Shown: positions 1-64,000 of the stretch, piece by piece
How positions within the stretch are numbered: position 1 is the stretch's first letter
Layout of the letters: every line of letters starts with the position of its first letter
NCBI GenBank assembly: GCA_032372955.1
Contig: GCA_032372955.1_4725.1
Length of the DNA: 64,000 bases
Origin: Escherichia coli
GTDB lineage: Bacteria > Pseudomonadota > Gammaproteobacteria > Enterobacterales > Enterobacteriaceae
Strand: one strand, 5' to 3'
Program-made: the position numbers and the translations under genes
The notes under the pieces: model-generated
Told to the model about the DNA's origin: nothing
What the model saw: only the letters and a program-made list of their open reading frames with translations
The model's database searches: none

Positions 1-1048
1 TACCGTCACGGTTACGTGAGTTACCAACGCTTAAGAAACCGATCGAGCGCCACAACGTCGGCACCGCTTGAAGCGACTTACGGACTTCGGCGGTTTCACC
101 GTAACCATCAGCAAAGTTTTTCAGGTAGGTATCCATCAACGAATCATCGAAGATAGGACTATAGATACGTGCCTGATTGGTCATTTCTGGCGCACTGTGG
201 CGGTTCCAGATCGGGATGAAGATGTGTTCTGTCGGGATAAAAAGATCCGGCAGAACGATTTCCCAGTCTGGACGTCCGTGTGTGCTATTGCTAAGAATCC
301 AGTTTTGCAGGAACTCCTTGATATTATCAATGTTGTTACCTGCCGCACCGTAGATAATCACCGTCCAATCGGTATTAATGTATTTCGAATCGTCGGTGTA
401 ATCGTACGCTTTATAGGTTTTCGTCCACAATTGTGTGTCTGGGAATTGGTCGCGCACCTCGTTGATTTCTTCGGTCAGTTTCTCGCTGCTTCGACTGTCA
501 ACCAGTTTCTTCAATGTTGCCAGATCTTCGAAGAAGGTATCTAACTGATCCTTAGGAACAGGGGGAACGACTTCATATTCGTATTTTGGATATTGACTTT
601 GGAATACGCTATCAGACAACCAAATCTTAACAACATCACCCGTGGCGGTTATCTTGAAACTGATCCACGCCGGTAGATAGACTGTACCATCGGTGGTGGG
701 TGTTGGGATGTCGATAGAATCCAGATACGTTGTGAAGTCGTCTTTTAGGTAACTGATAACTTGGTCTCGGTCTTCCTGGATTTCGCCCGATGCGGCTTTT
801 TCCAGCAACCATTGACCAACCTGAAGAATACGGCCTGCGGTGTCGTCATTCAGCGTTTGTGCTTCACCAGCTTCGTTTTCGGCATTCAATACTAATAAGG
901 TCGTACGTGCGTACGCCGTGTTGGAATAGATGCCGATTTCGCGACTGAACGTAGCACTGTGCTGACTGAACTCACCGAATTTCGCCGTGGTTTTTGGGTG
1001 GTTATTAGCGTACCCTTTGTACGTATAAAAACCAAAAATACTAATCAT
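1..1048 (-). CDS. hypothetical protein (3' partial; C-terminus lies beyond window start)
   Basis: ATG at 1048-1046 (minus) with GAGGA SD 6 nt upstream; 349-codon open frame runs off position 1; not in ORF track because no stop in window; supersedes overlapping plus ORF 68..544. Confidence 0.6.
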   Translation of the reverse strand, partial: MISIFGFYTYKGYANNHPKTTAKFGEFSQHSATFSREIGIYSNTAYARTTLLVLNAENEAGEAQTLNDDTAGRILQVGQWLLEKAASGEIQEDRDQVISYLKDDFTTYLDSIDIPTPTTDGTVYLPAWISFKITATGDVVKIWLSDSVFQSQYPKYEYEVVPPVPKDQLDTFFEDLATLKKLVDSRSSEKLTEEINEVRDQFPDTQLWTKTYKAYDYTDDSKYINTDWTVIIYGAAGNNIDNIKEFLQNWILSNSTHGRPDWEIVLPDLFIPTEHIFIPIWNRHSAPEMTNQARIYSPIFDDSLMDTYLKNFADGYGETAEVRKSLQAVPTLWRSIGFLSVGNSRNRDG

Positions 1049-1102
1049 TCGACGTCCTCGGTTAAGTTGTATTGGAAATTTCATACTATCAAGGACACAC
1101 GC

Positions 1103-1654
1103 ATGTTTACTACACTCAAGGCGTTGCCCTGGCTTTTCCCTTTTCTTCGCGAGTTGTTTCGGCGAAGTAAGCGACCGCCCACACGCTATCGTCGAGATGG
1201 AGCTCGACAGTCCTCGATATTCTTGATTACGGGCTTTTTCATCGTATTGGGTATCGTGACGTTATTCGCTGGCGAAAAAATCATTACCTTGATGGCTGAC
1301 GTGAGTAGTTTACGTCAGGAAAATGCAACATTGCGTTATGCGCGAGACACCAACCGAGAACTGATTCGTCAACTTTACACATCGAACGAAGTACGAGGCC
1401 GTTTAATCGACAGTATGGTTGAACAGAACCGGATTCTCCAGGGTGAGGTTGATCGAGCGTTACGAACTTTTGAAAAAGAGAAAGTTGACGAGAGGGAGTT
1501 TCAAGAACGCGTTGAACGTTTTATCGATACCTATTACGTCTGTAATAGTCTGACCTCCGCCAAACAACGCAATCAATGTGTAATTAACGGCGGAAAACTG
1601 CGGTCAATGAAAGTCGATCGCGATCAACCAACGTCAACCGACGGTAATCGGTAA
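1103..1654 (+). CDS. membrane-anchored coiled-coil protein (one N-terminal TM helix, then heptad-rich region)
   Basis: Internal ATG 1103 preceded by AAGGA SD; upstream part of ORF 959..1654 overlaps the minus gene; hydrophobic stretch IFLITGFFIVLGIVTLFAG followed by charged coiled-coil-like sequence. Confidence 0.5.
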   Translation: MFTTLKALPWLFPFLRELFRRSKRPPTRYRRDGARQSSIFLITGFFIVLGIVTLFAGEKIITLMADVSSLRQENATLRYARDTNRELIRQLYTSNEVRGRLIDSMVEQNRILQGEVDRALRTFEKEKVDEREFQERVERFIDTYYVCNSLTSAKQRNQCVINGGKLRSMKVDRDQPTSTDGNR

Positions 1655-1704
1655 TACCGTACAACTTTGGGCTATCATACGGACAATGATTAATGAGGTT
1701 TACA

Positions 1705-3231
1705 ATGGCAGGAAATACTGAGCTCGGTGCCGTTTTCTACTGCGATGGAGGATCCCGTCCAACATCGAGTGGGTATGGTGGCTACGGCGTGCACGGCTAC
1801 ACCTACGATATGGTGAAAGAGATAAAAGGCACCTTGGAACCTTCAAAAAGCGGGAAGCCCAAACCAACGCAATACGGTTATGTTGACCCTAAACTCGACT
1901 TTCCTAAAGACGCTGTGCTGGTCGAACCCAAGGAATACGTGGATGAGTTAGAGGCTTTGGGTTTCAACGTAACGAACAATCAGGCTGAGTTGGATGCCGC
2001 AATACGTGCGATTGAACTTGGAAAAGCAAAGGGGGCAAAACGGATCCAGCTGTTGTCGGACAGCCAATATGTTGTTGTAGGTGCCACCAACCATCTTGCT
2101 AACTGGCGAGAGAACAACTGGGTTAAATCCGACAATAAACCGTTAATGAATGCGGAACGGTGGCGGAAACTCGATAGCGCGATAAGGGATGCGAAGCGCG
2201 ACGCTATCGATATTTCGCTGCGCTACGTTCCTGGACATGAGGGCAATGTTGGTAACGAACGTGCGGATATGCTGGCAACGCGTGGAACATATCTGTCACA
2301 AAACCAGGACTGGGCTGTAAGAACCCAAATACGCCGCGAACTTCCGGCTAAGGGGTATTGGAGCCCTGAACCGGAAATAAGCCCGTTCTTTACGTTCTCA
2401 CGCTGCTACTTTACCACCAACCAGCAGCAAGAGCGTGCGAAAGATGGCCGCTACATCTATTTCGGTGGTAACACCGATAAAGACAACAAGGGACGTCTTG
2501 AGTTAGGGAAAAGGATTAGCGATAGTGCGTACAGTGTTATCTATTTAAGCAAGCCGGATGATGCTGTTGAGATTATGCGTACGCATGCATCTCGGGTATT
2601 AGAGCACGGGACAACGGAGTCAGTGTATATCGCATACACGGATAACCTTCATCATCGTCAATATCATCGCGATATTCTTGAGGGTGAGTGCGATCTTACG
2701 ATGCGTCCGACAGGCCTCGGTAAGAGCGTGCATCTTCCGCTAGGTGGATCGAACACAGCCATTTTAATGGAAGCATGTAATCCGCCTAACCTTGCTTGGC
2801 GTGCGATTGATTCCTTGAACTTCTTAAAGACGTTACTGGATGAATGGCTTGACGCTAACCGCGAATCCACACCGCGTCTGGTCGTAACCGAAATTACCGA
2901 CGTTCTTTTCGAAACAGAAAAGGATAAGAAAGGCAAAACGGTTACCAAAGTGCATAGTGCGATTACGCAGGTTACGAAAAGCTTGAAGGTGGACGTGAAT
3001 TACAGACTGACCCCCGATAAGCAGGGCGTTACGTCTTGTACCATGTCCTTGGGGTTAGACCTGCCTCAACGCCTGAACTTGAGCTATTTAGCATCACCGG
3101 AAACGAAAGCGTACGCGGTAACATATCGCGAGTCTGATGTTGCGTTTCGTTTCGCTGTGATTATTGAGTCGGGGGACGACGTTGGTATATGGGCTAACAT
3201 ATACAGTAACCCACGTTATGTGTTGGAGTAA
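1705..3231 (+). CDS. RNase H (RNase HI-like) domain protein with about 300-aa C-terminal extension
   Basis: N-terminal domain matches the RNase HI catalytic pattern (CDGGS ... NNQAELDA ... LSDSQYVV ... VPGHEGNVGNERADMLA); ATG 1705 has GAGG SD; the ORF-track start 1693 is an alternative. Confidence 0.75.
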   Translation: MAGNTELGAVFYCDGGSRPTSSGYGGYGVHGYTYDMVKEIKGTLEPSKSGKPKPTQYGYVDPKLDFPKDAVLVEPKEYVDELEALGFNVTNNQAELDAAIRAIELGKAKGAKRIQLLSDSQYVVVGATNHLANWRENNWVKSDNKPLMNAERWRKLDSAIRDAKRDAIDISLRYVPGHEGNVGNERADMLATRGTYLSQNQDWAVRTQIRRELPAKGYWSPEPEISPFFTFSRCYFTTNQQQERAKDGRYIYFGGNTDKDNKGRLELGKRISDSAYSVIYLSKPDDAVEIMRTHASRVLEHGTTESVYIAYTDNLHHRQYHRDILEGECDLTMRPTGLGKSVHLPLGGSNTAILMEACNPPNLAWRAIDSLNFLKTLLDEWLDANRESTPRLVVTEITDVLFETEKDKKGKTVTKVHSAITQVTKSLKVDVNYRLTPDKQGVTSCTMSLGLDLPQRLNLSYLASPETKAYAVTYRESDVAFRFAVIIESGDDVGIWANIYSNPRYVLE

Positions 3232-3234
3232 TCA

Positions 3235-3666
3235 ATGGTGATGGTCGAACAGGTAGAACGTGAGAAACAACCGTTGAAACACGCTCTCCTATCGTTCCTC
3301 TTAACCGCAAAAGCTAAACGCATACTTCTCTTCGGAAGTTTGTATGGCACCTTACATCAGCATGATGATAATTACATCATGCTAAAAGGTCTTGCGGATA
3401 TGAATGAGCGATTGGAGATAGCTGAGTCGGTTTCAGCGTTGATGTTTGCTGCGCGACTTGGTATTACTGCATGGAAAGATCTGGATAGTGAGACGTTACT
3501 TAATGAGACGACGAACTACGATGAAGCCGTGCAGTGCATAATGCAACGCGTTCCACCATGGCTTTATTATGATGATAAAGCAACGATTCGTCAGGAGATT
3601 AAAAAGCTTCTGGTAAGAGTCTGCGTTCCTACGACACAACGAGTGGTACATCTATACGGCAAATAA
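3235..3666 (+). CDS. hypothetical protein
   Basis: ATG with GGAG SD; 143 aa; followed by a strong hairpin. Confidence 0.6.
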   Translation: MVMVEQVEREKQPLKHALLSFLLTAKAKRILLFGSLYGTLHQHDDNYIMLKGLADMNERLEIAESVSALMFAARLGITAWKDLDSETLLNETTNYDEAVQCIMQRVPPWLYYDDKATIRQEIKKLLVRVCVPTTQRVVHLYGK

Positions 3667-3673
3667 ACCTTAT

Positions 3674-3709
3674 CCCACCCTACCGCCCTTAACGGGGTAG
3701 TAGGGTGGG
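3674..3709. terminator. nested GC-rich hairpin at a convergent gene junction (likely bidirectional intrinsic terminator)
   Basis: 10-bp outer stem cccaccctac/gtagggtggg enclosing inner ccc-ttaac-ggg; T-rich tract ttattatgttatttttt follows on plus strand. Confidence 0.6.
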
Positions 3710-3717
3710 TTATTATG

Positions 3718-4560
3718 TTATTTTTTCGCGTTCTTTTTAACGGCGTCCCAGGTATCGTTATATGCGATGATCGCCTCAGCCAAAGCGTTCACGAGAAACG
3801 CATACAGTTCAGCCTGCTTGGCTGTTTGGTAGATAGCGTCGCTAATATCGCGAATCATCGCGTTGCTCACCGCACCTTCATTGTAGTCTTGAACCAGGAT
3901 TTCGGTTAAACGGTCAGCCACCTCCATGAAACGTTCGATTGCCTTCTTCACGTCTTTAGGATTAACGTCAAGCGCACGGATACGAGAAGCATCCAGATCT
4001 TTTCCGATCTGACGAATATCGTCTTCGTTCTTATATGCACGGCCTACAGTGGTCTGTGTTACCGTCCCTTGTTTGAACATCGCACGTAACGTCTCTAGAA
4101 CGTTCTCTGGGTCGTTTTTAGGTAGCGTCTGAGCCATACCACTACTGCGACGGAAGTTAACGTCGTTGACGGCTTTAGCGCACGTTACGGTCAACTTATC
4201 CAAATCAGGTAGGATGGTGCCAATTACGCTATCCAGACTCTGGGTTAAAGCAACAACATAATCTGACATCGGCGCATTTAAACCATTCGGAATAAAAGCG
4301 CGATACCCAATGAGATCGCTGTAAGCGTTGTTGCTAAAAATCGGATCGAGGTCATCGAAGACTTTAGGATAAACCGTCACATCACGTTTCTTAAGCCAAT
4401 CGGTAACAAACTTCTTACCGTTGGTAAACATACTACGAAGATTCGTTACCGCGGTAAGTGAAGCGAAGTCTTGCGCAAAGCCTTCCATTGATAAAGCACG
4501 GTGTGAATCCCAAAGGGTCTGCAGTGTAATAGGGTCTTCAGGAATGGTAAATTTATGCAT
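3718..4560 (-). CDS. hypothetical protein
   Basis: ATG with GAGGA SD (minus strand); 280 aa. Confidence 0.7.
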   Translation of the reverse strand: MHKFTIPEDPITLQTLWDSHRALSMEGFAQDFASLTAVTNLRSMFTNGKKFVTDWLKKRDVTVYPKVFDDLDPIFSNNAYSDLIGYRAFIPNGLNAPMSDYVVALTQSLDSVIGTILPDLDKLTVTCAKAVNDVNFRRSSGMAQTLPKNDPENVLETLRAMFKQGTVTQTTVGRAYKNEDDIRQIGKDLDASRIRALDVNPKDVKKAIERFMEVADRLTEILVQDYNEGAVSNAMIRDISDAIYQTAKQAELYAFLVNALAEAIIAYNDTWDAVKKNAKK

Positions 4561-4658
4561 GATTGTCCTCGTGGAAATAGCGGTTGTCAGTCTTAACTAA
4601 AAATAGTTATTCTCTGAACACTAAGAATTAGTCGAAGAATCGAAGGAGTCTTTACCCA

Positions 4659-6149
4659 ATGAATCTTAATAAGTACCTTTCTCCCGGTGAAGAGATGCGT
4701 TTTAATCTCAACATTGGTTGCTTAATGGATATTCCCACATCTGGTGGTCGGTACTATGTCGGTAAACACGGTGAAAGCATTTGTAACGGCGGCATGATGC
4801 TTGTTGAGGGCGCAGGCGCTCGCGGCAACATGAACAAAACCACGTTCATAATGTTTCGCTTGTTACGCGTTATCGATCGTTACGCAAACAGCAATAGTAG
4901 CGTTTACGACACAGAAATGTCGTTAACAACAACACGTATCTTAACGCTTGCGATGAACATGTCTAATATCGCAGGTGTCGATCTTTTCGAAGAAGAACGT
5001 GTGTTTATCACCGATGCTGTTCAGATGAGCGGTAACATTTGGTTTGATGCGATTAAGAAATTCCGTGACGACAAGGTCAAAGATAAATCTCAACGCAAAG
5101 CCGTTCCGTTTATTAATAAACATGGTGAGAACTATACCTGGTGGTTGCCGACCGTCGTACTCATCGACAGTTTCTCTGGGTTACCAATCGATGCCGTTGA
5201 TGCACTGTTCGATAAAGAAACCGCGGGTGGCGCAAAACTGAATGCCGAAGCGATGCGTTCAGCAGCAGCGAAAAGCCAGATTCTATCACAGATGCCAGTA
5301 CTCACAGCGTCGGCGGGTATCTACATTACCATGACCGCCCACCTTGGTGACGGTGTAAACGTTGGTGGTATGCCGGGACAGCAGCCGGTACGAAAACTGA
5401 AAGGGTTTAAGGGCGATGAGAAGTTTAAGAACGTCCCGGAACGCTTCACGTTTTATACGAATAACCTCTGGAAAATCGATAAACTGACGATTCTTCAGAA
5501 CGCCGATAAACGCGTCCTTTATCCGCGCGGGCCTGGTGACAACCTTATCGGGGATACCGATCTGCAGTTGATTCAAGTCTTCAACATGCGCGCTAAAAAC
5601 GGACCCACCGGCTTACCGTTCCCGATTGTGGTTAGTCAGAGCGAAGGGGTTAAACCATCATTAACGGAATACCACTACCTGCGTGATAAAGATTGGATGC
5701 GTGGTTGGGGTATGCATGCGTCAGGTGGTAAATCAGCTGATGGTGCTTCAACGGTATATTTGGATATTTATCCGGATGTTGCGTTGCAGCGTACGACCAT
5801 TCGTTCTCTTTGCGAAGAGGATGAGTATTTACAGCGTGCTCTGGAAATTACGTCGGAGCTGTGTCAGATGCATAATCTCTGGCGTCAAGAGGTTTACGAA
5901 AACCCACAACTGTATTGCACCCCACAGGAACTGTACGACGATCTTAAAGCAAAAGGTTTCGATTGGGATGTATTGTTAAACACGCGTGGTTACTGGACGT
6001 ATTTGGACGATCCTAACCCACTGCCGTTCCTGTCTACAATGGACTTATTGCGTATGCGCACCGGTGAGTACTTTCCGTACTGGATGGATGAAAAGACAAA
6101 ACAACCAAAGAACCCGGTACCCGCATTGAATCGTCCGAGTAAAAAATAA
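4659..6149 (+). CDS. RecA/UvsX-like recombinase candidate
   Basis: Walker B-like VVLIDS followed by a RecA-like segment (AEAMRSAAAKSQILSQMPVLTASAGIYITMTAH) and a glycine-rich loop; AAGGAG SD; Walker A not canonical, so tentative. Confidence 0.4.
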   Translation: MNLNKYLSPGEEMRFNLNIGCLMDIPTSGGRYYVGKHGESICNGGMMLVEGAGARGNMNKTTFIMFRLLRVIDRYANSNSSVYDTEMSLTTTRILTLAMNMSNIAGVDLFEEERVFITDAVQMSGNIWFDAIKKFRDDKVKDKSQRKAVPFINKHGENYTWWLPTVVLIDSFSGLPIDAVDALFDKETAGGAKLNAEAMRSAAAKSQILSQMPVLTASAGIYITMTAHLGDGVNVGGMPGQQPVRKLKGFKGDEKFKNVPERFTFYTNNLWKIDKLTILQNADKRVLYPRGPGDNLIGDTDLQLIQVFNMRAKNGPTGLPFPIVVSQSEGVKPSLTEYHYLRDKDWMRGWGMHASGGKSADGASTVYLDIYPDVALQRTTIRSLCEEDEYLQRALEITSELCQMHNLWRQEVYENPQLYCTPQELYDDLKAKGFDWDVLLNTRGYWTYLDDPNPLPFLSTMDLLRMRTGEYFPYWMDEKTKQPKNPVPALNRPSKK

Positions 6150-6161
6150 AAGGCTAAATAA

Positions 6162-6482
6162 ATGACCGCACCTGCTATCAAGCATGCACATGAACTGATT
6201 GATGTTATCACGCAGACAATTGCGTCACATCAACCAGCGATTGCTGAGCAATTTAAACACGACCTATTGGCTCGTGTTCCTGAGTACATGACATTAGAAC
6301 ATACCCAAGCTGAAATCAACCGCTATTGGCGACTACAGTTTGGTGTATTAGAAGTAAGTACGTTTTCGGTACGTGAGTGCTTACTCGACAACCAACCCAT
6401 TAAAGGATGGATCCATAATTTCCGTGATTACGTTGCACCCTTTATTGCACGCAACGTAAAGTCATTGCGCGGTGGAAGATAA
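6162..6482 (+). CDS. hypothetical protein
   Basis: ATG after short intergenic spacer; 106 aa. Confidence 0.6.
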   Translation: MTAPAIKHAHELIDVITQTIASHQPAIAEQFKHDLLARVPEYMTLEHTQAEINRYWRLQFGVLEVSTFSVRECLLDNQPIKGWIHNFRDYVAPFIARNVKSLRGGR

Positions 6483-6550
6483 GCGAACCCTATCGTGTAG
6501 GGGTATCAGGATCACGCTACTGGGATGATTATCCCTTGTTCGAAAAGCGT

Positions 6551-6877
6551 ATGAACCAGATGTTACACAACCTTCCTCACGACAAAGTTCATCTCATTGC
6601 TGGCGGTGCGCATTCAGGCGCTGATTTGCATGTGCGCCGCTACGCGAAGGATTACGGGTTTAAATACACCACGTTTCCTGCCGATTGGGATGGTCCTTAT
6701 CGTAAAGGTGCTGGATTCAGACGCAATGAGTGGATGGGCGATGTCATTACGCATCTAATTGCGTTCTGGGATTTCAAAAGTCCTGGAACAAAACACATGA
6801 TCGACATCGCCAACCGCGAGGACAAGAACATCATTGTCCAGGTGTTTCGGGTATTTCCGCAACAGACACGACAATAG
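6551..6877 (+). CDS. DUF2493/SLOG-like (DprA-like Rossmann fold) protein
   Basis: Pattern GGAHSGADLHVRRYA ... FPADWDGPYRKGAGFRRNEWM ... IAFWDFKSPGTKHMI resembles the DUF2493 family from memory; ORF-track start 6536 is TTG, first ATG is 6551. Confidence 0.45.
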   Translation: MNQMLHNLPHDKVHLIAGGAHSGADLHVRRYAKDYGFKYTTFPADWDGPYRKGAGFRRNEWMGDVITHLIAFWDFKSPGTKHMIDIANREDKNIIVQVFRVFPQQTRQ

Positions 6878-6886
6878 GAGACGTTT

Positions 6887-7561
6887 ATGTCCAACCGCGC
6901 TGCAGCAGAAAAATTCATTCTTGGGTATATCAAAGACCTGGTGGGTGAATCGAGCCCGACTTACGCTATTTACAAAAAACGTTTTGCTGAAATCGATGAT
7001 GAGACGTTTGATGCGTATATGCGTTTATGTCGGGATAAGAAAGAGATTCTACCCATCTGGGTACCCAACATGAACAAAAACGAGGTGACGATAAAACGGG
7101 CGTTGGAAGTCGGTAAGAAATACGGTTTCCCTTTCTTCCAACGCATTTATCTCACCGACCAGAAAACAGGACAATTGGTGCTTCGTGACCGCCCAACCAG
7201 ATTGTACCTGATTCCAAACCGCCGACAAGCCGAAACGTTGAGTGCTAAAATATCGATTCCGAAAAACAACAACACCAAGGACCAGCTCACCAATCAGCCG
7301 ACGGGTGATAGTAAAGGTTCCACTTGGAGCCAGCCGGAAATGCAGGCGACGTTAGGACGGTCGATGCCGAACGTGAACCGAGAGTTGATGCAGGCTCGTG
7401 GTGGCGACGATAAGAAGTTCAACGCGATGAACCGCATGCTGTTAGAAACAGGTACCGTAAGCTTGGAGCAGCTCCCTGAAGACAGCAAGGCAAAATCGGT
7501 TTCGGCGGTTGGTGTTATCCTCACCGCGATGCATCTCCAGAATAACCTTGATGAGGGCTAA
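6887..7561 (+). CDS. hypothetical protein
   Basis: ATG with AGGAG SD; 224 aa. Confidence 0.7.
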   Translation: MSNRAAAEKFILGYIKDLVGESSPTYAIYKKRFAEIDDETFDAYMRLCRDKKEILPIWVPNMNKNEVTIKRALEVGKKYGFPFFQRIYLTDQKTGQLVLRDRPTRLYLIPNRRQAETLSAKISIPKNNNTKDQLTNQPTGDSKGSTWSQPEMQATLGRSMPNVNRELMQARGGDDKKFNAMNRMLLETGTVSLEQLPEDSKAKSVSAVGVILTAMHLQNNLDEG

Positions 7562-7563
7562 TT

Positions 7564-8271
7564 ATGTTACGTGGTCGGTTATCACGTCGTATCGCAGAAA
7601 TAAAACGATCGTTCTCCCCAGAGAGTGATGATGCGTTCGAGCTTTTATTAGAAGAGCTTGCTTCCGATCGTTACGTGCTTGTTTTAGATGCGGTGATGCG
7701 AAAGGAAGTTATCGCGTACACAAAACGCTGGGTGTATTTGTATTCCCCACCGCAACAATATTCCAAAGGTGCAACAATTCGTGACTGGGTTACGAAATTC
7801 AGTGTGACGTTCATCCATGATTTGTTTATCCCTGAAAACATGATCCGTCTTTGGCGTGAACTCCGTTCTGAGGAAACCCCTTCGTTAATGGGTTTTACGA
7901 TGGACCTCACAACGCATGTTCGCCGTACAGTGTTCTCAACGGACGATGACATCGATATGCTTATCGATCATCTTGCTGGAAGTTTTGCATGGATCCATGA
8001 AAGCAACCATAAACTGGTGGATGGTATCGCCCGGGATTTATTCGCGGTAGACGAACAGTTCTTTACGGAATTACCCACTGTTGATGATATTCGGGATATG
8101 CTTCGTGCGAATACCTGGTTTATTCCGTTGCTCTATTTGCATACCGTCACCGTTGAAGAATTGGAAGAAATCGGTGAATTGGTATTCAAACAAACAAAAG
8201 AGTACGAGAAGAAAATTAAAACGTCTCCCGATATGCAGATGTTAACCGGTGAAGCTGGAGAGCAACGATGA
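7564..8271 (+). CDS. hypothetical protein
   Basis: ATG 7564 three nt after upstream stop; 235 aa. Confidence 0.7.
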   Translation: MLRGRLSRRIAEIKRSFSPESDDAFELLLEELASDRYVLVLDAVMRKEVIAYTKRWVYLYSPPQQYSKGATIRDWVTKFSVTFIHDLFIPENMIRLWRELRSEETPSLMGFTMDLTTHVRRTVFSTDDDIDMLIDHLAGSFAWIHESNHKLVDGIARDLFAVDEQFFTELPTVDDIRDMLRANTWFIPLLYLHTVTVEELEEIGELVFKQTKEYEKKIKTSPDMQMLTGEAGEQR

Positions 8272-9056
8272 CTGGAAATGCGGCGTTAGTGACGGTGTAC
8301 GTAGAACTCGAGGCGCTGCTTGATATCGAAATGGCGGTAGCAACAACGTTGGATCCGGAGGCTATCAGAAAGTGGGGGAAGAAATGGCACTACCGACCCT
8401 ATAACCTGGAGCCGGAGAAGCAGGCGGGTGTTACTTACACTTACGAAGAGTTTAAGGGTGCGTTGGCAAATATCGATGAAACCATTCTCGATAAATGCAT
8501 TCCGACGGAGTTGATGTGGCGATTATGTTACGTGGTCGCGGACTACATGAAAGACCGCTTGACAGGGATTGCTGCACCGGATTTTTCGGTTCATGTGAAT
8601 ACGTACCCGTTTGAATTTGTGGGAGATGCAGCGACGGCGTTAAAAGAAGGCATCCAGCAATATCTCGGCGCGCAAGATAGCGTTGAGATTATTTACCGTC
8701 ATCCGGCCACACTGCATCCATCAGAAATCCGTAAGACGTATAATGCGATGTTCTTTTACGATTTCAAACGCTGGCACCTCCCCAATCAGATGCTGTTAGA
8801 AGACAATCCGATTTGTAACGTATTGGTGGTAGCCAGACGAATCAGCGAAACCATCCCTGATTCCGATCTGGCTTACGACAAACTTTACGAAGCAATCGAA
8901 CTTTCTAACGCACCTGTGATGTTCATGCGGTTCTTTGGTATAAAATGGTTCAGTTATTTTATTCCTCCTCGTGTGACGCCTCCGAAGATTGATGATCTGC
9001 AGCCATCTTCTGAGATACCTCCTCACGAACCGACGCCGTCAGTTGAGCCATTCTAG
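8268..9056 (+). CDS. hypothetical protein (Pro-rich C-terminal tail)
   Basis: ATGA overlap with upstream gene; GGAGAG SD; 3' end overlaps the convergent minus gene by about 98 nt. Confidence 0.6.
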   Translation: MTGNAALVTVYVELEALLDIEMAVATTLDPEAIRKWGKKWHYRPYNLEPEKQAGVTYTYEEFKGALANIDETILDKCIPTELMWRLCYVVADYMKDRLTGIAAPDFSVHVNTYPFEFVGDAATALKEGIQQYLGAQDSVEIIYRHPATLHPSEIRKTYNAMFFYDFKRWHLPNQMLLEDNPICNVLVVARRISETIPDSDLAYDKLYEAIELSNAPVMFMRFFGIKWFSYFIPPRVTPPKIDDLQPSSEIPPHEPTPSVEPF

Positions 9057-9588
9057 CATAGAAAGCATCACTTGTTTCTTCGACACGTCCCTGGATGAGA
9101 ACGCCTGGTGAAAACTCCTTGCTGTCGAACTCTTCCAATGACGCAAAACCAAGTCGACGATCACGTTCTTCAGGCGTGACTGGCTTCACGACTTCGCCTT
9201 CATAAACAGCCCCTGCTGCGAGAGGATGTTGATCCATCTGACCTAAGCGGCGCAGCATGGTTTCGGTTAGGGCCTGTGCTGTTTTCAATGCGCTGTCGTT
9301 CATGGCCTGGTCGGCGCTGATACGTTTCAACGTTAAGTCGACTTTGTCGTTATCACCCAACGATTTCAATAACAGCTTACCTATGCGGTCGACGTTTTCG
9401 ACGTCAACGATGGCTTTATTATCAGCACCGGGGTTATGCTCAAATTCTTTGAATTCGCTATCTAACAGCATTTCAAGGCGTTGAATAAATCGTTGGCGGA
9501 TATTACGGGTTTCGTCAAGACGGACCTCGAATTTATCAGGTGCTTCTTGCGGTTCATCATCTACGGGGGCAACACCATATTCGCTCAT
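8959..9588 (-). CDS. hypothetical acidic protein
   Basis: ATG with GGAG SD (minus); 209 aa; acidic C-terminus. Confidence 0.6.
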   Translation of the reverse strand: MSEYGVAPVDDEPQEAPDKFEVRLDETRNIRQRFIQRLEMLLDSEFKEFEHNPGADNKAIVDVENVDRIGKLLLKSLGDNDKVDLTLKRISADQAMNDSALKTAQALTETMLRRLGQMDQHPLAAGAVYEGEVVKPVTPEERDRRLGFASLEEFDSKEFSPGVLIQGRVEETSDAFYARMAQLTASVREEVSQKMAADHQSSEASHEEE

Positions 9589-9601
9589 TTTACATTCTCC
9601 G

Positions 9602-9632
9602 TATTGAAAAAAATAACAGGACTATATTACCT
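9602..9632 (+). promoter_or_regulatory. candidate phage promoter, copy 1 of conserved 31-bp motif
   Basis: TATTGAAAAAAATAACAGGACTATATTACCT, 90 nt upstream of ATG 9722; near-identical copies at 33274 and 62233. Confidence 0.5.
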
Positions 9633-9721
9633 TCATGATGACAGTCATGAAGGCGACGTATAACGTTACCTTCTTGTGATGGCTTCATTGATGCCTGCAA
9701 GAATGATACATAGGTGATGCC

Positions 9722-10237
9722 ATGTTACATCGCTTTTTCTTGAGGCGTGCGTTCCAACGTTATAAAAGGAAGACGTTTCAAGATGATAGGCAACGGTTAA
9801 ACGAACTCTTGTTGCTTTACAAAACAACGTCCTGGGTTCACAACATCTACGATATACGCGTTGCACGTAAAACGTATTTACCGTTGTGGTATATGGACGC
9901 TGAGTCGTTGATGCTTGACCTTCGCCGTTGGCATCAAGCGTTCGATAACGAAGGCAACATAAACATAATCGCATTAGAGGAGAGAACATATGCAATACTA
10001 GCACCACAAATCACATTCAATCGTTGGCTTGCTGATGCCGATGGTCGTGTTATCCAGTTCGACGTTCTCATGCGTGACGTTATCGAGTATGGACGCATAC
10101 TTGCGACGTGGTTAGACGCGCTGGCGGAACGTGACGATTTGGATGCGGCTTATGGATTACGCAAAACAAGGAAACTAGCGAGAGACTGTTGCGAACTCCT
10201 AACCTTCGCACTCAGTCAGTACACTGGTGTATTATGA
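9722..10237 (+). CDS. hypothetical protein
   Basis: ATG with AGGTGA SD; 171 aa; downstream of promoter motif copy 1. Confidence 0.65.
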   Translation: MLHRFFLRRAFQRYKRKTFQDDRQRLNELLLLYKTTSWVHNIYDIRVARKTYLPLWYMDAESLMLDLRRWHQAFDNEGNINIIALEERTYAILAPQITFNRWLADADGRVIQFDVLMRDVIEYGRILATWLDALAERDDLDAAYGLRKTRKLARDCCELLTFALSQYTGVL

Positions 10238-10746
10238 CAAATAAATATAATGAAGTCTCTTTTCGCGCGCGCATTAATCCGCTTAAGCGTCGTGACGAAA
10301 GCGATGATGAAAATCCTCAAAGCAATCGAGGACGAGCGACTAACTACAATCACGGTAACAATTTCTGGACGCCTACGGGTAGACAGGATTTCCTTACGGA
10401 GTTCCTGTTGCAGATTTATACGGAGAGAGGGATCGGCGCAAATCAGCTCAATTCGTATATTACCCGACACATGCGTGATGTGAAGAAACGACATCCTGAT
10501 AAAACGAATAAAGACATTTCCAGTATTCGGGGAAACGTCATTAAGGAGTTGAATCGGGGATCGATGCCGTTCCGTAACTTCATGAATAAACTACGCTTAA
10601 TCCGTGCAAGGGAAGTCACGTTTACGATTTCCATCACAGATAGCGTAGGTTATACAACCACGCATACGAAACGGTATTTTGACGCAACTATTCCTGTTGA
10701 CGATCCAGATGCTGAATCATTAGGTTCAGAAAACGAAGAAGTTTAA
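10234..10746 (+). CDS. hypothetical protein
   Basis: ATG 10234 in ATGA overlap with upstream stop; ORF-track start 10189 overlaps the previous gene. Confidence 0.6.
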   Translation: MTNKYNEVSFRARINPLKRRDESDDENPQSNRGRATNYNHGNNFWTPTGRQDFLTEFLLQIYTERGIGANQLNSYITRHMRDVKKRHPDKTNKDISSIRGNVIKELNRGSMPFRNFMNKLRLIRAREVTFTISITDSVGYTTTHTKRYFDATIPVDDPDAESLGSENEEV

Positions 10747-10762
10747 CATCGATGTTGATCTT

Positions 10763-10817
10763 AGCCTACCCACCATTGTGTGGGTAGGCTTTATGCCGTA
10801 TTTCTTTTTTCTTTTTC
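10763..10817 (+). terminator. rho-independent terminator
   Basis: 11-bp stem agcctacccac/gtgggtaggct, loop cattgt, then T-rich tract ttatgccgtatttcttttttctttttc. Confidence 0.65.
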
Positions 10818-10828
10818 AGGAGGACGTG

Positions 10829-11896
10829 ATGAGTCTTTACGACAAACTGCCGAGTATAGATACGTCCAAGATCAAAACCATCACCAGCGATTTTTCGACA
10901 GGGCGTGATACGCTCCTTAAAGCGGTTAGCGGTACTGCTGTTTCAGCGGCGGATGCGTTAACCAGTTTTCGTAGCAGTATTACGAACAGTATCAATAGTA
11001 CATTATCGGCGTTAACAGGAAACCTGATTTCCATAAGCGATCTTAATTCTTTCATCGATATCAGCGGAGGCAAAATCTCCCTGAATGAAAACGCGTTGAT
11101 GAATAAGATCAAAGATGTTACTGGCCTGAATATATCGTCAACCGATAACATCCTATCGCAAGTAAAAGACCAGATTTACAGCACCATTAACCAGCAATCC
11201 AATGGTGCGTTAGGGAAGCTTATCGATAAAGATGGAAATGTTAAGCTTCTCGATAGTCTGATGTCTGGCGATGAGTATTATAAACTGTCGACGATTGTTG
11301 ATCGGTATCTCGAGGATCAAGGGAAAACGCGAACCGAATTCAGCTACAACGACTATAAGACGAACCGGACGGTTGTCACATCGTTGATTCGTCAAGCCGC
11401 ATTAGCGGGCAACTATATCGACGTACGTAGTCTGTATGACTCTGGGTCAGCGGAGGATAAAGTGGCGATGGCAACCACTTTAGCGGAATCGTTAAGCAGC
11501 GTTGGCCTTAACGGCGATTTCCGTACAGCTGCCGTTATCACCGAACTCATTACGGCTGAACGTGCCCGTAGCGTTGTCCCTGAACTTATTACGTTACTAT
11601 TTCGTAACTACCGTATCCCATCGTACCTTACCCTTAAAGAATACGACGCTGAAGCCTCGCGTTTAATTGATTTTGCCGACGCGTTTAAACCCGGATGGGG
11701 TAAAACGAACTATCACGGTAAGGATGCAGAACTCCTCACGATGTGGATGGAAACATCCAGTGGGTTTTATTCCCTTTTCTCCCGCAGTAGGAAATACGCA
11801 TCTCTTGCTGTGATGGGTAAGAATTATACAACTACCATCACGATGGCAGGCTTGAAGAAACTTTATCCTGATTTACCGACGGTGACGTTAGGTTAA
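10829..11896 (+). CDS. hypothetical protein
   Basis: ATG 10829 with AGGAGG SD; ORF-track start 10778 lies inside the terminator T-tract. Confidence 0.7.
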   Translation: MSLYDKLPSIDTSKIKTITSDFSTGRDTLLKAVSGTAVSAADALTSFRSSITNSINSTLSALTGNLISISDLNSFIDISGGKISLNENALMNKIKDVTGLNISSTDNILSQVKDQIYSTINQQSNGALGKLIDKDGNVKLLDSLMSGDEYYKLSTIVDRYLEDQGKTRTEFSYNDYKTNRTVVTSLIRQAALAGNYIDVRSLYDSGSAEDKVAMATTLAESLSSVGLNGDFRTAAVITELITAERARSVVPELITLLFRNYRIPSYLTLKEYDAEASRLIDFADAFKPGWGKTNYHGKDAELLTMWMETSSGFYSLFSRSRKYASLAVMGKNYTTTITMAGLKKLYPDLPTVTLG

Positions 11897-11902
11897 CATA
11901 AT

Positions 11903-11934
11903 CCCTCTCCCAACCCGTAAGGGAAGGGAGAGGG
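11903..11934. terminator. nested GC-rich hairpin at a convergent gene junction
   Basis: ccctctccc-aa-ccc-gtaa-ggg-aa-gggagaggg; 9-bp outer stem, 3-bp inner stem, GNRA-type loop. Confidence 0.6.
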
Positions 11935-11951
11935 GGTTTATGCAGTGAATA

Positions 11952-14093
11952 TCAGAACGGTCGTTCTGTGCGTTTCCATAACAGCCCTGATGCTATCCTG
12001 CCAGGCATGGTGTCAGACAACCAGCTAGCAAAATTACCTTTGCTCCAGAAACTATCGATATCAGCCATGGTTTTATGCATGCGACGACTTAAATCAGGAA
12101 TCATGTAAACTTGTTCCGTAAGTGTCAATGCCGATAATACAGCAAGATAGTTGTTGAGCGGAGTATCGTCAGCAAGAAGATCGCTTAAGAAGCCACGAGG
12201 ATCCAATTTTGCGATCGATGCGGCCGTCGTTGTGATCGGCATTGCGACGATGGACGACAGGTCATAAACACTGAAGCTGACGTCGATACCCAACGGTAAT
12301 CGCTCGCGTGTTGATGGCACGTTCCCAACATGACGCGTCACAGTGATGTTATCGATAAGACCCATTTTAATCTGGACTTTACCGGGAATATAACACTCAC
12401 ACATGAATGGCATCCCGTAGGACGATTTACCGGTAGCCTGAGGCAAACCACCTGCGAGGATCGCTAAAAGAGGTACCATGAGGTTCGTAAAGATCGACCA
12501 GCGGTCCCCACTCCAGGAACGCAATTCCATCGTCAGATCGGCACGCGGTAGACTTACTGACGACCCAGAATAGAATTTCGGAATGTCTGCGAAGCCGGAA
12601 CCCATGAAGGCACCAAAAATACCATCCAGACCCATTCCGGAAATAGCACCATTAACGAGATCGGAACCGGCTTTGATGGCTTCGTCCAGTACAGCCCAAC
12701 CTGTATTACCACCGGAGAGGGTGAAACGACGTTCGATGTTCGCTTGCGCGCGGCTGTTCATCGTCTGTGCGATAGAACTTTCTGAAGCACTGTTTGAAAA
12801 CGTTTCGGTTACACTGGTGACAGAATCGACTCGAAAACTGATAAACTGAGCACCGTCAGCCAATTCAGCATCCATCAGATCAAGAAACGTAGCTTCTTCG
12901 GCCGCGTTCGTTTGACCGATTCCTTTGCTCTGTACGTTCGCGCCTCCAGCCGTGGATGCCGCTGTTGAAGCTTGTGTTGTCCCCGACGTTGAATTACCGA
13001 CATTGGCTGTTGTACCCTGACTCTGTGTTGACGTACCGCCGTCGGAGGTAGCCGCTGAGACATTGAAGTTGGCATCGGCATCTTTATTGGTGTACGAGGC
13101 CCTTCCGAATAAAAGGTCGTCCATCGTTTGTTTATTATCACCAGCTGTCGCACTGTAAACAGCAGACTTCTGTGTGTCGGCGAGATACTGCGTTAGCGTA
13201 CGACCGGTTACATCCGATGGAAACGCTCCGCTATCAAGTCGTTTATCAAGATCGTTCCAGAACTCCTCGTAAGACGAGTAATCGTTTTCCATCATGGATT
13301 GAATACGGCGTACCCATGCGTTTTGTATACGCTGACGACGTGTTGCAATCTGGTAGATATCGATCCCACCACCTTTCTTATAAATCCCCGGTAGCGTCTT
13401 AGAGGCGTAGTTGATGAATTCTTCAACGTTCTGACCACCGATTGAATATTGGTGGAGTACGGTACCCCCTTCTTCCACGTATCCTTTATCTTTACCAGCA
13501 CCGGCGATAAGACCCATGTTTATCGCTGTTTGGTTTACCAGCGTCTGGAAAGACGCCCAATACACGTGCATGGTTGGTACTTGATAGTAATATTGACTGG
13601 TAGGCTTACCCAGGAAATATCGACCAATACGTCCAACCATATACAAGTAAGGTAGAGGTGTGAGGTAAGAAAGAACGGTGGTATACGCTTTGGCTGCGTA
13701 ATAAAGAATACCGGGATCGCGACCGGTTTTAACCGTTACGGCGACATCGGCGTCGTAGAAATCGGTAAAGAAGATACTTGCGCCTGTAAAGCGAGGTTTA
13801 CCGAATCGTAAGGTAACGACTTCTTTAAAGCTGTTGATGCTTTCACTATAGCCTCGGCCCATGCCCGTTGATCCCGGCATAACCGCACGTCGCCGTTCTT
13901 TGATGTCGGCAAATTTCGTATATTGCGGTGGTGGGTTAAGCACCCAGTTCCCACCTAAGGTGGTATCATCGACGTTATCGTAGGAATACGGTGTATGTCT
14001 CGCTTTAATCATGTCGGCACTCAGCGTGCTGCTATCGCCTGGTAATAAAAACGCTTGTTTGGTAATTAGGGCGTTTTGAACAAGAATACCCAT
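11952..14093 (-). CDS. hypothetical protein, 713 aa, with central Ser/Thr/Gly-rich linker (possible virion protein)
   Basis: ATG with GAGGA SD (minus); immediately downstream of the giant lysozyme-domain gene on the same strand. Confidence 0.75.
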   Translation of the reverse strand: MGILVQNALITKQAFLLPGDSSTLSADMIKARHTPYSYDNVDDTTLGGNWVLNPPPQYTKFADIKERRRAVMPGSTGMGRGYSESINSFKEVVTLRFGKPRFTGASIFFTDFYDADVAVTVKTGRDPGILYYAAKAYTTVLSYLTPLPYLYMVGRIGRYFLGKPTSQYYYQVPTMHVYWASFQTLVNQTAINMGLIAGAGKDKGYVEEGGTVLHQYSIGGQNVEEFINYASKTLPGIYKKGGGIDIYQIATRRQRIQNAWVRRIQSMMENDYSSYEEFWNDLDKRLDSGAFPSDVTGRTLTQYLADTQKSAVYSATAGDNKQTMDDLLFGRASYTNKDADANFNVSAATSDGGTSTQSQGTTANVGNSTSGTTQASTAASTAGGANVQSKGIGQTNAAEEATFLDLMDAELADGAQFISFRVDSVTSVTETFSNSASESSIAQTMNSRAQANIERRFTLSGGNTGWAVLDEAIKAGSDLVNGAISGMGLDGIFGAFMGSGFADIPKFYSGSSVSLPRADLTMELRSWSGDRWSIFTNLMVPLLAILAGGLPQATGKSSYGMPFMCECYIPGKVQIKMGLIDNITVTRHVGNVPSTRERLPLGIDVSFSVYDLSSIVAMPITTTAASIAKLDPRGFLSDLLADDTPLNNYLAVLSALTLTEQVYMIPDLSRRMHKTMADIDSFWSKGNFASWLSDTMPGRIASGLLWKRTERPF

Positions 14094-14110
14094 GTAACAT
14101 TCCTCAAGAA

Positions 14111-14133
14111 GAGGGCGGGAATCTCCCGCCCTT
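14111..14133 (-). promoter_or_regulatory. intercistronic hairpin between giant gene and downstream gene
   Basis: gagggcggga-atc-tcccgccctt, 9 to 10 bp stem, 3-nt loop; sits between stop at 14143 and next RBS. Confidence 0.35.
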
Positions 14134-14142
14134 AACTAATGA

Positions 14143-17100
14143 CTACTGTGCGTACCTTGTCCGTGTTGGAGAGATTCCTTGCGGACGATTAGGTAGTGAC
14201 ATCGTCTGTTGTTGAGAAGGACCTGCAGAACCCTTACCGATAGAAGAACCCTTAACGGCTTGGATTAATTCCGAAATAAGTTCATTCGTTCTACCGGTGT
14301 TCTTTTCGATGTTCTGCTGTGTGGTCAGCTGCTGTCGGAGAATTTCACCTGCGCTACCGTAGAAGTTCTCACTTGCAACCGATGTTTGTGTCGCAGACTG
14401 CGCAACCTGTGCAGGCGTATTCGGAACCGATATCCCTCGATTTGCACCCGGGTTTGACGGCAAATCGCTAGGTGCTGGAGTTGATGTCGGTTGTCCTGCC
14501 GCGGCTTTTGCTGTTTCGAAACTTCCGGGCGTTGGTGATGCTTCTCCAGGTGCTGGGGCCGTCCCGGCAGCCGCAGACGGTTTAGATTCAGGGATAGTAG
14601 AAGATACCGGGGCTTGCGGATCGTTGCTTACAGCAGGTGTTCCGTTTGCCTCTTGTGCTGCTTCGTTCTTCACCTGTTCGGCGGTGGTCGGTCCTTCAGC
14701 TTGATCGTCTGATGTTGATCCCGATAACTCGTCCATCATTTTCTTCAGGGTGCCATTCTTAGCCGCCTGAATCCAATAAGCAGAACGTTGTTCAACATCA
14801 CGTAATCCGTTAAAACCACCGTTAACCAGATAACGAACTTGGCGCACATCACCCCGTTTTGCGGGATCGCGTAACACGTTACCTCGGTTGAGCCACCATG
14901 CAACACTACCTTCCGCCGCACCTTCCGGCGTTTCCAGGTATGTCGGATCGCTGACAAGATCCTTGTTCAAGGTCTTGGACAGACGAGCGTAGTTAGCTTT
15001 ACCGGTAACCTGAATGAAGCCACGTCCTAAATACTTCGCCCCGTCTCCTTTCTGTGTGTTTCCTAGATCTTTACGATTACCATACACACGTTCGAATACC
15101 GCTTCCGGCCCCATGCTGATCGTCTGTGCGGCATCCTGCACATCACGGAATTTGTAAGGGAAGACCTGTTTAAGACGCTCTGGTGTCTTATAGTTCCCCT
15201 CACGTACGTGAGTGTAGTTCCCCGATTCATGTTCGATGTTCGCAAGGAACATCGCCATTTCCATTGGATCGGTAATGCCGCGTTTTACAGCGGATTTAAC
15301 AAGCGCACGACGTCCAGCTTCAGGACCTGGTCCCATTGCAGGTTTCTGTAAGCCCATGTTAGGCAATCCAGTAAGATCGCCGGTTGACCCTAATCCCGCA
15401 TTGGAAGTAGCCGAAGCAGTAAAGCTGCTTGCACCTACCCTATTCCCATTGGGGTTGTAATTCGCTTCGGCGTTACTCATCCCACCGGTAATGCGTGATT
15501 TCTTCTGCCAGACACCGTCTTTCTTCTCGTACCCAGCCTGCTTCATCATCAGCTCTTGGATCTTCGATAATTTATCGGTATCCTCTTGCGATGCTTCCGC
15601 GTTCTTCTCACGAACCTTCTCTTTATCCGCATATTCTTTTAACAGATCGAGCTGGCTCTTTGTTGAACTGCTGGTGGTGTTAGCTTCAGTACCGGAGAAA
15701 CCACAACTATTCCAGGACCATACAGGCTGCAGTGTACCTTTCTCATCACGGTATTGCGTTGCGACAAGTGCTTCACCGATTTCCCAACGTTGGCTGTCTT
15801 TCAGGTTCTGTACCACGTCGGACAGAAGTCCTTGACCGCCCATGTCGCTAACGTGTTGGTAATAGGTTAAAAAGACGGGCAGGAAACGGTTATTCATCCA
15901 AGCAAACCAGATATCCTGATCCCGCTTGCTGTTAACGTCCCGTCCGAACTTCGTCGCGAATTTCTTGTAGAGCGCGACAAGATCGCCACCGTATTTAACA
16001 CCTTTACCTTCAGCGACAACGCCAGGTTCTACAGCGTCTTCGAGTTCCATCAGCACTTTTATCTGACTTAGCAACGGAACCTTAATACCGTACGCACGAA
16101 CACGGAGACTGGTGAGTTCATCGATGTATCCACCGGCAACCCATTTTCTACCACGACGGTCTACGCTTTCAATAACCGCGGTCGCGTCAAGCTTCTGTCG
16201 TCCTTTAGCGCCAGCGCTGTTGTAACGTTTATCGTTAAAACGTAACGACGCTTTCTGACCGCGTAATGCGTTAGGCGCAACGGATTTACGTTGTGTGTCA
16301 GACATCCGTGACCAATCAGCAATAGCCTCATCATGAGAGTATTGCTTAATCTGATTCTGGTACTCTTTCTTGATGGCTTCGAGTTGTTTCAGCATCAAGG
16401 TTTTGACGTCTTGACCAGCAATATAACGCGTCGCACCAGAAGAACCCAACGGGTTAGCTTCGACGTAATACGGACCATCAGGACTATCGGAAGGCCAGAT
16501 AAACGCTTCCGACCATTTCACTTTGTTCTCACCGTTCGGATATTTATCCATTTCCATGTATTTCTTCTCGTCCGGCATATGCTCTTTCCAGAGTTTGTAC
16601 GCACGAGCGAAAACAGGAATAAAACGATGCAGATACCAGCGTTTCCATTCGTTCATTCGGTCGGAATCTTCCAGGGACAATTCCCAGATTTCGAGAATCT
16701 TTTCAGAATCCGCTTTCGGATCGAATCCGATGGTATCCCCGGTCATGACCACATGGTCGGTGAGGTATGTTTCTGTCGCAAGCAGCTTCTTATTGAAGTC
16801 TTTATCGTCCCCTTTTGCACCGTATGCAATAAGACGGAGCTTCTGCATCGGGTCAGGCTTCTCAGCGAAATGCTGATAGATCTTCCATCCAGCATAAGCA
16901 GCCAACGCACCACCTGCAATAGCAAGCCCAACAGGTGAGATAAGGAATGCACCTAATCCCGATAACCCACCAACAGCGTTCAATGCGGCCCCGCCCGCCA
17001 TTAACGCACCACGTCCTAACCATCCTGCTGCACTTAGTCCTCCCTTGACTAGCGCGCCGGTTCCACTAATGAGACCCTTGCCTAACAACCCGGTTAACGA

Positions 17101-20100
17101 TGCACCGCCGCTTAACACCGCCCCAAGACCGCCTAGAATTTTTCCAAGCGGACTCGCCATGAGTCGTTTACCTAATGCGGTATCGCCGAGCATATCGAAA
17201 AGGCTTCCGAGTAATCCCCGTTTCTTCTCCTTTTCTTCTCCTTTATTGGAATCTTTGCCGGTGTCGTCCTTACCGTTTTCCTTGGCTGCACGCTTACGTT
17301 TCAGGTCTTCCAACGATCCTTCTCGAACACCATCGCCATTCCAATCGCGGTAATCCTTATCGCCACCCGGCATACGCTGGTCAAGAAGCTGGTAAATAGC
17401 ATCGAGGCGATCTACCATGCTCGACGTTGTTCCCACCAGTAATGCGTCAGGTGATTGGAAATTTAATCCCATCCGTCGTAGACCGTTAACGGTTTTACCT
17501 GGAAGGGCTTTAAGGATGTCCTTTGTCTTACGTAGCAGCGTTAACGGTAACGTAAAAGCTTTTACGCCGAAGTTGATGAGCTTTTCTTTTAAACGACGAA
17601 TCGCTTTACCGTATTTATCGACAAGTCCTTTCTGCATGTCGGCAAGCGTAAGTACGACGTTACCTTGTGCATCAACAACATCACCATCGATGTCTTCAAG
17701 ATTTTTGATGACTTGTCCATCAGAGCGACGGAAATACCCGCCAGCTGCTAACACCATGGACAACAGACGAGGCGTTGATTCTCCCTTGACGTAAACGTCG
17801 GGTGTTTTGTCAAGCTGTTTGTAGATCTCGACCGCACCGCGTTTTAACATCCGTGGCAGACTTAATACCGTCGTGATTCCATTAAGACCTTCACGTGCCC
17901 ACGCCTTAAGTCCTGAATTCTCAAAGGCACGACCAGCGCGAGTGACCAACCCTTTCTCGATATCCTCGTTGCTGATTACGATGTTTCCATCCGCATCAAC
18001 GAGTGGGCCTTTGATATCCTTCATCCGTTTTACGGCTTTTCCTGTCGCTTCGTCGAAGTATAACCCCTGACGAAGTTTGGCAGCCAGTATGCGTGGTTGG
18101 GATTCCCCTTTAACGTAAATGTCAAACGGAACCTGATCAACCTTGGATAATGCGCCGAACACAAAACGGTTGAAATTGATAATGCGTCGGCCGGAATTTA
18201 CCAAACTACCCAACGTGCGTTCTGCACCCCAGCGTGCGCCTTTAACACCCAAACGTGCGGTATTTTTAATTCCTTTCCAGAGGAGATTACGGCCACCTTT
18301 AAAGAGGTTGCGTGCACCGAGTTTTTGTTTGGCACGATCGATAAATGAAATGGGTGCTGTACCTTCAGGTACATCTTCACCATCCAGTGAAACGTTATTA
18401 GACCAGTCTTTCTCAGAAATGGCTTTCAGCAACGCAAGCATTTCAGTACGTTGTTCGGATGCTTCAGATAACGCTTCGAGATAAAGCTCTTGCCACGCTC
18501 GATTCTGTTCTTCAAGCGATGTGGTGATAACACCCGTGTCGTTCCACCATTTATCATAGCCGATGTTTTCATCAACGGTTACTGTTCCAACAGCCTTGCG
18601 ATCGATGTTCGGCAGACCCGCATTTTGGACGTCATCAACTGATGGTTTTGCGTCACGATAACCTAGCGCCAGCGCTCTTGTTTCCTGAGCGGTTAATCGC
18701 GTATTAACATCACTACGTTCAGCGTACTCCGGTCGGTCGATGTATCGATCGATTTCAGAGAAATACCGATCGTGATTAACCGAGTAGCTTCCGTCGCTAT
18801 TTCTCGTTACGATACCGATACGTTCCAGATATTGGACGTCACCAGTACGTTTCAGTAGGTTAAGGTTACGCTGGATATCCGGTTGTAACGATTTCAGATT
18901 TCCGTAGCGAAGATCCGCTCGGTTACGTTCCGTGTAATATTGCCCGCGGTTTCCAATGACCTGATGACGTTCGCCCTTATCGTTGACATCATCACGAATA
19001 CCGTAACGGTCACGAAAGTACGTGGAAAGTTCCTTAATAGCGTCGCGGTCAATACTACGATCGAAGTTGCTTTCATCCGTAAAACGAGCCGGGTCGAATG
19101 CGATGTTTGCGTCGCTATCTCGTGCCAGCTGCTTAGCCAGTGCCTTCCTGGCTTTTTCCGATAATTGTTTATCGGGATCGACGACCGAGATAACCTCATT
19201 GAAACGGCTGGCGTAATAACCAAATGAACGTTTGTTAAACAGGGTGTCGTTGACGCTTTGTTCGCGCGTGCGCTGAGCCACGAATTGCCCGCTGATGCCG
19301 TCATAGACCTCGTAGTCGGGATCGCTGTTTCCCGTGCGGATGCCTTCACTGCTTTTCAGAATGCGAGCAAGAAAACCAGGAATAACTTCATTGATGCTGC
19401 GGTAAGTTAAACCGTCGAAAGACGTCTGCTCCGCCAATGTTTCAGCGGTGTCGTTCATCACACGGAAGTTACGTCCGCTGTCCATGTTGAACGCCCAACG
19501 CCCTGCGCCGCGTAACAATTGCTTGTAAAACGGATCGTTAAGATTGAATTCGTTTTTACGAATATCTTCCTGGAGCAGTTTACCGAGATTACGCGTCGTG
19601 TAAGCGGCAGCCTCACCACCTTGATCCACGGCTTTTAACGCGCTAGCGAATTTAGCGTTGGGGTGACGTTTTGCTAAATCGCGTAACGCCATCCTGCCTT
19701 TATTAGCCATCCATGGTGCGACAGTTGAGCCAATGAACTGACCCAACATCTTTCCTTGCATTTCCTTAATATCGCCTTCTGACCCCATCCCATCCATCAT
19801 GGACATCGAGTCACGTGCTTCGTTTAAACCGTATAACGCATCGTTTGCGCCAGACACGACGCCTTTTAAAGCACCTAATGCGTTGGTGGCAAGGTTCTTC
19901 TTAACATCGGCAAAGAAACGGTTCTCGAAAGAACTCATCGCATCTAACGCGTTACCAAAGAAACGTTGGTACGCGCTACGGCGGAATTCTTCCGACATTT
20001 TTGCTTTAGCTGCATCAGGTAAAGCCGTATTCTTCTGGATGTTTTGTAATAAACCGATATAGACTTCGGCTAACTTTTTATGCTGATCAAAACTTGCACG

Positions 20101-20808
20101 TTGAATCGCTAAGGAACGATATTTCAGTTCCAGGCTTTTACGCATGTAGCGCGCGGCGAATTCATTGTTGAAACCAACCATCTTGGCGACGCCTTCTTGC
20201 ATCGCACTCATTTGTTTGTTGGTTACAGCGTACCGTTTGTCAGCGATATCGTCACGGATACTCTCTTTCGCTTGCTGCTCAGCAAACTGATCCGCGTTTT
20301 GGTTTGCTGATTCGCCTAATGCCTCGGCAACCTTGCGGGCGATCTCATCGTCCCCCGCGCTCGCCATGCGTTGACGAAGGGTTTCTTCAGCATGTTTACG
20401 TTCGTCTTCTTCCTTGGCTTCTCGCTCCCACTGCTCGAGAATTTTCTTCGAGAAATCGGGCATGCTCGCGCGGTATTTCTTGGTCAGTTGTGCAGCTAAC
20501 CGTTTTGAGCTTTGGACCTTAGGAAGAACGTCACGAACGGCTTCATTGTATAGTTCCTTCGTGGATCCGACGGCGGAATCGATAAGATCCATACCGTCGC
20601 TGTAGCCCTTAGGCAATGCGTTTCTGGCGATCTCCTTCATTCTTTCGTAGGAAGTAAGATCTTCAGCAGCACCTTTAACCGCGCCTATCGCAAAGCGTGT
20701 TATCGGTTTACGATCGTCTTTGGGTTCGTTAAAATCGAGATCCAGGGAGAAGTCATCATCCCAGTTATCCCAATTATCATCACCCTCAACACGGGTTTTA
20801 TCTACCAT
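14143..20808 (-). CDS. giant protein (2221 aa) with C-terminal GH19 chitinase/lysozyme-like domain and Gly/Ala-rich hydrophobic segment
   Basis: First ATG 20808 has GGAGG SD (ORF-track TTG at 20925 is upstream); GH19-like signature (EHESGNY ... LGNTQKGDGAKYLGRGFIQVTG ... YW) encoded about 14790..15270; glycine-zipper hydrophobic run mid-protein; architecture recalls the phiKZ gp181 virion lysin. Confidence 0.8.
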   Translation of the reverse strand: MVDKTRVEGDDNWDNWDDDFSLDLDFNEPKDDRKPITRFAIGAVKGAAEDLTSYERMKEIARNALPKGYSDGMDLIDSAVGSTKELYNEAVRDVLPKVQSSKRLAAQLTKKYRASMPDFSKKILEQWEREAKEEDERKHAEETLRQRMASAGDDEIARKVAEALGESANQNADQFAEQQAKESIRDDIADKRYAVTNKQMSAMQEGVAKMVGFNNEFAARYMRKSLELKYRSLAIQRASFDQHKKLAEVYIGLLQNIQKNTALPDAAKAKMSEEFRRSAYQRFFGNALDAMSSFENRFFADVKKNLATNALGALKGVVSGANDALYGLNEARDSMSMMDGMGSEGDIKEMQGKMLGQFIGSTVAPWMANKGRMALRDLAKRHPNAKFASALKAVDQGGEAAAYTTRNLGKLLQEDIRKNEFNLNDPFYKQLLRGAGRWAFNMDSGRNFRVMNDTAETLAEQTSFDGLTYRSINEVIPGFLARILKSSEGIRTGNSDPDYEVYDGISGQFVAQRTREQSVNDTLFNKRSFGYYASRFNEVISVVDPDKQLSEKARKALAKQLARDSDANIAFDPARFTDESNFDRSIDRDAIKELSTYFRDRYGIRDDVNDKGERHQVIGNRGQYYTERNRADLRYGNLKSLQPDIQRNLNLLKRTGDVQYLERIGIVTRNSDGSYSVNHDRYFSEIDRYIDRPEYAERSDVNTRLTAQETRALALGYRDAKPSVDDVQNAGLPNIDRKAVGTVTVDENIGYDKWWNDTGVITTSLEEQNRAWQELYLEALSEASEQRTEMLALLKAISEKDWSNNVSLDGEDVPEGTAPISFIDRAKQKLGARNLFKGGRNLLWKGIKNTARLGVKGARWGAERTLGSLVNSGRRIINFNRFVFGALSKVDQVPFDIYVKGESQPRILAAKLRQGLYFDEATGKAVKRMKDIKGPLVDADGNIVISNEDIEKGLVTRAGRAFENSGLKAWAREGLNGITTVLSLPRMLKRGAVEIYKQLDKTPDVYVKGESTPRLLSMVLAAGGYFRRSDGQVIKNLEDIDGDVVDAQGNVVLTLADMQKGLVDKYGKAIRRLKEKLINFGVKAFTLPLTLLRKTKDILKALPGKTVNGLRRMGLNFQSPDALLVGTTSSMVDRLDAIYQLLDQRMPGGDKDYRDWNGDGVREGSLEDLKRKRAAKENGKDDTGKDSNKGEEKEKKRGLLGSLFDMLGDTALGKRLMASPLGKILGGLGAVLSGGASLTGLLGKGLISGTGALVKGGLSAAGWLGRGALMAGGAALNAVGGLSGLGAFLISPVGLAIAGGALAAYAGWKIYQHFAEKPDPMQKLRLIAYGAKGDDKDFNKKLLATETYLTDHVVMTGDTIGFDPKADSEKILEIWELSLEDSDRMNEWKRWYLHRFIPVFARAYKLWKEHMPDEKKYMEMDKYPNGENKVKWSEAFIWPSDSPDGPYYVEANPLGSSGATRYIAGQDVKTLMLKQLEAIKKEYQNQIKQYSHDEAIADWSRMSDTQRKSVAPNALRGQKASLRFNDKRYNSAGAKGRQKLDATAVIESVDRRGRKWVAGGYIDELTSLRVRAYGIKVPLLSQIKVLMELEDAVEPGVVAEGKGVKYGGDLVALYKKFATKFGRDVNSKRDQDIWFAWMNNRFLPVFLTYYQHVSDMGGQGLLSDVVQNLKDSQRWEIGEALVATQYRDEKGTLQPVWSWNSCGFSGTEANTTSSSTKSQLDLLKEYADKEKVREKNAEASQEDTDKLSKIQELMMKQAGYEKKDGVWQKKSRITGGMSNAEANYNPNGNRVGASSFTASATSNAGLGSTGDLTGLPNMGLQKPAMGPGPEAGRRALVKSAVKRGITDPMEMAMFLANIEHESGNYTHVREGNYKTPERLKQVFPYKFRDVQDAAQTISMGPEAVFERVYGNRKDLGNTQKGDGAKYLGRGFIQVTGKANYARLSKTLNKDLVSDPTYLETPEGAAEGSVAWWLNRGNVLRDPAKRGDVRQVRYLVNGGFNGLRDVEQRSAYWIQAAKNGTLKKMMDELSGSTSDDQAEGPTTAEQVKNEAAQEANGTPAVSNDPQAPVSSTIPESKPSAAAGTAPAPGEASPTPGSFETAKAAAGQPTSTPAPSDLPSNPGANRGISVPNTPAQVAQSATQTSVASENFYGSAGEILRQQLTTQQNIEKNTGRTNELISELIQAVKGSSIGKGSAGPSQQQTMSLPNRPQGISPTRTRYAQ

Positions 20809-21053
20809 GTATACCTCCAGTTCGATACGTTCCCATGTTACGTTGGAACGTGATGCACGAAGTTTACCTTCGGCATTGATAATGTTGAAGCGTAACTTCA
20901 CACATCGCCCGCTTGATTTTATCAAGCAGGTACGTAACCTAATAACTTCCTCGCCTCAAGCAAGGAAGCGATGGGTGACGCCATCACCCATTACGTCTCT
21001 CGTGTGTTCAGATGATACCGCCGCAGCCGGTGGTGGTAAAGAGGAGTGTCTCC

Positions 21054-22520
21054 ATGGCTAAAGTCAGAGAGCCGTTTAATATTAGCATTTTGCGCCTCGA
21101 TAAACAGCAGTTACGTTTTCTCCCCAAGATCACGAGCATGAGCATCCGTGACCCAAGCACCGGTAATTTCCACGATGATGGTTTCTATTCTTACACCATC
21201 TTTGGTAGTGCGGGTAGTGAAGATCGAGACCGTCGATTTGCGGTGATCGAATGCAAGGTTGAAATCCTACACCCCGTCATTTACGACCGCCTCATTCGAC
21301 TAAAACACCTCTATGGCGATATCATGTCGGGGAAGGCGTACGCTCGGTGGGATCCTGAACAACGCGACTTCGTTGCGTCTGATGCGTTAACAGGACAAAC
21401 AGGATACGGGTTCTTTGCACAACACGTCGCGGATATCAAGTTCGTTTCAACGGGTTCAGCTCAACGAGAGCTACGAATTAAAGTTGTCGAAGAGAACATG
21501 TTCAAAGCGATGACCCGTCACTTACTGGTATTGCCTGCGGGCTTACGCGAAATAGAAGTAAAAGAAGGCGGGTATGAAAGCGAGCAAGAAATCACGGAGT
21601 TGTATCGTCGTTTCCTTGCAATTTCTAACACCGTCCCTGATGGATTAAAAGATTATTCTGATCCCGTTTACGACGGTCAACGTTGGAGCTTACAGAGAAC
21701 ATTTAACGATATCTACGCTTTGTTGTTGGATATGTTCCAAGGTAAGAAAGGGATCTTCCAAGGTAAGTTCGGTTCACGTCGCGTTTGGAACTCAACCCGT
21801 AACGTTATTTCGGCAATTAACCCCACAACAGAGGTACTAGGGTCGCCCAACCAGCCTTCCTGTACCGCAGTTCAGTTAGGGTTATACCAGATGAGCAAAG
21901 CCGCCCTACCCGTGACGCAACATGCGTTACGTACGGGGATTTTGCAGGAAATATTTGTCCGTGATGTTACAGAAGTTGAACTTATCGATACCGAAACGAT
22001 GGAACGTGAACGTGTCACGCTTGATCCAGACACCATCGATGACTTTACAACATGGGACGGAATAGAACGTTTATTGAACACCTTAAGCGATCCTGGTGTA
22101 CGTAACGAACCCATCATGGTTAATGGGCGTTATCTTTGTCTCGTCTATGTGAACAATGATTCGTTTCGGTTATTCCGTGGTATGAGTGAATTACCCCCGG
22201 AGATGCTGAATAAGCCTGGTGCGGATGTTCACCCCATCACGTACACCGAGCTTATCTATATTGCCGGATATAAGTACTGGAATAACCTGGCTGCGATGGT
22301 AACACGTTATCCGGTATCGGGTATGCAATCCGTTATCCCGTTAACCTGTTACGCGCGTACAACCGTTGCAGCAAAACCGAAAACCGAACTGGATAGTAAC
22401 TGGGAACCAATAACGGATGAACGATTTATCGCATGGGAATACCCCGACTGGTTACCTAATGCCTCGTTCGTAGAAACTACTATTGTTCCTGCGCCATACC
22501 TCGCCGGTTTAGGCGGTGAT
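21054..22520 (+). CDS. multisubunit RNA polymerase beta-prime N-terminal fragment, exon 1
   Basis: ELYRRFLAISN and GKKGIFQGKFGSRRVWNSTRNVISAINP match conserved beta-prime regions; ATG 21054 with GAGGAG SD; proposed 5' splice site after T22520; ORF continues 31 codons into the intron to a stop at 22616. Confidence 0.7.
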
Positions 22521-23002
22521 AAGTCCTTGAAAAATAAAGACTTTTTTCAATGGAAGTTGTCCGGTATTCCCGAAAGGGAGTGCTTGAAAAACCTACGAAT
22601 TGCTGGGAACCCCTAAAGCTCAACGACCCATGAGGTGCCGAAAGGCAGAAACAACAGTTGAGATGCACTACCTCCCACGGAGGCTTAGGCTGAAAGAAAA
22701 GCCGCGTAAGCGGTGCTAAGGTGCGCGATAATGGGCAATCAGCAGCCTGGTTGTTGCGTAGTAATACGGCATTCTTGAAAACAAGAATGTGAAACAACGC
22801 AGGTTCAACGACTAAGGGATTTACCACCCTGTAGAGGACAAGCGTCTTCGAAGTGTAGGTTACCGTAACAGGTGTTGCTGAAGTATTCTTCAGCGAAGCT
22901 GACGGTTTGATATAGTCTCCTCTTGCATGAAAGTGCAAGCAGCCTGTGATGTACGTATCCATGCAGGCGGTCTCAGCGTAGCGACCTGAGGCGAAGACAA
23001 GG
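22521..23002 (+). ncRNA. group I intron 1 (in beta-prime gene), 482 nt, no internal ORF
   Basis: P AATTGCTGGGAA 22598-22609; Q CAATCAGCAGCC 22736-22747; R GTTCAACGACTAAGGG 22803-22818; S GATATAGTC 22909-22917 (GACTA/TAGTC forms P7); GNRA hairpins; exon ends in U, intron ends in G; boundaries inferred, about +/-10 nt. Confidence 0.7.
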
Positions 23003-23182
23003 TTCGACGGTGATACGGTCTCGGTTAACGTTCTTTATTCCATGGAAGCCATTGACGAAATTACCAACTCGCACAAGAAGCGAGCTTTCTGGGTAAGTGG
23101 TAAAAATAAATTCAACATCGATATTGGTTACGATACGGTTGCGTTTCTATTACGCAACTTAACGGGACCTCGTGGAGCCTAA
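23003..23182 (+). CDS. RNA polymerase beta-prime fragment, exon 2 (carries FDGD of catalytic motif)
   Basis: Open frame FDGDTVSVNVLYSMEAIDEI... ending TAA 23180-23182; joined to exon 1 gives ...LGGD|FDGDTVSV, i.e. a DFDGD motif. Confidence 0.55.
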   Translation, partial: FDGDTVSVNVLYSMEAIDEITNSHKKRAFWVSGKNKFNIDIGYDTVAFLLRNLTGPRGA

Positions 23183-23185
23183 CCC

Positions 23186-26100
23186 ATGGCAAAACTTAAA
23201 TACCTTGATTACTACCGACAGTTTGGTGTCAGACGCTACCAAGAGCTACTATCACCAAGATTACGTTTAGTGCAGCTACTGCAGCTGCCGCGTTATGCTG
23301 TCTATCATTACACCGCAACGGATCCTTCATTGATAGGTCCTCCAGAAAACGAATACATGCTGAGCAAAGAAAGTGCTCAACTATGGATTTCGTTTGCTGA
23401 TGATCTCGCAACCAAACAGGGTGCACCCCGACGTGATCAACGATTCCAACTCCCACGAGCGAAATTGGATTATCGTGCATCACATCGTCGTTTTCGTTTG
23501 GTTACCGATCTAAGCGCGGTGGAGAAAAACATCAACGCTCAGATCGTTGCTAACTACGCGCATCTTAACCACATGTACATTTATCGTCCAACGCTCACCC
23601 GTTGGTATGATGAATGGTTCAACGTACGTAAAACAATTTGGTCGAAAGCCAACGAAATCGCACAGCAAAGCGATCGTCAACACTTTTTGTTGTTCCGTAT
23701 ACCGTCAAAATTGCCGAAGATTTCGTTGATGCGTACCACGCAACAGGCACCGACCCGTAACAACCTCATGAATTTCGCCACGCCGGAGGAGCTGTCGTTC
23801 TTTGACTTCTTCCGCTGGTTGGGCGTCGATCGTGAGAACAGCACGATGGCTTCGTTAGACAGGGCCATGCTGGATAAGCTTAACGTCGTATTTACAGACG
23901 GTGTGTACTTCTTTACGCTGAATCTCGGCCTGCTGGAGGAATGGCGTACCGGACTTGTGAAGGAAGGGGAAGAACTCGATAAAACGACGCTTGAAACCTT
24001 CCAACGACGTTGGATGATGGCGGTAACACGTCTGTGGTCGCAGAGTGCGAATGAAGAAGAACAGAAACAAGAAGAGGAACAGGTTCTTCGTCAAGAGCGA
24101 GATATTCTTGCAGCCAGCCCGGATGCGGAGTACGATGATCGTGACGTCGTGCTTCCTAACGGTGAGGATCTGGCTACCGTTCTCGATCCCGATGAGTTAG
24201 AAGCGGAGTTGGTCGGTGGGTCGGATGAAGACGATGATGCTGATGCATGGAACGCCATCGTAGAACGCTCGTTCGAAGATGTCCGTGAAGTACCTGGGGT
24301 AGAAGTACAACCGGATTTCCAACCTGATGAAGATCAGGACATTACCGACGATCTCTTCGAAGTCGTTACCGACGATACCGAAGAAGAAAAGGTTGATGTC
24401 TTTGACGCGGCAACGTTACCAAAAACGCATGGCGAATATATTCAGTCGCTATCGGATGCGGTGTTGGTACGCGCGAGTGATCTGGCGGATGCGGGTCAGT
24501 TAAGCGGTGTCCAGTATAAAGCAGCGATGCGTAACGCCGACGCCATTCACGAAATCGAAGCACCCGACGGTTCTGGATTAACACTTGCTGAGTATGTCGA
24601 AGTTAAACCAAAAGCCGCAAAATTAGCTCCCGCAAAGGTTATGCCGGAAGCGGATGTTATCGTCGACAAGAGCTTATGTAAATCGACGCTCGCGGTGTGG
24701 GATAAACATTACGTCGAACACGTAATGCAAAAGGACATCGCAGCTGCCGTTGTTGCGGTACAGCAGGCGGGTTACCCTGTTACGGGATATAAAGTTGAAG
24801 ATGTTGTTGACGTGATGGGGGACTATCAAGTCATCACGATTAAACTGGCCCCTGTAGGCGGTGTCCCGACCACGTTCCCGGTGATGTTGCCGAAGGTTCG
24901 TAAGGACGGCATTTATGTCGTTAACGGTATCAAGTACCGGATGCGTAAACAACGCGTCGATAAACCTATTAGAAAGGTATCGTCATCTGAAGTCGCATTG
25001 AGTACCGCCTACGGTAAGGTGTTTGTTAAACGTTCAGAGCGCGTCGTTAATAACGCCGGTCGTTGGTTAACACGCCAACTTACGGCGATGTATTACGATA
25101 AGTCCTCGCCCTTAACAACGTTAAAACGCGGTAACGTCTTTGATCCGGCTGTCAAAGTTCCGTATTACTTCGCTGTGCTTGCACGCAACTATACCCAAAT
25201 CCAATTTGCTGATTGGGATATACGTCTCGATATAAAAACATTGCCGGAGTTCATCGGGGAAGATCGGTTCAACGAACAGTTAGCCGAAGGACTCCTGACG
25301 TTCGCGCGTAACACGTTGGGTGAATTCTTAGCAATCGATAAACGCAATCAGCTCTATATCTGTCAGTCGGGACAAACACCAACACCTGTAGGGACGTTCC
25401 CTGATTTCTTCGGCATTAATGCGGCTAAGATGCCGATCGAAGCCGCCGATCTTGAATTCATGGGTGTACGTATTCCGGTCGGTGTTGTTCTAAGTTATCT
25501 GGGTGGGCTTACCCCGTTATTAGAACATCTTAAAGCGAACTATCGTACGGTACCTCGCGGCTCTCGTATGGGGTTAGCACCCGATGAATTCGCAGTGAGC
25601 TTTGACGACGAAAGTCTGATCTTCAGTAAAGACGATCGCATGACGACGTTGTTGCTGGGTGGGTTTAACGAATACCGTAACTACATTGGTTACGCTCGCG
25701 GTGCTTTCGACAATCGAGATATCTATTTTAACGTTGTTGATGGTGCTGGACTTAAGGTTCGCCATTTGCGCGAACTTGAACTCATGGAGCGTCTTTTCAT
25801 CGATCCGGTAAGCCGTACGTTGTTGCAGAACATGGGAGAACCTACCGATTTCGCCATGTTGTTACTGCGTGCTGTTGAACTGCTTCTGGATGATTGGGCA
25901 CCTAACACGAACGATGTGAACTACCAACGTTTTAAAACGTACGATAAGTTCGCTGAATTGGTGTATAAGGACCTGGTTGGCGCTATTCGTCAGAATGAGA
26001 ACAGCAGTCAAGGGAACCGCCAGAAAATCTCAATCAGTCCGGTAAGCGTCTGGAACCAAATTCTCGACGATAGCGCTTCCATCGTGATCGATGAAACCAA

Positions 26101-26392
26101 CCCGATGCTGGATATCAAGCAGGGTGAAGAAGCAACGATGACCGGTATCGGGGGTCGTTCAAAGACATCGCTTCGACGCGCACGTGATCGCGAATACGAC
26201 AAGTCGGACATTGGTGTTGTATCCGAAGGTACGAAGGATAGTGGGGACGTAGGTATTTCTGCTTACCTCGCACCTAACGCAAACATTGTGTCTGTATACG
26301 GTGAAACGAAACCTTACGACGAGAAAACGGATGGTAGCTCGTCAATAATGAGTACATCAGCACTTGCAGTACCTGCTGCTGATAGAGATGAT
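23186..26392 (+). CDS. multisubunit RNA polymerase beta fragment, exon 1
   Basis: ATG with GGAG SD; C-terminal part has beta-like TGIGGRSKTSLRRARDREYD ... VVSEGTKDSGDVGISAYLAPNANI; about 500 aa N-terminal extension; in-frame TAA at 26393 is proposed to be intronic. Confidence 0.75.
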
Positions 26393-26874
26393 TAACGCTT
26401 TTAATAGCAGGGTCCGTCTATGTGGCGACATGTAGATGAGATTCACTGAATTGCGAAGACATCCGTCGCTGTTATCGACCAAAACGGATTCTGAAAAGAA
26501 AGACGGTACGGTATAAAAACAGATAATAGCTTAAGGACAATCCGCAGCCAAGTACCTAAGGATCGCTGTGAAGCGTTCTAAGGTAAAGGTTCAACGACTA
26601 AGGGATTCATCCCCCTGTACCCCTCGAGTGAGGCATTCTCCTTGGATAAGAGAATGGTGCTGGATGCGCTGGGAAGAAGTGAACTCTCGTTGAGGTGCTG
26701 AAGAAGCACCGTTTGAAACGAGATGTGATATAGTCTGCTCTTGCGTGAGAGCGCAAGCGGGAGGTGGTGCGCCTATCATCGCCTCCGGGATAAGACTAAC
26801 GACCTTATCTGAACAATCTAATCTCAGTCTTATTTCGGTAACGGTATGTTAATACTGAATAAGAACTAAATTCG
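26393..26874 (+). ncRNA. group I intron 2 (in beta gene), 482 nt, no internal ORF
   Basis: P GAATTGCGAAGA 26448-26459; Q CAATCCGCAGCC 26538-26549; R GTTCAACGACTAAGGG 26589-26604; S GATATAGTC 26727-26735; 3' hairpin TAAGACTAACGACCTTATCTGAAC; 5' splice site uncertain within 26365-26393. Confidence 0.65.
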
Positions 26875-28014
26875 CCCAAGAGATTGGTATTTATAGGTAT
26901 CCAACACAACCGCATGATTGCTGCTGAAGGTTACGATGTACAGCCGTGGCGTACGGGTGGTGAGACTGTTATCGCGCATCGTGTTGGTAAGCTCTTCGCA
27001 GCAGCTGCCCAAGGCGATGGTGTTGTGAAGAAGGTCACTAAAACTGCGCTGACGATACAGTACGACGACCCAGAGTTAGGGGAAGAGGTTTTCCAGCTCG
27101 GTACGATAATCGGGAAAGGACCAGGTAAGTATTATCCTCACGATCTCATTACCGATTATAAAGTCGGGGATCGCGTTAAGGATCAGGATGTGGTGGTTTT
27201 CCACCGCCTTTATTTTAAACGCGATTGGTGGAACCCAGGTCAGGTTGTTTGGCGCGCAGGTGTTCTGTCTCTTGTCGGTATTCTGGATATTCCAGAGACC
27301 CACGAGGACAGCTCGTATATCTTCGACAATCTTGCTGATCGTCTCGTAACACCATCGATTAAGAGTCGTACGCTTATCGTTGACGCTCATCTCAACATTC
27401 GTGGTCTCGTGAAAATCGGTGATCATGTTGAACCGCGAACGATTCTTGCAACACTGGAAGAACCGATTGCAACCGATCTGAGTGATGAGAGTCAGGAAGC
27501 CGTTGAAGCATTACGTCGTATGAGTCAGTATAACCCACGTGCTGATGTTCATGGTGAAGTTGTACAGATCGATGTACTGTACCGCGCTCAGATTGAAGAC
27601 ATGAGTGAAACCATGGCAGCGCTCGTCGGTGAGGCAGATAAAGCACGAGCTAAACGCGTCAAGGAACTGAAACTCAACGAAGCAACAACGGGGCGTATCA
27701 ATAACAGTAACGTGAGAATAGACGGTAATCCGTTAGGCGAGAACCAGATCGCCATCCGTATTTTCATGCGTTACGACCTTGGTGCGGGGATGGGTGATAA
27801 AGGTACCTTCGCAGCTCAAGCGAAATCCGTTGTCTCTTCCGTGGGTCATGGTGTGAACAAAACCGAAGACGGGCACACCCTTGATGCTATCTTCAGTGGC
27901 ACCAGTATCGCTAACCGTATCATCGGTTCACCGGAAGTGGTTGGGACTGTGAATCTTGGTCTCCTCTACGCAACGGAACGAGCTGTTGATATTTACTTTA
28001 ACGACGCTAAATAA
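26875..28014 (+). CDS. RNA polymerase beta fragment, exon 2
   Basis: Begins PKRLVFIGIQHNRM (fork-loop-like) and contains GDKGTFAAQAKSVV ... EDGHTLDAIFSGTSIANRIIGSPE (beta GDK...GNKG / SRMN-like region); only a TTG with no usable SD in this frame, so independent translation is unlikely. Confidence 0.7.
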   Translation, partial: PKRLVFIGIQHNRMIAAEGYDVQPWRTGGETVIAHRVGKLFAAAAQGDGVVKKVTKTALTIQYDDPELGEEVFQLGTIIGKGPGKYYPHDLITDYKVGDRVKDQDVVVFHRLYFKRDWWNPGQVVWRAGVLSLVGILDIPETHEDSSYIFDNLADRLVTPSIKSRTLIVDAHLNIRGLVKIGDHVEPRTILATLEEPIATDLSDESQEAVEALRRMSQYNPRADVHGEVVQIDVLYRAQIEDMSETMAALVGEADKARAKRVKELKLNEATTGRINNSNVRIDGNPLGENQIAIRIFMRYDLGAGMGDKGTFAAQAKSVVSSVGHGVNKTEDGHTLDAIFSGTSIANRIIGSPEVVGTVNLGLLYATERAVDIYFNDAK

Positions 28015-28050
28015 GAGCAGGGGGCGTCATGCCCCTGCTCATTTATTTCG
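28015..28050 (+). terminator. rho-independent terminator after RNAP beta
   Basis: gagcaggggg-cgtcat-gcccctgctc hairpin (about 10 bp stem with one bulge) followed by atttatttcg. Confidence 0.6.
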
Positions 28051-28115
28051 CTGAACGCAATACCTTCTTGACATGCGTCAAGAATGCGATGCTTTGACAT
28101 TAAAAGGAAAAGTGA

Positions 28116-28349
28116 ATGAACCAAGAACAACTTAACACGGCTCGGGCAGCGAGCTTTGTTGCGCTGACGAACGCGGTAACGTTGGTTGCTGAGGTCGTAC
28201 GTCAAACCGTTGGTAATGATGCCGCCGATCCTGACGTGAACAAAAAGGTTATGCCGTTGGGATTGGAAGATGCGGTTGCTGCGCGCTTAAACAGCCGTCT
28301 GGAAACCAAAGAACCCGTAGGTAGTAATGCGTTGGAGGGAGCGCAGTAA
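28116..28349 (+). CDS. hypothetical small protein
   Basis: ATG with AAGGAAAAG SD; 77 aa. Confidence 0.55.
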   Translation: MNQEQLNTARAASFVALTNAVTLVAEVVRQTVGNDAADPDVNKKVMPLGLEDAVAARLNSRLETKEPVGSNALEGAQ

Positions 28350-29872
28350 TGATCACCAATAAAACCGTCTATGCTGTTGAGCCCATTGTCGAAGGGTTTA
28401 TCAAACGTAATCAAATCGTCGCAGCCATTCCGGGCACGCCGTTAGCCGCGGTTTGTGAAACCATGCATTGGAACCAGCCACCGGAAGACGCGGATGCGTT
28501 GGTGCAGCTTAGTGCCGAACGTATGGTTGTTGCTGAAACACTTGATGAAACCGAAGATGGCGCTGTAGCACCTGCCAGCGAACGCGAGGTTTATATCCAC
28601 GATGAAGTTTTACAGACCGCAGTTCAAGACGTGGTGGAAAAAGTGGTGTATGCCAAAGAGTTGGCGCGTAACACCATCCTGCCGAAATGCCGTGCGCTGT
28701 ACCCGGAACTGGAAAAACGTATCGATTCGATCATCCTGGCACCGAAACTGATCCCGACAGTAAGTCTGAGTTACTACCCTGAGTTTTATAACTCCGAAGA
28801 GTACCAGGCGTTAGTTAGTGATTACGATCTCAATGGCTTGATTTCGATTAATAACGATTTCACCCCAACCGGAAAGCTTGCGTTTATCACCGGCGATAAG
28901 CTGCGTACGTTACTGTATACCGGTAATGAAAACCTGGATCGTTTTGTACAGCAAGCAACGGAAGGGATGAGCGATCAGGCACTGGAAGACATCTACAACT
29001 ATTTCTTCCGTGGTTCCGCTCCTTCTTCGAACAACACCGCTTATCTGATTACGTATCCGGATAGCGATAACGTTGCATTCCACGGTTCCAGCGCTGCGGC
29101 AACTCCTGCATTCCTCTGCTATATGTGGGCCGTTAACCTGCTGGAAGATATCCAGGACGGCAACGACATGATGCTTGAAAACTACCGCGCTAAAATGCAG
29201 CAAGCTCGTGCTGCGGCGATCAACGGGATGGCACGCGTCGGTCGTGATCGTATTCTGCGTATGGAGCGTGGTGAACTGATTCTTTCTGCGCCGTCAGCTT
29301 CTCAGATTCAACGTGCTGAAGACGCGTCAACGATGACGATTTTCGTTAACGCGGATGTCTACATGGGTTATCTGCAAGAAGGTGGTTCACCGGAAGCGTT
29401 AACCGCAGCCGTCCTGTTAGAACGCGAACTCATCAGTAAAGATGAACTGTTGGCTAACGGTGCAGGCTTCATGCAGCATTATCGTAACTACATCAACATG
29501 AAAGCCAGCCAGCAAGCCGCAAACCGCTTACGTGCATACGCGTTGGCATTGCAGGGCGTATTTGCTGACCTTATTACGGCGGACCTCGATGAAGATACCC
29601 GTAAGAAGGTTATGGAAATCGTACGTGGTGAAGTTGCTATCCTTACCGATACCGATGTAGCTAACTTCCAGCAGTATTTCCGTACACTGTACGTGAAAAC
29701 GATGCATCATGAAGACGCTCAAGGCGTTAACCGTCTCATCGATGAGATCGATTTGATTATGCGTGAACGTCCTGAACTCACGGTATTCGAAGCAGCAACC
29801 ATCGCAACGATGCATCTGACCACCGATTACGTGGCCCAGCAGCTTTACGTTATCCAGATTAGCGAGGTGTAA
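28349..29872 (+). CDS. hypothetical protein, 507 aa, strongly codon-biased (likely abundant)
   Basis: TAATG overlap with upstream gene; GGAGGGA SD; strong preference for CTG/CCG/CGT/GGT codons. Confidence 0.75.
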   Translation: MITNKTVYAVEPIVEGFIKRNQIVAAIPGTPLAAVCETMHWNQPPEDADALVQLSAERMVVAETLDETEDGAVAPASEREVYIHDEVLQTAVQDVVEKVVYAKELARNTILPKCRALYPELEKRIDSIILAPKLIPTVSLSYYPEFYNSEEYQALVSDYDLNGLISINNDFTPTGKLAFITGDKLRTLLYTGNENLDRFVQQATEGMSDQALEDIYNYFFRGSAPSSNNTAYLITYPDSDNVAFHGSSAAATPAFLCYMWAVNLLEDIQDGNDMMLENYRAKMQQARAAAINGMARVGRDRILRMERGELILSAPSASQIQRAEDASTMTIFVNADVYMGYLQEGGSPEALTAAVLLERELISKDELLANGAGFMQHYRNYINMKASQQAANRLRAYALALQGVFADLITADLDEDTRKKVMEIVRGEVAILTDTDVANFQQYFRTLYVKTMHHEDAQGVNRLIDEIDLIMRERPELTVFEAATIATMHLTTDYVAQQLYVIQISEV

Positions 29873-30583
29873 ATGGCGCTTGTCCGCAACGGTGCTGCGG
29901 TGCTTGCGGACTGGGACATACAAGAAGATAAATCTGTTGTTACTCGTGGCGGGTGTTCGATTCTGACGCCCGTCCGTTACGAGGGATTGGGTTTATCTAT
30001 CATCGGGAGTGAGAACCGGGTTTGTGCGTGCTGCCCGATTATTCTTCCTGATGGACAGTATGGTGTCAGCCACGCATTGACCCAGCTCCATATCGACCCA
30101 TCTGACATCCGTGAGATTACCATGGATGGTCAGCCGTTTTATGAATTTGTGTTTCTTCCCGGCGACACGGTGTTGGTGTCAACCGATGTCGTGATGCGAA
30201 ACTCTTTCCCGTGGCTGATGTATAACGAGATCTATACGCTCGGTAAAGTGCCATGGTGGTATACCGAAAAAGAAAAATATCAATTGCTGTACACGTCAGC
30301 GAAATTGGCGGGCGTTAAATTGAATGCGGATAGCAGCATCTATTCTGTTCTGGCGTCTATCACCACACGTGACCCCAACGATCGTCGTCGGGCGTGGCGT
30401 CTGCTTTCGGATGAAGAACGCAGCACCTTAAAAGCCATCGACATCGGATTACGAAACATTATCGATAGTGGTACAAACACCATCACCAACTTAATGGGTG
30501 GTTACGTGAATAACGCAATCGATAGTAGTTTGGTTTATCCTGCGGATACGATCAGCGAAACAGAAGCGATTCTGAGGGGGTGA
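29873..30583 (+). CDS. hypothetical protein
   Basis: ATG directly after upstream stop; GAGGTG SD; 236 aa. Confidence 0.7.
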   Translation: MALVRNGAAVLADWDIQEDKSVVTRGGCSILTPVRYEGLGLSIIGSENRVCACCPIILPDGQYGVSHALTQLHIDPSDIREITMDGQPFYEFVFLPGDTVLVSTDVVMRNSFPWLMYNEIYTLGKVPWWYTEKEKYQLLYTSAKLAGVKLNADSSIYSVLASITTRDPNDRRRAWRLLSDEERSTLKAIDIGLRNIIDSGTNTITNLMGGYVNNAIDSSLVYPADTISETEAILRG

Positions 30584-30584
30584 T

Positions 30585-31316
30585 ATGTTATCGTCTATCG
30601 AGACTATTGTCCCAAGAGCGATTATGGAACGTTGTGCGTGGGTGCCGAGTAAAACGCTTCCTTTCGGTTTATTGCATATTAGCACCGATACCGAACTGAA
30701 AACGATGATGCCGCGTATCCCTCAACGTACCTTGCGTATGGAAGACGGGTCGTTTCCAAGGATCTGTGTATCCAGCAGTTTGATGGGTTGTATATACGGT
30801 TACAGTACCGCAATCAAGCAGTACTATTCTGGTGGTCACTTAGCCCATTGGTTAGGCGGGTACGTTATTTATCGTGTTCCGTTTGATATCGCCTTACGTC
30901 CGCATCGTACGTTGTTATCCGATGTTGATATTAGCGACGAACATTGGTTATTTCACGATCCACGCTATCCAAACGGGTATCAAACCGAGCGTATCGGAGA
31001 ATGTTTTATCGCGGCTGTTCCCAAAGGGAAGATTACAGATAGCGATGGGAAGGAAAACTCCGTTACGACAGAATGCCCGGTGTTTTATATCCATGCGGAG
31101 GTTGATAACGTTCCGCTATGGTTGCGTCAAGGTGAGTTTCTGGTGGTAAAGAAAGGTTATTACCGGATGCAAATTAACCATTACGATCATCGCTTAGGTG
31201 TGATGGATTTCTCTAATGTGTCTGTTTCACGGATAACGTTAGAGAAATACCTAGCTGCCAAAGACGACGCGTTGGTACTATTGGGACATCAGTGCGCTGG
31301 ATCGTATGAATGGTGA
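30585..31316 (+). CDS. hypothetical protein
   Basis: ATG with GAGGGGG SD; 243 aa. Confidence 0.7.
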   Translation: MLSSIETIVPRAIMERCAWVPSKTLPFGLLHISTDTELKTMMPRIPQRTLRMEDGSFPRICVSSSLMGCIYGYSTAIKQYYSGGHLAHWLGGYVIYRVPFDIALRPHRTLLSDVDISDEHWLFHDPRYPNGYQTERIGECFIAAVPKGKITDSDGKENSVTTECPVFYIHAEVDNVPLWLRQGEFLVVKKGYYRMQINHYDHRLGVMDFSNVSVSRITLEKYLAAKDDALVLLGHQCAGSYEW

Positions 31317-31396
31317 TATAACGCTTACGCGTCACCTTCTTGACGTAAAAGCGGGAATGTAACGCTTTTTTTCATTCAGTTGCTTATAAAGGGGTT

Positions 31397-32206
31397 ATGA
31401 TGCAACCACCAATTAGTAATCTTGTTTGCACCAGTTATCTTGGTGTGAATAAGAAAGGTATTATCCGTCCTAATGCTGACGGTGCCTACACCTGTGTTAT
31501 AGGCGGATTTAACTGTTTTAACAATACCGAAGAATATTACGAACTTGAGCGTTCGAAACCGCTGTTCCTGGAAAACAGTTTATTGCAAACAAACGCACGC
31601 AATCGTTCGTTGAAAGGGGAATACGGTCACCCTAAACCAGAGATCGGTCAGGATGCAACCAGCTTTTTGCAGCGAGCATTACGAATCGAAGAAACGAAGG
31701 TAAGCCATTGTTTTTCTAAGATTTGGTTAGAAGAAGCTGGACGTGATCGTCGCGGTCGTCCTGTCGTGATGGTGATGGGGGATGTTATTCCTTGCGGACC
31801 GTACGGTGATCCATTACGTAAAGATTTTGAAACGCCGCTGGTGAACGTGTGTTTTTCTGTTCGCGCGTTAACCGATCCTCAGATCTGGCAACGTGAGCGC
31901 CGTCGTGTTATGACCCGCGTCATGACTTACGATTACGTTAACTTGCCGGGGATCGAGTTTGCAACCAAATACGACTCTCCGACGATGGAAGGGTTCCAGA
32001 AAGACGTAGAACAGGAAGCCAAAGCAATCATGGATGCGTATGATCTCCCGATTACAGCACCAATGGTTGATGAGCTTGTTGTTCGTTCAGGTGGTCAACA
32101 CGCGCTGGCCATGTTGTCTGGCGACAGTCCGGTTGTCTTCCTGGATCAGTTACGTAACCACCTACGTTGTGACGTCGTTAAAGCGGGCAGCTTTAATCAT
32201 TGGTAA
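31397..32206 (+). CDS. hypothetical protein
   Basis: ATG with AAAGGGG SD; 269 aa. Confidence 0.7.
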   Translation: MMQPPISNLVCTSYLGVNKKGIIRPNADGAYTCVIGGFNCFNNTEEYYELERSKPLFLENSLLQTNARNRSLKGEYGHPKPEIGQDATSFLQRALRIEETKVSHCFSKIWLEEAGRDRRGRPVVMVMGDVIPCGPYGDPLRKDFETPLVNVCFSVRALTDPQIWQRERRRVMTRVMTYDYVNLPGIEFATKYDSPTMEGFQKDVEQEAKAIMDAYDLPITAPMVDELVVRSGGQHALAMLSGDSPVVFLDQLRNHLRCDVVKAGSFNHW

Positions 32207-32359
32207 AAAAGATGTTACGTTATATTGTGTACGGAAGTAATCGTTACCGTATTTAGGTGGTTTAGCTCAACTTACATCCTTTTTGTTATCTTTGATGCCT
32301 GCTACCAGGGCCGTTATGGACACCGCGTCACATAACGTCCTTTCGTCGTGATGGACGAA

Positions 32360-32395
32360 CCTCCTTACCCATGTGGGTAAGGAGGTACTTTTTAT
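32360..32395 (+). terminator. rho-independent terminator
   Basis: 11-bp stem cctccttaccc/gggtaaggagg, loop atgt, then tactttttatg. Confidence 0.55.
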
Positions 32396-32489
32396 GCCGT
32401 CATTTTGATGTAAGATCTTACCAGAACTCATTATTCTACGGATACATACGCCGTATATGAACTTTATTGTTAAGTAGGAATTTAAAAAG

Positions 32490-33290
32490 ATGCAAGAAGA
32501 ACGCGATATGCCTAAATCACCAGATGTTATTATGCAAGCCTCTGAGAAAGCCACCAAGCTTGCTGTGAGTGTGTATGGCCCATGCCATCAAGAACTGTCT
32601 TATGTCGATCTGCTTCATGCGGCTGAGCGCGCATTAGCGTGGACGTTGTATATTCACAAACACGCTTACCAGGCTTCTTTTAATGCGGTTAAAGAAGCTG
32701 TTTCACCAATGCTGATTGACCTTGCAGGACGTAAAGCAATCGGGACAATATCCGCCGAAGAAGAACGTTCGACCCTTCATGAAATCCTGGGGGTGGCTGA
32801 CGCATACGGTATTTCACTTGCGGTTATGGAACCGCAGCAGATTACTTTCGATGTATTGAACGATCGTGCATCTATCGTAAGACAACAAATTGGCCGTGCG
32901 ATGGAACATCCGTCACTACCTGCTGTTTTGACGTATTTTAACACCGTATATTGGGGTTATACGTTACACCCAGAAATCGCCGCACCAGGTTCTGTTATTC
33001 CGTGCGTCGATCTGCTGATTCGTCTGTTGTGTAATACGACAATGGAGCCGCTGCGTTCATCGCACGTTCTGTTGACGGATGAAGAATTGGATGAGCTTCG
33101 CGCTATCTCTCCGACCGCACGCAGCATGGTGCAGTTATACCGCTACTTACAGAAAGCGGACGAACAAGACTTCATGTGGGAAGATCCGTCTGAAGGTGAC
33201 AGTGATGGGGAAGAAGATATCAAACAGACCCGCAATTACAAGGTGATTCGCTTCGCACGGAACGTTGCGGTATTATTGGAAAAAAGTTGA
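32490..33290 (+). CDS. hypothetical protein
   Basis: ATG 32490; 266 aa; 3' end overlaps promoter motif copy 2. Confidence 0.7.
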   Translation: MQEERDMPKSPDVIMQASEKATKLAVSVYGPCHQELSYVDLLHAAERALAWTLYIHKHAYQASFNAVKEAVSPMLIDLAGRKAIGTISAEEERSTLHEILGVADAYGISLAVMEPQQITFDVLNDRASIVRQQIGRAMEHPSLPAVLTYFNTVYWGYTLHPEIAAPGSVIPCVDLLIRLLCNTTMEPLRSSHVLLTDEELDELRAISPTARSMVQLYRYLQKADEQDFMWEDPSEGDSDGEEDIKQTRNYKVIRFARNVAVLLEKS

Positions 33291-33304
33291 GGTCTATATT
33301 ACCT
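33274..33304 (+). promoter_or_regulatory. candidate phage promoter, copy 2 of conserved 31-bp motif
   Basis: TATTGGAAAAAAGTTGAGGTCTATATTACCT, 122 nt upstream of ATG 33426. Confidence 0.5.
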
Positions 33305-33425
33305 AACTGATAGAACGCAAGGAGTTTAAGAAGTAAACCTTAACCGACTTGTGTTTTCCCTATGAAGAAAGAATCTTCTGATTTTATCCTTTTGATCGAT
33401 CGAAAAAACTAATTGGAGTATTAAC

Positions 33426-33905
33426 ATGTCTGAAGCTGTAGAAACCACCGTAGCGACTGAAACCACTTCTAACGTACGTCCGGAAGTTCAGGCTCTTTCT
33501 GATAAAATCGCCGCTGGTATTAAACTGGACGAATCTGGTAGCCAGAAGCTAGGCAGTGATTTCCTGGGTACTCTGGTAACACCGGAAGAAAAAGAAATCC
33601 TGGAAAAAGCACAGAAACTGACCACGGATATCGGTCTGGCTCACGGTCTGGCGGTTGGCCGCGTTGGCGCGCAGTTCATGGCGGATAACAAACAGGTTGA
33701 CGTTGTTTCTGTAACCCTGCCGCTGGGCAAAGACGTTGTGTCTGCAACGGTTCAACGTAGCGCTGAAGTTGGTTTCGGCTCTAACGAGAAGAAACAGGTT
33801 TACGGACGCCTGACCACCGCGTATAAGAAATCTTTCCCAACAACTCAGGTTAAGCATATTCGCGACAACATCAGTGCGTATGCAGCTGAGCTGCTGAAAG
33901 ACTGA
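33426..33905 (+). CDS. small, highly expressed hypothetical protein (159 aa)
   Basis: ATG with GGAG SD; very strong codon bias; own promoter motif upstream and terminator downstream. Confidence 0.75.
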   Translation: MSEAVETTVATETTSNVRPEVQALSDKIAAGIKLDESGSQKLGSDFLGTLVTPEEKEILEKAQKLTTDIGLAHGLAVGRVGAQFMADNKQVDVVSVTLPLGKDVVSATVQRSAEVGFGSNEKKQVYGRLTTAYKKSFPTTQVKHIRDNISAYAAELLKD

Positions 33906-33933
33906 TTGTAACCTAACACGTCTCTCTGTATGA

Positions 33934-33990
33934 CCCCACCGTAGCCCTGTATGGGGTTGCGGTGGCGGTTATGTCAAGGTTTTATTTTTA
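33934..33990 (+). terminator. rho-independent terminator (nested hairpin plus U-tract)
   Basis: ccccaccg-ta-g-ccc-tgtat-ggg-g-ttg-cggtggcgg followed by ttatgtcaaggttttattttta. Confidence 0.55.
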
Positions 33991-34008
33991 TCCTTTGGGG
34001 TTAGCGCT

Positions 34009-34422
34009 GTGTTTTTATACACCCTTCAATTAGCCAAACATCGTTGGCTTTCAGACACACGAGCGTTCCTACTGGACACGACGGTGAAAACAGGTAACCC
34101 GCTCTTCGCACCTTCATGGGAACTTGTTACAGGAATCAAATCAAAAACGTTAACCGAGGATGAATATACCGCAGGCTACTACACGCTTATGCGCAAAAGC
34201 TTTGTTGATCATACACCGGAATGGTTGGCTTTATTCTCCCATCCGGTTGTGGTGTTAGGGTGTTATTGTCCTGCAGGAAATTTCTGTCACCGTCATTTGC
34301 TTACCGATATCCTTGAAAAGATCGCCATTCAAGAACGATTTCATTTTGTTAGGGGAGGTGAGATAACCAGTAAGGAACAGCTCGATTCATTAATCGAGTT
34401 TTGGAATAAGGAGTTTGAGTAA
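34009..34422 (+). CDS. hypothetical protein with Cys/His cluster (start uncertain)
   Basis: ORF-track start is GTG 34009 with no clear SD; contains GCYCPAGNFCHRH. Confidence 0.4.
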   Translation: MFLYTLQLAKHRWLSDTRAFLLDTTVKTGNPLFAPSWELVTGIKSKTLTEDEYTAGYYTLMRKSFVDHTPEWLALFSHPVVVLGCYCPAGNFCHRHLLTDILEKIAIQERFHFVRGGEITSKEQLDSLIEFWNKEFE

Positions 34423-34961
34423 TGAGTGTTTTTCTTATCGGTGCAGCAAAACCTAACAACAACGAACTATTGGGTATTGCGGAAGAGTTGGATGAACATG
34501 GCATGATCGTTTACTCTATCGACAAAGCGCTCAAAAGACTGGAACGGTGGCGTAATCTCGTTACGGATACACTGGATCGACGTAGCATGGTCTACGGATA
34601 TATGTTAGAACAATACGATGTCGCCGATAGAGCATCCACCACGCGTTCTGGCGCATTGTTTAAGACAACAATAGGAAGTTACCAGTTCGGTGGATTAGAA
34701 TTGCTGGAAGCGTTATATAAGCTCTCAGAGGGCATTCATCACGATGATCTCGATGACCTTCGGGAATATGTGAATGAAAGACTCCCATTCGTGATTCCAG
34801 ACGCGCAACTGATGTTATTAACACAACGTGAGGAGGAACATCTTTACAAACTTGCTTGTACGACAATGCGTCATATTCGTCGTTATCGTAATCCTGAATT
34901 CATTGAATCCCAAGAATATCCTGATGTTATTTTCATTCGTGAAGCTAAGAACACACAGTAA
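34422..34961 (+). CDS. hypothetical protein
   Basis: ATG with AAGGAG SD; 179 aa. Confidence 0.65.
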   Translation: MSVFLIGAAKPNNNELLGIAEELDEHGMIVYSIDKALKRLERWRNLVTDTLDRRSMVYGYMLEQYDVADRASTTRSGALFKTTIGSYQFGGLELLEALYKLSEGIHHDDLDDLREYVNERLPFVIPDAQLMLLTQREEEHLYKLACTTMRHIRRYRNPEFIESQEYPDVIFIREAKNTQ

Positions 34962-34973
34962 ATAAACCATAAA

Positions 34974-35010
34974 CCTTCCTTCCCCGGCCTTGACGGCTAG
35001 GGAAGGAAGG
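34974..35010. terminator. nested GC-rich hairpin at a convergent gene junction
   Basis: ccttccttccc-cg-gcc-ttgac-ggc-tag-gggaaggaagg; T-rich sequence on both flanks. Confidence 0.55.
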
Positions 35011-35035
35011 GAGGTTAATATGCTTTTTTTTTACG

Positions 35036-35926
35036 TTACACGCGAGGTGTTACGTTTTGATAAGTATTCGGTACCTCAAAGGTATCGTTGTTATCAAAGT
35101 CGAAGGTATAGCCAACCTTCTGCGCTGCCACAGCAGGATCGATGTCGCTCAGGTAAGCCGGACGGAAATCCGGGTTCACTTTAAGCAGGTTCATCTTATC
35201 CAGCAGACGTTGTGCGAAAGCACGTACGCCGTAGTTGGTCTGTGTTAACGCGGTGAACTGAATGCTCAATTCTACCACGTTTGGCGCATCGTTCTTGTTA
35301 CGACGTGATGTCCAGTCACCGGTACCGTGAGGCATCATGTTCGTGCACAGCCAGGCGTTAACCACTTTCTTGTGTTGACGGTCCGGCTCAACGAACAGCA
35401 TTGTTGCGCTACGATAATCCGCCAGCAGGTCGGTTGGACCACCGGTGGATACGATAGACGACAACATCGGATATTTGGCATCCGGATCCATCAACAGATA
35501 CGTGATCCATTGTTCCAGGAAGTAGCTAACGGAACGACCTTCTTTCTCATAGATCCCGAAAGTCGGGTTAGAGCGAGGACGTTTAACGTCAGAGACTTCT
35601 TCCTGGATTTCACCGGAACCAGAAACCGGGACGCTAACGAATTCAACTTCCAATCCGCGTTGCAGACCGGTAATCGAATGCGCAACCTCTTCTACCAACG
35701 CCTTCAGATAACCAATCTGTACATCCGGGTTAGGTAGATAGTTGAAACCACGTGGTGCCTCCAGCAGGAGACAGAACATTTGGTTCGGAATGTAGTTGGC
35801 GTTAGCAACGTACGTACCGATATTGCTGATGTACCCGTTTTGGGCACCCGCACGAATATCGACCATAGCCGCGTTGCTAAGAGCACCAACACCCTGTTCA
35901 CCGAGTAGGGTATTATCAGGACGCAT
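35036..35926 (-). CDS. putative tail tube protein
   Basis: 296 aa, 15 nt downstream of the putative sheath gene on the same strand; GAGGAG SD; call is by size and synteny only. Confidence 0.5.
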   Translation of the reverse strand: MRPDNTLLGEQGVGALSNAAMVDIRAGAQNGYISNIGTYVANANYIPNQMFCLLLEAPRGFNYLPNPDVQIGYLKALVEEVAHSITGLQRGLEVEFVSVPVSGSGEIQEEVSDVKRPRSNPTFGIYEKEGRSVSYFLEQWITYLLMDPDAKYPMLSSIVSTGGPTDLLADYRSATMLFVEPDRQHKKVVNAWLCTNMMPHGTGDWTSRRNKNDAPNVVELSIQFTALTQTNYGVRAFAQRLLDKMNLLKVNPDFRPAYLSDIDPAVAAQKVGYTFDFDNNDTFEVPNTYQNVTPRV

Positions 35927-35941
35927 TATGGACTCCTCTCA

Positions 35942-38014
35942 TTACGCCGCTTCTGCTGCTTCGGTGTTACGACGCAGCCCGGTGATGGTAAACGTACCCA
36001 CGGTCATGCCTGGATCGCCGATCAGGCTGATATCGCCGTGATAGCTGAAGCCGTTGTAACCGTCTTCTTTATCCAGGTAGAAACGTCCCTTAACAGTCAC
36101 ATGGTCGTTGTAACGGCCTGTGGTGTATTCCAGGAAGCGTTCGCCCATCAGTTTCAGGAACAGCGTTTCATCCATTCCTGTAGTACCGGTGGTTTCTGCC
36201 CAGAGACGATAGCAGACACGAGTCAGATCGCAACCGATGATCACGTTGATCAACGAACGCCATACCGAACGGTCGTTATTGTAGATCGTGCCCCAAGCCG
36301 GGAAGAAGTTGGAATTACGGTTGTAGGTCTGAACATAGTTCAAGCCGTTTTCCCAATCACGATCACGGACCGTTGCGTTACGATACGTCTTGTTGATTTT
36401 ACGCATCGTTGTGACAACGTTACCAGGGTTGTTATCGATGCGGGTACCGCGGATAACACCATCCGAAGCACCCATGTAAGTTGCCAGTTTATTAGCAACT
36501 TCCAGCGTCAACGGAACTTTACCCAGGCTTGGCGCTTCGATGCTTTCACCGTATTGCATGAATACAGCGGCACGGCAAGCTGGGGTGTTGTAAAGCACGC
36601 TTTCTGGATGCAGACGATAGTAGTTACGCAGCATCGCACCCATGGAGCTTTCTTCATCGACATTCAGTTCCACACCCTTCCAGGTATGGGTTGACGCAAT
36701 GATCATGACATCCGGACGCAGAGACAAGACGTTTGCCATCGCCTTCTTCGTGTCGACTTTGTAACCAATGTCATACACGATGGAGAACGGATAGAAAGCC
36801 ATGTCTTCCAGATCTTCGCCCATTCTGCCGAACGATTCGAACTGCTGTTTCGCTAACGCATCGAAGGTATCCCAGTCGACGTCACCGTCGCTACCATCAA
36901 TTGCGTAGAAGGTGCTGGTACCATCAAAGATGACGCCGCCCTGATCCGCATCGAGAACTTCGATGGTTTGATAAGGGATGCCGTTGTAATCGACACCAGT
37001 GAAGATGTTCATCTGACCTTCGACGAATTCAACGTCGGTTAACAGATCGTTGTTAACTTTGCTTTCAGATTCGTACAGTTTCTTGACGACTTCATCGATG
37101 TTCTTCTGATAAAGATGCATCTGATCCATTGGAGCAAAGATCGGGGTATTACCCGTCTCATTATACTCGTAGGCATCAACGACCACTTTACCGAAGGACA
37201 GATCGGTTTCGTCATCAGGCTGGATAACACCTTCCTGCAACGCGAAGGTTTCTTGTTCCATGCCACTGATCGTACGAATGACCGTCGGCGCAGTACGTGA
37301 AGACTTGCGTTCCACGAACTGAATGCGGTACAGGAAAGCACCGATACGTTCGATGATATCGGTACGGGTAGGGTTGCTGCTCAGCGCGGTCGGTGCTTCC
37401 AGACGTAAGCCGATGTTGTCCCCTTCAGCACCACGCCAGCTCACCATTCCATCCAGAATAGGATAGTAGTTACTCTGGGTACCATCAGCTGCGGTCAGTT
37501 GTCCGATAACCACTTCATCTTTACCGAAAGCATTAGGTGCTACGGCATCTTTGTCGTGGTTAACAATCCAACGCATTTTCACCCCGTCAACGGTTTTATC
37601 GCCGTCAGGGATTTTGTTGCCGTCGGTGTCCTTCATAAAGGACCCGTCAGCGTTACGCTGGTAAACGACCAGTTTATCGGCGACCACTTCAACACCGATA
37701 CGGATGCGCGCTGCCGTTGCATCCGGCGCAACCAAACGTTTTGTGAAGATCGCGCTACCTGTAGAAGCCGCCTGGCGAGCAATCAGTGTTGCCGGAGAAG
37801 CGTACTTACTGCGGTAGTTCAGCATATCTTCACCGTAGACTGTAGACAGGGCGTCCCCCGTTAACAGCAAGGTGTCCTCTTTACCACGACCACCCTGAAT
37901 GAAAACATACGGGAGGTGAATGGGCGTGATCTCTGGGGCTGTAACCGGATCCGTGGTAAGACCCTCTTTAAAGCCCGTAAAAATCGCGCGAGGCGTGCTA
38001 TTCTTAAGCCTCAT
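35942..38014 (-). CDS. putative contractile tail sheath protein
   Basis: 690 aa, strongly codon-biased, AAGGAG SD; sheath-then-tube arrangement as in phiKZ-like phages (from memory); identity not confirmed. Confidence 0.55.
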   Translation of the reverse strand: MRLKNSTPRAIFTGFKEGLTTDPVTAPEITPIHLPYVFIQGGRGKEDTLLLTGDALSTVYGEDMLNYRSKYASPATLIARQAASTGSAIFTKRLVAPDATAARIRIGVEVVADKLVVYQRNADGSFMKDTDGNKIPDGDKTVDGVKMRWIVNHDKDAVAPNAFGKDEVVIGQLTAADGTQSNYYPILDGMVSWRGAEGDNIGLRLEAPTALSSNPTRTDIIERIGAFLYRIQFVERKSSRTAPTVIRTISGMEQETFALQEGVIQPDDETDLSFGKVVVDAYEYNETGNTPIFAPMDQMHLYQKNIDEVVKKLYESESKVNNDLLTDVEFVEGQMNIFTGVDYNGIPYQTIEVLDADQGGVIFDGTSTFYAIDGSDGDVDWDTFDALAKQQFESFGRMGEDLEDMAFYPFSIVYDIGYKVDTKKAMANVLSLRPDVMIIASTHTWKGVELNVDEESSMGAMLRNYYRLHPESVLYNTPACRAAVFMQYGESIEAPSLGKVPLTLEVANKLATYMGASDGVIRGTRIDNNPGNVVTTMRKINKTYRNATVRDRDWENGLNYVQTYNRNSNFFPAWGTIYNNDRSVWRSLINVIIGCDLTRVCYRLWAETTGTTGMDETLFLKLMGERFLEYTTGRYNDHVTVKGRFYLDKEDGYNGFSYHGDISLIGDPGMTVGTFTITGLRRNTEAAEAA

Positions 38015-38157
38015 GGAACTCTCCTTAATTTAAGGAAATTGTATGACATAATTGCACACGTGACACAATGTCATAGGCATAACGTAAAATATTACAATTA
38101 TGCGTAAATCTGTGTGCTTAACCCGTTTTCTTATATGCCGTAATAAAGGAATTACAT

Positions 38158-39105
38158 ATGTTCATCTCTCCTTACGACACAACTGTTGGAACAAAACTAA
38201 AAGGCATTGACCGTATCCGAACCGCTATCGAAGTTGCTTACGTCGGCGGATTGTTAAGTGCACCCGGTGAAGAAAGTGGCGTAAACACTCCCGTTCTCGA
38301 AGTCATCGGCAACAAAAATACGTTGGACGATATCCCTTCTTTCGGCCATCCGTTGGTCATTAAAACAGTGATGGACGGACAGCGCGTTGTTATTGACCAA
38401 CGCGCTTACGCACGCACCCCAACAGATACTTCACGCCCAGGATCGCGTACTACCGTTGTTAACGAACGTGAATATAACTTTCTTCAATCACGTGCGTATC
38501 TTCAGGTAGGATGGGAATCCTTGGGCACACGTCCTTTTGAACGTCTTGGCCCTATCCCGATGCGTGTCTTTTGTGATTGGATTAGCGGACAAATCACACA
38601 GCGTTTAGGGTTGGACCTTCAACAACGTCGCGATGTTGCCATCATAACAGCATGGTATTATCTTTGCTTGTTTAAAGATAGCCTTACAAATAATGAAAGA
38701 CTAACTATGGTGCGCACCATCCAGACAACGCTTCGTTACGATTTTGCGAGCATCGGTATCGTAACCGAAAACCTGGGTTATATCCCTAACATGGCAGCTT
38801 TCGTAACAGCATTAAAAGAAAGTAATATTAGTCCCCGTTTGAACACGTTAACCCAGGCGTTGTTGTTTGAAATCACCGCTTACAGCTGGGTTGGGGGTTA
38901 TAGTAAAGAAGTTGCTGGAATTGCTTTAGAGCATCCGCCAACATTTATTCTTTTATGCTCTGCTGCTGACCACGATCGTGGTTACCGTGATACCGTGTTG
39001 GCTCGTCTCATGGCCGATCAGCGTCGTTTGGCGCGCGATGTCAATGATTTCCAAGCCAACATGAAATACCTCCTGGAGGCATGCCGTGGTGTTGAACGCT
39101 TCTAA
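38158..39105 (+). CDS. hypothetical protein
   Basis: ATG with AAGGA SD; 315 aa. Confidence 0.7.
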   Translation: MFISPYDTTVGTKLKGIDRIRTAIEVAYVGGLLSAPGEESGVNTPVLEVIGNKNTLDDIPSFGHPLVIKTVMDGQRVVIDQRAYARTPTDTSRPGSRTTVVNEREYNFLQSRAYLQVGWESLGTRPFERLGPIPMRVFCDWISGQITQRLGLDLQQRRDVAIITAWYYLCLFKDSLTNNERLTMVRTIQTTLRYDFASIGIVTENLGYIPNMAAFVTALKESNISPRLNTLTQALLFEITAYSWVGGYSKEVAGIALEHPPTFILLCSAADHDRGYRDTVLARLMADQRRLARDVNDFQANMKYLLEACRGVERF

Positions 39106-41680
39106 TCCTACAGCGCAATACTTGATAAATCATGCTGCGCTGAATGTGAACTGCCGTCCATTAATGGACAACCAGCATCGTATCAAGATGCGTCGTATTA
39201 CCGGAAAGACCGGCGCAGTAAAAAACTTTACGGCTTGGCATCGTACATTCAATCTTCCTGACGATACGAATACGTTCCATGTGTTTGTTATTGGACGACA
39301 TATGGGAGAGGATTTTAATGTTGGGGCTGGGCGGTTATGGTGGCGAGAACTCAGCAAGTTCTGTGAAGTGAAGGGATCGTATTACAATATCTATACCGAG
39401 GACGGTAAAGAATTCCCGTTGACATTAACGTGGACGGGTAATCTGGAAAACGAAACGATGCTGGTCTGTGTGCTAGACCAACCGAATATCGCTGACCTTG
39501 GCGTTGGTGATTATTACTGGCGCACTTATCTCAACGCTGACTTCGCAGAAGGCTATCCGTCATACACGAAACCGGCGGGGCGTGAAGTGCATGTCCTTGG
39601 GGGGATCGTAACCAGCTCGACACAGGTTCTACAGTGGCAGCGTCAGCTATACGCCTGGCGTAAAAAGATCCAGGAAACCGGTATCGGCTGGACGCACTGC
39701 AGTATCAACGGTGAAGCGGTTGAAGACATTCCGCCGACAAGTTTTAAGATCGGTGATAGCATTCAGGTCGTCTATGACGGTACCGTTGTTCATCGGTACA
39801 GCTTCCGTGTAGAAGATCTTAAAACGTACAACAGCGATCTGGACAAAAAAGTCAAGTATCTTATTCATCCACCGAAAGATGAAGTGGATACCAAGATCAG
39901 GTATCGTGATGACATTGATATCTACGTGAAAGGGCCTAACGGAAAAGGGCGTTATTACCATACCAACCAGGAAAATAGTATCCGCATGCTCACGCATCGT
40001 GATTACGGAATTCCTGTTGATTATGTCAGCTACTTCGTTGAACGGGTTGATGGAGCAGAATCGCTTCGTGATTTAACCCTGGAAGTGGTTGTCCGTGATA
40101 GCGGTTTGAAAACGCAGTTAACCTTCGAACATAACCGCATCCACGAATTGTATAAACTTCCAGACGACGTTATCGTCGGTGCGATGTTGGAACAGAACGC
40201 CAATATACCTGAGTTCTTTGCACGTACGCTTGAAGCCAGTGATTATACGCGCATCATGCGTAATAAGGAAAGCAATATCACGATCGACATGGTGACCTCC
40301 GCTTACGGGTATAATGCGATGGCAAAACTGGTTGCAGATAGTCCACAACGCGTTACCGACGATATGGGCACACCTACCGCTGAAGTACCATGGGGTTTGC
40401 GTGCAAATGCGACGTTCTTCGAGTACGACAGTGACGGTCTATTATTGGGTATCACGCAACATCCGGCAGGCCGACATTTTTATCCGCAATATGAAACCAC
40501 GTCCTATGTTGAGGGTCGATCGGGTGTTGGTGGGAGAACGCTTGATTACGTGATGGGTGTTGCCGACGTCCCAATCCGTGAGTGGGCGAGTTACCGCTGT
40601 TATAGCGTAAACCTTCGTAACGGACAACCTGTTGCGAACACATGGAAGGATGTTACCGACGATGCTTCTGTGGTAACGGAAGAGAACGGGGTAATAAAAT
40701 GGTCGTTGGATGGAAGAAAGCAAACCGGTTTAGTATTGTTCGACACCTACTTCTTAGCGTATAAGACCACAATACAACATCGTAACCACACCGTATGGTT
40801 GGATGTTACGACGGGTATTGATGTTGAATATCCGCTGCCTTTCGAACCCGGTCAAATCGAAGTATGGTTAGGTGACGAGCGAGCAACCAAAAGCTACAGC
40901 TTGGTACGCGATATCGATTATATCGTAAAATGGCCAACGATCGTAATCAACGCGAAACGGTATTTCAGTGAAGGGAACACACACACGGTTACCGTGAGAT
41001 GCACCGGTTTTCCGCGTACGGACTTAACCGGTGAAACCGTTTACGATACCGGTTGGACGATGCATAATCAGCTTTCTTACGACGATGTGTTTAATGTTCG
41101 TGACGATCACGTTGTTCGTATTGTGGTTGGTGGACGTATTTACGATCGTAGCGAAGTGGTTACCGCGGAGGACACGCAATACCCTGCCGACATCAAAGTT
41201 AACGATGGGGTACCTTATGCGATTTATCACGTTATTGCCCCTATCCGCGGTCTCGTGAACACAGACACGTATTATCTACGCGACAAAAGTCTTGAAACCG
41301 ATAAACGCGTTGAAGACTATATGTCCTTGTATTTCCCTCGTGTGAAGTATGATACGCCAGTAACGATCGAAAACAAATACCAGCTTATCAGCCCAACGTT
41401 GATGGCGGTAACGTACGATCTTATCAATGGTGTTATCGATCCCGATCCTGACATGCAGGACGTTAAACTGATGGATTTCATGGAGCCGTATAAATGGTTC
41501 TATGACTACGATCCTGCGTTACGTAATTACGATTGGCGGATGGTCTCTATTCATCCACACGACAGTTGGACGCCGCTTGAAGTTACGGTTAAACAACTGC
41601 GGTTCTTAGAACGCGTCAGTCGTGAGTTCTTGAAAGATCGCGTGGACTTCACGAAGTTTTACACAATCAAAGGTGAGTGA
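39086..41680 (+). CDS. hypothetical protein, 864 aa (possible structural)
   Basis: GTG start 39086 with GGAGG SD 6 nt upstream; 20-nt overlap with upstream gene. Confidence 0.65.
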   Translation: MVLNASNPTAQYLINHAALNVNCRPLMDNQHRIKMRRITGKTGAVKNFTAWHRTFNLPDDTNTFHVFVIGRHMGEDFNVGAGRLWWRELSKFCEVKGSYYNIYTEDGKEFPLTLTWTGNLENETMLVCVLDQPNIADLGVGDYYWRTYLNADFAEGYPSYTKPAGREVHVLGGIVTSSTQVLQWQRQLYAWRKKIQETGIGWTHCSINGEAVEDIPPTSFKIGDSIQVVYDGTVVHRYSFRVEDLKTYNSDLDKKVKYLIHPPKDEVDTKIRYRDDIDIYVKGPNGKGRYYHTNQENSIRMLTHRDYGIPVDYVSYFVERVDGAESLRDLTLEVVVRDSGLKTQLTFEHNRIHELYKLPDDVIVGAMLEQNANIPEFFARTLEASDYTRIMRNKESNITIDMVTSAYGYNAMAKLVADSPQRVTDDMGTPTAEVPWGLRANATFFEYDSDGLLLGITQHPAGRHFYPQYETTSYVEGRSGVGGRTLDYVMGVADVPIREWASYRCYSVNLRNGQPVANTWKDVTDDASVVTEENGVIKWSLDGRKQTGLVLFDTYFLAYKTTIQHRNHTVWLDVTTGIDVEYPLPFEPGQIEVWLGDERATKSYSLVRDIDYIVKWPTIVINAKRYFSEGNTHTVTVRCTGFPRTDLTGETVYDTGWTMHNQLSYDDVFNVRDDHVVRIVVGGRIYDRSEVVTAEDTQYPADIKVNDGVPYAIYHVIAPIRGLVNTDTYYLRDKSLETDKRVEDYMSLYFPRVKYDTPVTIENKYQLISPTLMAVTYDLINGVIDPDPDMQDVKLMDFMEPYKWFYDYDPALRNYDWRMVSIHPHDSWTPLEVTVKQLRFLERVSREFLKDRVDFTKFYTIKGE

Positions 41681-41682
41681 TA

Positions 41683-43416
41683 ATGGGAAGAGAGATTACC
41701 AATCCGGTGCTTTATGCACAACAGCATCCGGATAAACTCGCTATTCAGGATCTCGACAGACGCTATACCACCTATGCGTATAAAGAGATCTATAATGGCG
41801 TTGAAGAAGACTGGAAACTTTACGTTCCCAACGTGGATGATAAAGTTGAAGACTGGGATACGAATGCGGTGTACCGTGTTATCGCCGTAGACGATCGCAC
41901 AAAACTAAGTACCCTTAAACTTATCGGTCAGCTGTCTGCTCCGTTCGATGGCCAGGGCGACGGGACGACAACCTTTGAAGGTATCGATCCGACGTGGTCG
42001 TACGACACATGGCGTGTATTGATTAATACGAACACGATCCCAGCTACGATGAATATCGATCGTCGTTTCCATCTGCACGGCTCGGATATTCGACGTATCG
42101 CAGTGTTCCGCGGTTCTGATATTAGCGCCAAAGGCGAAATCATCAGTGCGATGTATGATAACAGCGGGAATAAGATCAGTGACTTTATTCCGTGTCAGCT
42201 TATCGCTTACAAAGATGGAACGAATAAAGCCATCTGGGCACCCCGTGAAGGCTACTGCATTAAACCCGTCGAAGATTTTGAGCAGGTGATGGTGGTGGGT
42301 TATGGTGACGGTCCGCAGCCGTTATCCATGAAGCGCATGATCGTTCGTATCACTGACTACGTGCGCACTCCAGACCAGGGTATTAAATATATTCTGGAAG
42401 ACGGGGTACGACTGAAATCAACATGGCTGAGCAGCAGCGATACCAAACTGCTTGAGTTACCGATCAACGTCAACCTGGACTCCGTTGACCTTCAGGCTGA
42501 AGTCACCTACAGTGATGGTTCCATTAAACATTGGCCGGTTACTGGTAACAAGGTTGTGTTGGATGGCCTTAACGTCTTCACGTCCCAGGTTATCAACAGC
42601 AAACACCCGCTGGCGTTACACTACTACCTGGATGACGATGAGGACACGTCCTACGCGTTACCTGGCGCAGTGAAACATATTAGTGTCCCTTATACCGTTG
42701 TTTCTAAAGAAGCGAAAGGGGCATACAGTGTTAAACTGTTCTGCTATCCGCAATGGGTATCTGATGCGGTGGGATACGAGCTGGTATTCTGGTTGTACAA
42801 CGTTGACCGTGAGCGATACTACAACGTAACCGATAAAGTACAATTGGCGCTGAACAGTCCTGAGTTTAATCCGAAGAAATACGGACAACCTCAGGAATTT
42901 GCGTACAACATCTGGTTAGATGAAGTCGATCCTACTGTTTACAAACGCGTACGTCATACGCAGACTATTCGAATGACGTTACTGCAAGCAGGTTCGGCAA
43001 CATCCGGTGATTACTGGACAGTAACGTTCAGTTCGCAAACAACGCCGACGACAACGGACGTGTACGGTCGTAATACGAAAGCGTTGTTTACTTACGATGT
43101 TGCTGGTAACGCGTATGTTGATTTGACGAACAAACACTCAGATCTGGGTGAATGGTTGAAGCAGCTTTACTACCCGATACATCCGCTCTATCTTGAGAAA
43201 ACGGAATCGAAAGCACCAGAACCGACCCACTTTGAAATCATGGTTGGTCCTAACGTGCAGAAACGTTTCGAAATCTCGCAATGGAATAGGAACAATAACG
43301 TCCCAGGTGGTACGGGACAGGATAACGCTAACCTGTATATCCGCTGGATTAAAGTACAGAATGGCGTCGACCTACATCTCGGTATCACAGCAGTCGTTAT
43401 TAGTAAAGTCGCATAA
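41683..43416 (+). CDS. hypothetical protein, 578 aa
   Basis: ATG 41683 with AGGTGA SD, just after upstream TGA. Confidence 0.7.
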   Translation: MGREITNPVLYAQQHPDKLAIQDLDRRYTTYAYKEIYNGVEEDWKLYVPNVDDKVEDWDTNAVYRVIAVDDRTKLSTLKLIGQLSAPFDGQGDGTTTFEGIDPTWSYDTWRVLINTNTIPATMNIDRRFHLHGSDIRRIAVFRGSDISAKGEIISAMYDNSGNKISDFIPCQLIAYKDGTNKAIWAPREGYCIKPVEDFEQVMVVGYGDGPQPLSMKRMIVRITDYVRTPDQGIKYILEDGVRLKSTWLSSSDTKLLELPINVNLDSVDLQAEVTYSDGSIKHWPVTGNKVVLDGLNVFTSQVINSKHPLALHYYLDDDEDTSYALPGAVKHISVPYTVVSKEAKGAYSVKLFCYPQWVSDAVGYELVFWLYNVDRERYYNVTDKVQLALNSPEFNPKKYGQPQEFAYNIWLDEVDPTVYKRVRHTQTIRMTLLQAGSATSGDYWTVTFSSQTTPTTTDVYGRNTKALFTYDVAGNAYVDLTNKHSDLGEWLKQLYYPIHPLYLEKTESKAPEPTHFEIMVGPNVQKRFEISQWNRNNNVPGGTGQDNANLYIRWIKVQNGVDLHLGITAVVISKVA

Positions 43417-43430
43417 GGTAATACAACGAT

Positions 43431-43451
43431 GGAGGGTGCCGAGCACCCTCC
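43431..43451 (+). promoter_or_regulatory. intercistronic stem-loop immediately upstream of terminase RBS
   Basis: ggagggtg-ccgag-caccctcc, 8-bp stem, no U-tract, directly followed by GGAGG SD. Confidence 0.3.
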
Positions 43452-43466
43452 ATCGGAGGAGTTTAT

Positions 43467-45698
43467 ATGTCGATTGTCGATCCGAAGAAAATCATCCTGT
43501 TTGAGGAAGATTGGGATTATTTTCCTCAGGCTGTCCCACACTGGGAAACAACAAACACAAGTTGGCGTGATTTAGCGATCTTGTATCGCCGTGAATTCGG
43601 TGTCCGAAACTCTGCGTTTTTCATGGCGTTATTAAACCCAAGATTAATCGGTGTTGATCCCCACGCACCGAATTTGACGTCAGAACAGATTCAGATGATC
43701 AGTGCGGAATGCTATCTTAATCCATGGTACTTCTTCCGTGAAGTGATGCGTGTTCCGGCTAAAGCGGGTGATAACAAAATCTCATTCCGTGCTAACCGCG
43801 GTAACATTCCGATGCTCTGGGGGATATTTACCCGAACGAACTGGTATCAGATACAGATACGTCAGACGGGTAAATCCATGACCATGTTAGGGTTGTTCTG
43901 TTATCTAACCTATGTTCGTAGTCGAAACACCGAGGTTATTCAGTTAACAAAAGACGGTGATGCCCGCACGAAAACGGTAGAAGACGTGCGTAGTATACGC
44001 GATCTGCTGCCTGCATATCTCTGGACGCTGGATAGTCGCGATTCATCGAACAAAGAGAACGTGACCTACACGCGTTTCAAGAACAAGCTATCGGTAAAGA
44101 TTCCACGTTCGGATAAGAAACAAGCAACAAACATCGGTCGTGGTCTAACAACCCCGCTATTCCATAGCGACGAAACCGCGTTTACGAAATACATCGAAAT
44201 CATTGTTCCTGCTGGTATCGGTGCGATGGGTGCGGCACGCGATGAAGCATTAAGCAACGGTGACCTGACGAGTATCATCTACACGACAACGGCAGGTGAA
44301 TTGGATAAACGCGAAGGCAAATGGGCTTATGAAGTTTTCATGCGTTCCGCGCCGTTCTCTGAAAGTTTCTTTGACTGCCGTAACGAAAAGCATCTGCACC
44401 AGACGGTATTGAACAACGTACCGTGCGAGCTCAGCAAAGCGACCGTCAGGATCGGGGCACAATGGAACCATGCTCAGCTGGGCTTCAGTGACGAATGGTT
44501 AGCAAAAACCATGAACGAAACGGAAGGTGATAAACTTCAGAAAGACCGCGACTACATGAACATTTGGACCAACGGTTCAGCAGAAAGCCCGTTAACCGCC
44601 GAGATGGTTGAGATGATCATGGCAGGACAACGTGAAATCGACCATATCGAGATCTCACCTGAAGGCTACTGCATTAACTGGTATATACCCCGAGGTAAAA
44701 TCGAGACATACATGCAGAACAACAAGGTGGTTGCTGGTTTAGATACCAGTGACGCGATAGGTCGTGATGCTATCGGTTTGGTGATGGTGGATGTGGAAAC
44801 AGCAGAAGTTGTTGCGACAGGACGTTTTAATAAACTGAGCCTGCTTTCTTTTGCTCGTTGGATGGCCAACTTCATGATGCGTTTTAAGAACGTCACGTTG
44901 ATTCCTGAACGTAAAAGCAGTGCAATCATGCTGTTAGACGCAATTGAAGAGTTCTTGCGGCAAGCAGGCATCGACGTGTTCAAACGTGTATACAACACGA
45001 TTGTGGACAGACATGCTGATAACCCAGCGATGTTCGAAGACCTGAAATTACCATTAAGCATGCGTGATGAAAGTTGGTACGCTCAACGTAAACGGCACTT
45101 GGGTTTCACAACGGATGCACGCAAACGTATGGAGTTGTATTCCGACATCTTGATGGAAGGTATTGTAGAAACCCGCGGGCAGTTACGCGATAAGATGCTG
45201 TGTTCAGAGATTCTTGGGTTGGTTATTAAAGATGGGCGTGTTGACCACCAGGACGGAATGCACGACGACATGACGTTCGCATGGATGTTAGCGATGTGGT
45301 TCATCAAGCGCGCTAAGAAACAGATTCATTACGGTATCGATCCACTTAAAGTCATGAGTCGTTTACCGGCATCTGTGACGGGTGAAATCGATCCGTATGA
45401 AGCTTATCTTAACCAACAGCAAGCGAAGCTACGTCAACGCGTTGCTGAAATCTATGAGTTGCTTAAGACCGAAACCAACGGCCTTATCTTGGATCGATTG
45501 GAGGCAGAGCTTCTTACCTATAAAGGAAAAATACGCGGGGAGGATTCAGCGTCTGTCTCTATCGACGCGATGATTACGAAAGCGAGGGAGGAACGAGCGA
45601 ATACGTATCGTCAAATAAGTCGCTCTTCGAACGAACGGAATATTTCTCGTAATGCGTGGATGACGATGGGTCAATACCGACCAGGGGGTTTTTTCTAA
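43467..45698 (+). CDS. terL: terminase large subunit
   Basis: P-loop-like IQIRQTGKSM, Walker B-like PLFHSDETAF, and nuclease-domain acidic motifs (VAGLDTSDAIGRDAIG ... HQDGMHDDMTFAWMLAMWF); 743 aa. Confidence 0.7.
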   Translation: MSIVDPKKIILFEEDWDYFPQAVPHWETTNTSWRDLAILYRREFGVRNSAFFMALLNPRLIGVDPHAPNLTSEQIQMISAECYLNPWYFFREVMRVPAKAGDNKISFRANRGNIPMLWGIFTRTNWYQIQIRQTGKSMTMLGLFCYLTYVRSRNTEVIQLTKDGDARTKTVEDVRSIRDLLPAYLWTLDSRDSSNKENVTYTRFKNKLSVKIPRSDKKQATNIGRGLTTPLFHSDETAFTKYIEIIVPAGIGAMGAARDEALSNGDLTSIIYTTTAGELDKREGKWAYEVFMRSAPFSESFFDCRNEKHLHQTVLNNVPCELSKATVRIGAQWNHAQLGFSDEWLAKTMNETEGDKLQKDRDYMNIWTNGSAESPLTAEMVEMIMAGQREIDHIEISPEGYCINWYIPRGKIETYMQNNKVVAGLDTSDAIGRDAIGLVMVDVETAEVVATGRFNKLSLLSFARWMANFMMRFKNVTLIPERKSSAIMLLDAIEEFLRQAGIDVFKRVYNTIVDRHADNPAMFEDLKLPLSMRDESWYAQRKRHLGFTTDARKRMELYSDILMEGIVETRGQLRDKMLCSEILGLVIKDGRVDHQDGMHDDMTFAWMLAMWFIKRAKKQIHYGIDPLKVMSRLPASVTGEIDPYEAYLNQQQAKLRQRVAEIYELLKTETNGLILDRLEAELLTYKGKIRGEDSASVSIDAMITKAREERANTYRQISRSSNERNISRNAWMTMGQYRPGGFF

Positions 45699-45783
45699 GA
45701 GTAGTCCGCAGACTCCCCGTTAATACCGGCGGGGAGACTATAACGTATTATAATACTAACGACGTATAACGTTGAGGTACGCC

Positions 45784-46092
45784 ATGGGCGATTCATTTGA
45801 TCATGACACACTTGAGCAATTACGTATTTTAATCAAACTTGTCGGGCAGCTGGAAACCGACGATAACTTAACAGATAACGCGCATTTTATTTTAAGCGAT
45901 AAGAACATCCTTGTCGAACGCATTCAAAATAAATGCCAACGTCTTCTGTTGTATGTAGAAGATCCTGATTGTTTAAGCGCTAGAACAAAACATCTATTCG
46001 ATGCGGGTATTCGTGTTTGCGCTCAATCGGAGGATCTTTTCTGTTGGCAAAGAGGTGTATTGTTTACGGCAAAAGGTCGCATTGAATTTTAA
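45784..46092 (+). CDS. hypothetical protein
   Basis: ATG 45784 with GAGG SD; ORF-track start 45772 is TTG. Confidence 0.55.
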   Translation: MGDSFDHDTLEQLRILIKLVGQLETDDNLTDNAHFILSDKNILVERIQNKCQRLLLYVEDPDCLSARTKHLFDAGIRVCAQSEDLFCWQRGVLFTAKGRIEF

Positions 46093-46104
46093 GGCAAACA
46101 TAGT

Positions 46105-46133
46105 CCTCCTCTGGGTTCCATTCCCAGAGGAGG
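46105..46133. terminator. GC-rich hairpin at a convergent gene junction
   Basis: Perfect 11-bp stem cctcctctggg/cccagaggagg with loop ttccatt. Confidence 0.5.
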
Positions 46134-46285
46134 CTATGAGGCCTGAGCATTTTTGGTCTGTCGAGCACTGTGAGAGAACGACAGTTAACCAGGAGAGGAC
46201 AAACGACTTAAAGGGATGGTACTCCTGGGTGAAGCCCTATGCTTCAAATAATAACCAACGTCAGTAAAGTTTTACCGTTACGTTG

Positions 46286-47530
46286 TTAACGCGACATCGC
46301 ACGTCGAACGTAATAGTTACGGCTAAACACACGAAGCAGGATATACAGAAAGACACCAGTGCGTGTCGCTGCAGCCTCAGCGTCGTTTCTCGCGTTGGTT
46401 GCTTTCTTAATGACTTCAGAGCCGAGTTTACGCAGTTCTAACAGTTTCGGGTTGCTGGTGCGGTTAGACGTGTACACGTTACGCATGTAGAATAAGAACG
46501 TAAGATCGCGCATATCGACCTTATTCAAGATGATATACTCGATAGCATGCTCCATTACAAGCCGCAACATCTGAGAGACCTGCTTTCCGTCCTTTGTCGG
46601 CCGTTCTACGTTAGCGCTGATATAGCTTAACGCTCGCTCAAGGGATAAAAGATTGGTAGTATGATGCACGTCGAGTATGACGACCATGAGCTCACGTTTA
46701 ACGAAACTTGTTCGGTCATAAGCGATTTCGAACAGATATTGACGATAAGTGGTTTCGTTGCGTTTAATGTCGCGGACAGCGAGGCCGTCGTCTAATTCTA
46801 CAGTTTGAGAGGACGTGCCTATCTTCTTACCCTCTTCATACATCGCATAGTACGTATCGGTGATACGGTTGATAACCTTACGGATTCCGGTATTCACATC
46901 ACGTACAAAACGTTCGGCGACGCTATCAGGTTCCAGGGTTGACCAACGACTGAAATGTGTGCTATTACGCGCGATGATGGCATTACAGCGTTCGTCGATG
47001 TACTCATTCCAGCTATTCATGCGCTTGATGCCTGATTTGAGTGTTAACTCATCGTACGCCTTAATGGCGATAGCCGGATCAGCGTTATAAGGATAACGTC
47101 GTGCTACCAGACCGCAAATGAATTTATAATGGAGGACTTGCATTGCTGCAAGCATCCCGGCTTCACGAACCTTTTCTTTTTTGATTTGTTTGCTGTGGAA
47201 GATCGCATAAAGCAACCAACAGCAACTTAGGTTAAAGGCGTTTGAGGCAACACGGTTGGTCTGCGTATTGTAAAAGGGCAGTTTACTCAAATCGCGTCGT
47301 AAGCTTTCTTCATCCATCATCAAGACGTCGGAAAACCACATATCGTTATGTCTTGTTGTGAATCGGATTTTCTGTACACCTAACAGAACCCCACCGAAAA
47401 AACGCATATGTTCTTGGTCTTGCGTACGGAAGCGTGTCGCGTAACGGATAACCTGATTAACAAAATACTCGTCGATGTCAATGCCTTCCGCATGCGCATT
47501 AAACACCTGTAAAATAGAAGACATGAGCAT
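46286..47530 (-). CDS. hypothetical protein
   Basis: 414 aa; ATG with GAGGGAG nearby (minus strand). Confidence 0.7.
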   Translation of the reverse strand: MLMSSILQVFNAHAEGIDIDEYFVNQVIRYATRFRTQDQEHMRFFGGVLLGVQKIRFTTRHNDMWFSDVLMMDEESLRRDLSKLPFYNTQTNRVASNAFNLSCCWLLYAIFHSKQIKKEKVREAGMLAAMQVLHYKFICGLVARRYPYNADPAIAIKAYDELTLKSGIKRMNSWNEYIDERCNAIIARNSTHFSRWSTLEPDSVAERFVRDVNTGIRKVINRITDTYYAMYEEGKKIGTSSQTVELDDGLAVRDIKRNETTYRQYLFEIAYDRTSFVKRELMVVILDVHHTTNLLSLERALSYISANVERPTKDGKQVSQMLRLVMEHAIEYIILNKVDMRDLTFLFYMRNVYTSNRTSNPKLLELRKLGSEVIKKATNARNDAEAAATRTGVFLYILLRVFSRNYYVRRAMSR

Positions 47531-47635
47531 GCTCCCTCAGATGGTAAACGTAATAAAGACTGTCATATCATCGCGAAATGGAGATTAAAATAAACCTACA
47601 TTACCTTCCTGATTACACTCGCGGAAGGCAATGCA

Positions 47636-48187
47636 ATGCCGTCCATACCACATAGGTCAGACATGAATATAGGATTAGAGTATATCGAATATGCATTAAC
47701 GTTCAACCTTTTCGAATTACATCGGCCCCTTCAATTGGGGTATTTGGTTAACGCCTCGGCAAACGAGGATAACTTCCAACTTCGGTTCACGCCACCGGGA
47801 TTACCCGACACGATCGTTGTCGAGGGTACCCTCGACAAACTTCGCGTTTATCTTCGTGACCCAGATGACCCTCAGCTTTTTTATCCTGGGTTCGCTTATA
47901 TGGTTAAAAACCATGTATTTCTCTTTACGGATACCGACATTGACGAGTGGTTTACTGAACAGTTTGCTGAATTCGGCTGTGTTACGGATTGGCGACACAA
48001 AGGCATGTCGCCATGCTGGATTCCCATTGAACGGTTTTGGGGTCATCAACATCAGCTTGGCTGTTATACGGTTGTTTTGGAAACCGCTGACTTCTTTGGG
48101 CATCGTGTATTACGCAACGCGAAATATGGTCGCGTCGTGGACCCATCAACGATAATTCATTCAGGTAAATTAAGGATTACAAGATGA
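47636..48187 (+). CDS. hypothetical protein
   Basis: ATG with GGAAGG SD; 183 aa. Confidence 0.65.
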   Translation: MPSIPHRSDMNIGLEYIEYALTFNLFELHRPLQLGYLVNASANEDNFQLRFTPPGLPDTIVVEGTLDKLRVYLRDPDDPQLFYPGFAYMVKNHVFLFTDTDIDEWFTEQFAEFGCVTDWRHKGMSPCWIPIERFWGHQHQLGCYTVVLETADFFGHRVLRNAKYGRVVDPSTIIHSGKLRITR

Positions 48188-48783
48188 GCTTTGTTCCAAC
48201 CTTTTCTAACGGTGTTGCAAGCGCTACACTTGACGACAACAATGTTACCGTGGAAATCCATCGCGGGTATCTTTCGGTGTATGATAACTCAACGGGATCG
48301 GATGCTTGTATATTCCGTTACCGTCTCGATGAAGATCGTTTCCAGATGGGCGCAATCTTCCAGAAGTTCGGTTTGGATTTCGAGACCCGCGTCGTCAGTG
48401 CGTTACAGCACAACCCGCTATGGATGATGTCAGCTGGCTTTACGCGTTGGCTTCACTACGGTGGCGATCCTCAAGCGGGCGTCATTCACTTCTTTCTGGA
48501 TAACGCCACCTACAACAACTGCATGGTTGTAGGTATTTCAATTAAACCAGAACAGTTACACCGACTGCTTTGTGTTGACGCATACATCGATGAAGACACA
48601 TTGCAAGATGATGCTGATCTCCTGCAGATGCTTATCAACGGAGATCCGTTAGACTTACGTCAACAAGCACCAACCGAACAAGTATGTTACACACCGACCT
48701 TTGCACCCGACCGAGTCCTGCACGGGCTTGGTGCGCTTTATGCGATGTTGATGGAGGTTTATGTCCCGTGCTTCAAAAATTAA
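48184..48783 (+). CDS. hypothetical protein
   Basis: ATGA overlap with upstream gene; AAGGA SD; 199 aa. Confidence 0.65.
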   Translation: MSFVPTFSNGVASATLDDNNVTVEIHRGYLSVYDNSTGSDACIFRYRLDEDRFQMGAIFQKFGLDFETRVVSALQHNPLWMMSAGFTRWLHYGGDPQAGVIHFFLDNATYNNCMVVGISIKPEQLHRLLCVDAYIDEDTLQDDADLLQMLINGDPLDLRQQAPTEQVCYTPTFAPDRVLHGLGALYAMLMEVYVPCFKN

Positions 48784-49121
48784 TGATTCCCAGCGTAAAT
48801 GCGGTCATTGATGATGAAACAAAAACCGTTCATGAAATCGTTGTTTCAGGAAACCATTACTACACCGTAAGCTGGTATCCACCAGATAACCGCATCTTTT
48901 TCAAACCGCATATCGAAATCCGTCGAGGAGATCATGAAGGATTGCTCTTGGGGTATATCCGACTCGACGGAGATAATACCCCACCCTGTTTTGAAAATGT
49001 GAACTTACACGATCCGCAACAATGGATAAAGATCATCGCTCAATCACGTTTATACAAGACGATGATAAAGAAGGAAGATGTATTCGAATCGTTAAAGGTT
49101 CATGCAGAAATAGGCTGTTAA
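48783..49121 (+). CDS. hypothetical protein
   Basis: Internal ATG 48783 in TAATG overlap; upstream part of ORF 48684..49121 overlaps the previous gene. Confidence 0.5.
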   Translation: MIPSVNAVIDDETKTVHEIVVSGNHYYTVSWYPPDNRIFFKPHIEIRRGDHEGLLLGYIRLDGDNTPPCFENVNLHDPQQWIKIIAQSRLYKTMIKKEDVFESLKVHAEIGC

Positions 49122-49147
49122 CATAAAAGAGATAAACAGATACTACG

Positions 49148-49185
49148 CCGTCTCGAGTTGTCTCGAGACGGTAAGTTTATACTGT
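49148..49185 (+). terminator. rho-independent terminator
   Basis: Perfect 10-bp stem ccgtctcgag/ctcgagacgg, loop ttgt, then T-rich gtaagtttatactgtttt. Confidence 0.6.
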
Positions 49186-49426
49186 TTTGCTTATTCATTT
49201 GAGCAATACTGAATGCTTACTCTCTCCCTTAAAAAGGAGAGGGCCGGTAGGCCAGTATTACTTGGGAGAATGGGGAGGCGGGGAGCATTATATCTGTTTA
49301 CTATCTTTAGATAGGACATAGCTTAATAGAGATAAGAACACGTTATTAACAATACGTAAAACATAACCTCTTTTAAACTTAATATGTCAATTAAACAACA
49401 TATCAAACATACTAAGGATTTCTATC

Positions 49427-50464
49427 ATGGATCAATTACCAGGATTAGATAACATCACTTATTCAGCTTCTCTTGTTCTTAATCGTCACGTCATCGCTGT
49501 CACGAGTGGTATAGTACCACGGGAGTTGATAACGCAATCCCCTTGTTCGTTACTATTGCGTGTACAGCATACCAGCGTTCCTGTACACAAGCCCTTTGTT
49601 TACCCAGAGCGTGAAGACAAATGGTTAAAGATGGTGGAGGGCCCACTGCACTGGACAACGCTAGCAGATGAAGAAGGACTAAGTGACCAAGAGAAAGATG
49701 ACGTGTTCCTCAGCGTACGTAATCTGGCTGCTTTCGTCGTCGCTAGTCGTATGGATACCCATGAGGAACGCGTAGCCGAAATCGATAGCAAGTTACGTTA
49801 CCTACTCGCTAATCCGGCTCGTGAGCCATACGCTAAAGAAGAAGTCGACGGTGTTCTGTTTGAATATTACCAATTCGAAGTTAGTAATAATGACTTAGGA
49901 TCGACAATGGTGCCCACGGCACGTTTAGGCCAGGTATCAGATTTAATCCGTAATGATTGGCTTTATCGTACGCATCCTGTTTTCTTTGCGAAAGGCGATC
50001 AGCCGTTAATTACCGCAGCATTCATTGCAGGATACAATAAAGAAACCGATAAAGGTGAGATTTATCTCGCGGTTTATCGCGGCCATATCCCTATCAGTAC
50101 GGGCGGTAAGCTACAATTTTGGGGTATCGATTTCACTATCTTGGATTGCGGGTTACTGCTACGCGACAAACGTGCGTTAACGCTTCTGGATTATAACTTC
50201 CAGGATCTTACCGTAATGGATCTGAAGCAGGCTATTCCTATCATGGAGTATCCTACCAAAACCGGCGTTAAGAATTTCATCGCTGCTGCAGAGGAAAGCC
50301 CGTTAGGGACATGGCATGTTAGCCTGCAATACAACGGGACAGAATGGTATCGTGATAAACATGCTCCGGAAGTTGATCCTGCGTTAAAAGAGCGTTTATT
50401 ACGCGAGCTTGAACGATTCGTTGCAATGGAGAAAATGAACAATGACGTTAACAACGAACAATGA
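49427..50464 (+). CDS. hypothetical protein
   Basis: ATG with AAGGA SD after a 300-bp AT-rich intergenic region; 345 aa. Confidence 0.7.
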   Translation: MDQLPGLDNITYSASLVLNRHVIAVTSGIVPRELITQSPCSLLLRVQHTSVPVHKPFVYPEREDKWLKMVEGPLHWTTLADEEGLSDQEKDDVFLSVRNLAAFVVASRMDTHEERVAEIDSKLRYLLANPAREPYAKEEVDGVLFEYYQFEVSNNDLGSTMVPTARLGQVSDLIRNDWLYRTHPVFFAKGDQPLITAAFIAGYNKETDKGEIYLAVYRGHIPISTGGKLQFWGIDFTILDCGLLLRDKRALTLLDYNFQDLTVMDLKQAIPIMEYPTKTGVKNFIAAAEESPLGTWHVSLQYNGTEWYRDKHAPEVDPALKERLLRELERFVAMEKMNNDVNNEQ

Positions 50465-51266
50465 AGACACCAAAGATGCATTCGTGAGCGTTGAACTTGC
50501 GGATGTCTCTCTTATTGTCCGTGGCTATAAACCTGAACCTTATAAACAGGCGGCCGGTTTCAGACTCGCTCGGTCAGCAAGCCATTTAATGCCAGATGAG
50601 ATGGCGCTGATTACTGGTAAGATACGTTTGGTTTTTGAACCGGGTAATGACGGAAGAATACCCATTAGCACAACGTGTGTGGTATTCATTGATGACTATC
50701 CGTTGGTGCCTGTTGAATTGTCTACAGAACATCAATGGACCACCTTACCGATCACCCGTGGTTCATGCCAGAACTTTTCGTGTAAGACACCAATACTCCA
50801 AGAGATCTCTTCGTATAGCGACGGTGAACCGATACACACGTACGCACCGAAGTATTTCGACGACATCATTTTGTTCTTGTTGGATACGGATGATGTTGAG
50901 AAATACCTTCCTGAACGTACGACGTTCGTCAGCCCACGTAAACTGGAGATTGTTCGTGGCCGACCGCTGATGTTGGATCCAACCACCGAACGTCAACTCT
51001 TCACGTTACGTAAAGAAACCGATAACGATGGTCGAGAAGTGTGGGAGTTCCGCACGGATTATCTGTTGTTAAGTTTTATATTCCCGCAGGATCCGCATGA
51101 ACCCATTCAGGTTAAGCCGGGTAAATGGGGAGATGATGCATCGGATGAAGAACGCGTATCGATCGCGATGCAGTTGAAGATGATCATTCTTAGCGCGTTG
51201 CCTCGTTACGAGTGTTTACGGGATCGTATTTTCAACTACGTCGATACATCAGAAAGCGATAGTTAA
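50442..51266 (+). CDS. hypothetical protein
   Basis: ATG 50442; 23-nt overlap with upstream gene; 274 aa. Confidence 0.65.
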   Translation: MTLTTNNEDTKDAFVSVELADVSLIVRGYKPEPYKQAAGFRLARSASHLMPDEMALITGKIRLVFEPGNDGRIPISTTCVVFIDDYPLVPVELSTEHQWTTLPITRGSCQNFSCKTPILQEISSYSDGEPIHTYAPKYFDDIILFLLDTDDVEKYLPERTTFVSPRKLEIVRGRPLMLDPTTERQLFTLRKETDNDGREVWEFRTDYLLLSFIFPQDPHEPIQVKPGKWGDDASDEERVSIAMQLKMIILSALPRYECLRDRIFNYVDTSESDS

Positions 51267-51279
51267 TGAATAGGCTACC

Positions 51280-51654
51280 ATGGATAACATCAGCGTTATT
51301 CGTGAGTACCGTGCCGCCATTTATGTCGGCCCAATCGTCGATGTGTTAGACCTCGCTTTACGTTCGCCATTCCCTGACCCCGATGCGCGTCACCTGATGG
51401 TTGAATATGTCATTTTACAGGCCATCTTTGATTGTGGCCTGTTTTATTCTGATCAGTTAGCTTTGGCGTATTACTTCAAGCCGGAGATAACACAACTGTT
51501 GCAGGTGTTGTCGAGGAAGGTGCAGACAGATGTTCGTAAATGTGTTGTAGGTCAATTAGAGCCGAATTTCTGGTATCGATATGAATTCGAATTAGAAAGC
51601 GCTACATTGGAATACAACATGCTCCGGTTGGTGATGATCCGACAAGGAGTTTAA
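51280..51654 (+). CDS. hypothetical protein
   Basis: ATG 51280; 124 aa; weak SD. Confidence 0.55.
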   Translation: MDNISVIREYRAAIYVGPIVDVLDLALRSPFPDPDARHLMVEYVILQAIFDCGLFYSDQLALAYYFKPEITQLLQVLSRKVQTDVRKCVVGQLEPNFWYRYEFELESATLEYNMLRLVMIRQGV

Positions 51655-51665
51655 GGAGGATCTTC

Positions 51666-51965
51666 ATGACGACGAAGAAGAAAGTAATGCCGAAGGCTGC
51701 GCATGGTATCTACGAATTGTGGTTATTGGATAAACACGGCTATAAGGTCTTAACGAAAGAAGAAGGACGTCATGTTAAAGCAGGACTCATGGTACTACAA
51801 GGTGAGTTGTTGCTAGATAATGGCACGTTGTTTCTGAATGGAAGGAAAATTGCTGTAAAACAAGGACGTCGATATGAGATTTGTTATCCGTTGCGTCCAG
51901 GTGCGATGAAGAATGCGCTTTACGCAAGTATGCGTGCTGCGATGAAACGGGAAGGGTTGTTATGA
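51666..51965 (+). CDS. hypothetical protein
   Basis: ATG with strong AAGGAGG SD; 99 aa. Confidence 0.65.
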   Translation: MTTKKKVMPKAAHGIYELWLLDKHGYKVLTKEEGRHVKAGLMVLQGELLLDNGTLFLNGRKIAVKQGRRYEICYPLRPGAMKNALYASMRAAMKREGLL

Positions 51966-52498
51966 TGAGTGAGAAACCGCAAGTAAAGCTATATAAATCC
52001 GGCTATACGACAATAGAATACATTGAAGGGATTCACAAAAAGAAAGGTGCGGCGTATGTGCTGCATTATTCCAAACATCACGATACGCTATTTGCTTTTA
52101 CCGTAGTAAATATGCGAAATGTGAGTAGTAATGATATCGAACGTTGGTTAAATATCCATCCGACCGATGATCGTGTTCAATTTATCGTTACGCCATGTGT
52201 TGCGTTTTCTGGTAACGCCTATCGTTTTATGGATAGCGAAGACGGCGAATTATTTCTACGTTTGTATATCACCGACATTGCGAAGACAAGATCGACACCA
52301 TCATTGATCGTTGATGAGACAAAGACGCAATACGGTATTCAGTTCGATTGTTTACCGGACGATCTCATTTTCAGTAATAAGCTATCAACCTCGGCCTGTA
52401 TTATTGCTGCTGAATTTGCGAACGTGCTGAAAGTGTTTAAACGGCAAATACCTCCCTCGAAAACACCGAGGGAGGAAGCTGTTGTTAATCAGAAGTAA
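51962..52498 (+). CDS. hypothetical protein
   Basis: ATG 51962 in ATGA overlap; ORF-track start 51881 overlaps the upstream gene. Confidence 0.6.
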   Translation: MMSEKPQVKLYKSGYTTIEYIEGIHKKKGAAYVLHYSKHHDTLFAFTVVNMRNVSSNDIERWLNIHPTDDRVQFIVTPCVAFSGNAYRFMDSEDGELFLRLYITDIAKTRSTPSLIVDETKTQYGIQFDCLPDDLIFSNKLSTSACIIAAEFANVLKVFKRQIPPSKTPREEAVVNQK

Positions 52499-53331
52499 CC
52501 GGTTTGTAGTCGAATGGCGCGACGTTTAGTTTGTGGATCGTTCCAGGCAGCAACGCCAGCCCACGTTTCGTTCAGGAATTCCTGATATGTGTTTTCAGCA
52601 TCAGCAAAGCGATCGATGTATTCCTTGAATGCACCGACTTCTTGTCCTTGTGCTGTAACACCTCTGTCAAGACGGATAACGGTTCTGTTGTAGATGTCAC
52701 TTTGCGTGGCGTATAAACAGAGTTTGTAGAAATCGTTCCAAACCTCCATGCTGAGGTTGGTAAGTTCCGGATCGTGGGCAAGGAAACAGCGTAGGCTCAG
52801 GGGAAATTGTACAGGCGTGACGTTGTTCACCATGATGGTGTTAGGCGCGATGATATCAACGTTGGCTGTACTAAGAACGTTCATGGGACCGAACGCGTTC
52901 ATCCCTTGCTGTAACGTGTTGCTTGCGGGGTTCCACCCACAAAGCTGACGTTGAAATTGGGTTTGGTTGAAAGCGCCCCATTGCCCGTTATAGTTTATTC
53001 CGTAGTTGTTCACGCTCCCTGAAATAATGGATAATGCGGACGTGATGTAACGTCCCTGCGTGGCTTCCAACGGAATGTGGAAAACATAACAGTTAATGGT
53101 GACTTCTTCGATAGTGACACCGGCATCATCAAGGGGGATAACGGTTTGTAGTCCCCCGTAGATATCGATGTCGCCGATAACCCGTTTACGGATTACCCAA
53201 TCGGTAATGATGTCTTCTACGGAACGAGGATAGCGATTACGCCAGTCGTAGCGATCGATATAGCAATACTGTAGGATATCTGCCGGTATTGTACGACAGA
53301 TACGATCTACACTGTAGTCAATAGCACCCAT
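52489..53331 (-). CDS. hypothetical protein
   Basis: ATG with AGGGGTGA SD (minus); 280 aa; 10-nt convergent overlap with 51962..52498. Confidence 0.65.
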   Translation of the reverse strand: MGAIDYSVDRICRTIPADILQYCYIDRYDWRNRYPRSVEDIITDWVIRKRVIGDIDIYGGLQTVIPLDDAGVTIEEVTINCYVFHIPLEATQGRYITSALSIISGSVNNYGINYNGQWGAFNQTQFQRQLCGWNPASNTLQQGMNAFGPMNVLSTANVDIIAPNTIMVNNVTPVQFPLSLRCFLAHDPELTNLSMEVWNDFYKLCLYATQSDIYNRTVIRLDRGVTAQGQEVGAFKEYIDRFADAENTYQEFLNETWAGVAAWNDPQTKRRAIRLQTGYF

Positions 53332-53395
53332 GGGTCACCCCTTTAGCAAAGAAAGATTCATTGTGCGTTAAATACATATTAAGTTAGGAGTTCAC

Positions 53396-54376
53396 ATGCA
53401 AGAGAACCAAGTACATATTTGGGCTGTCGGTGGTTGTGGTGGCGAAATCGGCTCAGCATTTGAAGGCGAAGTCGCGAAAGGATTACACAGCATGACGTAT
53501 GTTGATACCAGCCGCGCTAACCTACGCGATAGCACACTGGGCGACGATCATATTTACATCTTTAAAGATGCAGCCGGTCGTGAGTTAGACGGTTCTGGTA
53601 AGAAGCGTGACGAGAACGCTGAACTGATCTGTTCGCAAATCCCAGGTATTCTCAATAAGCATACACCAGGTAAATTTAATATCGTGGTCTTTAGTTTGAG
53701 CGGTGGTTCAGGTTCTGTTGCCGGTCCTGCGTTGGTTGCTAACCTGCTGGAACGCGGTGAACGTGTGGTGTGTTGCATCGTTGCCTCGTTCGATGATGAG
53801 CGTCAGACGATCAACGCCGATCGCACCTTCAAAGGACTGATGGCGGCTGCAGAAGGGTTGAAGCGTCCAGTGATTGTTAGCTATCACATGAATGGCGAAA
53901 ATGGGAAATCAGAGCAGGATGTCAACCTGGATGTGCAGGTTGTTATCAGCCAGCTTTGCGTTCTGTTTTCTGGCGAGAACCGTCGTCTTGACAGCGCTGA
54001 CCTGGAAAACTTCTTAAACCATCCACGTGTTACCGGTTTGGAACCAACGATCACCGAACTGAATACGTTCATGGGATACGATTGGACGAAAGAGAACGAT
54101 AGCCCGATTGCTTTCTGTACGCTTTATCCGAAAGACGCGACAAAAGTCATGGGCGTTAGCGCTATTTACAGCTGCGATGGTTTTGTGCCTGAAAGCAGCC
54201 CAATTCGTGAAGCGACGTCGTTTGTTTTAAGTACCGATCGTTTAGGGGGTATTATCAAACAGATCGCGGACGAAGCGAAACGTTACATCGAACATCGTAA
54301 CGCGCGTCAACAGGCACCGAAAGTTGGTGACGAAACTGTAGCAGAAGCGAAGAATAGCGGTTTCTTGCTTTTCTAA
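53396..54376 (+). CDS. phuZ: PhuZ-like phage tubulin/FtsZ-family protein
   Basis: N-terminal VGGCGGEIG (T1-loop-like) and SLSGGSGSVAG (tubulin GGGTGSG signature-like); 326 aa, close to known PhuZ length; AGGAG SD. Confidence 0.7.
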   Translation: MQENQVHIWAVGGCGGEIGSAFEGEVAKGLHSMTYVDTSRANLRDSTLGDDHIYIFKDAAGRELDGSGKKRDENAELICSQIPGILNKHTPGKFNIVVFSLSGGSGSVAGPALVANLLERGERVVCCIVASFDDERQTINADRTFKGLMAAAEGLKRPVIVSYHMNGENGKSEQDVNLDVQVVISQLCVLFSGENRRLDSADLENFLNHPRVTGLEPTITELNTFMGYDWTKENDSPIAFCTLYPKDATKVMGVSAIYSCDGFVPESSPIREATSFVLSTDRLGGIIKQIADEAKRYIEHRNARQQAPKVGDETVAEAKNSGFLLF

Positions 54377-54413
54377 CACCGAACCAAAAAGTTCAAGTGA
54401 TTGGAGATGCGCT

Positions 54414-54614
54414 ATGTCGCTGTTTATCTGCGAACGTTGCGGTCATGTTGATAGTACCGAACTCGCTTACGAGAATCGACAAAGTGCTGGTCAGTTCCTG
54501 TGTACGAAATGCCAAGGCCGTCAATGGCATGGCTATTTTCCATATCAGCTGTATGACCCAGCAAAACACGCACATATCGTCAACCATCCTTCATTGAAAT
54601 TGGATGGTTATTAA
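54414..54614 (+). CDS. small zinc-ribbon-like protein
   Basis: 66 aa with CERCGH ... CTKCQG (two CxxC pairs); GGAG SD. Confidence 0.55.
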   Translation: MSLFICERCGHVDSTELAYENRQSAGQFLCTKCQGRQWHGYFPYQLYDPAKHAHIVNHPSLKLDGY

Positions 54615-54623
54615 GTTCTATCG

Positions 54624-54650
54624 AGCCTGTCCTTCGGGGCAGGCTTTTAT
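54624..54650 (+). terminator. rho-independent terminator with UUCG tetraloop
   Basis: agcctgtcc-ttcg-gggcaggct (9 bp, one G-U) followed by tttat. Confidence 0.65.
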
Positions 54651-54667
54651 GCCGCGTAGGAGAAAGC

Positions 54668-54988
54668 ATGGGAAAGTGGTGGGAGAAAATAAGAAAGCGG
54701 TTTAACGATTGGAATCAGGAACGGCAAGATCGTAAGGATATTGAAGTTATGCGTGGTTACCCAGCGTATACCAACACGTACCTTACGCTCTACTACAATC
54801 GCTCAAAGAAAGAATGGACATTTGAATGGGATGATTTGTTCGCTAACCCCAGACCTGCACATTGGCCATTCCACGACTGTGTTATGGTTGTCCCTCCAGA
54901 TACCAGAGCAACGGAGGATGAAATAAAGCGTGCTTGGGACGTCTTAGACGAAAGAGGTATCGGTGGTATTCGAAGAGGGAGAAAATGA
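54668..54988 (+). CDS. hypothetical protein
   Basis: ATG with AGGAG SD; 106 aa. Confidence 0.6.
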   Translation: MGKWWEKIRKRFNDWNQERQDRKDIEVMRGYPAYTNTYLTLYYNRSKKEWTFEWDDLFANPRPAHWPFHDCVMVVPPDTRATEDEIKRAWDVLDERGIGGIRRGRK

Positions 54989-55079
54989 CGTCAGAAACTC
55001 TCCTGCTTCGTTTTACGCCGTATATTTTAACTATTCCCAGATATCGTGTGTATAAACAATGGGGACTTAGGAAAAGAGT

Positions 55080-56057
55080 ATGACCAAGAGATTAGCCAGG
55101 ATCGATTTGTACACATTAGCATCGTGGGTTTCATTACCGCTTATCGATTGTCTGAGTTTGCATCATCAACGCCAGCTTTCTCCGAAGGAAAAAATGCAAT
55201 TAACCGAGTTGTTGGTGGATTTCGATCTTAATCAGAGAATGACCTGGACTCGACATGATCCTCGATATCGTCATGAATCGTTCGCAGATATTCTCGGCCC
55301 GATTTGGTACCAACCTGAATTTCGAGAAGACTTCGATGTTGTCCAGGGTATGGTAACCGAATATTTGTCTTATCATCACAATAAGCTGTTTGGTAAGAAC
55401 TGGTCGGATAACCGTATTTACGGAATAGAACGTGTGTGCGATTATGCCTATATTGTTGATCTTGGCCGCGTTCCTAAACGTCAAACAAAACCAACGCCGT
55501 TAAAAGCATTTGAGTTCCAAGAAACAGAGTATTGCGTCGATCGTAAATCAGCAACCGAACACGTTGTCCGCGTACGTAATAGTAATCCTCGAGTGATGGC
55601 GATGCCGTCAATTAACATTACGATCAATATCTGCCCGTCTGGCGCGATTGTTGAACGTCCCCAGGAGCTAACAGATGAACAATTTGAATGGCTTGGGCAA
55701 TTGGAAGAACTTCGATTGGCTCACGCAAAACGAAAAGCGGAACAACTCGCCAATGAACCCGTTTATATTAAACAAGGCCTTGCCCTTAAGGAGCGATTTA
55801 AACAACGCCGCTCCGTCTTCGGTCCGGTGCAACCCGTACTATATGAGTTTGGGGTTCCCGAGTACCGGATGGATGCTGAGTCGGTGGCAACCGCTTTCTT
55901 GGATAACGGTGAAATACATCGACAAGGTGCACGTTCTTCGGGTCCTTTTAGACCGGTTCGAGTCCAGCGTCCACGCAGACATCGGCATACTAAGTCGAGA
56001 ACAGGAAATGATGACGTGTCACGAGACATGGACCGATCTCATTACCGAACTTATTGA
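55080..56057 (+). CDS. hypothetical protein (3' portion doubtful; possible frameshift into next frame near 55900-55925)
   Basis: ATG with AGGA SD; last 50 codons are rich in rare CGA/AGA codons while the +1 frame looks coding. Confidence 0.45.
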   Translation: MTKRLARIDLYTLASWVSLPLIDCLSLHHQRQLSPKEKMQLTELLVDFDLNQRMTWTRHDPRYRHESFADILGPIWYQPEFREDFDVVQGMVTEYLSYHHNKLFGKNWSDNRIYGIERVCDYAYIVDLGRVPKRQTKPTPLKAFEFQETEYCVDRKSATEHVVRVRNSNPRVMAMPSINITINICPSGAIVERPQELTDEQFEWLGQLEELRLAHAKRKAEQLANEPVYIKQGLALKERFKQRRSVFGPVQPVLYEFGVPEYRMDAESVATAFLDNGEIHRQGARSSGPFRPVRVQRPRRHRHTKSRTGNDDVSRDMDRSHYRTY

Positions 56058-56413
56058 GCGGGCTGGCGATACAGAACGTATTTTCAATGAAGACGATCCG
56101 TCGATGGAAAGGCATGTTGACGCTTACCATGCGGCCGCGTCAGAACTTACGAATCTCACCATGGCGCTGGAGCCTGTCTTCGGTAGTGAGTTTATTCACG
56201 TATGGGAACACATGTTGGAAGGGCCTTACAATTGGGCGTTGGAGAGTTACAATGCGGCCACCTTTGTTGCGATCTTTAGAGCAATTTCAGAGAGACGATT
56301 CTAAGCCGTCGGTTATTCCGCGCCCAAGTCAGGTTTCGATACATATTCGCACACCACAGACAGGGCGTCGGTACATCATCCCATTATTAAACTACAGTGA
56401 ATATCTGTTTTCG

Positions 56414-56737
56414 ATGCTCGATGAGCGATTACCTTATTTCTCACCGAACGGAAATTATGATATTCACACGTTGCTTTACGACACGATTGAACTGTATCTG
56501 TACAAACGGAATATCTCTGGCCGTGATGTCGACATGCAACTTGAGTTCGTTCTGGATGAAGTTTTCATGCATGAAGACTACGGCCATGATGAGAAGTTCG
56601 ATTTTCGTTGTCGTTTATCGGTGATGCGAAGCGAAGTTAACCAAATCCTTCGTACGTGGATTCCACGTGTAGAAGATTGGTGGCATTTCAATTTTACGTT
56701 AGATACGAGTATGACGTTATGGTTGGTGGTGGAATAA
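56414..56737 (+). CDS. hypothetical protein (minimal model; frame is open and coding-like upstream to about 56280)
   Basis: First ATG in frame is 56414 with no clear SD; ORF-track start 56054 overlaps the preceding frame. Confidence 0.4.
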   Translation: MLDERLPYFSPNGNYDIHTLLYDTIELYLYKRNISGRDVDMQLEFVLDEVFMHEDYGHDEKFDFRCRLSVMRSEVNQILRTWIPRVEDWWHFNFTLDTSMTLWLVVE

Positions 56738-57231
56738 TGCAATCAAAGCCGTCGGCATTTGTGCGTTATCGGCAGAAACCTAATTTTCTTAATGGGAAAG
56801 ATGACGGCGTGCGGATATCGGTGTGCTTGGAAACCGTACTGGCGATGTTGTACCAGCATATGGACAAGTATACTTTCTTCGACCGCATTAACGTATCGGC
56901 TTATGACGTGCTTCAGTATACGACGTATGAGTACTGGTCGTTACGTATGCAGCGACCATTTCAATCGTGGTATCCGCCGGTATATGAAATGATAAGCGAA
57001 GAACTGTGTCAGGAACTGGTTAGCGTAGATCATGACGGTGAGTATTATGAAGCCATTTATAGTTATGTTGACGCGATCCAGGAAACCGTTAATCTGATCT
57101 TCCCGTGCTTTGACTACTCGATGACGCAGATGTTAACGGCCAGTGGGTTATTACCGAAGACCGGCGAGAACAACCTCGAGCTAGAAGGAATTCATGGATA
57201 TGTTGCCTTTTTCAACATTGAATGTGGTTGA
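56737..57231 (+). CDS. hypothetical protein
   Basis: ATG 56737 in TAATG overlap; ORF-track start 56656 overlaps the upstream gene. Confidence 0.6.
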   Translation: MQSKPSAFVRYRQKPNFLNGKDDGVRISVCLETVLAMLYQHMDKYTFFDRINVSAYDVLQYTTYEYWSLRMQRPFQSWYPPVYEMISEELCQELVSVDHDGEYYEAIYSYVDAIQETVNLIFPCFDYSMTQMLTASGLLPKTGENNLELEGIHGYVAFFNIECG

Positions 57232-57682
57232 TCGTGGAACAGATACCTATCGTCTGACGGTTACTATCCCTGATTGGTTACAAGCAGAGCTGAGCACCAT
57301 GAATGACCCAGAAGATCCGTTGCGCATAACAACGTTGTTGGTACTGGCGTTACGGTATCTTAATCGTCCCGTCTTGTCACGCGAGGCATTCGAGAATGCG
57401 TATATCCTCGGATACGTTAAACGTGAAGACATGGTGTTGTTTACGAAGATGCAGCTCTGTTTCTTAAATCAGCTATGTCTGTTCAATGTCGGACGTACAA
57501 CTAACGCACATCGTTACGGATGGGAGGTTGTACAAATCTATCCTACCGTTATGGTAGTATCTAGTTTTCGTCGTGCGTTGTGGGACGATCCAGAAAAGAC
57601 TGTGGCGTCGTTAATACATACGCCGAACAAGAGAAACACAGGATGGAAAAATACGCCACTGAGCGCCGTCGCCACGTTATAA
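57194..57682 (+). CDS. hypothetical protein
   Basis: ATG with GAAGGA SD; 162 aa. Confidence 0.6.
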   Translation: MDMLPFSTLNVVDRGTDTYRLTVTIPDWLQAELSTMNDPEDPLRITTLLVLALRYLNRPVLSREAFENAYILGYVKREDMVLFTKMQLCFLNQLCLFNVGRTTNAHRYGWEVVQIYPTVMVVSSFRRALWDDPEKTVASLIHTPNKRNTGWKNTPLSAVATL

Positions 57683-58041
57683 AACGCGATGACTACTATC
57701 TTGAGCAACTGCTCGAACAGGCGGTTAACGACATCTATAGTCAGGCAGAAGACGATTACTGTTTGTCTGGGTGGGGTACCGAAGGAAGGCAGATGCTGAT
57801 GAGGAATCTACTGCAAGAAATTGCGGATGTTGTCTTATCGGATATCGACGATGACTTTATCGATGAATACTGCGAGGAGAGATCGTTATCACGAAACCTT
57901 ATCGTGCGTATTATCGGACGTGTTTATTATCGTGTTGTCCAGGATATGGAATTCACAAAAACGTTTTATCGTGGCGGAACACTATCATCTATCCGGGTCT
58001 GGTCAGCGACGACTTTCGGATACGAATACATTTTTAAATAA
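57643..58041 (+). CDS. hypothetical protein
   Basis: First ATG 57643; ORF-track start 57580 is GTG with larger overlap. Confidence 0.5.
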   Translation: MEKYATERRRHVIKRDDYYLEQLLEQAVNDIYSQAEDDYCLSGWGTEGRQMLMRNLLQEIADVVLSDIDDDFIDEYCEERSLSRNLIVRIIGRVYYRVVQDMEFTKTFYRGGTLSSIRVWSATTFGYEYIFK

Positions 58042-58052
58042 AGGATGCTATT

Positions 58053-58466
58053 ATGCCAGCTTCTGATTTAGAAAAGATTGGCTCTGTTGTGAGTTTTGAT
58101 GTGTACGCCCCAGAACTTGGGGTTAACTTCAACGGAGTAGAAATTAGCGCCGTGTACAATTATCGTACGGCTGTGCGCAACGGCCGTGATGTAGACGCCA
58201 TTCACCAACAGATTTATTCCCGGCTCCCGTCTAGTGTACCGAACGATCCGACGAGATACAATTACGTCGAGGTCATTACAGCCGATGGCGAGTATGTGAT
58301 TCTAGGGATTCCTTGGATTAAGGAGAGTACAATCGTTGTTACCAAGACACTGATCTATAAACCCAGCATCGTTATTGAGGATGCGACCGACGTGACGAAA
58401 ATTAATCAGATTCTTAATCAGGCAGGTTACACTAAGATTGTTGCTAACGACTTGATTAATCAGTAA
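58053..58466 (+). CDS. hypothetical protein
   Basis: ATG with AAGGA SD; 137 aa. Confidence 0.65.
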   Translation: MPASDLEKIGSVVSFDVYAPELGVNFNGVEISAVYNYRTAVRNGRDVDAIHQQIYSRLPSSVPNDPTRYNYVEVITADGEYVILGIPWIKESTIVVTKTLIYKPSIVIEDATDVTKINQILNQAGYTKIVANDLINQ

Positions 58467-58664
58467 ACTTTTACATACAGTACTATATATTTTGAGTGGT
58501 TAGTGCCATCAGTGAAATAAGATAGATTCGTGTTTTTTATTCCTTCTTTGGCGAATCGCCTCTCGTGTTACAACCTCCCTCTGATCTAGCATCATTGTGC
58601 ACGAGAGAAGATCTTGTTTCACGAACATCATCGATATCTTTCTGTCAGTTATTATCCTTTTTAA

Positions 58665-58698
58665 CCGATCTGGCTTCGGCTGGATCGGTTCTTTTTTA
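58665..58698 (+). terminator. rho-independent terminator with UUCG tetraloop
   Basis: ccgatctggc-ttcg-gctggatcgg (10 bp, two G-U) followed by ttctttttta. Confidence 0.7.
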
Positions 58699-58765
58699 TG
58701 CCGTCCTTCTTTTTTAACAGATATACGAGATGATGTAGACAGACTAAATAACTTTTGGAGGATTT

Positions 58766-60919
58766 ATGGAAAATCCGTTCTTTTACGATGAAAACGGATA
58801 TGGTCGTACGTTGGATATGACCAAAGAAGCGGTACAGGATTATACCCTGTTCTTAATGCGCACGCGTGGGATATCTCAGCAGGAAGCGTTGCAGTTTGTT
58901 CTTGAAACGGTTCGTCCTGGTGGAAAATACGGGATGGTTGATCCCGACTGCCTGGTATTAACACAGCGTACCGAAGGAAATCGAGAAAAAGAAGTCATCA
59001 AGTTCAGCCAATACTTCAACGATATTAAAGAAAATAATTTAATTATCACGCCGGTATGGGCTAACTGTTATCCGCGTGAAACACGTTCCAGTGTGTTAAG
59101 CGACTTCGCGGTTGAAAACGGTAAGTTGCGTAAGAAACAAAAGAAACAAATGTCGATAGCACAAGCACACGGACGTAAAGACGAAGCGGAGCTACACGAT
59201 AAACGACAAACCAACACCAAGTTAGACAACAACAGTTTGTCAGGAACCCAGGCGTCCAAGTTCAACCCTTTTTATAATCCGATTGCGCATCCAAGTTTAA
59301 CGACAACATGTCGCTGTGCTTCAGGTTCAGCCAATGCGAACAACGAACGCTTCCTTGCGGGCAATTTCCATTATTACGATTGTGATATCGCAATTGAAAA
59401 CATCGTGAGTATTGTCCGTAACAGCGATCGTAAGGCCATTGAGCAGGTAATGGTAAAATACAAACTGCATTACCCTACGCCGGAAGAGGTTTGGGCTAAC
59501 GTATCGAAATGCTTGCATCGATATACTTTCGACCCAGAGAAAGAGCTGACCATCCGGGAGCTAATTACCGGTTTAACGCCATTAGAACGCGCCTGCTACA
59601 TGTACAGCAATAACCTGTACTCGTTACGTGAGCTTAATCCTGAATTCGTTCGAGATTTTCTTGATTCGTTATGTGAGCTGGCATCCGAACCTGTTGAAAC
59701 GATGGAAGAGGCTAAAGCCATTATTGCTTCCATGGATAACAACACGGTCGCTTGGATCACAGCACAATGTACGGAGTTCTTGAATGGGGAGGCGATTTAC
59801 GTAGCGCTAGAAAAAGGAAATGAACTTGGTTATCGTCTTACCGCAGCAACGACAAAATTAATGCTGCAGCGTATCCAAAGCTACGCTGATTTGATTATGG
59901 CGTTCTGGCGTACCGAGAACCAACCGGCTGGAGTTTATGCTTTCCCGTCGGCAATCCGTGAAGTGGGTGTGTTGTCTGATACCGACTCGACGGTGTTTAC
60001 CTGCCAGGAGTGGGTTCAGTGGCGATTTGGAAATATGGAGATCAATCCAATTTCGACGCGCTTAGCAAACACGCTTATCTATCTGGTTACGCAGATTACG
60101 GTTCATCTGATGGCGATGTGTTCTGGTAATATCGGTGTAGCGAAAGAGCATATGTACGTGATGGAAATGAAGAACGAATATATGTTCTTGATTCTGTCGT
60201 TAACCTCGATGGGTAAAAACTATTACGGTTACATGACCATGCGTGAAGGGGTTCCTATCAATCCACCGAAGCTGGAATTGAAAGGTCCGGTTATGCGTGA
60301 TGCGTCAGCACCAAAAATGATCGTCAAACGTGTTGAACGCATGATGTGCGGTATCATGGATAAGCTGTTACGTAATGAGAAGATCAGCATTCGATTGGTT
60401 CTTGACGATATTATCTCGTTAGAAAACGAAATCGTTGAGTCCATGAAACGCGGTGATCCCGATTTCTTAACACGTGTTAAAGTGAAGCCACATGTTGCGG
60501 TAACGAAACAGTCTTACGATATGTGGGAAGAGGTGTTTGCTCAATCGTACGGCCATTGCCAGGAACCACCCTATATTGGGGTTCGTGTGCCGTTGGCGAC
60601 GAAGAACAAAACGCTTCTTAACGATTGGATTGATTCCTGGGAGGATAAAGGGTTACAACAACGTTTCCGTGATTGGATTGTACGTAACGATAAGAAAACG
60701 ATAAGCAACTTAACGATACCATTACCGGTGATCGAAGCCTCCGGGCTTCCCGATATCTTTATTCAAGGGATGGATATTCGTCGATTGATTTCTACGCTCG
60801 TGCGTTCGTATTACGCGTTAATGGAAAGTTACGGTATTTTCATCTCGAATAAAAACAATACATTGTTAGCCCAAGACATTGCAGCAAGTTATTTACCGAA
60901 GCGAGAAACCACAGAGTAA
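58766..60919 (+). CDS. hypothetical protein, 717 aa
   Basis: ATG with GGAGG SD; contains acidic SDTDS and GKNYYGY motifs of unknown significance. Confidence 0.7.
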   Translation: MENPFFYDENGYGRTLDMTKEAVQDYTLFLMRTRGISQQEALQFVLETVRPGGKYGMVDPDCLVLTQRTEGNREKEVIKFSQYFNDIKENNLIITPVWANCYPRETRSSVLSDFAVENGKLRKKQKKQMSIAQAHGRKDEAELHDKRQTNTKLDNNSLSGTQASKFNPFYNPIAHPSLTTTCRCASGSANANNERFLAGNFHYYDCDIAIENIVSIVRNSDRKAIEQVMVKYKLHYPTPEEVWANVSKCLHRYTFDPEKELTIRELITGLTPLERACYMYSNNLYSLRELNPEFVRDFLDSLCELASEPVETMEEAKAIIASMDNNTVAWITAQCTEFLNGEAIYVALEKGNELGYRLTAATTKLMLQRIQSYADLIMAFWRTENQPAGVYAFPSAIREVGVLSDTDSTVFTCQEWVQWRFGNMEINPISTRLANTLIYLVTQITVHLMAMCSGNIGVAKEHMYVMEMKNEYMFLILSLTSMGKNYYGYMTMREGVPINPPKLELKGPVMRDASAPKMIVKRVERMMCGIMDKLLRNEKISIRLVLDDIISLENEIVESMKRGDPDFLTRVKVKPHVAVTKQSYDMWEEVFAQSYGHCQEPPYIGVRVPLATKNKTLLNDWIDSWEDKGLQQRFRDWIVRNDKKTISNLTIPLPVIEASGLPDIFIQGMDIRRLISTLVRSYYALMESYGIFISNKNNTLLAQDIAASYLPKRETTE

Positions 60920-60934
60920 CATAATCCACCACCC

Positions 60935-60966
60935 CATCCTCCCTTCCCTTACGGGTTGGGAGGATG
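60935..60966. terminator. nested GC-rich hairpin at a convergent gene junction
   Basis: catcctccc-tt-ccc-ttac-ggg-tt-gggaggatg; inner part is the reverse complement of the 11903 hairpin core. Confidence 0.55.
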
Positions 60967-60985
60967 CAAGGGAAGAGGGAGGTGA

Positions 60986-62080
60986 TTATGCACCAGCAGG
61001 AAGAATTTTTAAGAGGTCGGCAACCTGTGCAATAACTTCACGTCTTAAATCGCCAGGTAACGGAGAGGATTCCCAGTTACCTTCTTTTAGACTCCGGTCG
61101 GCAGCACGGTACAGGTCATTATCGATTTGACTGCTGAACCCGACGCTTTCAGATACGTTTTGCAATGTGACGAGTTGTTGCCATAATGACAGACAACCCA
61201 GATCCCTTGCCCATCTCGTTTGTCGAAGATCGACGGTGTAGCCCATTCGGGTTGCTTGGTACTGATCCCCGTATAAACTCGGTATCTGTTTAAGCATGTC
61301 GGTGTAGCTTCGTCTTCTGCGTAATAAATGATGCTGTACAGACAGAACGACTTGACTGAATACGTTATCCAGGTCGTTAACGTAAATTGGTGATTTGAGT
61401 GGATTCTTAGCCGGAGATACCCATAAACAACGATTGCGTATAACAACATCGTTGTGTGAGTATAATGCGTTAACCAACGGAAAACTCGCAAGAAAGCTTG
61501 TAACCGGTTCTTTAACCACCCATTTACCGTCGTCGTTATGACCCATGACCAAAGACCACATTCGATACTGTAGCGCTAATAAAGGTACATCAACCATAAT
61601 GACCGCAAAACCTCGTCCTTCTTCAACCTGCTTTTGGTGAAGAGGAATGTAACGAAGATTTGCGTATGGGTGCGTCACGATTCTAACTGGTGACCAATTA
61701 CGCCAGTTGTCAAGAATGTCACGTGAAATAAGACGACTTTCACCGGTTGCGATAATAGCTTCGTGCAATCCTGGATAGAAAGCACCGTCGAATAACTTAC
61801 CCGCGTATCTTGATGTTGTCAACTTGACACGATTACCCAATTCTGGGGTAAGATCGAGAATCATGTCGTAGTAAGTTTGTACTGAGATGTCGTATCTCAT
61901 AGGGAGCTGTGCAAGCAGCAACGCAAGGATGTGATCGCTCTGAACCGCGAAGGTAAAACCCTGATAGTGGTTCTGGATTGTCTGTAGGTTTCTTTGAACT
62001 TCGCGTATTAGATAGTCTTTCTGAGGGACGGGTTGCACACCCGATGATGTTCGCGGGAGGTTATTTAAAACACGAAACAT
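60986..62080 (-). CDS. hypothetical protein
   Basis: 364 aa; ATG with GGAG SD (minus). Confidence 0.7.
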   Translation of the reverse strand: MFRVLNNLPRTSSGVQPVPQKDYLIREVQRNLQTIQNHYQGFTFAVQSDHILALLLAQLPMRYDISVQTYYDMILDLTPELGNRVKLTTSRYAGKLFDGAFYPGLHEAIIATGESRLISRDILDNWRNWSPVRIVTHPYANLRYIPLHQKQVEEGRGFAVIMVDVPLLALQYRMWSLVMGHNDDGKWVVKEPVTSFLASFPLVNALYSHNDVVIRNRCLWVSPAKNPLKSPIYVNDLDNVFSQVVLSVQHHLLRRRRSYTDMLKQIPSLYGDQYQATRMGYTVDLRQTRWARDLGCLSLWQQLVTLQNVSESVGFSSQIDNDLYRAADRSLKEGNWESSPLPGDLRREVIAQVADLLKILPAGA

Positions 62081-62232
62081 ACGAACTCCGTAAGAAGATG
62101 GTAAACGGATATGACATTACTCTCAATAAGAGAAGTAAAAGTTTACAGACATATCCTGATTATATGTAGAAAGAATGTTGCTTCTCGGCAGCGTTCGCCT
62201 AGGGGTTTATATCGTTCAATGTGGTTACACCA

Positions 62233-62263
62233 ATATTGAAAAAAATTTCAGGGTTATATTACC
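62233..62263 (+). promoter_or_regulatory. candidate phage promoter, copy 3 of conserved 31-bp motif
   Basis: TATTGAAAAAAATTTCAGGGTTATATTACCT, about 70 nt upstream of ATG 62335. Confidence 0.5.
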
Positions 62264-62334
62264 TAGGTGAATGAGCGAGTAGAAGCTGATTCAATGACGT
62301 CATTTAATAAAGTTTAAGAAAAGAGGAATCCCAA

Positions 62335-64000
62335 ATGGGCTTAGACGTACGTAATAACGGTAACGATAATGTAGAAATTCGTGCAGCTGAAACCCGCACC
62401 GCACAACGTGCTGATGAGGCGCTGGAAACCGCTGCAGATTTTGCCGACCGTCCTAAAGTAACTCATACGATGCGTACGATCAACCGTACACTGAGCCGTC
62501 GTATCAGCCGTAATACCGGCTCCGAGCAGGTACTGAATCTCCGTCGTCTGATGGAGAAATATCTGGAAGATACCCAGTTCAAAGACGACTTCATCTTTGT
62601 TGCGGTTGACCCGAACCAGTACAGCGTACCGTATCCGACCCTGGTTGTTATGAGCGGTGCAAAAGTTGGTGACCATAACCACTTCTTCGGTTACGTCCTG
62701 CCGCTGGTTGCTGGTTTGGCTCCGCTGCCGCGTCGTGAAGAACAAGGTCCGCATGGTAACATTCTGGTACCGCGTACCTGGGTTGATAACCTGAACGGTA
62801 CGTTCATCAACGAAGTCATGGCGGCAATGTATTCAGCTATTGGCGGTAAGTCTAACGGTACTGTTCGTATCGCTGGTCTGGCTGTGGTGACCAATGAAAT
62901 CACCGCTGAATCTGCGCATCTGGCAACCACCCTGCTGTCTGCTGCAGATAACGCAATCCAAACCGCGATCGAAATCCGTCTCGGTGATAAACTGGGTCTG
63001 CCGCAGTTCAACCTGGGCATGATGGCAAGCGATCAGCCAATCAGCAGCGTTCAGTACAACACCAGCGGTATGCAGGACAGCGATATTGTTGGTAACCCTG
63101 TGCGTTCTGACATCACTGTAACTATCTCTAACCGCATCCGTCAAGCGATGAGCGATTACGATAGTCAACAGCGTCTGGTCGCCACCACCGGTTACATTGA
63201 CCTGACCTACAGCCCGCAGAACCCGACCTTCAACCAAGGCCCTGTTCTGGTTAACGGTTATCCGGTACCGCCGACTGTACAATACCAGCCGCGTTACGTG
63301 ATGACCAGCGCTTACCCGCTGGAGCTGGATGCGTTCACACCGAACAGCTTCGTGCTGGGTCTGATTGGTACCATCGCTACGCTGAACAGCGGCATGGCAT
63401 GGGCACAGTCTTTAATCAGCAACGCGGCTCGTGGTATTGGTCCGCATAACCCAGGTGCTCTGGCGATGGTACTGGATCCGGAAGTTACCGCACCGCTGGA
63501 TCTGTCTACTCAAACCAACGAGCAGATTTACAAGTTCCTGCAACAGGTACTGTATCCGTCTCTGCTGATTTCTATCGACGTACCGGAAGAAGGCGAATAC
63601 AGCTGGCTGCTGCGTATGATCCCGGCGGCTGAGAAGATCTATACGGGTAATGTTGAAGGTAAAGTTCAGGAAGTCTCTGAAGGCTACAAAGCACTTTACC
63701 GTGCCTTCGATGATACTACCCTGGGTTGCTTCAGCAAGAAATATCAATACGGTCAACCGCTGGTCTACGCTACCGGTAACCGTATCCCGCTGGGTTACTA
63801 CAACCACCAGGATGGTCACCGTCACGATATTCGTGATATGGACGATCTGTACATGATGAACATCACTAACCCTGATACCGTAGAAGCTTGGGAAGACAGC
63901 TTCGACCGTACCGATATGACGATGTCTCAGCGTGTTGTCGCTCGTCACGAAATCATCGATCGTGTTCTGTCTGGTAGCTGGGAACAAACCGGCTGGGCAA
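62335..64000 (+). CDS. abundant protein, 5' partial in window (at least 555 aa): candidate chimallin-like nuclear shell protein, alternatively major capsid protein
   Basis: ATG 62335 with GAGG SD; extreme codon bias (CTG, CCG, CGT, GGT, ACC); own promoter motif; about ten genes from PhuZ, which resembles shell-PhuZ spacing in nucleus-forming phages as recalled; runs off window end. Confidence 0.5.
   Translation, partial: MGLDVRNNGNDNVEIRAAETRTAQRADEALETAADFADRPKVTHTMRTINRTLSRRISRNTGSEQVLNLRRLMEKYLEDTQFKDDFIFVAVDPNQYSVPYPTLVVMSGAKVGDHNHFFGYVLPLVAGLAPLPRREEQGPHGNILVPRTWVDNLNGTFINEVMAAMYSAIGGKSNGTVRIAGLAVVTNEITAESAHLATTLLSAADNAIQTAIEIRLGDKLGLPQFNLGMMASDQPISSVQYNTSGMQDSDIVGNPVRSDITVTISNRIRQAMSDYDSQQRLVATTGYIDLTYSPQNPTFNQGPVLVNGYPVPPTVQYQPRYVMTSAYPLELDAFTPNSFVLGLIGTIATLNSGMAWAQSLISNAARGIGPHNPGALAMVLDPEVTAPLDLSTQTNEQIYKFLQQVLYPSLLISIDVPEEGEYSWLLRMIPAAEKIYTGNVEGKVQEVSEGYKALYRAFDDTTLGCFSKKYQYGQPLVYATGNRIPLGYYNHQDGHRHDIRDMDDLYMMNITNPDTVEAWEDSFDRTDMTMSQRVVARHEIIDRVLSGSWEQTGWA

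Follow-up and report, generated by a model that had tools for sequence, protein, structure and literature searches.

The window (the whole 64,000-nucleotide stretch analysed, from an Escherichia coli assembly) derives from a phage about 96% identical to phage Goslar. On its plus strand lies a gene whose two coding segments are separated by a 482-nt insert (22521..23002). Exon 1 (21054..22520) ends in ...YLAGLGGD, with GAT as final codon and U22520 as last base; exon 2 (23003..23182) encodes FDGDTVSVNVLYSMEAIDEITNSHKKRAFWVSGKNKFNIDIGYDTVAFLLRNLTGPRGA plus a stop, its frame reading FDGDTVSVNVLYSME...GA*. The start of exon 1 was placed at ATG 21054, which is the start of Goslar gp205 and of the intron-less proteins (P0001 begins MAKVRE...), and a second in-frame ATG upstream, at 21012, is also open. 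Read straight through, ORF 21012..22616 extends 31 codons into the insert before reaching a stop (KSLKNKDFFQWKLSGIPERECLKNLRIAGNP), and a gap of 569 nt separates its end from the next ORF (23186). No in-frame start codon lies between the preceding stop and the FDGD of exon 2, the first ATG (23042) falling after the motif. The adjacent beta gene carries a sister intron (intron 2, 26393..26874), at the published PhiPA3 gp210 intron site.

Judging from its relatives, the interrupted gene codes for an N-terminal, beta-prime-like subunit, belonging to the split virion RNA polymerase (vRNAP) of a Goslar-like chimallivirus, a nucleus-forming E. coli jumbo phage. As a Pfam search with the spliced protein and the beta exons gave no family at E 0.01, the gene was identified via homologues and record annotations. 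Its orthologues are PhiKZ gp180 and PhiPA3 gp212, the record of the latter stating 'similar to ... gp180 Pseudomonas phage phiKZ', and the RAY record labels the orthologue 'vRNAP beta' subunit 1'. The initial annotation had assigned the locus to a beta-prime gene: the beta-prime likeness was retained, but the gene is not a full beta-prime.

The intron boundaries are fixed to the base (U22520 / ... G23002 /, the slash marking here and below the point of insertion), because intron-less alleles lack precisely 22521..23002. Indeed, five near-identical relatives without the insert (L002–L006) encode an uninterrupted ...GLGGDFDGDTVSV...; their alignment to the window runs up to 22507 and starts again from 23003, with exactly 13 exon bases between, and the spliced window shares with them the same 30 residues across the junction. 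Removal of 22521..23002 rebuilds DFDGD in frame, the insert sitting between the first Asp and the Phe, and [GA]DFDGDT is present in all homologues. The in-frame joining of U22520 to the base after G23002 had already been proposed from the sequence, together with an alignment of the spliced product to homologues. The intron-less alleles agree with that joining; the product equals intron-less proteins P0001 and P0003 across the junction, and in these alleles the flanking ORFs are not independent genes. P0001 (548 aa) was returned at 100% identity by the search, and its sequence carries two substitutions away from the junction. The final intron nucleotide, omega-G (23002), is defined by the sequence and by the intron-less alleles, and a terminal G is also found in relatives L010, L012, L013 and L015 and in intron 2.

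The corrected gene model is join(21054..22520,23003..23182), with a 548-aa product from ATG 21054. ORF-based annotation does truncate the gene and add 31 residues, as had been anticipated: the ORF ends at 22616, and the Goslar gp205 CDS likewise stops at the intron, with the first Asp of DFDGD, its 59-residue exon 2 being unannotated. As this intron, unlike most of its relatives, has no stop codon at its start, ribosomes could read 31 codons into it. An exact-protein lookup of the 534-aa read-through ORF retrieved no record. An antisense ORF of 160 aa (22480..22962) was discarded as spurious, since all of it is complementary to the ribozyme and a frameshift would result from the 28-nt indel seen in Goslar and L008. 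Tryptic peptides of exon 2 (e.g. FNIDIGYDTVAFLLR, AFWVSGK) would be possible only after splicing.

We consider it very probable that a group I intron of subgroup IA, devoid of an ORF, occupies 22521..23002 within this chimallivirus vRNAP subunit gene. The Rfam search suggested by the initial annotation, which had called a group I intron here, matched RF00028 to 22535-22939 over the full model (positions 1-253) with 64.1 bits (gathering score, 50) and an E-value of 6e-14. For 22509-23008, the minimum free energy (MFE) lies at z = -4.75 relative to 100 shuffles; bit score and z-score thus place the group I match of the insert far beyond chance. Unconstrained MFE folding yields P1, P2, P3, P4, P5, P6, P7.1, P7.2, P8, P9, P9.1 and P9.2. 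Across eight related introns, 85% of cells are paired versus 32–45% in slid controls, and both sides have changed in 29 of the 61 pairs; the observed pairing values were reached by none of 500 shuffles on four of five measures, and by 3 of 500 on the fifth. Covariation in this set extends to P3, P7, P7.2 and P9.

The four conserved elements were located in the insert where they had been noted, in canonical order. The ‘P’ element (AATTGCTGGGAA / AAUUGCUGGGAA, 22598..22609) comprises J3/4 plus the 5' strand of P4, in which 22601-22606 pairs with 22739-22744, and the ‘Q’ element (AATCAGCAGCC / AAUCAGCAGCC, 22737..22747) holds the 3' strand of P4 and the start of P6. The ‘R’ element (GTTCAACGACTAAGGG, 22803..22818) includes the 5' strand of P7 (G22810-A22814), and the ‘S’ element (GATATAGTC / GAUAUAGUC, 22909..22917) its 3' strand (U22913-C22917). 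Upstream of these, folding gives a P1 extension hairpin (L1, 22524..22554; 22524-22534 with 22543-22554) and P2 (22563..22584), a 9-bp stem with a GAAA tetraloop whose pairing is preserved by the change C22571U in Goslar and L008. The 5' strand of P3 (22590..22597; RF00028, folding and covariation) pairs with 22854..22861 (folding and covariation), and both sides have changed in seven of its eight pairs across the family.

P5 (22610-12 with 22733-35) and a large multi-hairpin extension occupy 22610..22735 in the fold; this extension, confined to the Goslar-type intron, includes GNRA-capped hairpins such as UGCC-GAAA-GGCA at 22636-22647. The P6 domain, also obtained by folding (22745..22804), consists of P6 (22745-49/22800-04), P6a (22750-55/22793-98) and two hairpins, 22757-68 and 22769-90; the GUAA loop of the first is GCAA in Goslar, so that a GNRA loop is kept. 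In P8 (22862..22906; folding), an additional hairpin present in Goslar and L008 is deleted, leaving the window's P8 shorter by 28 nt. The 3' part (22922..22992) is formed by P9 (22922-28/22933-39, GAAA loop), P9.1 (22942-68) and P9.2 (22970-92), supported by RF00028, folding and covariation.

In P7, 100% of the pairs are kept; L010 and L013 have C-G in place of one U-A pair, a compensatory double change. The pair G22810-C22917, with C22809 unpaired, is invariant in all eight introns. It would be the guanosine-binding pair, an assignment modelled on G264-C311 of Tetrahymena, which we take to be its counterpart. Between P7 and the 3' strand of P3 lie two extra helices (22815..22849), P7.1 (22815-18/22827-30) and P7.2 (22834-39/22844-49), identified by folding and covariation; both sides have changed in nearly every column of P7.2. 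These helices suggest an IA-like, more precisely IA2-like, placement.

The splice-site helix P1 is short. Its 5' strand (22518..22522), recovered by unconstrained MFE folding and by conserved pairing, joins exon bases G-A-U (22518-22520) to intron bases A-A, and its 3' strand is the internal guide sequence UUGUC (22557..22561), identified by comparison and folding. The splice-site U22520 forms a wobble pair with G22559, followed by U22560-A22519 and C22561-G22518 on the exon side and by U22558-A22521 and U22557-A22522 in the intron; guide-exon pairing thus amounts to just 3 bp, plus 2 intron bp, with no contiguous P10. Guide GUC and C22562 directly adjoin P2, a feature shared by all related introns examined, and GUCC stands immediately 5' of the hairpin at the P2 position, mostly GNRA-looped, in all seven introns compared and in PhiPA3. 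Of these eight introns, seven follow a 5' exon with terminal GAU, which pairs with GUC; in L015 the 5' exon terminates in GACUU and is paired by a longer guide, GAGUC. The first intron base (+1) and the base just 5' of the guide G vary together (A-U, C-G, U-A, U.G). The reading of Asp codon GAU (22518-20) by GUC (22559-61) is most likely the P1 register, since seven to nine related introns and free-energy folding agree on it.

The initial annotation had paired exon GGUGAU with GUUGUC and, as P10, GAA with exon UUC. Both complementarities are present in the window as well as in L008, but the P1 is probably three bases off. That register (G22556.U22520 ... C22561-G22515) was retained as no more than an alternative, as it cannot form in Goslar or L010 and is 4.2 kcal/mol less stable; both registers choose the same splice site. 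The candidate P10 partner of exon-2 UUC (23003-23005), GAA at 22553..22555, gives together with 22556-22561 a 9-nt complementarity to the ligated exons, occurs only in the window and L008, and is not conserved in Goslar or L010.

From the established chemistry of the family, we infer the following splicing reaction and its autonomy. The intron in the pre-mRNA would fold into the P3–P9 core, and the guide GUC would pair with the Asp codon, bringing U22520.G22559 into P1 as the wobble pair. The RNA would then be attacked after U22520 by an exogenous guanosine seated at the P7 pair G22810-C22917; omega-G23002 would then take its place in the site, and the freed 3'-OH of U22520 would attack after G23002. 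GAU would in this way be joined to UUC, giving ...GLGG-D/FDGD-TVSV..., a protein of 548 aa in which the Mg-binding DFDGD loop is intact.

It seems unlikely, though worth weighing, that the fold is genuine but not autonomous, i.e. that it depends on a protein of the phage or the host (maturase or RNA chaperone), or that splicing is inefficient or conditional and regulates the polymerase subunit. The very short exon pairing of P1 (3 bp) points in this direction, whereas short P1 helices do exist in active bacterial group I introns, such as that of Azoarcus tRNA-Ile. The endonuclease, a maturase for some introns, is missing from the window; yet it appears dispensable, as ORF-less copies exist in several distant relatives (L008, L010 and L015), and the catalytic core is complete, highly structured and covarying. 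Conditional activity would have parallels: T4 introns splice condition-dependently according to work cited in a passage of PMC10914365. The predicted endonuclease-associated introns of PhiKZ (gp56, gp72 and gp179) gave no spliced reads under the conditions tested by ONT-cappable-seq, so that prediction does not guarantee intron activity in this phage family (PMC10914365).

Far less probable is a decayed, non-splicing remnant, which would make the gene a pseudogene or the source of a truncated protein, in a genome that is defective or exists only as an assembly. The P8 shortened by 28 nt and the absence of an ORF from L1 may be read as deletions that the intron has suffered, but no core helix or conserved junction nucleotide is damaged, the score exceeds the Rfam gathering threshold, and differences from Goslar sit in loops or preserve pairs. 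Moreover, the same ORF-less form is found in L008, an independent 183-kb viral contig. Both exons match the intron-less alleles and are fully constrained as coding sequence, and no relative found lacks the vRNAP beta-prime subunit (296 phage records match).

We know of no precedent for a break inside the Mg-chelating loop that would leave its first Asp on a separate chain. That no splicing takes place, the subunit being naturally two polypeptides split at DFDGD around an unrelated structured RNA, can practically be dismissed: division of RNA polymerase subunits over several genes is known in jumbo phages (PMC7598289) and GenBank holds separate CDSs for Goslar and vB_pir03, but the exon-2 frame offers no start codon ahead of FDGD, the protein is continuous in near-identical intron-less alleles, and the spacer matches RF00028 over its full length.

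The group I intron favoured here has its closest counterpart in Goslar, where a 2044-nt intron occupies the identical site (GGC GGT GAT / ... G / TTC GAC), in the same host gene and between the same synonymous codons, with a ribozyme about 95% identical from P2 to omega-G. The Goslar copy differs in holding, in its P1 loop, a 490-aa endonuclease ORF (gp206; HNH_3, E 3e-8, and NUMOD1), which the window lacks, L1 measuring about 1570 nt versus 38 nt. It also has the extra 28-nt hairpin in P8, and the 5' side of the guide reads UAUAAG-GUC, against GGAAGUU-GUC in the window. Its GenBank record contains an automatic Rfam-derived ncRNA, 'Intron_gpI' (HOV27_gs002), between gp205 and gp207, with the CDS left unjoined. 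Our literature search retrieved no paper mentioning an intron in Goslar gp205, and none connecting DFDGD to a phage intron. Goslar gp205 and gp207 were detected in virions as vRNAP subunits (bioRxiv 10.64898/2026.04.21.720040), so that a viable phage does express the interrupted gene.

L1 is also where the HNH endonuclease ORF is located in L012, L013 and PhiPA3. In the window, the claim that no homing endonuclease is encoded held: the sense strand of the 482-nt insert has no ORF of relevant size, and tblastn found no gp206 homologue in the 64-kb window (best E 0.63). The idea that the 38-nt L1 segment (22521-22558) is what is left of an endonuclease ORF like that of Goslar, namely of its 3' end, was also considered and rejected; a MAFFT alignment had suggested similarity, but the local alignment was no better than shuffles (score of 17 versus a shuffle mean of 17.5). 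As it has no endonuclease, the intron cannot move by itself.

The distribution of the two introns among close relatives (about 95–96% identical) is patchy. L002 and L004 have neither and L003 has intron 2 only; Goslar has intron 1 only, with its endonuclease gene; and both introns, in ORF-less form, are present in the window and in L008. The flanks read GGC GGT GAT/TTC in intron-plus and GGT GGG GAC/TTT in intron-minus alleles, i.e. four synonymous differences in 12 nt around the site, including the U at -1. Given the endonuclease-bearing sister copy of Goslar and the relatives with and without intron, the window holds a mobile intron lineage in an endonuclease-less stage, its L1 having perhaps lost the endonuclease gene, or that of Goslar gained it.

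Insertion into the DFDGD-coding segment is recurrent: among the 120 homologue clusters listed, 32 end there, at three sub-sites. The D/FDGD site is used in the window, Goslar, L010 and L012, and the DFDGD/ site in L013; the copy of L015 is slid by 2 nt, its guide GAGUC reading GACUU/. In the beta gene, intron 2 of the window and the PhiPA3 intron share a ‘DD/’ site. With considerable doubt, we propose that a jumbo-phage IA lineage whose exon recognition was cut to a 3-nt GUC reading Asp codons, and to which this intron may belong, may have colonised at least four Asp-codon sites in the two catalytic subunits of the vRNAP, a pattern that would point to site-hopping (by reverse splicing) or to HNH retargeting within one enzyme. 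If so, the three metal-binding Asp codons of DFDGD would be a dedicated intron landing pad.

In practical terms, a catalytic vRNAP subunit is mis-annotated in the window phage and in the reference Goslar genome, and so it is in pir03-like records and in roughly one in four of the listed clusters of metagenomic homologues. For structural and proteomic studies of chimallivirus vRNAP, the joined model or its equivalent is the one to use. Goslar-like genomes offer no-intron, endonuclease-bearing and endonuclease-less forms at two sites in adjacent polymerase genes, a series that is material for the cycle of invasion, degeneration and loss of homing introns, and that bears on intron-mediated competition between PhiPA3 and PhiKZ. 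Chimalliviruses transcribe within a proteinaceous nucleus, apart from ribosomes; their introns would therefore splice uncoupled from translation, unlike the T4 paradigm. General understanding of group I introns is unchanged. The intron is a further example of a known phage intron type and no new kind of element, and its novelty is limited, as the Goslar homologue is already flagged by Rfam, chimallivirus vRNAP introns are published (PMC11620839) and active-site insertion is the textbook pattern for phage introns (PMC12908238).

Compared by description only, the window intron resembles those of T4 and of SPO1 and SP82 in being a group I intron placed at conserved codons of an essential phage gene, and differs from them in host gene (nucleotide metabolism and DNA polymerase in those phages) and in guide. 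The T4 td, nrdB and sunY introns (IA2) and the SPO1/SP82 DNA-polymerase introns with I-HmuI-type HNH enzymes are of the IA type with P7.1/P7.2, and occur as ORF-plus and ORF-minus variants; HNH/NUMOD endonucleases of such introns nick the intron-less allele. The ORF of T4 introns lies in the P6 or P9 loops, not in L1. Introns have reportedly also been described in genes of AR9, in its genome paper. In Vibrio phage vB_pir03, a pair of CDSs annotated as 'RNA polymerase beta prime subunit' (QNI21051 / QNI21056) shows the same break, ...GPNAD / FDGDMM..., and the insert between them matches RF00028 with 54.7 bits; the phage is only distantly related, its beta-prime-like gene is a different one, and its insert is about 1.3 kb long with small ORFs.

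Among published systems, PhiPA3 gp210 (Birkholz et al. 2024, Science, PMC11620839) is a mobile intron that interrupts the beta gene of the virion RNAP (gp211/gp209) and scores 67.8 bits against RF00028. Phage family and polymerase are the same and the gene is a neighbouring one; a GUCC guide right before a GNRA-capped P2 pairs with exon GAU, the HNH endonuclease lies in the P1 loop region, and insertion follows conserved Asp codons. In contrast to the window intron, gp210 encodes an active nicking endonuclease with a demonstrated role in phage–phage competition (PMC11620839), and it is inserted in beta after ‘DD’ (the region of E. coli RpoB D675), not in the beta-prime DFDGD. The PhiPA3 intron is thus the positional homologue of the second window intron, 26393..26874, and not of 22521..23002.

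Judged by its sequence, the insert in the beta-prime gene (intron 1) is a genuine group I intron, with all four core elements and a match to the Rfam group I intron model (RF00028). Indeed, the P (AATTGCTGGGAA, 22598-22609), Q (AATCAGCAGCC, 22737-22747), R (GTTCAACGACTAAGGG, 22803-22818) and S (GATATAGTC, 22909-22917) elements can be read on the plus strand at 22598-22917 in the canonical order claimed by the initial annotation, and the Rfam search that it had suggested, run over the whole window, returned a full-length match at 22535-22939 (64.1 bits, gathering score 50; E 6e-14). The segment 22509-23008 folds at -174 kcal/mol, versus -143.8 +/- 6.4 kcal/mol for shuffles (z = -4.75).

The boundaries are set by uninterrupted alleles. 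As described initially, the ORF at 21012..22616 reads ...YLAGLGGD, then continues for 31 more residues to a stop, and an FDGD frame (FDGDTVSVNVLYSMEAIDE...GA*) occupies 23003..23182. A protein search with the spliced product led to intron-less 548-aa database proteins (P0001, P0003; 99-100% identity per search), continuous across the junction (...PAPYLAGLGGDFDGDTVSVNVL...). P0001 is encoded on five contigs (L002-L006), which align with the window up to 22507 and resume at 23003; because exactly 13 exon bases are left between, on both sides, the insert is precisely 22521..23002 (482 nt). These alleles thereby fix the junction that had been proposed, with U22520 preceding the intron and G23002 as its last base, and no other in-frame junction recreates DFDGD. 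All more distant homologues (35-70% identity) carry [GA]DFDGDT at this position. At the other end of the gene, two starts are possible, 21054 and an in-frame ATG 14 codons upstream at 21012; the ATG corresponding to 21054 is the one used by Goslar gp205 and by every intron-less database protein (MAKVRE...).

The region shares 95.7% identity with Escherichia phage vB_EcoM_Goslar (Goslarvirus, a chimallivirus), and the spliced protein matches 296 phage records by tblastn. The interrupted gene is the N-terminal beta-prime-like subunit of a split, virion-packaged RNA polymerase (vRNAP), since the Erwinia phage RAY orthologue is annotated 'putative vRNAP beta' subunit 1', a further orthologue is PhiPA3 gp212 (its record: 'similar to ... 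gp180 Pseudomonas phage phiKZ'), and the PhiPA3 gene order matches (a tail-fibre gene on the other strand, then beta-prime-N gp212, then beta gp211/209). Goslar gp205 and gp207 were found in virions as vRNAP subunits (bioRxiv 10.64898/2026.04.21.720040). The intron-less P0003 gene (BZQ24_08735) comes from a 238-kb contig that bears the label Salmonella enterica serovar Enteritidis; this bacterial assembly apparently contains a Goslar-like phage genome.

Unconstrained minimum-free-energy folding of intron 1 yields P1 (22518-22 with 22557-61) and its extension hairpin (22524-34 with 22543-54), P2 (22563-71 with 22576-84, GAAA loop), P3 (22590-97 with 22854-61), P4 (22601-06 with 22739-44), P5 (22610-12 with 22733-35, with a large extension), the P6 domain (22745 to 22804) and the hairpins P7.1 (22815 to 22830), P7.2 (22834 to 22849), P8 (22862 to 22906), P9 (22922 to 22939), P9.1 (22942 to 22968) and P9.2 (22970 to 22992). 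The R and S elements make the pseudoknotted helix P7 (22810-14 with 22913-17). P7.1 and P7.2 presumably put the intron in subgroup IA, as in classical phage introns. This model was compared across eight introns, namely the two in the window, those of L008 (a 183-kb IMG/VR viral contig) and Goslar, and four from homologue loci (L010, L012, L013, L015). Standard pairs fill 85% of cells, versus 32-45% with partners slid by 1-3 columns, and both sides have changed in 29 of 61 pairs. On four of five measures none of 500 shuffles reached the observed value; on the fifth, the count of further pair types, three did. Covariation is strong in P3 (7/8 pairs), P7.2 and P9, and P7 is invariant apart from a single U-A to C-G double change. 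Under the standard group I pathway, guanosine would attack after U22520, omega-G23002 would then be exchanged into the G-site, assigned by analogy with Tetrahymena to G22810-C22917, and the exons would be ligated.

The initial annotation had paired exon GGUGAU with GUUGUC (22556-61) as P1 and GAA (22553-55) with exon UUC as P10. This complementarity is real: it spans 9 nt of the ligated exons in both the window and L008, and six extra bases would fit by chance in an estimated 1 in 500 cases. That register was not adopted. It cannot form in Goslar, which has UAUAAG-GUC there, and when enforced it gives the 5' region -22.1 kcal/mol, versus -26.3 kcal/mol for the unconstrained fold with GUC paired to GAU. 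GUCC lies directly 5' of the P2-position hairpin, GNRA-looped in most cases, in 7/7 introns (window 22559-22562 and 26412-26415, Goslar locus L001 9082-9085, L010 5493-5496, L012 6516-6519, L013 6624-6627, L015 5517-5520) as well as in the PhiPA3 gp210 intron (L016 ~2486-2483, minus strand), and the 5' exon ends in GAU, which pairs with GUC, in all but L015. The latter combines guide GAGUC with exon GACUU|, its splice site lying 2 nt downstream, as the coding sequence requires. Moreover, changes at intron position +1 are matched by changes in the base just 5' of the guide G (A-U in intron 1, C-G in Goslar, U-A in L010, L012, L013, L015 and PhiPA3, U.G in intron 2). From the conserved GUC:GAU pairing, this covariation and the better fold energy, the predicted P1 wobble is assigned to U22520.G22559. 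The cleavage site is identical under both registers, and in the window and L008 the extended complementarity may have a role as P10 or alternative P1. The GUCC common to these introns, with GUC pairing to GAU, suggests a single intron lineage that recognises Asp codons at multiple positions across the two polymerase subunits.

In Goslar, an intron sits at the very position of intron 1 (GGC GGT GAT | ... G | TTC GAC). From P2 to the 3' end its ribozyme is ~95% identical to that of the window, but the intron measures 2044 nt (L001 7510..9553) versus 482 nt, the distance from 5' splice site to guide being ~1570 nt in Goslar and 38 nt in the window; the two segments share no significant similarity. 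The Goslar segment encodes gp206 (490 aa), which matches HNH_3 (E 3e-8) and scores 21.2 bits against NUMOD1, just under the Pfam cut-off of 22.8 bits; homing endonucleases of phage introns usually have this combination. No gp206 homologue was found anywhere in the 64-kb window. In the Goslar GenBank/RefSeq record, an automatic ncRNA feature 'Intron_gpI' marks the intron site, gp205 is annotated to end at the intron and exon 2 is unannotated. The P8 hairpin of the window lacks, at 22893/22894, a 28-nt hairpin (CCGCAUUCUCGAUAUGAUCGAGAAAGUG) found in Goslar (L001 9419-9446) and L008. A 160-aa ATG ORF antisense to the ribozyme (22480-22962, minus strand) is probably spurious, because this indel would shift its frame.

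The Rfam scan of the whole window gave a second RF00028 match (26391-26757, 52.8 bits) in the adjacent beta gene. Compared with the intron-less beta genes of Goslar (gp207) and L002, intron 2 spans 26393..26874 (482 nt, without ORF), and the joined gene (23186..26392 + 26875..28014) encodes 1448 aa, the same length as gp207. Intron 2 follows ...DRDD (GAU GAU|), and the PhiPA3 gp210 intron follows ...MNDD (GAU GAU|) in the orthologous gene; given the same site and the same guide/P2 architecture, intron 2 is homologous by position to the published intron of PhiPA3. Intron 1 would be its paralogue in the neighbouring gene. In PhiPA3, the annotated gp211 CDS runs 15 codons past the DD splice site into the intron (…MNDD|CYCLLNVCEVYTPML*; L016 3473-3526, minus strand), and the gp210 ORF extends at its 3' end into the guide sequence and P2 of the intron that holds it. 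The exons flanking intron 2 of the window are densely diverged from intron-less alleles over ~40 nt on either side, with a Gly to Pro difference in the first codon of exon 2. When translated, the 5' part of intron 2 (26394-26504) weakly resembles the C-terminal end of the endonuclease ORF in the intron 2 copy of L009, a further relative (46% over 37 aa, E 1.7e-4), and may be left over from a deleted endonuclease gene.

Among genomes ~95-96% identical, all combinations of the two introns were found. Both are absent from L002 and L004; L003 has intron 2 only; Goslar has intron 1 only, with its endonuclease ORF; the window and L008 have both, without ORFs; and L009 has intron 2 with a ~400-aa gp206-like ORF, intron 1 not being seen in that locus. 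The exon flanks read GGC GGT GAT|TTC in intron-plus versus GGT GGG GAC|TTT in intron-minus alleles; within these 12 nt there are four differences, all synonymous, and the U at -1 results from one of them. Homing with flank co-conversion would be expected to produce such a pattern, as would selection on P1 pairing.

In jumbo-phage polymerases, the segment coding for DFDGD is a hotspot with several intron sites. Among the 120 best homologue clusters, 32 cover only ~80-89% of the query, their C-termini lying at, or within a few read-through residues after, ...G[AG]D (27 clusters), after ...DF (three) or after ...DFDGD (two). In 4/4 loci fetched, an RF00028 match (69-84 bits) lies directly 3' of the truncated ORF: L010 (5468-5869, no ORF, D|YDGD), L012 (5453-6829, HNH ORF, D|FDGD), L013 (5456-6945, HNH ORF, DFDGD|M) and L015 (5464-5904, no ORF, 2 nt further downstream). 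We infer an intron in the other 28 truncated clusters as well. Similarly, the beta-prime-like gene of Vibrio phage vB_pir03 (L017 ~1860-3200) is split at NAD|FDGD, with an RF00028 match between the pieces. The interrupted state is rare among cultured phages; in 285 of the 296 phage records, a single piece spans at least 80% of the protein.

Phages classically carry group I introns at active-site codons of essential genes, some with and some without HNH endonucleases (PMC12908238), and the intron of one chimallivirus vRNAP gene is already the subject of a detailed study (PMC11620839). GenBank already marks the homologous Goslar element through automatic Rfam annotation; the literature on Goslar that was searched yielded no mention of an intron. 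Nothing linking DFDGD with a phage intron was found in the literature searched. The AR9 genome paper reportedly describes introns in AR9 genes. To these known systems, the present analysis adds a corrected gene model for the interrupted vRNAP beta-prime-N, a well-supported predicted structure with a P1 assignment, and the observation that introns target several sites in the DFDGD-coding segment of jumbo-phage polymerases.

What the first reader, a model, noticed from the sequence alone, without database searches (positions are those of the whole stretch)
26393..26874. Second group I intron, splitting the RNA polymerase beta gene near the fork-loop region
The 490-bp gap between the two beta ORFs has the same core (P GAATTGCGAAGA, Q AATCCGCAGCC, R GTTCAACGACTAAGGG, S GATATAGTC) and a 3' hairpin GGGATAAGACTAACGACCTTATCTGAAC that resembles, from memory, the 3' region of T4-type group IA2 introns. 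The downstream ORF has only a TTG with no usable SD yet begins with the conserved fork-loop-like RLVFIGIQHNRM, so fusion by splicing is the simplest explanation. The model U26392 to C26875 gives ...PAADRDD|PKRLVFIG in frame and an intron of 482 nt, the same length as intron 1. The 3' boundary is supported by a terminal hairpin plus 10-nt tail ending in G; the 5' site is less certain (26365..26393).
Basis: partly seen in the sequence, partly recalled or inferred. Interest (0 to 1): 0.9.

Follow-up and report, generated by a model that had tools for sequence, protein, structure and literature searches.

The report
Self-splicing intron in phage polymerase gene
A 482-base self-splicing group I intron with no gene of its own interrupts the virion RNA polymerase beta gene of a Goslar-like E. 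coli jumbo phage, at the same conserved Asp-Asp site as the published PhiPA3 mobile intron, so it is a real but ordinary new member of a known kind.

Summary
Window 26393-26874 is a 482-nt group I intron (Rfam Intron_gpI, 52.8 bits against a cut-off of 50, E 1.5e-10). It splits the virion RNA polymerase beta gene, the homolog of phiKZ gp178.

Removing the 482 nt gives a 1448-aa protein, the same length as the uninterrupted Goslar gp207 and 1429/1449 identical to it (stop codon counted).

The insertion point (..DRDD|PKRLVF..) is the conserved Asp-Asp site (bacterial RpoB ..EHDD|ANRALMG..). The published PhiPA3 gp210 mobile intron (Birkholz 2024) occupies this same site. It is not the fork loop, which lies about 80 residues upstream.

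Four Goslar-like genomes form a natural series:
- no intron (Goslar);
- 482 nt and 461 nt versions without an ORF (the window, and one IMG/VR genome);
- a 1583-nt version carrying an HNH endonuclease 36% identical to PhiPA3 gp210.

All three intron-carrying alleles share a diverged, mostly synonymous stretch of flanking exon, which is a co-conversion tract left by homing. Exon 2 is under strong purifying selection from its first codon, although it has no conserved start codon.

Verdict: a new member of a known kind.

The parts
23186..26392 (+). Exon 1 of the virion RNA polymerase beta gene (phiKZ gp178 / Goslar gp207 homolog). It encodes 1069 aa ending ..AVPAADRDD.
   Evidence: The spliced product is 1429/1449 identical to Goslar gp207. 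The region around the junction is 44% identical to PHIKZ178.
26393..26874 (+). Group I (IA2, T4-type) intron of 482 nt with no ORF. Its first three bases, UAA, stop translation of unspliced RNA.
   Evidence: Rfam Intron_gpI scores 52.8 bits, E 1.5e-10. The 482 nt are exactly the extra sequence relative to Goslar. The MFE z-score is -3.5.
26875..28014 (+). Exon 2, 379 aa plus the stop codon, beginning PKRLVFIGIQHNRM.
   Evidence: Against L004 there are 44 synonymous and 1 nonsynonymous codon changes. TTG26884 is CTC in the relatives, and the first ATG is codon 14.
26390..26414 (+). P1. Exon G26390-A26391-U26392 plus intron U26393 pair with G26411-G26412-U26413-C26414, the internal guide sequence GGUC, so that U26392 forms a wobble pair with G26412. 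An inner helix GCU 26397-26399 / AGC 26406-26408 closes a 6-nt loop.
   Evidence: Read. GGUC (AGUC in PhiPA3) is conserved in 5 homologs, and the +1 pair is U.G, C-G or U-A. In L007, L018 and PhiPA3 the endonuclease ORF sits between the 5' splice site and this guide sequence. Only 3 exon base pairs form, so this helix is inferred rather than shown.
26416..26437 (+). P2 hairpin, 9 bp with a GCGA tetraloop.
   Evidence: Stem sequences differ and the loop is GNRA in all 5 homologs (GCGA, GUGA, GAGA).
26442..26447 (+). P3 5' strand UUCACU, pairing with 26678-26683 AGUGAA.
   Evidence: Rfam alignment. L018 (CUUAU/GUAAG) and PhiPA3 (CUUCUC/GGGAAG) carry compensatory changes.
26452..26546 (+). P4 (26452-26457 UGCGAA / 26541-26546 UCCGCA, with an A26456 x C26542 mismatch) enclosing P5 and a peripheral P5 extension of about 80 nt.
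   Evidence: L007 has UGCGGG/UCCGCA, fully paired. Blastn does not align 26400-26533 to L007.
26548..26589 (+). P6/P6a/P6b. The pairs are CC/GG, UACC 26553-26556 / GGUA 26582-26585, and a GAUCG/CGUUC hairpin.
   Evidence: P6a is CGCC/GGUG in L007 and L018.
26596..26600 (+). P7 5' strand GACUA, which holds the guanosine-binding helix and pairs with 26731-26735 UAGUC. It forms a pseudoknot with P3.
   Evidence: Invariant in all homologs and in the T4 td intron. The S-region block GATATAGTCTGCTCT is identical to td.
26603..26673 (+). P7.1 (GGGA-UUCA-UCCC, 26603-26614) and the P7.2 domain (about 26620-26673, including the hairpin 26634-26640 / 26650-26656). These are the extra helices typical of subgroup IA.
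   Evidence: P7.1 is GGGU/ACCC in L018 and CCG/CGG in PhiPA3.
26685..26723 (+). P8. The outer helix is 26685-26691 / 26717-26723 and the inner helix is 26694-26699 / 26705-26710, with a GAAGA loop.
   Evidence: L018 has compensatory stems and the same GAAGA loop.
26740..26815 (+). The 3' domain. P9 is 26740-26757 with a GAGA tetraloop, P9.1 is 26760-26786, and P9.2 is 26789-26809. The segment 26784-26815 matches T4 td.
   Evidence: P9.1 shows an A-U to U-A swap in L004. The segment is 31/32 identical to td, and 31/31 in L004.
26826..26874 (+). An extra terminal hairpin (26826-26840 / 26853-26867), then the tail AAAUUCG ending in the terminal G26874 (omega-G).
   Evidence: The hairpin is 22 nt shorter in L004 and L007 and absent in L018, PhiPA3 and td, so it is a lineage-specific peripheral insertion.
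26180..26392 (+). Upstream co-conversion tract in exon 1. This exon DNA is strongly diverged from the intron-less Goslar allele, mostly at synonymous positions.
   Evidence: There are 38 mismatches in the last 150 nt, against a 4.7% background. The tract is shared by all three intron-carrying alleles.
26875..26905 (+). Downstream co-conversion tract in exon 2, which includes Pro CCC where Goslar has Gly GGA. C26875-C26876 could pair with G26411-G26410 to form a 2-bp P10.
   Evidence: The P10 pairing is inferred and weak.

Best explanation
Window 26393-26874 is a self-splicing group I intron of the T4-like IA2 type. It has no ORF of its own and is inserted in the gene for the beta subunit of the virion-packaged RNA polymerase of a Goslar-like E. 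coli chimallivirus.

Inferred mechanism, which is the standard group I pathway:
1. The last exon bases G-A-U pair with the guide sequence GUC (26412-26414), placing U26392 in a wobble pair with G26412.
2. A free guanosine bound in P7 (26596-26600 / 26731-26735) attacks after U26392.
3. The freed exon-1 3'-OH then attacks after the terminal G26874.
4. The ligated mRNA encodes a 1448-aa beta subunit that reads ..AVPAADRDD-PKRLVFIGIQHNRM.. across the junction.

Unspliced RNA stops at the UAA formed by intron bases 1-3.

The element is a version, lacking the endonuclease gene, of the mobile intron family that occupies this Asp-Asp site in PhiPA3 (gp210) and other chimalliviruses. It reached this lineage by homing from a diverged donor, which left a co-converted exon tract. 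It is now propagated passively and incidentally removes the endonuclease target site.

What is shown: the RNA family match, the exact boundaries, the restored reading frame, the site homology, the polymorphism among relatives, the co-conversion tract and the selection on exon 2. What is inferred: splicing itself, the P1 and P10 pairings, and the history of the endonuclease gene.
For: - Rfam Intron_gpI passes the gathering score over the full model.
- Goslar gp207 is uninterrupted. The window differs from it by exactly 482 nt, and the spliced product has the same length and is 1429/1449 identical.
- The only in-frame boundary with U at -1 and G as the last intron base is 26392|26393 ... 26874|26875.
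- Helices P1, P2, P3, P4, P6a, P7.1, P8, P9, P9.1 and P9.2 stay complementary, with compensatory changes, in five homologs: the window, L004, L007, L018 and PhiPA3.
[quoted passage not shown] PhiPA3 and Serratia 2050HW share the same GATGAT|T 5' junction, and 2050HW shares the ..TTCG|CCA 3' junction.
- L007, a 237.5-kb Goslar-like genome, carries the same intron with a 403-aa HNH/NUMOD1 ORF that is 36% identical to PhiPA3 gp210, E 3e-56.
- The three intron-carrying alleles have 35-38 mismatches to Goslar in the 150 nt upstream of the 5' splice site, against a 3-5% background.
- In exon 2, the window and L004 differ by 44 synonymous and 1 nonsynonymous codon changes. The first ten exon-2 codons, which lie upstream of the first ATG at codon 14, differ at 8 nt, all synonymous. 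The TTG is not conserved.
Against: - No RNA or protein data are available, so splicing has not been observed.
- The Rfam score is only 2.8 bits above the threshold.
- P4 carries an A x C mismatch that the endonuclease-carrying relative lacks.
- P1 has only 3 exon base pairs and P10 only 2.
- The 5' quarter of the intron (26400-26533) is not alignable with the endonuclease-carrying variant, so the window intron is not a simple deletion derivative.
- The genomes are sequencing or metagenome assemblies, and phage viability is not documented.
Confidence: 0.9

Rival explanations
1. The beta gene is truly split here. The intervening RNA no longer splices, and the two halves are made as separate polypeptides that assemble, as other chimallivirus RNA polymerase subunits already do.
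For: Beta and beta' of phiKZ-type polymerases are naturally divided into separate genes (established knowledge; see also the annotations). A TTG lies at 26884. Automated gene callers call two proteins. P4 has a mismatch and the Rfam score is marginal.
Against: The TTG is CTC in L004 and L007, and there is no usable Shine-Dalgarno sequence. The first ATG is codon 14, yet codons 1-13 are conserved in protein with only synonymous DNA changes. The break falls inside the most conserved catalytic-site motif (DD|xxR), which is uninterrupted in most homologs: 277 of 291 phage records show one near-complete place covering the junction. The ribozyme helices are maintained by compensatory changes. The intron is more conserved (9 differences in 368 nt) than the exons.
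Confidence: 0.05
2. The intron is a decaying relic in a defective or recently disabled genome. After the endonuclease gene was lost, the ribozyme is accumulating damage and the beta gene is effectively a pseudogene.
For: There is no ORF. P4 carries an A x C mismatch shared by the window and L004. L004 also has a C x A mismatch in inner P8. The sequences come from assemblies, not from characterised isolates.
Against: Two genomes about 95% identical both keep intact exons with about a 10:1 ratio of synonymous to nonsynonymous changes. Neither exon has a frameshift or an internal stop. The intron core is well conserved. The beta subunit of the virion polymerase is essential in phiKZ-type phages (PMC11620839).
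Confidence: 0.04
3. The resemblance to a group I intron is fortuitous, and the 482 nt are some other insertion, such as a different mobile element or a regulatory RNA.
For: None beyond the marginal Rfam score.
Against: The full-length model match has E 1.5e-10. The P/Q/R/S core is identical to T4-type introns. Homologous introns at the same site carry homing endonucleases. Removing the insertion is exactly in frame.
Confidence: 0.01

Closest known systems
PhiPA3 gp210 mobile group I intron in the vRNAP beta gene gp211/209 (Birkholz et al. 2024, Science; PMC11620839)
   Same: It is in the same gene (phiKZ gp178 homolog) and at the same insertion point, directly after the two conserved Asp codons (GATGAT|T). 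It has the same ribozyme type, with the guide sequence (A/G)GUC just before a GNRA-capped P2 and the same P7 and S core and P9.2 loop UAACGA. The endonuclease-carrying variant in the Goslar-like genome L007 encodes an ortholog of gp210 (36% identity).
   Different: The window intron has no endonuclease gene: 482 nt against about 1.3 kb. It has a different P5 extension, larger P7.2 and P8 domains, and an extra hairpin of about 50 nt between P9.2 and the 3' splice site. The host is E. coli rather than Pseudomonas.
Phage T4 td intron (subgroup IA2, carrying I-TevI)
   Same: It shares the R and S core sequences, with GATATAGTCTGCTCT identical. It also has helices in the P7.1/P7.2 position between P7 and the 3' strand of P3. 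The 3' segment CCGGGATAAGAyTAACGACCTTATCTGAACA is almost identical: 31/32 in the window and 31/31 in L004.
   Different: The host gene is different (thymidylate synthase), and so is the endonuclease family and position (GIY-YIG, in P6). In td the 3' splice site follows about 10 nt after P9.2. The rest of the intron is not alignable by blastn.
Goslar intron 1 (annotated Intron_gpI, HOV27_gs002) and window intron 1 (22521-23002)
   Same: It belongs to the same IA2 lineage, and the P7-P7.1 and P9 sequences are nearly identical to intron 2. It also lies in a virion RNA polymerase catalytic motif (beta' ..LGGD|FDGD..). The window copy is the same length, 482 nt.
   Different: The gene and site are different. 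In Goslar, intron 1 carries an HNH endonuclease (gp206) that is only 27% identical to the intron-2 endonuclease family.
ORF-less insertions at or near the same beta site in Pseudomonas phage phiRU (Elvirus), Vibrio phage BONAISHI and Aeromonas phage PS1
   Same: Each is a 370-500-nt intervening sequence without an ORF that splits the vRNAP beta homolog at ..HDD| or at ..DDSKR|. All match the full length of the Rfam group I model.
   Different: Their matches are below Rfam's gathering score (35-40 bits). The sequences are not alignable with the window intron. The PS1 site is 9 nt further downstream.

Membership tests
Group I intron (Rfam RF00028) | The covariance-model score reaches the curated gathering threshold over the catalytic core (P3-P9). 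| tested here: met
   52.8 bits against 50, E 1.5e-10, model positions 1-253, window 26391-26757.
Group I intron (Rfam RF00028) | The 5' splice site follows a U that forms a wobble pair with a G of an internal guide sequence (P1). | tested here: met
   U26392 is the last exon base. GAU|U pairs with GGUC at 26411-14. The guide sequence is conserved in 5 homologs, and the +1 pair is kept by a change on one side in L018 (C-G) and in PhiPA3 (U-A), against U.G here. The helix has only 3 exon bp.
Group I intron (Rfam RF00028) | The last intron nucleotide is G (omega-G). | tested here: met
   G26874. The relatives end ..UUCG|CC (L004, L007, 2050HW)..GCUG|CC (L018) and ..CUCG|AU (PhiPA3).
Group I intron (Rfam RF00028) | Excision restores an uninterrupted, conserved reading frame. 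| tested here: met
   The spliced ORF is 1448 aa, the same length as Goslar gp207 and 1429/1449 identical to it.
Group I intron (Rfam RF00028) | Self-splicing dependent on guanosine, demonstrated on RNA. | not testable with these tools
   No transcript data are available. This needs RT-PCR or an in vitro GTP-labelling assay.
Subgroup IA2 (T4 td / nrdB / sunY type) | Additional helices P7.1 and P7.2 lie between P7 and the 3' strand of P3, and the R and S sequences are T4-type. | tested here: met
   Hairpins lie at 26603-26614 and within 26620-26673. R is GUUCAACGACUA. The S block is identical to td, and the P9.2 segment is 31/32 identical to td. The subgroup was assigned by resemblance, not with a subgroup-specific model.
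Mobile (homing) group I intron | The intron encodes a homing endonuclease. | tested here: not met
   The intron has no + strand ORF of 60 aa or more. The 62-aa minus-strand ORF 26591-26779 has no Pfam hit. No gp210-family endonuclease is found elsewhere in the 64-kb window. The variants in L007 and L018 do encode one.
Mobile (homing) group I intron | Closely related genomes are polymorphic for the intron, and flanking exon sequence is co-converted. | tested here: met
   Goslar has no intron, while the window, L004 and L007 do. There are 35-38 mismatches in the 150 nt upstream against a 3-5% background, and the tract is shared by the intron-carrying alleles.

The most novel reading that the evidence does not exclude
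The ORF-less intron may be kept because it works as a cheap immunity element in warfare between intron endonucleases. By occupying and recoding the Asp-Asp target site, it would protect this phage's essential virion-polymerase gene from the gp210-type HNH nickase of co-infecting Goslar-like phages such as the L007 type, without the cost of carrying the endonuclease gene.

A second, less likely reading concerns its mosaic make-up. The 3' half is about 96% identical to the endonuclease-carrying variant, the 5' quarter is unrelated to it, and a 31-nt stretch is identical to T4 td. This could record recombination between introns of a nucleus-forming phage and of T-even phages in the same E. coli host.
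Probability: 0.3. Interest if true: 0.5.

Novelty: new member of a known kind. Interest (0 to 1): 0.3.

Why it matters
The finding corrects the annotation of this phage lineage. The two 'beta' ORFs are one 1448-aa virion RNA polymerase subunit, and the flanking gene calls (a 1069-aa and a 366-aa protein, and a 160-aa antisense ORF over intron 1) are artefacts of unrecognised introns.

It also provides a clean natural series within genomes about 95% identical: an empty site, two intron versions without an ORF, and a version carrying an endonuclease. The series comes with a defined co-conversion tract and belongs to the E. coli model relative of the system in which an intron endonuclease was shown to mediate competition between phages (PhiPA3 and phiKZ). 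That makes homing, endonuclease loss and intron-conferred immunity directly testable in Goslar. It does not reveal a new kind of element or mechanism.

Tried and rejected
- Pfam found nothing for the three polymerase ORFs, which are too divergent. Their identity therefore rests on Goslar and phiKZ homology, on a weak match to bacterial RpoB in the PDB (E 0.053) and on the published PhiPA3 alignment.
- The search for homologous proteins returned only one hit because of its k-mer pre-filter. That hit nevertheless led to L018.
- The minus-strand ORFs over the introns (22480-22962, 160 aa; 26591-26779, 62 aa) have no Pfam match and are treated as chance ORFs.
- A pattern from the Q-P6 region pulled in nine unrelated intron-rich viral contigs (L008-L016). 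Some carry 2-5 group I introns each. They are not polymerase-related and were not pursued.
- At the gathering threshold Rfam missed the PS1, phiRU and BONAISHI insertions. They appear only at the E-value threshold.
- I did not build my own covariance model, because the intron (482 nt) exceeds the 400-column and calibration-time limits. Helices were instead checked by script on five homologs. In that script's output the printed positions of short motifs are first occurrences and not reliable; only the complementarity strings are used.
- P10 could be assigned only 2 bp, and no convincing longer P1 was found.
- I considered and rejected an alternative 3' splice site right after P9.2, as in td and PhiPA3. 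It would not restore the frame or the Goslar-length protein.

Full report
**Observation.** The region sits between an ORF that ends with TAA at 26393-26395 and an ORF that starts at TTG 26884.
- P at 26448-26459
- Q at 26539-26549
- R at 26589-26604
- S at 26727-26735
- the 3' hairpin at 26787-26814

An Rfam scan of the whole window at curated thresholds gives exactly two hits, both Intron_gpI. One is at 22535-22939 (64.1 bits). The other is at 26391-26757 (52.8 bits against a gathering score of 50, E 1.5e-10, full model). The intron RNA folds better than all 100 shuffles (z = -3.5), and the predicted hairpins match the assigned helices.

**Boundaries and host gene.** The window is about 93.5% identical to Escherichia phage Goslar across this gene. 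Goslar's gp207 ('RNA polymerase beta subunit', 1448 aa) is uninterrupted. The window carries exactly 482 extra bases. Joining U26392 to C26875 gives a 1448-aa product that is 1429/1449 identical to gp207, counting the stop codon. The junction reads DRDD|PKRLVF, against DRDDGKRLVF in Goslar. The protein is the homolog of phiKZ gp178, the beta subunit of the virion-packaged polymerase.

**Which motif is interrupted.** A weak match to bacterial RpoB (E 0.053) aligns ..SALAVPAADRDD|PKRLVF.. with ..SASLIPFLEHDD|ANRALMG... It places fork loop 2 (ALGPGGL, here MTGIGGRS) about 80 residues upstream. The 'fork-loop' label is therefore wrong, although the point about a conserved motif stands.

**Structure.** The following were read from the sequence and checked by script on five homologs: the window, L004, L007, L018 and PhiPA3.

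| Element | Window coordinates | Comparative support |
|---|---|---|
| P1 | exon GAU + U26393 with GGUC 26411-14 | U26392 wobble-pairs with G26412; the +1 pair is U.G, C-G or U-A among homologs |
| P2 | 26416-37 | GNRA loop in all five, unrelated stems |
| P3 | 26442-47 / 26678-83 | several double compensatory changes in L018 and PhiPA3 |
| P4 | 26452-57 / 26541-46 | one A x C mismatch, absent in L007 |
| P6 | 26548-89 | P6a is CGCC/GGUG in L007 and L018 |
| P7 | 26596-600 / 26731-35 | invariant, identical to T4 td |
| P7.1, P7.2 | 26603-73 | P7.1 stem covaries |
| P8 | 26685-723 | compensatory stems, conserved GAAGA loop |
| P9 | 26740-57 | GNRA loop |
| P9.1 | 26760-86 | A-U to U-A swap in L004 |
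| P9.2 | 26789-809 | stems covary, loop UAACGA conserved |
| extra hairpin | 26826-67 | shorter or absent in relatives |
| tail | ends at G26874 | terminal G in all homologs |

The helices P7.1 and P7.2 and the R and S sequences place the intron with the T4-type IA2 introns. Window 26784-26815 is 31/32 identical to the 3' end of the td intron in more than 200 T-even genomes, and 31/31 identical in L004. P1 (3 exon bp) and P10 (CC 26875-76 with GG 26410-11) are weak and are inferences.

**Relatives and history.** Four Goslar-like genomes differ at this site.
- Goslar has no intron.
- The window has the 482-nt version.
- IMG/VR UViG_3300045988_173921 (L004, about 96% identical overall) has a 461-nt version with a shorter terminal hairpin.
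- IMG/VR UViG_3300011560_000001 (L007, 237.5 kb) has a 1583-nt version.

In L007 a 403-aa HNH/NUMOD1 ORF lies between the 5' strand of P1 and the guide sequence, and its 3' end overlaps P2-P6. That ORF is 36% identical (E 3e-56) to PhiPA3 gp210. Birkholz et al. showed that gp210 is a nicking homing endonuclease. [quoted passage not shown]

PhiPA3's exon 1 ends AAC GAT GAT|T. Serratia phage 2050HW has both GATGAT|TAA and TTTTCG|CCA, the same splice-site sequences as the window. A more distant relative (L018, 62% aa identity) has the same arrangement. The endonuclease family occurs in 11 deposited jumbo-phage records.

Insertions without an ORF, 370-500 nt long, occur at or next to the site in phiRU, BONAISHI and PS1. 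They match the group I model at 35-40 bits, below its threshold. Klebsiella phiKp_32 and Aeromonas PS1 use a site 9 nt further downstream (DDxKR|ALFSG).

**Evidence for homing.** Against the intron-less Goslar allele, all three intron-carrying alleles show 35-38 mismatches in the 150 nt upstream of the 5' splice site and 8-12 in the 60 nt downstream. The background is 3-5%. Within that tract the three alleles are nearly identical to each other. The changes are mostly synonymous. This is the co-conversion signature expected when an intron arrives by repair from a diverged donor.

**Evidence that the exons are joined.**
- Exon 2 differs between the window and L004 by 44 synonymous and 1 nonsynonymous codon changes.
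- The first ten exon-2 codons differ at 8 bases, all synonymous.
- The TTG at codon 4 is CTC in L004 and L007, and the first ATG is codon 14.
- This stretch is therefore translated in frame from the splice junction without its own start codon, as splicing predicts.
- The intron core (9 differences in 368 nt) is more conserved than the exons.

**What is not shown.** Splicing itself is not demonstrated. The Rfam score is marginal, and P4 is weakened in the ORF-less versions. The 5' quarter of the intron (26400-26533) is unrelated to that of the endonuclease-carrying variant, while from 26533 onward the intron's 3' part and the adjoining exon 2 are about 96% identical. The window intron is therefore a mosaic rather than a simple deletion product. 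No gp210-family endonuclease is present elsewhere in the 64-kb window, and the rest of the genome was not available.

**Verdict.** This is a real, correctly delimited group I intron, a new member of a known and already published kind. It is useful for annotation and as a natural series for homing and immunity experiments in the Goslar system. It is not surprising to a specialist.

Noticed in passing
window 22521-23002, with exon 2 at 23003-23183: Intron 1 (482 nt, Rfam 64.1 bits) splits the beta'-like subunit inside the catalytic motif: ..YLAGLGGD|FDGDTVSVNVLYS.. (E. coli NADFDGD). Its 60-aa second exon is not called by ORF finders. In Goslar the same intron carries an HNH_3/NUMOD1 endonuclease (gp206) that the window copy lacks. 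Vibrio phage vB_pir03 has an intron at the same D|FDGD site.
   Followed up: partly
window 22480-22962 (- strand): A 160-aa ATG ORF lies antisense to almost the whole of intron 1. An automated gene caller called it as a gene in the Logan contig (L017 2295-2777). It has no Pfam match and is probably a chance ORF over structured RNA.
   Followed up: partly
window 26784-26815; L004 intron positions 394-424: The P9.2 segment is 31/32 identical to the T4-type td intron (31/31 in L004), including the same 6-bp stem. The orthologous introns of PhiPA3 and L018 have different stems. This could mean segmental exchange between introns of E. coli phages, or simply conservation. It is unresolved.
   Followed up: partly
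window 26400-26533 versus L007 2983-4239: The 5' quarter of the intron (the P1 loop to the P5 extension) is not alignable with the endonuclease-carrying variant. From 26533 onward the intron's 3' part and the adjoining exon 2 are about 96% identical. The ORF-less intron is therefore a mosaic, not a simple deletion of the endonuclease gene.
   Followed up: partly
window 26456 / 26542: There is an A x C mismatch in P4 of both ORF-less versions (the window and L004), where the endonuclease-carrying L007 has a G-C pair. This may weaken the catalytic core.
   Followed up: no
L020 (Klebsiella phiKp_32) 4299-5689; L021 (Aeromonas PS1) 630-1004: These phages carry introns in the same beta gene, but inserted three codons further downstream (DDPKR|ALFSG and DDSKR|ALFSG). 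This is a second, staggered insertion site next to the Asp-Asp site.
   Followed up: partly
L009 and L013 (IMG/VR contigs of 5.5 and 13.3 kb): Two short viral contigs found through a shared Q-P6 string each carry five Rfam group I intron hits within a few kb. Their host genes were not examined.
   Followed up: no
window 14143-20925 (- strand): A very large ORF (2260 aa) lies divergently upstream of the polymerase genes. It occupies the same position as the PhiPA3 gp213 'tail fiber protein' gene. It was not analysed.
   Followed up: no

Follow-up and report, generated by a model that had tools for sequence, protein, structure and literature searches.

Near-identical PhuZ and chimallin genes place an Escherichia coli jumbo phage in the genus Goslarvirus and predict nucleus-based replication

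Nucleus-based replication, the tubulin PhuZ and the shell protein chimallin (ChmA) are already known biology in Escherichia phage vB_EcoM_Goslar (Goslar), an established member of the Chimalliviridae, and for both proteins structures have been solved and functional studies published. Goslar PhuZ is gp201 in its authors' numbering and HOV27_gp234, 'tubulin PhuZ', in RefSeq (YP_009820885.1; PDB 9PM9/9PMK); Goslar ChmA is gp189 in the authors' numbering and HOV27_gp246, 'nuclear shell protein', in RefSeq (YP_009820873.1; PDB 7SQT/7SQU/7SQV). In the early-infection vesicle, the virion RNA polymerase (RNAP) transcribes early genes, with ChmA among the products, and ChmA knockdown arrests infection at this membrane-bound vesicle stage, blocking nucleus formation (PMC10541120). 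GFP-ChmA forms a halo around Goslar phage DNA, and cryo-tomography reveals that the shell excludes ribosomes (PMC9891218). Both in situ and in vitro, Goslar chimallin builds a square lattice of 11.5 nm, held together by the NTS, CTS1 and CTS2 tail segments, which invade neighbouring protomers (PMC9365700). Live imaging captures Goslar PhuZ as a vortex of filaments round the nucleus; the hydrolysis-dead, dominant-negative PhuZ(D202A) needs much lower expression to polymerise, yields no vortex, and reduces the share of rotating nuclei from 97% to 29% (PMC9891218).

More distant relatives use the same two components. The PhuZ proteins of phiKZ (gp39; 3ZBP) and 201phi2-1 (gp59; 3R4V, 3J5V) share their family and nucleotide-binding loops with the tubulin described below, and their filaments likewise act on the phage nucleus. 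Goslar and 201phi2-1 PhuZ are 27% identical; in the Pseudomonas phages, a bipolar PhuZ spindle centres the nucleus, whereas the Goslar vortex does no centring (PMC9891218). The chimallins of 201phi2-1 (gp105; 7SQQ), PhiPA3 (gp53/PhuN; 8FNE) and the phiKZ type (8IGG) belong to the same Pfam family as the ChmA described below. They share ~19–22% identity with the Goslar type, whose CTS2 is shorter; Goslar and these phages have in common the protomer fold (r.m.s.d. 1.8 Å) and a square lattice of 11.5 nm (PMC9365700).

Here, a 64,000-nt stretch of DNA from an E. coli assembly (GCA_032372955.1), hereafter the window, is compared with these systems (Table 1). Nucleotide identity assigns it to a Goslar-like E. 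coli jumbo phage of the genus Goslarvirus, family Chimalliviridae. In all three window parts compared, it is collinear with Goslar (NC_048170.1) and 96.6–97.7% identical to it (97% overall), matching about 171233–236317 of that genome on the reverse strand. Window positions 43396–64000 (20,605 overlapping bases) are 100% identical to contig JALBER010000001.1 of GCA_024608925.1, hereafter L004, which spans 237,848 nt, compared with 237,307 nt for Goslar. The hallmarks of the Chimalliviridae, a chimallin, split multisubunit RNAP genes and a jumbo genome (the identical 237,848-nt contig), are all present. The window thus almost certainly carries phuZ and chmA of a nucleus-forming Goslarvirus strain, whose behaviour would be that known from Goslar; evidence contradicting a Goslar-like PhuZ/ChmA explanation was not encountered.

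Table 1. Positions of the features discussed, numbered from the first nucleotide of the window.
Feature	Position	Strand	Remarks
Split multisubunit RNAP genes (Goslar gp205 and gp207 homologues)	21054..28011	+	tblastn of gp205 and gp207; two group I introns inside
Group I intron 1	about 22535-22939	+	RF00028, 64.1 bits; 3' end of gp205 homologue
Group I intron 2	26391-26757	+	RF00028, 52.8 bits; insertion 26391-26877; splits gp207 homologue
DUF7484 gene	52489-53331	-	Pfam, 1.4e-87; adjoins phuZ divergently
Shine-Dalgarno AGGAG	53386..53390	+	5 nt ahead of PhuZ ATG; read from sequence
phuZ	53396..54376	+	326-aa ORF; phage tubulin
66-aa gene, Goslar gp235 homologue	54414..54614	+	Two CxxC pairs; directly after phuZ
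Terminator-like hairpin AGCCTGTCC-TTCG-GGGCAGGCT, then TTTTAT	54624..54650	+	GC-rich; intrinsic-terminator-like
Divergent family B DNA polymerase, Goslar gp244	58766..60919	+	Pfam PF20286 divDNApol, 9.2e-204; between phuZ and chmA
Promoter-like element TTGAAAAAAATTTCAGGGTTATATTACC	62236-62263	+	Ends ~72 nt before chmA ATG
Shine-Dalgarno GAGGA	62323..62327	+	Ahead of chmA ATG at 62335; read from sequence
chmA (chimallin, major nuclear-shell protein)	62335..64000	+	Codons 1-555 of 631; window end cuts gene

Goslar-like genomes extend well beyond this pair. In the assembly collection, the exact PhuZ protein sequence appears in 850 blocks, many of which lie on 237–241 kb contigs; Goslar-like phages are therefore common in public assemblies and metagenomes. 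These records also bear on whether the variant, its genes intact, is merely metagenomic or defective and does without nucleus-based replication. The matching contig is an assembly, apparently not a cultured phage, and the strain is known here from sequence alone, but that contig is genome-length, the same PhuZ recurs on the many contigs of similar size, and all genes checked against Goslar are under purifying selection (dN/dS 0–0.125), making a defective variant very improbable.

The original prediction reported a 326-aa protein with the tubulin/FtsZ loops VGGCGG and SGGSGS and took it for a PhuZ-like tubulin. The ORF is as described, and both loops are there. The T1 loop (VGGCGG, residues 11–16, with GGCGG at 12–16) lies in the segment VGGCGGEIG (residues 11–19), which aligns with CGGAGFRIG of phiKZ PhuZ; the T4 loop, the tubulin signature loop that resembles GGGTGS/T, is SGGSGS (residues 102–107) and aligns with GGASGS of phiKZ PhuZ. 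In the T7 loop, the catalytic acidic residue D202 is present and aligns with an Asp of phiKZ PhuZ; across the tubulin/FtsZ superfamily, this residue activates GTP hydrolysis in the adjoining subunit. The C-terminal tail ends in NSGFLLF.

Family and structure searches agree on PhuZ. PHROG 4733, 'tubulin PhuZ', matches residues 1–323 of 326 with E = 2.9e-68. The best PDB match is 9pm9_C, a Goslar-type tubulin, at 325/326 identical residues, followed by PhuZ of phiKZ (3ZBP, 7.8e-29) and of 201phi2-1 (3R4V, 3RB8 and 3J5V, all ~6e-15; 6.4e-15). The match to Pfam Tubulin (PF00091; 29.9 bits, E = 8.3e-7) falls slightly below the 33-bit cut-off. Phage tubulins are divergent enough for such a shortfall to be expected, and the PHROG and PDB matches count for more. 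Judged by its identity to solved structures, the 53396 product has a tubulin fold. PDB 9PM9/9PMK are matched via chain C, with five chains over the two entries, which may represent a complex or a filament; a paper describing them was not found in a literature search.

The gene resembles Goslar phuZ in length, genome position, neighbours and terminator. The two proteins differ by a single conservative substitution, E229D, with D202 kept, and the genes by 22 synonymous changes and this one non-synonymous change; the resulting dN/dS of 0.012 points to strong purifying selection. The effective number of codons is 46.1.

A rival reading takes the protein for a DNA-partition motor of the TubZ type, known from plasmids of Bacillus and from Clostridium phage c-st; together with a TubR adaptor, it would act at a tubC centromere and so segregate a prophage that resembles a plasmid. 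PhuZ and TubZ do share the tubulin/FtsZ superfamily, and generic Tubulin is the only Pfam match here. Against such a motor, the best family is 'tubulin PhuZ' over the full length, and all PDB relatives from the tubulin family are PhuZ proteins. The region 52400–55100 has no iterated centromere-like repeats, just chance two-copy matches, and the neighbours (a DUF7484 protein, one with weak zinc-ribbon resemblance and an unknown) include no HTH/TubR-like adaptor. The phage also has a chimallin gene and split RNAPs, and imaging of Goslar PhuZ shows a vortex round the nucleus (PMC9891218). A partition motor is accordingly extremely improbable, and the gene is treated as phuZ in what follows.

The immediate surroundings of phuZ are those of Goslar. 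The 66-aa protein encoded next to it bears a weak resemblance to zinc ribbons, with Pfam zinc-ribbon matches below their cut-offs, and its homologue gp235 is annotated as hypothetical. The GC-rich hairpin that follows was missed by a simple terminator scanner, its T-run having just four consecutive T, but a putative terminator is annotated at the same site in Goslar; the hairpin is likely the end of the phuZ transcription unit. On the other side, the DUF7484 gene differs from its Goslar counterpart by 13 synonymous and 0 non-synonymous changes. The Goslar annotation notes the same DUF7484-phuZ adjacency in Erwinia phage Ea35-70 (genes 206 and 207), and the pairing may be conserved.

A very strongly codon-biased gene starting at 62335 had been proposed as a chimallin-type shell gene lying about ten genes downstream of phuZ; 11 annotated genes (Goslar gp235–gp245) lie between the two. 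Spacing from phuZ had been part of that argument, and this part is weak: spacing is undiagnostic of chimallin because phiKZ, PhiPA3 and 201phi2-1 differ widely in the phuZ-chimallin distance. The proposal is correct regardless. From its ATG, the gene is open to the window end over 555 codons, and the rest has now been obtained: the full protein has 631 aa, as in Goslar, with the missing 76 residues taken from L004, which is 100% identical to the window.

Against Pfam PF25677, 'Phikzvirus chimallin family', the protein scores 71.9 bits with 555 aa and 94.9 bits with 631 aa, both above the gathering score of 27; it also matches PHROG 4795, 'nuclear shell protein', at 1.4e-42. Its closest structure is Goslar chimallin, 7sqt_A, with 542 of 555 residues identical (~98%); distant but significant PDB matches are 8FNE (PhiPA3), 7SQQ (201phi2-1) and 8IGG. 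At 98% identity to 7SQT/7SQU/7SQV, ChmA can be assigned the chimallin protomer fold. The tail segments are kept: residues 1–37 at the N terminus are invariant, and the C-terminal segments, as read from L004, match Goslar except for V621G.

The codon bias reported for this gene is fully apparent. Its effective number of codons, 34.5, is the lowest among the 52 non-overlapping window genes of at least 100 aa (median 51.5), its GC3 is 0.55, and such bias fits a very abundant protein; a tail sheath homologue (35945–38014) ranks third. Codon bias alone is common to any abundant structural protein, and the original prediction had kept open an HK97-fold major capsid protein, for which high expression and codon bias would likewise be expected. 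Searches of Pfam, PHROGs and PDB return no capsid family or structure, only chimallin or nuclear shell, and the tubulin has no capsid-family match either; the product shares 98% of its residues with the solved chimallin 7SQT; and the Goslar major head protein is gp041, at 43439–45661 of the Goslar genome, outside the window. The probability of a capsid protein is vanishingly small, and that caveat is now excluded in favour of chimallin.

Variation in ChmA is uneven. Seven of the 13 substitutions that separate the 555 residues from Goslar fall at residues 439–488, with V621G lying past the window, and the overall dN/dS of 0.125 indicates purifying selection. Among seven Goslar-like genomes, a polymorphic patch at residues 436–495 (63640–63819) holds 11 of the ~25 variable columns; a smaller variable patch, at residues 76–90, is seen in two genomes. 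Over residues 431–495, pairwise dN/dS is 0.30 with raised dS, which leaves positive selection on the patch unsupported and looks more like relaxed constraint or recombination. The 436–495 patch might be a surface touched by host sensors or phage partner proteins.

Expression of chmA from a promoter motif was also predicted, and the gene does sit behind a 28-nt element with the pattern TTGrAAAAAAr-N3-AGG-N2-TATATTACC, whose promoter role is putative. The window has three copies, all on the + strand (9604–9631, 33276–33303 and 62236–62263), against 0.00 expected from 100 shuffles, each lying in a gap that a + strand gene follows. The element precedes both genes with the strongest codon bias in the window, the 33276 copy being ahead of the second most biased. 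Only four copies occur in the ~236 kb of Goslar searched, before gp200, gp214, chmA and gp040; the products of gp200, gp214 and gp040 have no known function. Whereas background identity to Goslar is ~97%, it reaches 100% over the 254 nt upstream of chmA (62081–62334), which suggests constraint on a regulatory region, and the conserved element is a plausible candidate for the chmA promoter.

Several other readings of this region fare poorly. A sigma-70 promoter is unlikely: the TTGAAA-TATATT spacing within the element is only 13 nt, and a consensus scan of the + strand upstream of chmA returned no sigma-70-like site. A general early promoter is rejected: four copies genome-wide are too few for the 175 of 249 Goslar genes that RNA-seq finds expressed at 5 min (PMC10541120). 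A palindrome, AATGACGTCATT, at 62293 has 19 occurrences against 8.1 expected, but the others are two-mismatch matches scattered in coding sequence. A literature search for 'TATATTAC' returned only unrelated papers and no published Goslar promoter consensus; a review of jumbo-phage RNAPs describes early promoters in general terms only. It is conceivable, though on balance doubtful, that the 28-nt element represents a rare, dedicated high-output promoter class. If so, the three proteins of no known function and chimallin would form a small co-regulated set, and those three would become candidates for further abundant constituents of either the shell or the early infection vesicle.

The split RNAP invoked by the original prediction is also found: Goslar gp205 and gp207 map onto the window by tblastn, and the matching Goslar region carries annotated RNAP beta-like fragments, gp196, gp205 and gp207, with gp247 just past the window end. 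Two Rfam group I intron (RF00028) matches occur in the window, both within these genes. Intron 1 corresponds to an annotated Goslar intron that adjoins gp206, a 490-aa HNH/NUMOD1 homing endonuclease gene; the window strain differs in lacking gp206, with 36 nt replacing 1,569 nt of Goslar. The frame downstream of intron 1 (22970–23183) encodes TRFDGDTVSVNV and ends just before the ATG of the gp207 homologue at 23186; TRFDGDTVSVNV resembles the catalytic NADFDGD motif of RNAP beta-prime. This frame is likely the second exon, which has no annotation in Goslar.

Intron 2 is absent from Goslar. In tblastn, Goslar gp207 maps to 23186–26392 (residues 1–1069) and 26878–28011 (residues 1071–1448), on either side of the insertion. 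Relative to the background, the exon DNA directly 5' of this intron (~26330–26392) has diverged far more strongly from Goslar, a pattern that would be compatible with co-conversion during homing.

The phiKZ-like, nucleus-forming lifestyle that the original prediction drew from these genes is experimentally shown for Goslar (PMC9891218, PMC9365700, PMC10541120), and we infer that this strain acts likewise, with a ChmA shell and a PhuZ vortex. By analogy, ChmA would be made early from the injected genome and would self-assemble, through N- and C-terminal tails reaching neighbouring protomers, into a square-lattice shell, which would surround the replicating phage DNA and shut out host nucleases. 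PhuZ, a GTP-hydrolysing tubulin, would form dynamic filaments arranged in a vortex around the shell, as in Goslar, and would rotate it; rotation, in turn, would spread capsids across the shell surface for DNA packaging. These roles are taken from the literature on proteins 98–99.7% identical to those encoded here, their sequence identity and family membership being what the present comparison establishes.

As a discovery, the locus carries little weight: imaging, cryo-EM and knockdown have already been done in Goslar, on these near-identical proteins. The window is confidently assigned to a Goslarvirus strain, and a reading made without database searches arrived at the correct answer. For groups working on Goslar, the strain offers usable natural variants: the chimallin patch, the presence or absence of introns, and the four-copy promoter-like element.

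Follow-up and report, generated by a model that had tools for sequence, protein, structure and literature searches.

The 64,000-nt stretch of DNA analysed here (the window) showed 98.5% identity to Escherichia phage Goslar, a nucleus-forming jumbo phage. Between PhuZ tubulin and DNA polymerase it carried three co-directional open reading frames, 55080..56057 (325 aa, frame 0), 55675..56304 (209 aa, frame +1) and 56054..56737 (227 aa, frame +2), designated A, B and C (Table 1). These are the frames named in the original prediction, and they overlap mechanically by the 383 and 251 nt given there. That prediction left a choice between three small overlapping genes with internal starts and one protein of about 550 aa disrupted by two +1 shifts. 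The genome carrying the locus is that of a 237-kb jumbo phage.

Table 1. Features of the A-B-C locus (positions within the window)
Feature	Position	Strand	Remarks
Gene A	55080..56057	+	325 aa, frame 0; homolog of Goslar_00198 / QBO63990
Basic C-terminal motif of A, RPVRVQRPRRHRH	55950..55988	+	frame 0, conserved
Run-on end of A	55991..56057	+	frame 0, unconstrained, overlaps B
Core A/B dual-coding zone	55840..55990	+	frame +1, first conserved helix of B (WQPLSWITVKYIDKVHVLRVLLDRFESSV); frame 0, linker and basic tail of A
Gene B, most likely full extent	55675..56304	+	209 aa, frame +1; includes Goslar_00197 (QBO63989)
SD of B, AGGAG	55663..55667	+	7 nt before ATG 55675
Predicted tryptic peptides of the B run-in			frame +1: NNSPMNPFILNK, SDLNNAAPSSVR, CNPYYMSLGFPSTGWMLSR
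Alternative B starts, ATG 55873 and GTG 55909	55873..55911	+	fallback candidates without SD
GenBank start of Goslar_00197, ATG-ATG	56008..56013	+	not conserved
B/C dual-coding overlap	56252..56304	+	53 nt
Gene C	56252..56737	+	161 aa, frame +2; homolog of Goslar_00196 / QBO63988
SD of C, GGAGAG	56241..56246	+	5 nt before ATG 56252; inside the B motif (L/V)E(S/H)(Y/F)(N/D)

A region of 1,901 nt aligned without gaps with 12 independently assembled relatives of 88-99% identity, and these 13 genomes made up the Goslar-clade comparison set. The gene layout was surveyed in 25 genomes from six lineages, five of which lie beyond the Goslar clade at about 30% protein identity; only about four of the deep lineages count as independent. 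In every lineage, and in all 25 genomes, A was followed by B in frame A+1 and B by C in frame B+1. The syntenic order PhuZ ... A B C ... SH3DP, DNA polymerase was found in L018, L019, L021-28 and L029. Homologs of A (E = 1e-38 and 8e-23) and of C (E = 4e-29 and 3e-26) were present in the syntenic deep loci, as were those of B (L018_b and L019_b, E = 5e-8 and 5e-10), and C homologs of 160-176 aa occurred in all lineages. The A protein was 99.4% identical to its Goslar counterpart, and an exhaustive phmmer search added two distant homologs, P0007 (334 aa) and P0008 (280 aa), both in syntenic loci. A comparison with orthologs had been suggested in the original prediction; gene callers list the A, B and C frames of the distant loci L018 and L019 as separate genes where called, which argues against a single gene.

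Outside this group little resembled the module. Goslar was the sole match when each frame was compared by tblastn with 50,697 GenBank phages, scans of IMG/VR returned close Goslar relatives only, and PHROGs and Pfam scans gave no match for any of the three proteins. A scan of the locus for sigma-70 promoters gave a signal at the level of shuffled sequence. In the literature we found no proteomics or ribosome profiling covering the A, B or C proteins, and the virion mass-spectrometry supplements for Goslar do not list their accessions. The names gp196 and gp193 in recent Goslar papers follow another numbering and denote a vRNAP subunit and a RecA homolog, unrelated to A, B and C.

The phase of variable sites in the 13 genomes indicated which frame is under selection where. 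Wobble variation of frame 0 was dominant to about 55890, that of frame +1 extended from about 55899 to 56232, and that of frame +2 began at 56305. The succession of frames 0, +1 and +2, originally deduced from codon usage, was borne out in this way, but the first of the two supposed switches does not mark the end of coding in frame 0. Frame 0 is coding to about 55990, because the basic tail of A is conserved in distant homologs. The motif RPVRVQRPRRHRH pairs with LRPVRRQRRSSRR of P0007 (32% identity overall) and is also found in L021, L026 and L029; it is missing in L019. The Arg-rich tail RPVRVQRPRR, which reaches to about 55990, is kept in homologs of about 30% identity. Beyond it, the run-on end of A showed many nonsynonymous changes in frame 0, and in L014 a CGA to TGA change at 56046 terminates it early. 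An AF2 model of A had pLDDT values of 70-85 over most of residues 1-130 and below 50 over residues 242-325, which would suit a folded N-terminal part followed by a disordered C-terminal third, although the AF2 models at this locus are weak (mean pLDDT 54-57). Compared with BFVD, the model of A (pLDDT 57) matched the Goslar protein itself and, below threshold, uncharacterised chimallivirus entries.

In the overlaps both frames proved to be constrained. Only 2/50 frame-0 third positions (4%) were variable in 55840-55990 compared with 117/252 (46%) upstream (p = 8e-10), and in the same zone 7/39 third positions of frame +1 (18%) varied, as opposed to 36/59 (61%; p = 3e-5). The junction of B and C was similar: none of the 23 frame +1 third positions at 56233-56301 was variable (versus 36/59, p = 1e-7), nor was any of the 17 frame +2 third positions in the B/C overlap (versus 68/144, p = 5e-5). 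A comparison of L021 with L029, anchored at 55897, separated the two constraints. Between -30 and +55 frame +1 was the better conserved (9/10 identical versus 3/10), and between +60 and +100 frame 0 was (6/10 versus 1-3/10). The N-terminal helix of B is conserved in all lineages, and the near absence of variation at about 55840-55990 can be ascribed to simultaneous selection on this helix and on the basic tail of A. RNA structure does not account for the suppression of synonymous variation, since folding z-scores were unremarkable (+0.44 for 55840-55990, +0.21 for the B/C overlap, and also -0.96) and indicated no stable structure. Rfam gave a single hit, at chance level, to snoZ30a (18 bits, E = 0.78; the gathering score is 80). 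The locus thus combines purifying selection in both frames, suppressed synonymous variation and a separate start for the downstream gene, as is characteristic of overlapping genes.

The start of C could be placed at ATG 56252 with good support. Its SD sequence has an energy of -6.4 kcal/mol, and at the homologous site GGAG is followed by ATG within 3-6 nt (spacing taken from the best anti-SD duplex) in L018, L021, L026 and L029, with energies of -5.6 to -6.2. Altogether a GGAG-type SD with ATG was seen in five of the six lineages. The 198 nt at the 5' end of the frame +2 ORF (56054-56251) are not kept open and contain stops in Goslar, L015, L016 and L002-4. The overlap of 251 nt is for this reason not a real overlap of B and C, which amounts to 53 nt. 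GTG 56186 was considered as a start of C and dropped, as 56182-56232 showed ordinary frame +1 wobble variation when more genomes were included. ATG 56414, the start originally put forward, lies too far downstream, because the conserved C sequence KPS.IPR..QVS.HIR.PQ.G is located 5' of it.

The position of the B start is less obvious. ATG 56008, which is the GenBank start of Goslar_00197 and was also proposed in the original prediction, can be discarded. The ATG-ATG pair is mutated in 6/13 Goslar-clade genomes: L016 and L002-4 have ACA-CTG instead, and L011 and L005 have ACG for its first codon. L021, L026 and L029 possess no ATG at the corresponding site, and the SD energies of the two codons are -3.0 and -4.3. 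The original idea of three small genes with internal starts was therefore right in kind, although both starts suggested for them were wrong.

Much further upstream, ATG 55675 is preceded by an SD sequence formed by Gln-Glu codons of the conserved A motif PQELTDEQFEW, with an anti-SD duplex of -6.6 kcal/mol. The first +1 ATG of the other lineages has comparable signals (-9.5 in L018, -5.9 in L021-28, -8.9 in L029 and -9.3 in L019). SD, ATG and a stop-free frame occurred together in 25/25 genomes, and the SD was positioned 6-8 nt upstream in 6/6 lineages. In L019 the SD and ATG are found at a different site, relocated behind a lineage-specific stop. Synonymous variability of A was low around this start (3/23 sites at 55651-55719 compared with 114/229, p = 7e-4). 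Furthermore, frame +1 is free of stops for 44-63 codons 5' of the conserved core of B, where 1-2.3 stops would be expected. When the synonymous codons of A were randomised, the joint probabilities were 0.0054, 0.020, 0.0008 and 0.037 in four deep lineages, or about 5e-6 combined. For the SD and ATG alone the probability was 0.05-0.2 in 4/5 lineages, and the two signals are partly forced by the conserved ELTDE motif of A. Taken together, the evidence makes it probable that B starts at ATG 55675 and overlaps A by 383 nt.

In an alignment of B proteins (A4) codons 1 to about 65 were not conserved, conservation beginning only at about residue 64 (about 55870), and the synonymous sites of A vary normally at 55720-55839. 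This part of B is at best a run-in that is independent of sequence. In keeping with the three-gene reading, the low-confidence AF2 model of B predicts residues 1-72 to be disordered and a helix bundle to begin at residue 74 (nt 55894). The late onset of conservation and the normal variation of A would favour a B start close to the core, at ATG 55873 or GTG 55909, by SD-independent initiation. The overlap with A would then measure 149-185 nt, and the SD and ATG at 55675 would be a by-product of ELTDE, a notion to which their appreciable chance probability given the A protein lends some weight. Moreover, some initiator codon is found at -27 to -21 or +6 to +12 of anchor 55897 in every lineage, and GTG 55909 is kept in 13/13 Goslar-clade genomes. 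Against this, the SD energies of ATG 55873 and GTG 55909 (-3.3 and -3.1) are at background level, whereas those of 9/10 neighbouring genes are -5.4 to -9.3. None of the internal start codons is kept across lineages: L011 and L005 have ACG in place of ATG 55873, the codon homologous to GTG 55909 is GTC in L019 and ATC in L026, and the codon at 55903 is ATA in the Goslar clade. An internal start also leaves unexplained the long stop-free run (probability of being open 0.05-0.36 per lineage), the dip in synonymous variation at 55651-55719 and the position of the L019 signals just behind the new stop. We consider a start near the core possible, and clearly less probable than one at ATG 55675.

With a probability of roughly 0.9, then, A, B and C are three separate, anciently overlapping genes, each of the downstream ones having its own SD and start inside the preceding gene, and not a single gene broken by frameshifts. 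Separate homologous genes are present in all lineages, the alignment contains no indels, selection acts on both frames of the overlaps, and the SD and ATG signals are conserved. All three proteins are probably made. Ribosomes would initiate independently at three sites on one mRNA, namely at ATG 55080 for A, at the internal SD and ATG for B and at GGAGAG with ATG 56252 for C. The internal signals would be spelled by codons that the upstream protein conserves, with GAG (Glu) supplying the SD and the ATG arising where G follows an Asp or Asn codon. Ribosomes starting B at ATG 55675 would cross some 65 stop-free, unconserved codons before entering the helical core near 55870. One could further imagine that the run-in design has been kept across the deep chimallivirus lineages, and rebuilt in L019, as a means of regulatory coupling rather than of mere compaction, with two-frame ribosome traffic on one RNA setting the ratios of A, B and C; we regard this as rather doubtful. 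An A-B trans-frame protein could at most arise in minor amounts besides.

Programmed +1 frameshifting would be another way of reading the staggered frames. Ribosomes translating A would slip to frame +1 near 55870-55950 and to frame +2 near 56275, yielding A-B or A-B-C fusions. Shifts of this kind occur in E. coli prfB (CUU-UGA-C with an upstream SD) and in yeast Ty1 (CUU-AGG-C), where the P-site tRNA slips beside a slowly decoded codon. The relative frames (+1, +1) are the same in all six lineages, none of the B start candidates near the conserved core has an SD, and gene callers miss B in most relatives. In addition, each junction has TTT AGA, which resembles the Ty1 site, in the incoming frame (55947-52 and 56274-79). 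As a Ty1-like site this motif had to be rejected. The conserved +1 sequence FQPISWMTVKY... lies 5' of the first TTT AGA and cannot be explained by a shift there, and the motif itself is not conserved, being TTT CGA in L002-4 and L016 and ATT CGA in L029. No nucleotide motif at or before the onset of +1 constraint is conserved, and neither a stimulatory RNA structure nor an Rfam frameshift element was found. B and C each have a conserved SD and ATG, and the frame-0 tail of A is conserved past the junction, where ribosomes would already have left that frame. A frozen frame relationship is to be expected anyway if the overlaps are dual-coding. Since a conserved shift-prone site is lacking and the downstream frames possess their own initiation sites, frameshifting as the source of the locus is very improbable.

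The single protein of about 550 aa is not supported either. That an indel in the assembly or sequencing, or decay of a pseudogene, has broken such a frame finds support in the staggered frames only, and it is ruled out for practical purposes by the indel-free alignment with 12 independently assembled relatives (0 indels among 13 assemblies), by the recurrence of the three-frame layout in lineages of about 30% identity, by purifying selection in each frame, and by the absence of a fused A/B/C homolog among 1.84 billion representatives and in a search of 5.8 billion proteins, in which a conceptual A+B+C fusion retrieved only A proteins of 325 aa.

Overprinted genes are well known from small phages, for example phiX174 (B inside A, E inside D, and K) and lambda (Rz1 inside Rz). 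As in the Goslar-like locus, translation of the downstream gene begins at a separate SD and ATG within the upstream gene and proceeds in another frame, both frames are under selection with suppressed synonymous variation, and one partner is disordered or less constrained. The present locus differs in belonging to a 237-kb genome with weak compaction pressure. Its overlaps (383 and 53 nt) link the ends of successive genes in a chain instead of being fully nested, and for about 200 nt of the A/B overlap the B frame is constrained only to stay open, not in its sequence. The lysis gene L of MS2 resembles B in being a +1 frame that extends across the end of the preceding gene, at the coat/replicase junction, and in its weak local start context. 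L, however, is initiated by termination and re-initiation from the coat frame, whereas B has a conserved canonical SD and ATG and needs no nearby upstream stop. With prfB and Ty1 the locus shares the change of coding signal from 0 to +1 and, at both junctions, TTT-AGA in the incoming frame. It differs from them in having no conserved shift site or stimulator, in the separate start of the downstream frame, in the conserved zero-frame tail and in the conserved frame +1 sequence that precedes the candidate site. The best-known conserved recoding in tailed phages is the -1 frameshift of the tail assembly chaperone G/GT, which also involves two overlapping ORFs. That shift takes place at a slippery heptamer in tail genes, in contrast to the +1 arrangement seen here in the PhuZ-DNA polymerase interval, which has no conserved heptamer.

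The locus consists of ordinary out-of-frame overlapping genes, unusually long and old in their overlaps, and involves no new mechanism. Its significance lies in the occurrence of long, ancient and statistically well-supported overlaps in a very large phage genome without an obvious space-saving motive. That the B and C start signals lie inside conserved upstream motifs suggests that the genes of this small module are expressed in a coupled manner. There is also a practical side, as Goslar serves as a model of nucleus-forming phages: cloning, tagging or deletion of A, B or C based on the present annotation would use wrong boundaries and could harm two proteins at once. The GenBank start of B at ATG 56008 removes the first conserved helix, and B is mis-annotated or missed in public genomes; in most of the related metagenomic genomes the gene callers did not call it. 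The 209-aa form of B (P0004) was nevertheless emitted by a gene caller.

Over window positions 54600-57300 the DNA shares 98.5% identity with that of Escherichia phage vB_EcoM_Goslar (MK327938). In the GenBank record of this nucleus-forming jumbo phage, genes A, B and C (frames 0, +1 and +2) are listed as hypothetical proteins. The original prediction had offered a choice between three overlapping genes and one frameshifted or recoded gene. The three ORFs are present with mechanical overlaps of 383 and 251 nt, and A, B and C are three separate, anciently overlapping genes; the first alternative was thus right in kind but wrong in the starts it proposed. Alignment of 55000-56900 to Goslar and 11 other independently assembled relatives (88-99% identity) contained no gaps. 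Among the 13 aligned genomes of this Goslar clade, variable sites lie on third codon positions: of frame 0 up to about 55890, of frame +1 between about 55899 and 56232, and of frame +2 beginning at 56305. Such frame-specific variation indicates that all three frames are under purifying selection and that the layout is stable.

Positions of A, B, C and neighbouring features in the window
Feature	Position	Strand	Remarks
DUF7484 protein	52489-53331	-	conserved syntenic landmark
PhuZ tubulin	53396-54376		neighbouring ORF; conserved syntenic landmark
Goslar_00200	54414-54614		66 aa, two CxxC pairs
Terminator	~54625-54644		annotated in Goslar; before gene run
Gene run	54668-58466		probable eight-gene operon
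ORF A	55080-56057		Goslar_00198, 325 aa
ORF B	55675-56304		Goslar_00197, 98 aa, GenBank start ATG 56008
ORF C	56054-56737		Goslar_00196, 161 aa, GenBank start ATG 56252
SH3DP-domain protein	58053-58466		conserved syntenic landmark
Hairpin and T-run	58663-58690		strong, terminator-like; after gene run
Divergent DNA polymerase (PF20286)	58766-60919		conserved syntenic landmark

Within the overlaps third-position variability in the Goslar clade collapses. For A it falls from 117/252 at 55083-55839 to 2/50 at 55840-55990 (p = 8e-10). For B, 36/59 positions vary at 56058-56232, against 7/39 at 55873-55990 (p = 3e-5) and 0/23 at 56233-56301 (p = 1e-7), and for C 68/144 at 56305-56734 against 0/17 at 56252-56304 (p = 5e-5). 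This loss is not accounted for by RNA structure, since folding z-scores were +0.44, +0.21 and -0.96 and Rfam gave no match. In the moderately diverged pair L021 and L029, members of deep lineages with about 30% protein identity, the better-conserved frame alternates along the overlap, which is the mark of true dual coding. Relative to window 55897 (the anchor), frame +1 is ahead between -30 and +55 (9/10 identical residues versus 3/10), and frame 0 between +60 and +100 (6/10 versus 1-3/10). Conservation of frame +1 reaches back beyond all annotated B starts, as seen in the aligned segments of the window (TGWMLSRWQPLSWITVKYIDKVHVLRVLLDRF), L021 (TAMVIRSFQPISWMTVKYVKPVNIIRLLLDRF), L029 (TAMALKTFQPISWMTVKYVTKLNIVRVLFDRF) and L019 (TGILLNQWQPLCWVTVSYVNKLMVL--RF).

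Frame 0 keeps coding past about 55900. Although its composition looks non-coding, the Arg-rich tail of A aligns with that of the distant A homolog P0007 (FRPVRVQRPRRHRH versus LRPVRRQRRSSRR) and is also found in L021, L026 and L029. Beyond about 55990 it is without constraint. In L014 a CGA to TGA change at window 56046, silent in frame +1, shortens A by four codons, which shows that its last 20 or so codons are dispensable.

Among GenBank phages, tblastn matched the three ORFs to nothing beyond Goslar itself. Exhaustive phmmer searching, with A as query, yielded P0007 (334 aa, 32% identity) and P0008 (280 aa, 29%). Their contigs, L018 and L019, are syntenic with the window, in the order DUF7484, PhuZ, small gene, A, several small genes, SH3DP and divergent DNA polymerase. 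By BLASTP the downstream small genes matched B (E = 5e-8 and 5e-10) and C (E = 4e-29 and 3e-26), and a profile search with C added three lineages (L021-25, L026-28 and L029). No homolog search returned a fused A+B+C protein, and the relative frames are the same in every lineage (B = A+1, C = B+1). Gene callers give three separate genes in L018 and L019, so that by the refuting test which the original prediction itself had set, the idea of one frameshifted or recoded gene counts as refuted.

Programmed frameshifting at the junctions is very improbable. TTT AGA does occur in the incoming frame at both (55947-52 and 56274-79), but conserved frame +1 sequence already precedes the first copy, which reads TTT CGA or ATT CGA in relatives, and a search for conserved shift-prone motifs found no nucleotide-level conservation at the onset of frame +1 constraint. 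The constant +1/+1 relationship is expected without frameshifting, as indels in dual-coding overlaps would damage two proteins. An assembly error or pseudogene is ruled out by the gap-free alignment and the frame-specific variation.

Of the starts originally proposed, ATG 56008 for B does not hold. L016 and L002-4 have ACA-CTG in place of the GenBank start (ATG-ATG, 56008-13), L011 and L005 have ACG for its first ATG, and L021, L026 and L029 lack this start; selection on frame +1 persists in spite of this. Candidates nearer the conserved core (ATG 55843, ATG 55873, GTG 55909 and GTG 55927) have Shine-Dalgarno (SD) energies at background level (-3.0 to -3.3 kcal/mol), and none is kept across lineages; 9/10 neighbouring genes score -5.4 to -9.3. 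In the Goslar clade, L018, L021-28 and L029 alike, the frame of B opens at -225 from the anchor; in L019 it opens at -168. In every lineage the first frame +1 ATG after the upstream stop has a strong, correctly spaced SD: AGGAG, 7 nt, in the window (ATG 55675, -6.6); GGAGGA, 8 nt, in L018 (-9.5); GAGGA, 7 nt, in L021-28 (-5.9); GAGGAG, 6 nt, in L029 (-8.9); and GGAGGA, 8 nt, in L019 (-9.3), there at another site, immediately after a frame +1 stop specific to that lineage. When the synonymous codons of A were resampled with its protein fixed, the joint probability of obtaining the ATG, an SD of equal or greater strength and a frame without stops as far as the core of B was 0.0054 (window), 0.020 (L018), 0.0008 (L029) and 0.037 (L019), about 5e-6 by Fisher combination. 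A second, separate dip in A synonymous variability at 55651-55719 (3/23 versus 114/229 elsewhere, p = 7e-4) coincides with this initiation region, and a gene caller called the 209-aa B ORF (P0004) on a contig without the 5' end of A. For these reasons ATG 55675, the ORF coordinate of the original prediction, is most likely the start of B. As caveats, the first 65 or so residues of B (its run-in) show no conservation and are predicted to be disordered, A synonymous sites at 55720-55839 vary normally, and the SD and ATG are in part by-products of a conserved ELTDE motif in A.

In the close pair L018 and L021, all differences from -150 to -120 relative to the anchor (about window 55747-55777) fall on frame-0 first positions; the frame +1 run-in is 10/10 identical, and in frame 0 every 10 residues include 2-4 that differ. 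This could reflect selection on the run-in in that clade, or chance.

For C, GGAGAG stands before ATG 56252 at a spacing of 5 nt (-6.4 kcal/mol against the anti-SD), and at the homologous position L018, L021, L026 and L029 have an ATG a few nt behind a GGAG-type SD. Since stops interrupt the frame +2 ORF ahead of 56252 in Goslar, L015, L016 and L002-4, and conserved C sequence is found before the proposed start ATG 56414, the true B/C overlap is placed at 53 nt.

A, B and C probably belong to an eight-gene operon. The junctions after them overlap too, giving five consecutive overlapping junctions, and here as well variation drops locally in the manner of the A/B and B/C overlaps, for instance at 57600-57690 (Goslar_00194/00193). 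Goslar_00200 has weak, sub-threshold zinc-ribbon Pfam matches (TFIIB/Elf1-like, E ~2e-3) and is conserved beside PhuZ in all lineages, as genes of 62-66 aa. Ungapped comparison with Goslar fails at 51600-51664 and from 58538 onward, implying indels or replaced sequence; the latter break is intergenic, just upstream of the terminator hairpin.

Pfam and PHROG gave no family match for A, B or C. AF2 models were weak (pLDDT 57 for A and 54 for B). In A, residues 1-130 form a modestly confident N-terminal domain and 242-325 are disordered; in B, residues 1-72 are disordered and a helical bundle follows from residue 74, so that it begins 38 residues before the start given in GenBank. A BFVD search with the A model returned above threshold only Goslar's own protein. 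Sub-threshold matches of the N-terminal domain (E 0.03-0.3) favoured uncharacterised proteins from other chimalliviruses (201phi2-1, Noxifer, SL2, RP12 and Desertfox). These hint at a wider chimallivirus family, the model being too weak for a conclusion. One may speculate that the basic tail of A binds nucleic acid or a partner.

The three genes are a well-documented, new example of overprinted phage genes, of practical use for re-annotating Goslar_00197 and its uncalled homologs. B is uncalled in most metagenomic relatives (L002-L004, L021-L029), which show a gap of about 220 nt from A to C, and is called from internal, non-conserved ATGs in Goslar, L018 and L019; the long overlap accounts for this systematic miss. 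Gene numbers in recent Goslar papers ('gp196' for a vRNAP subunit, 'gp193' for a RecA homolog, 'gp246' for chimallin) differ from GenBank locus tags, so they should be transferred to Goslar_00196-198 only after an accession check.
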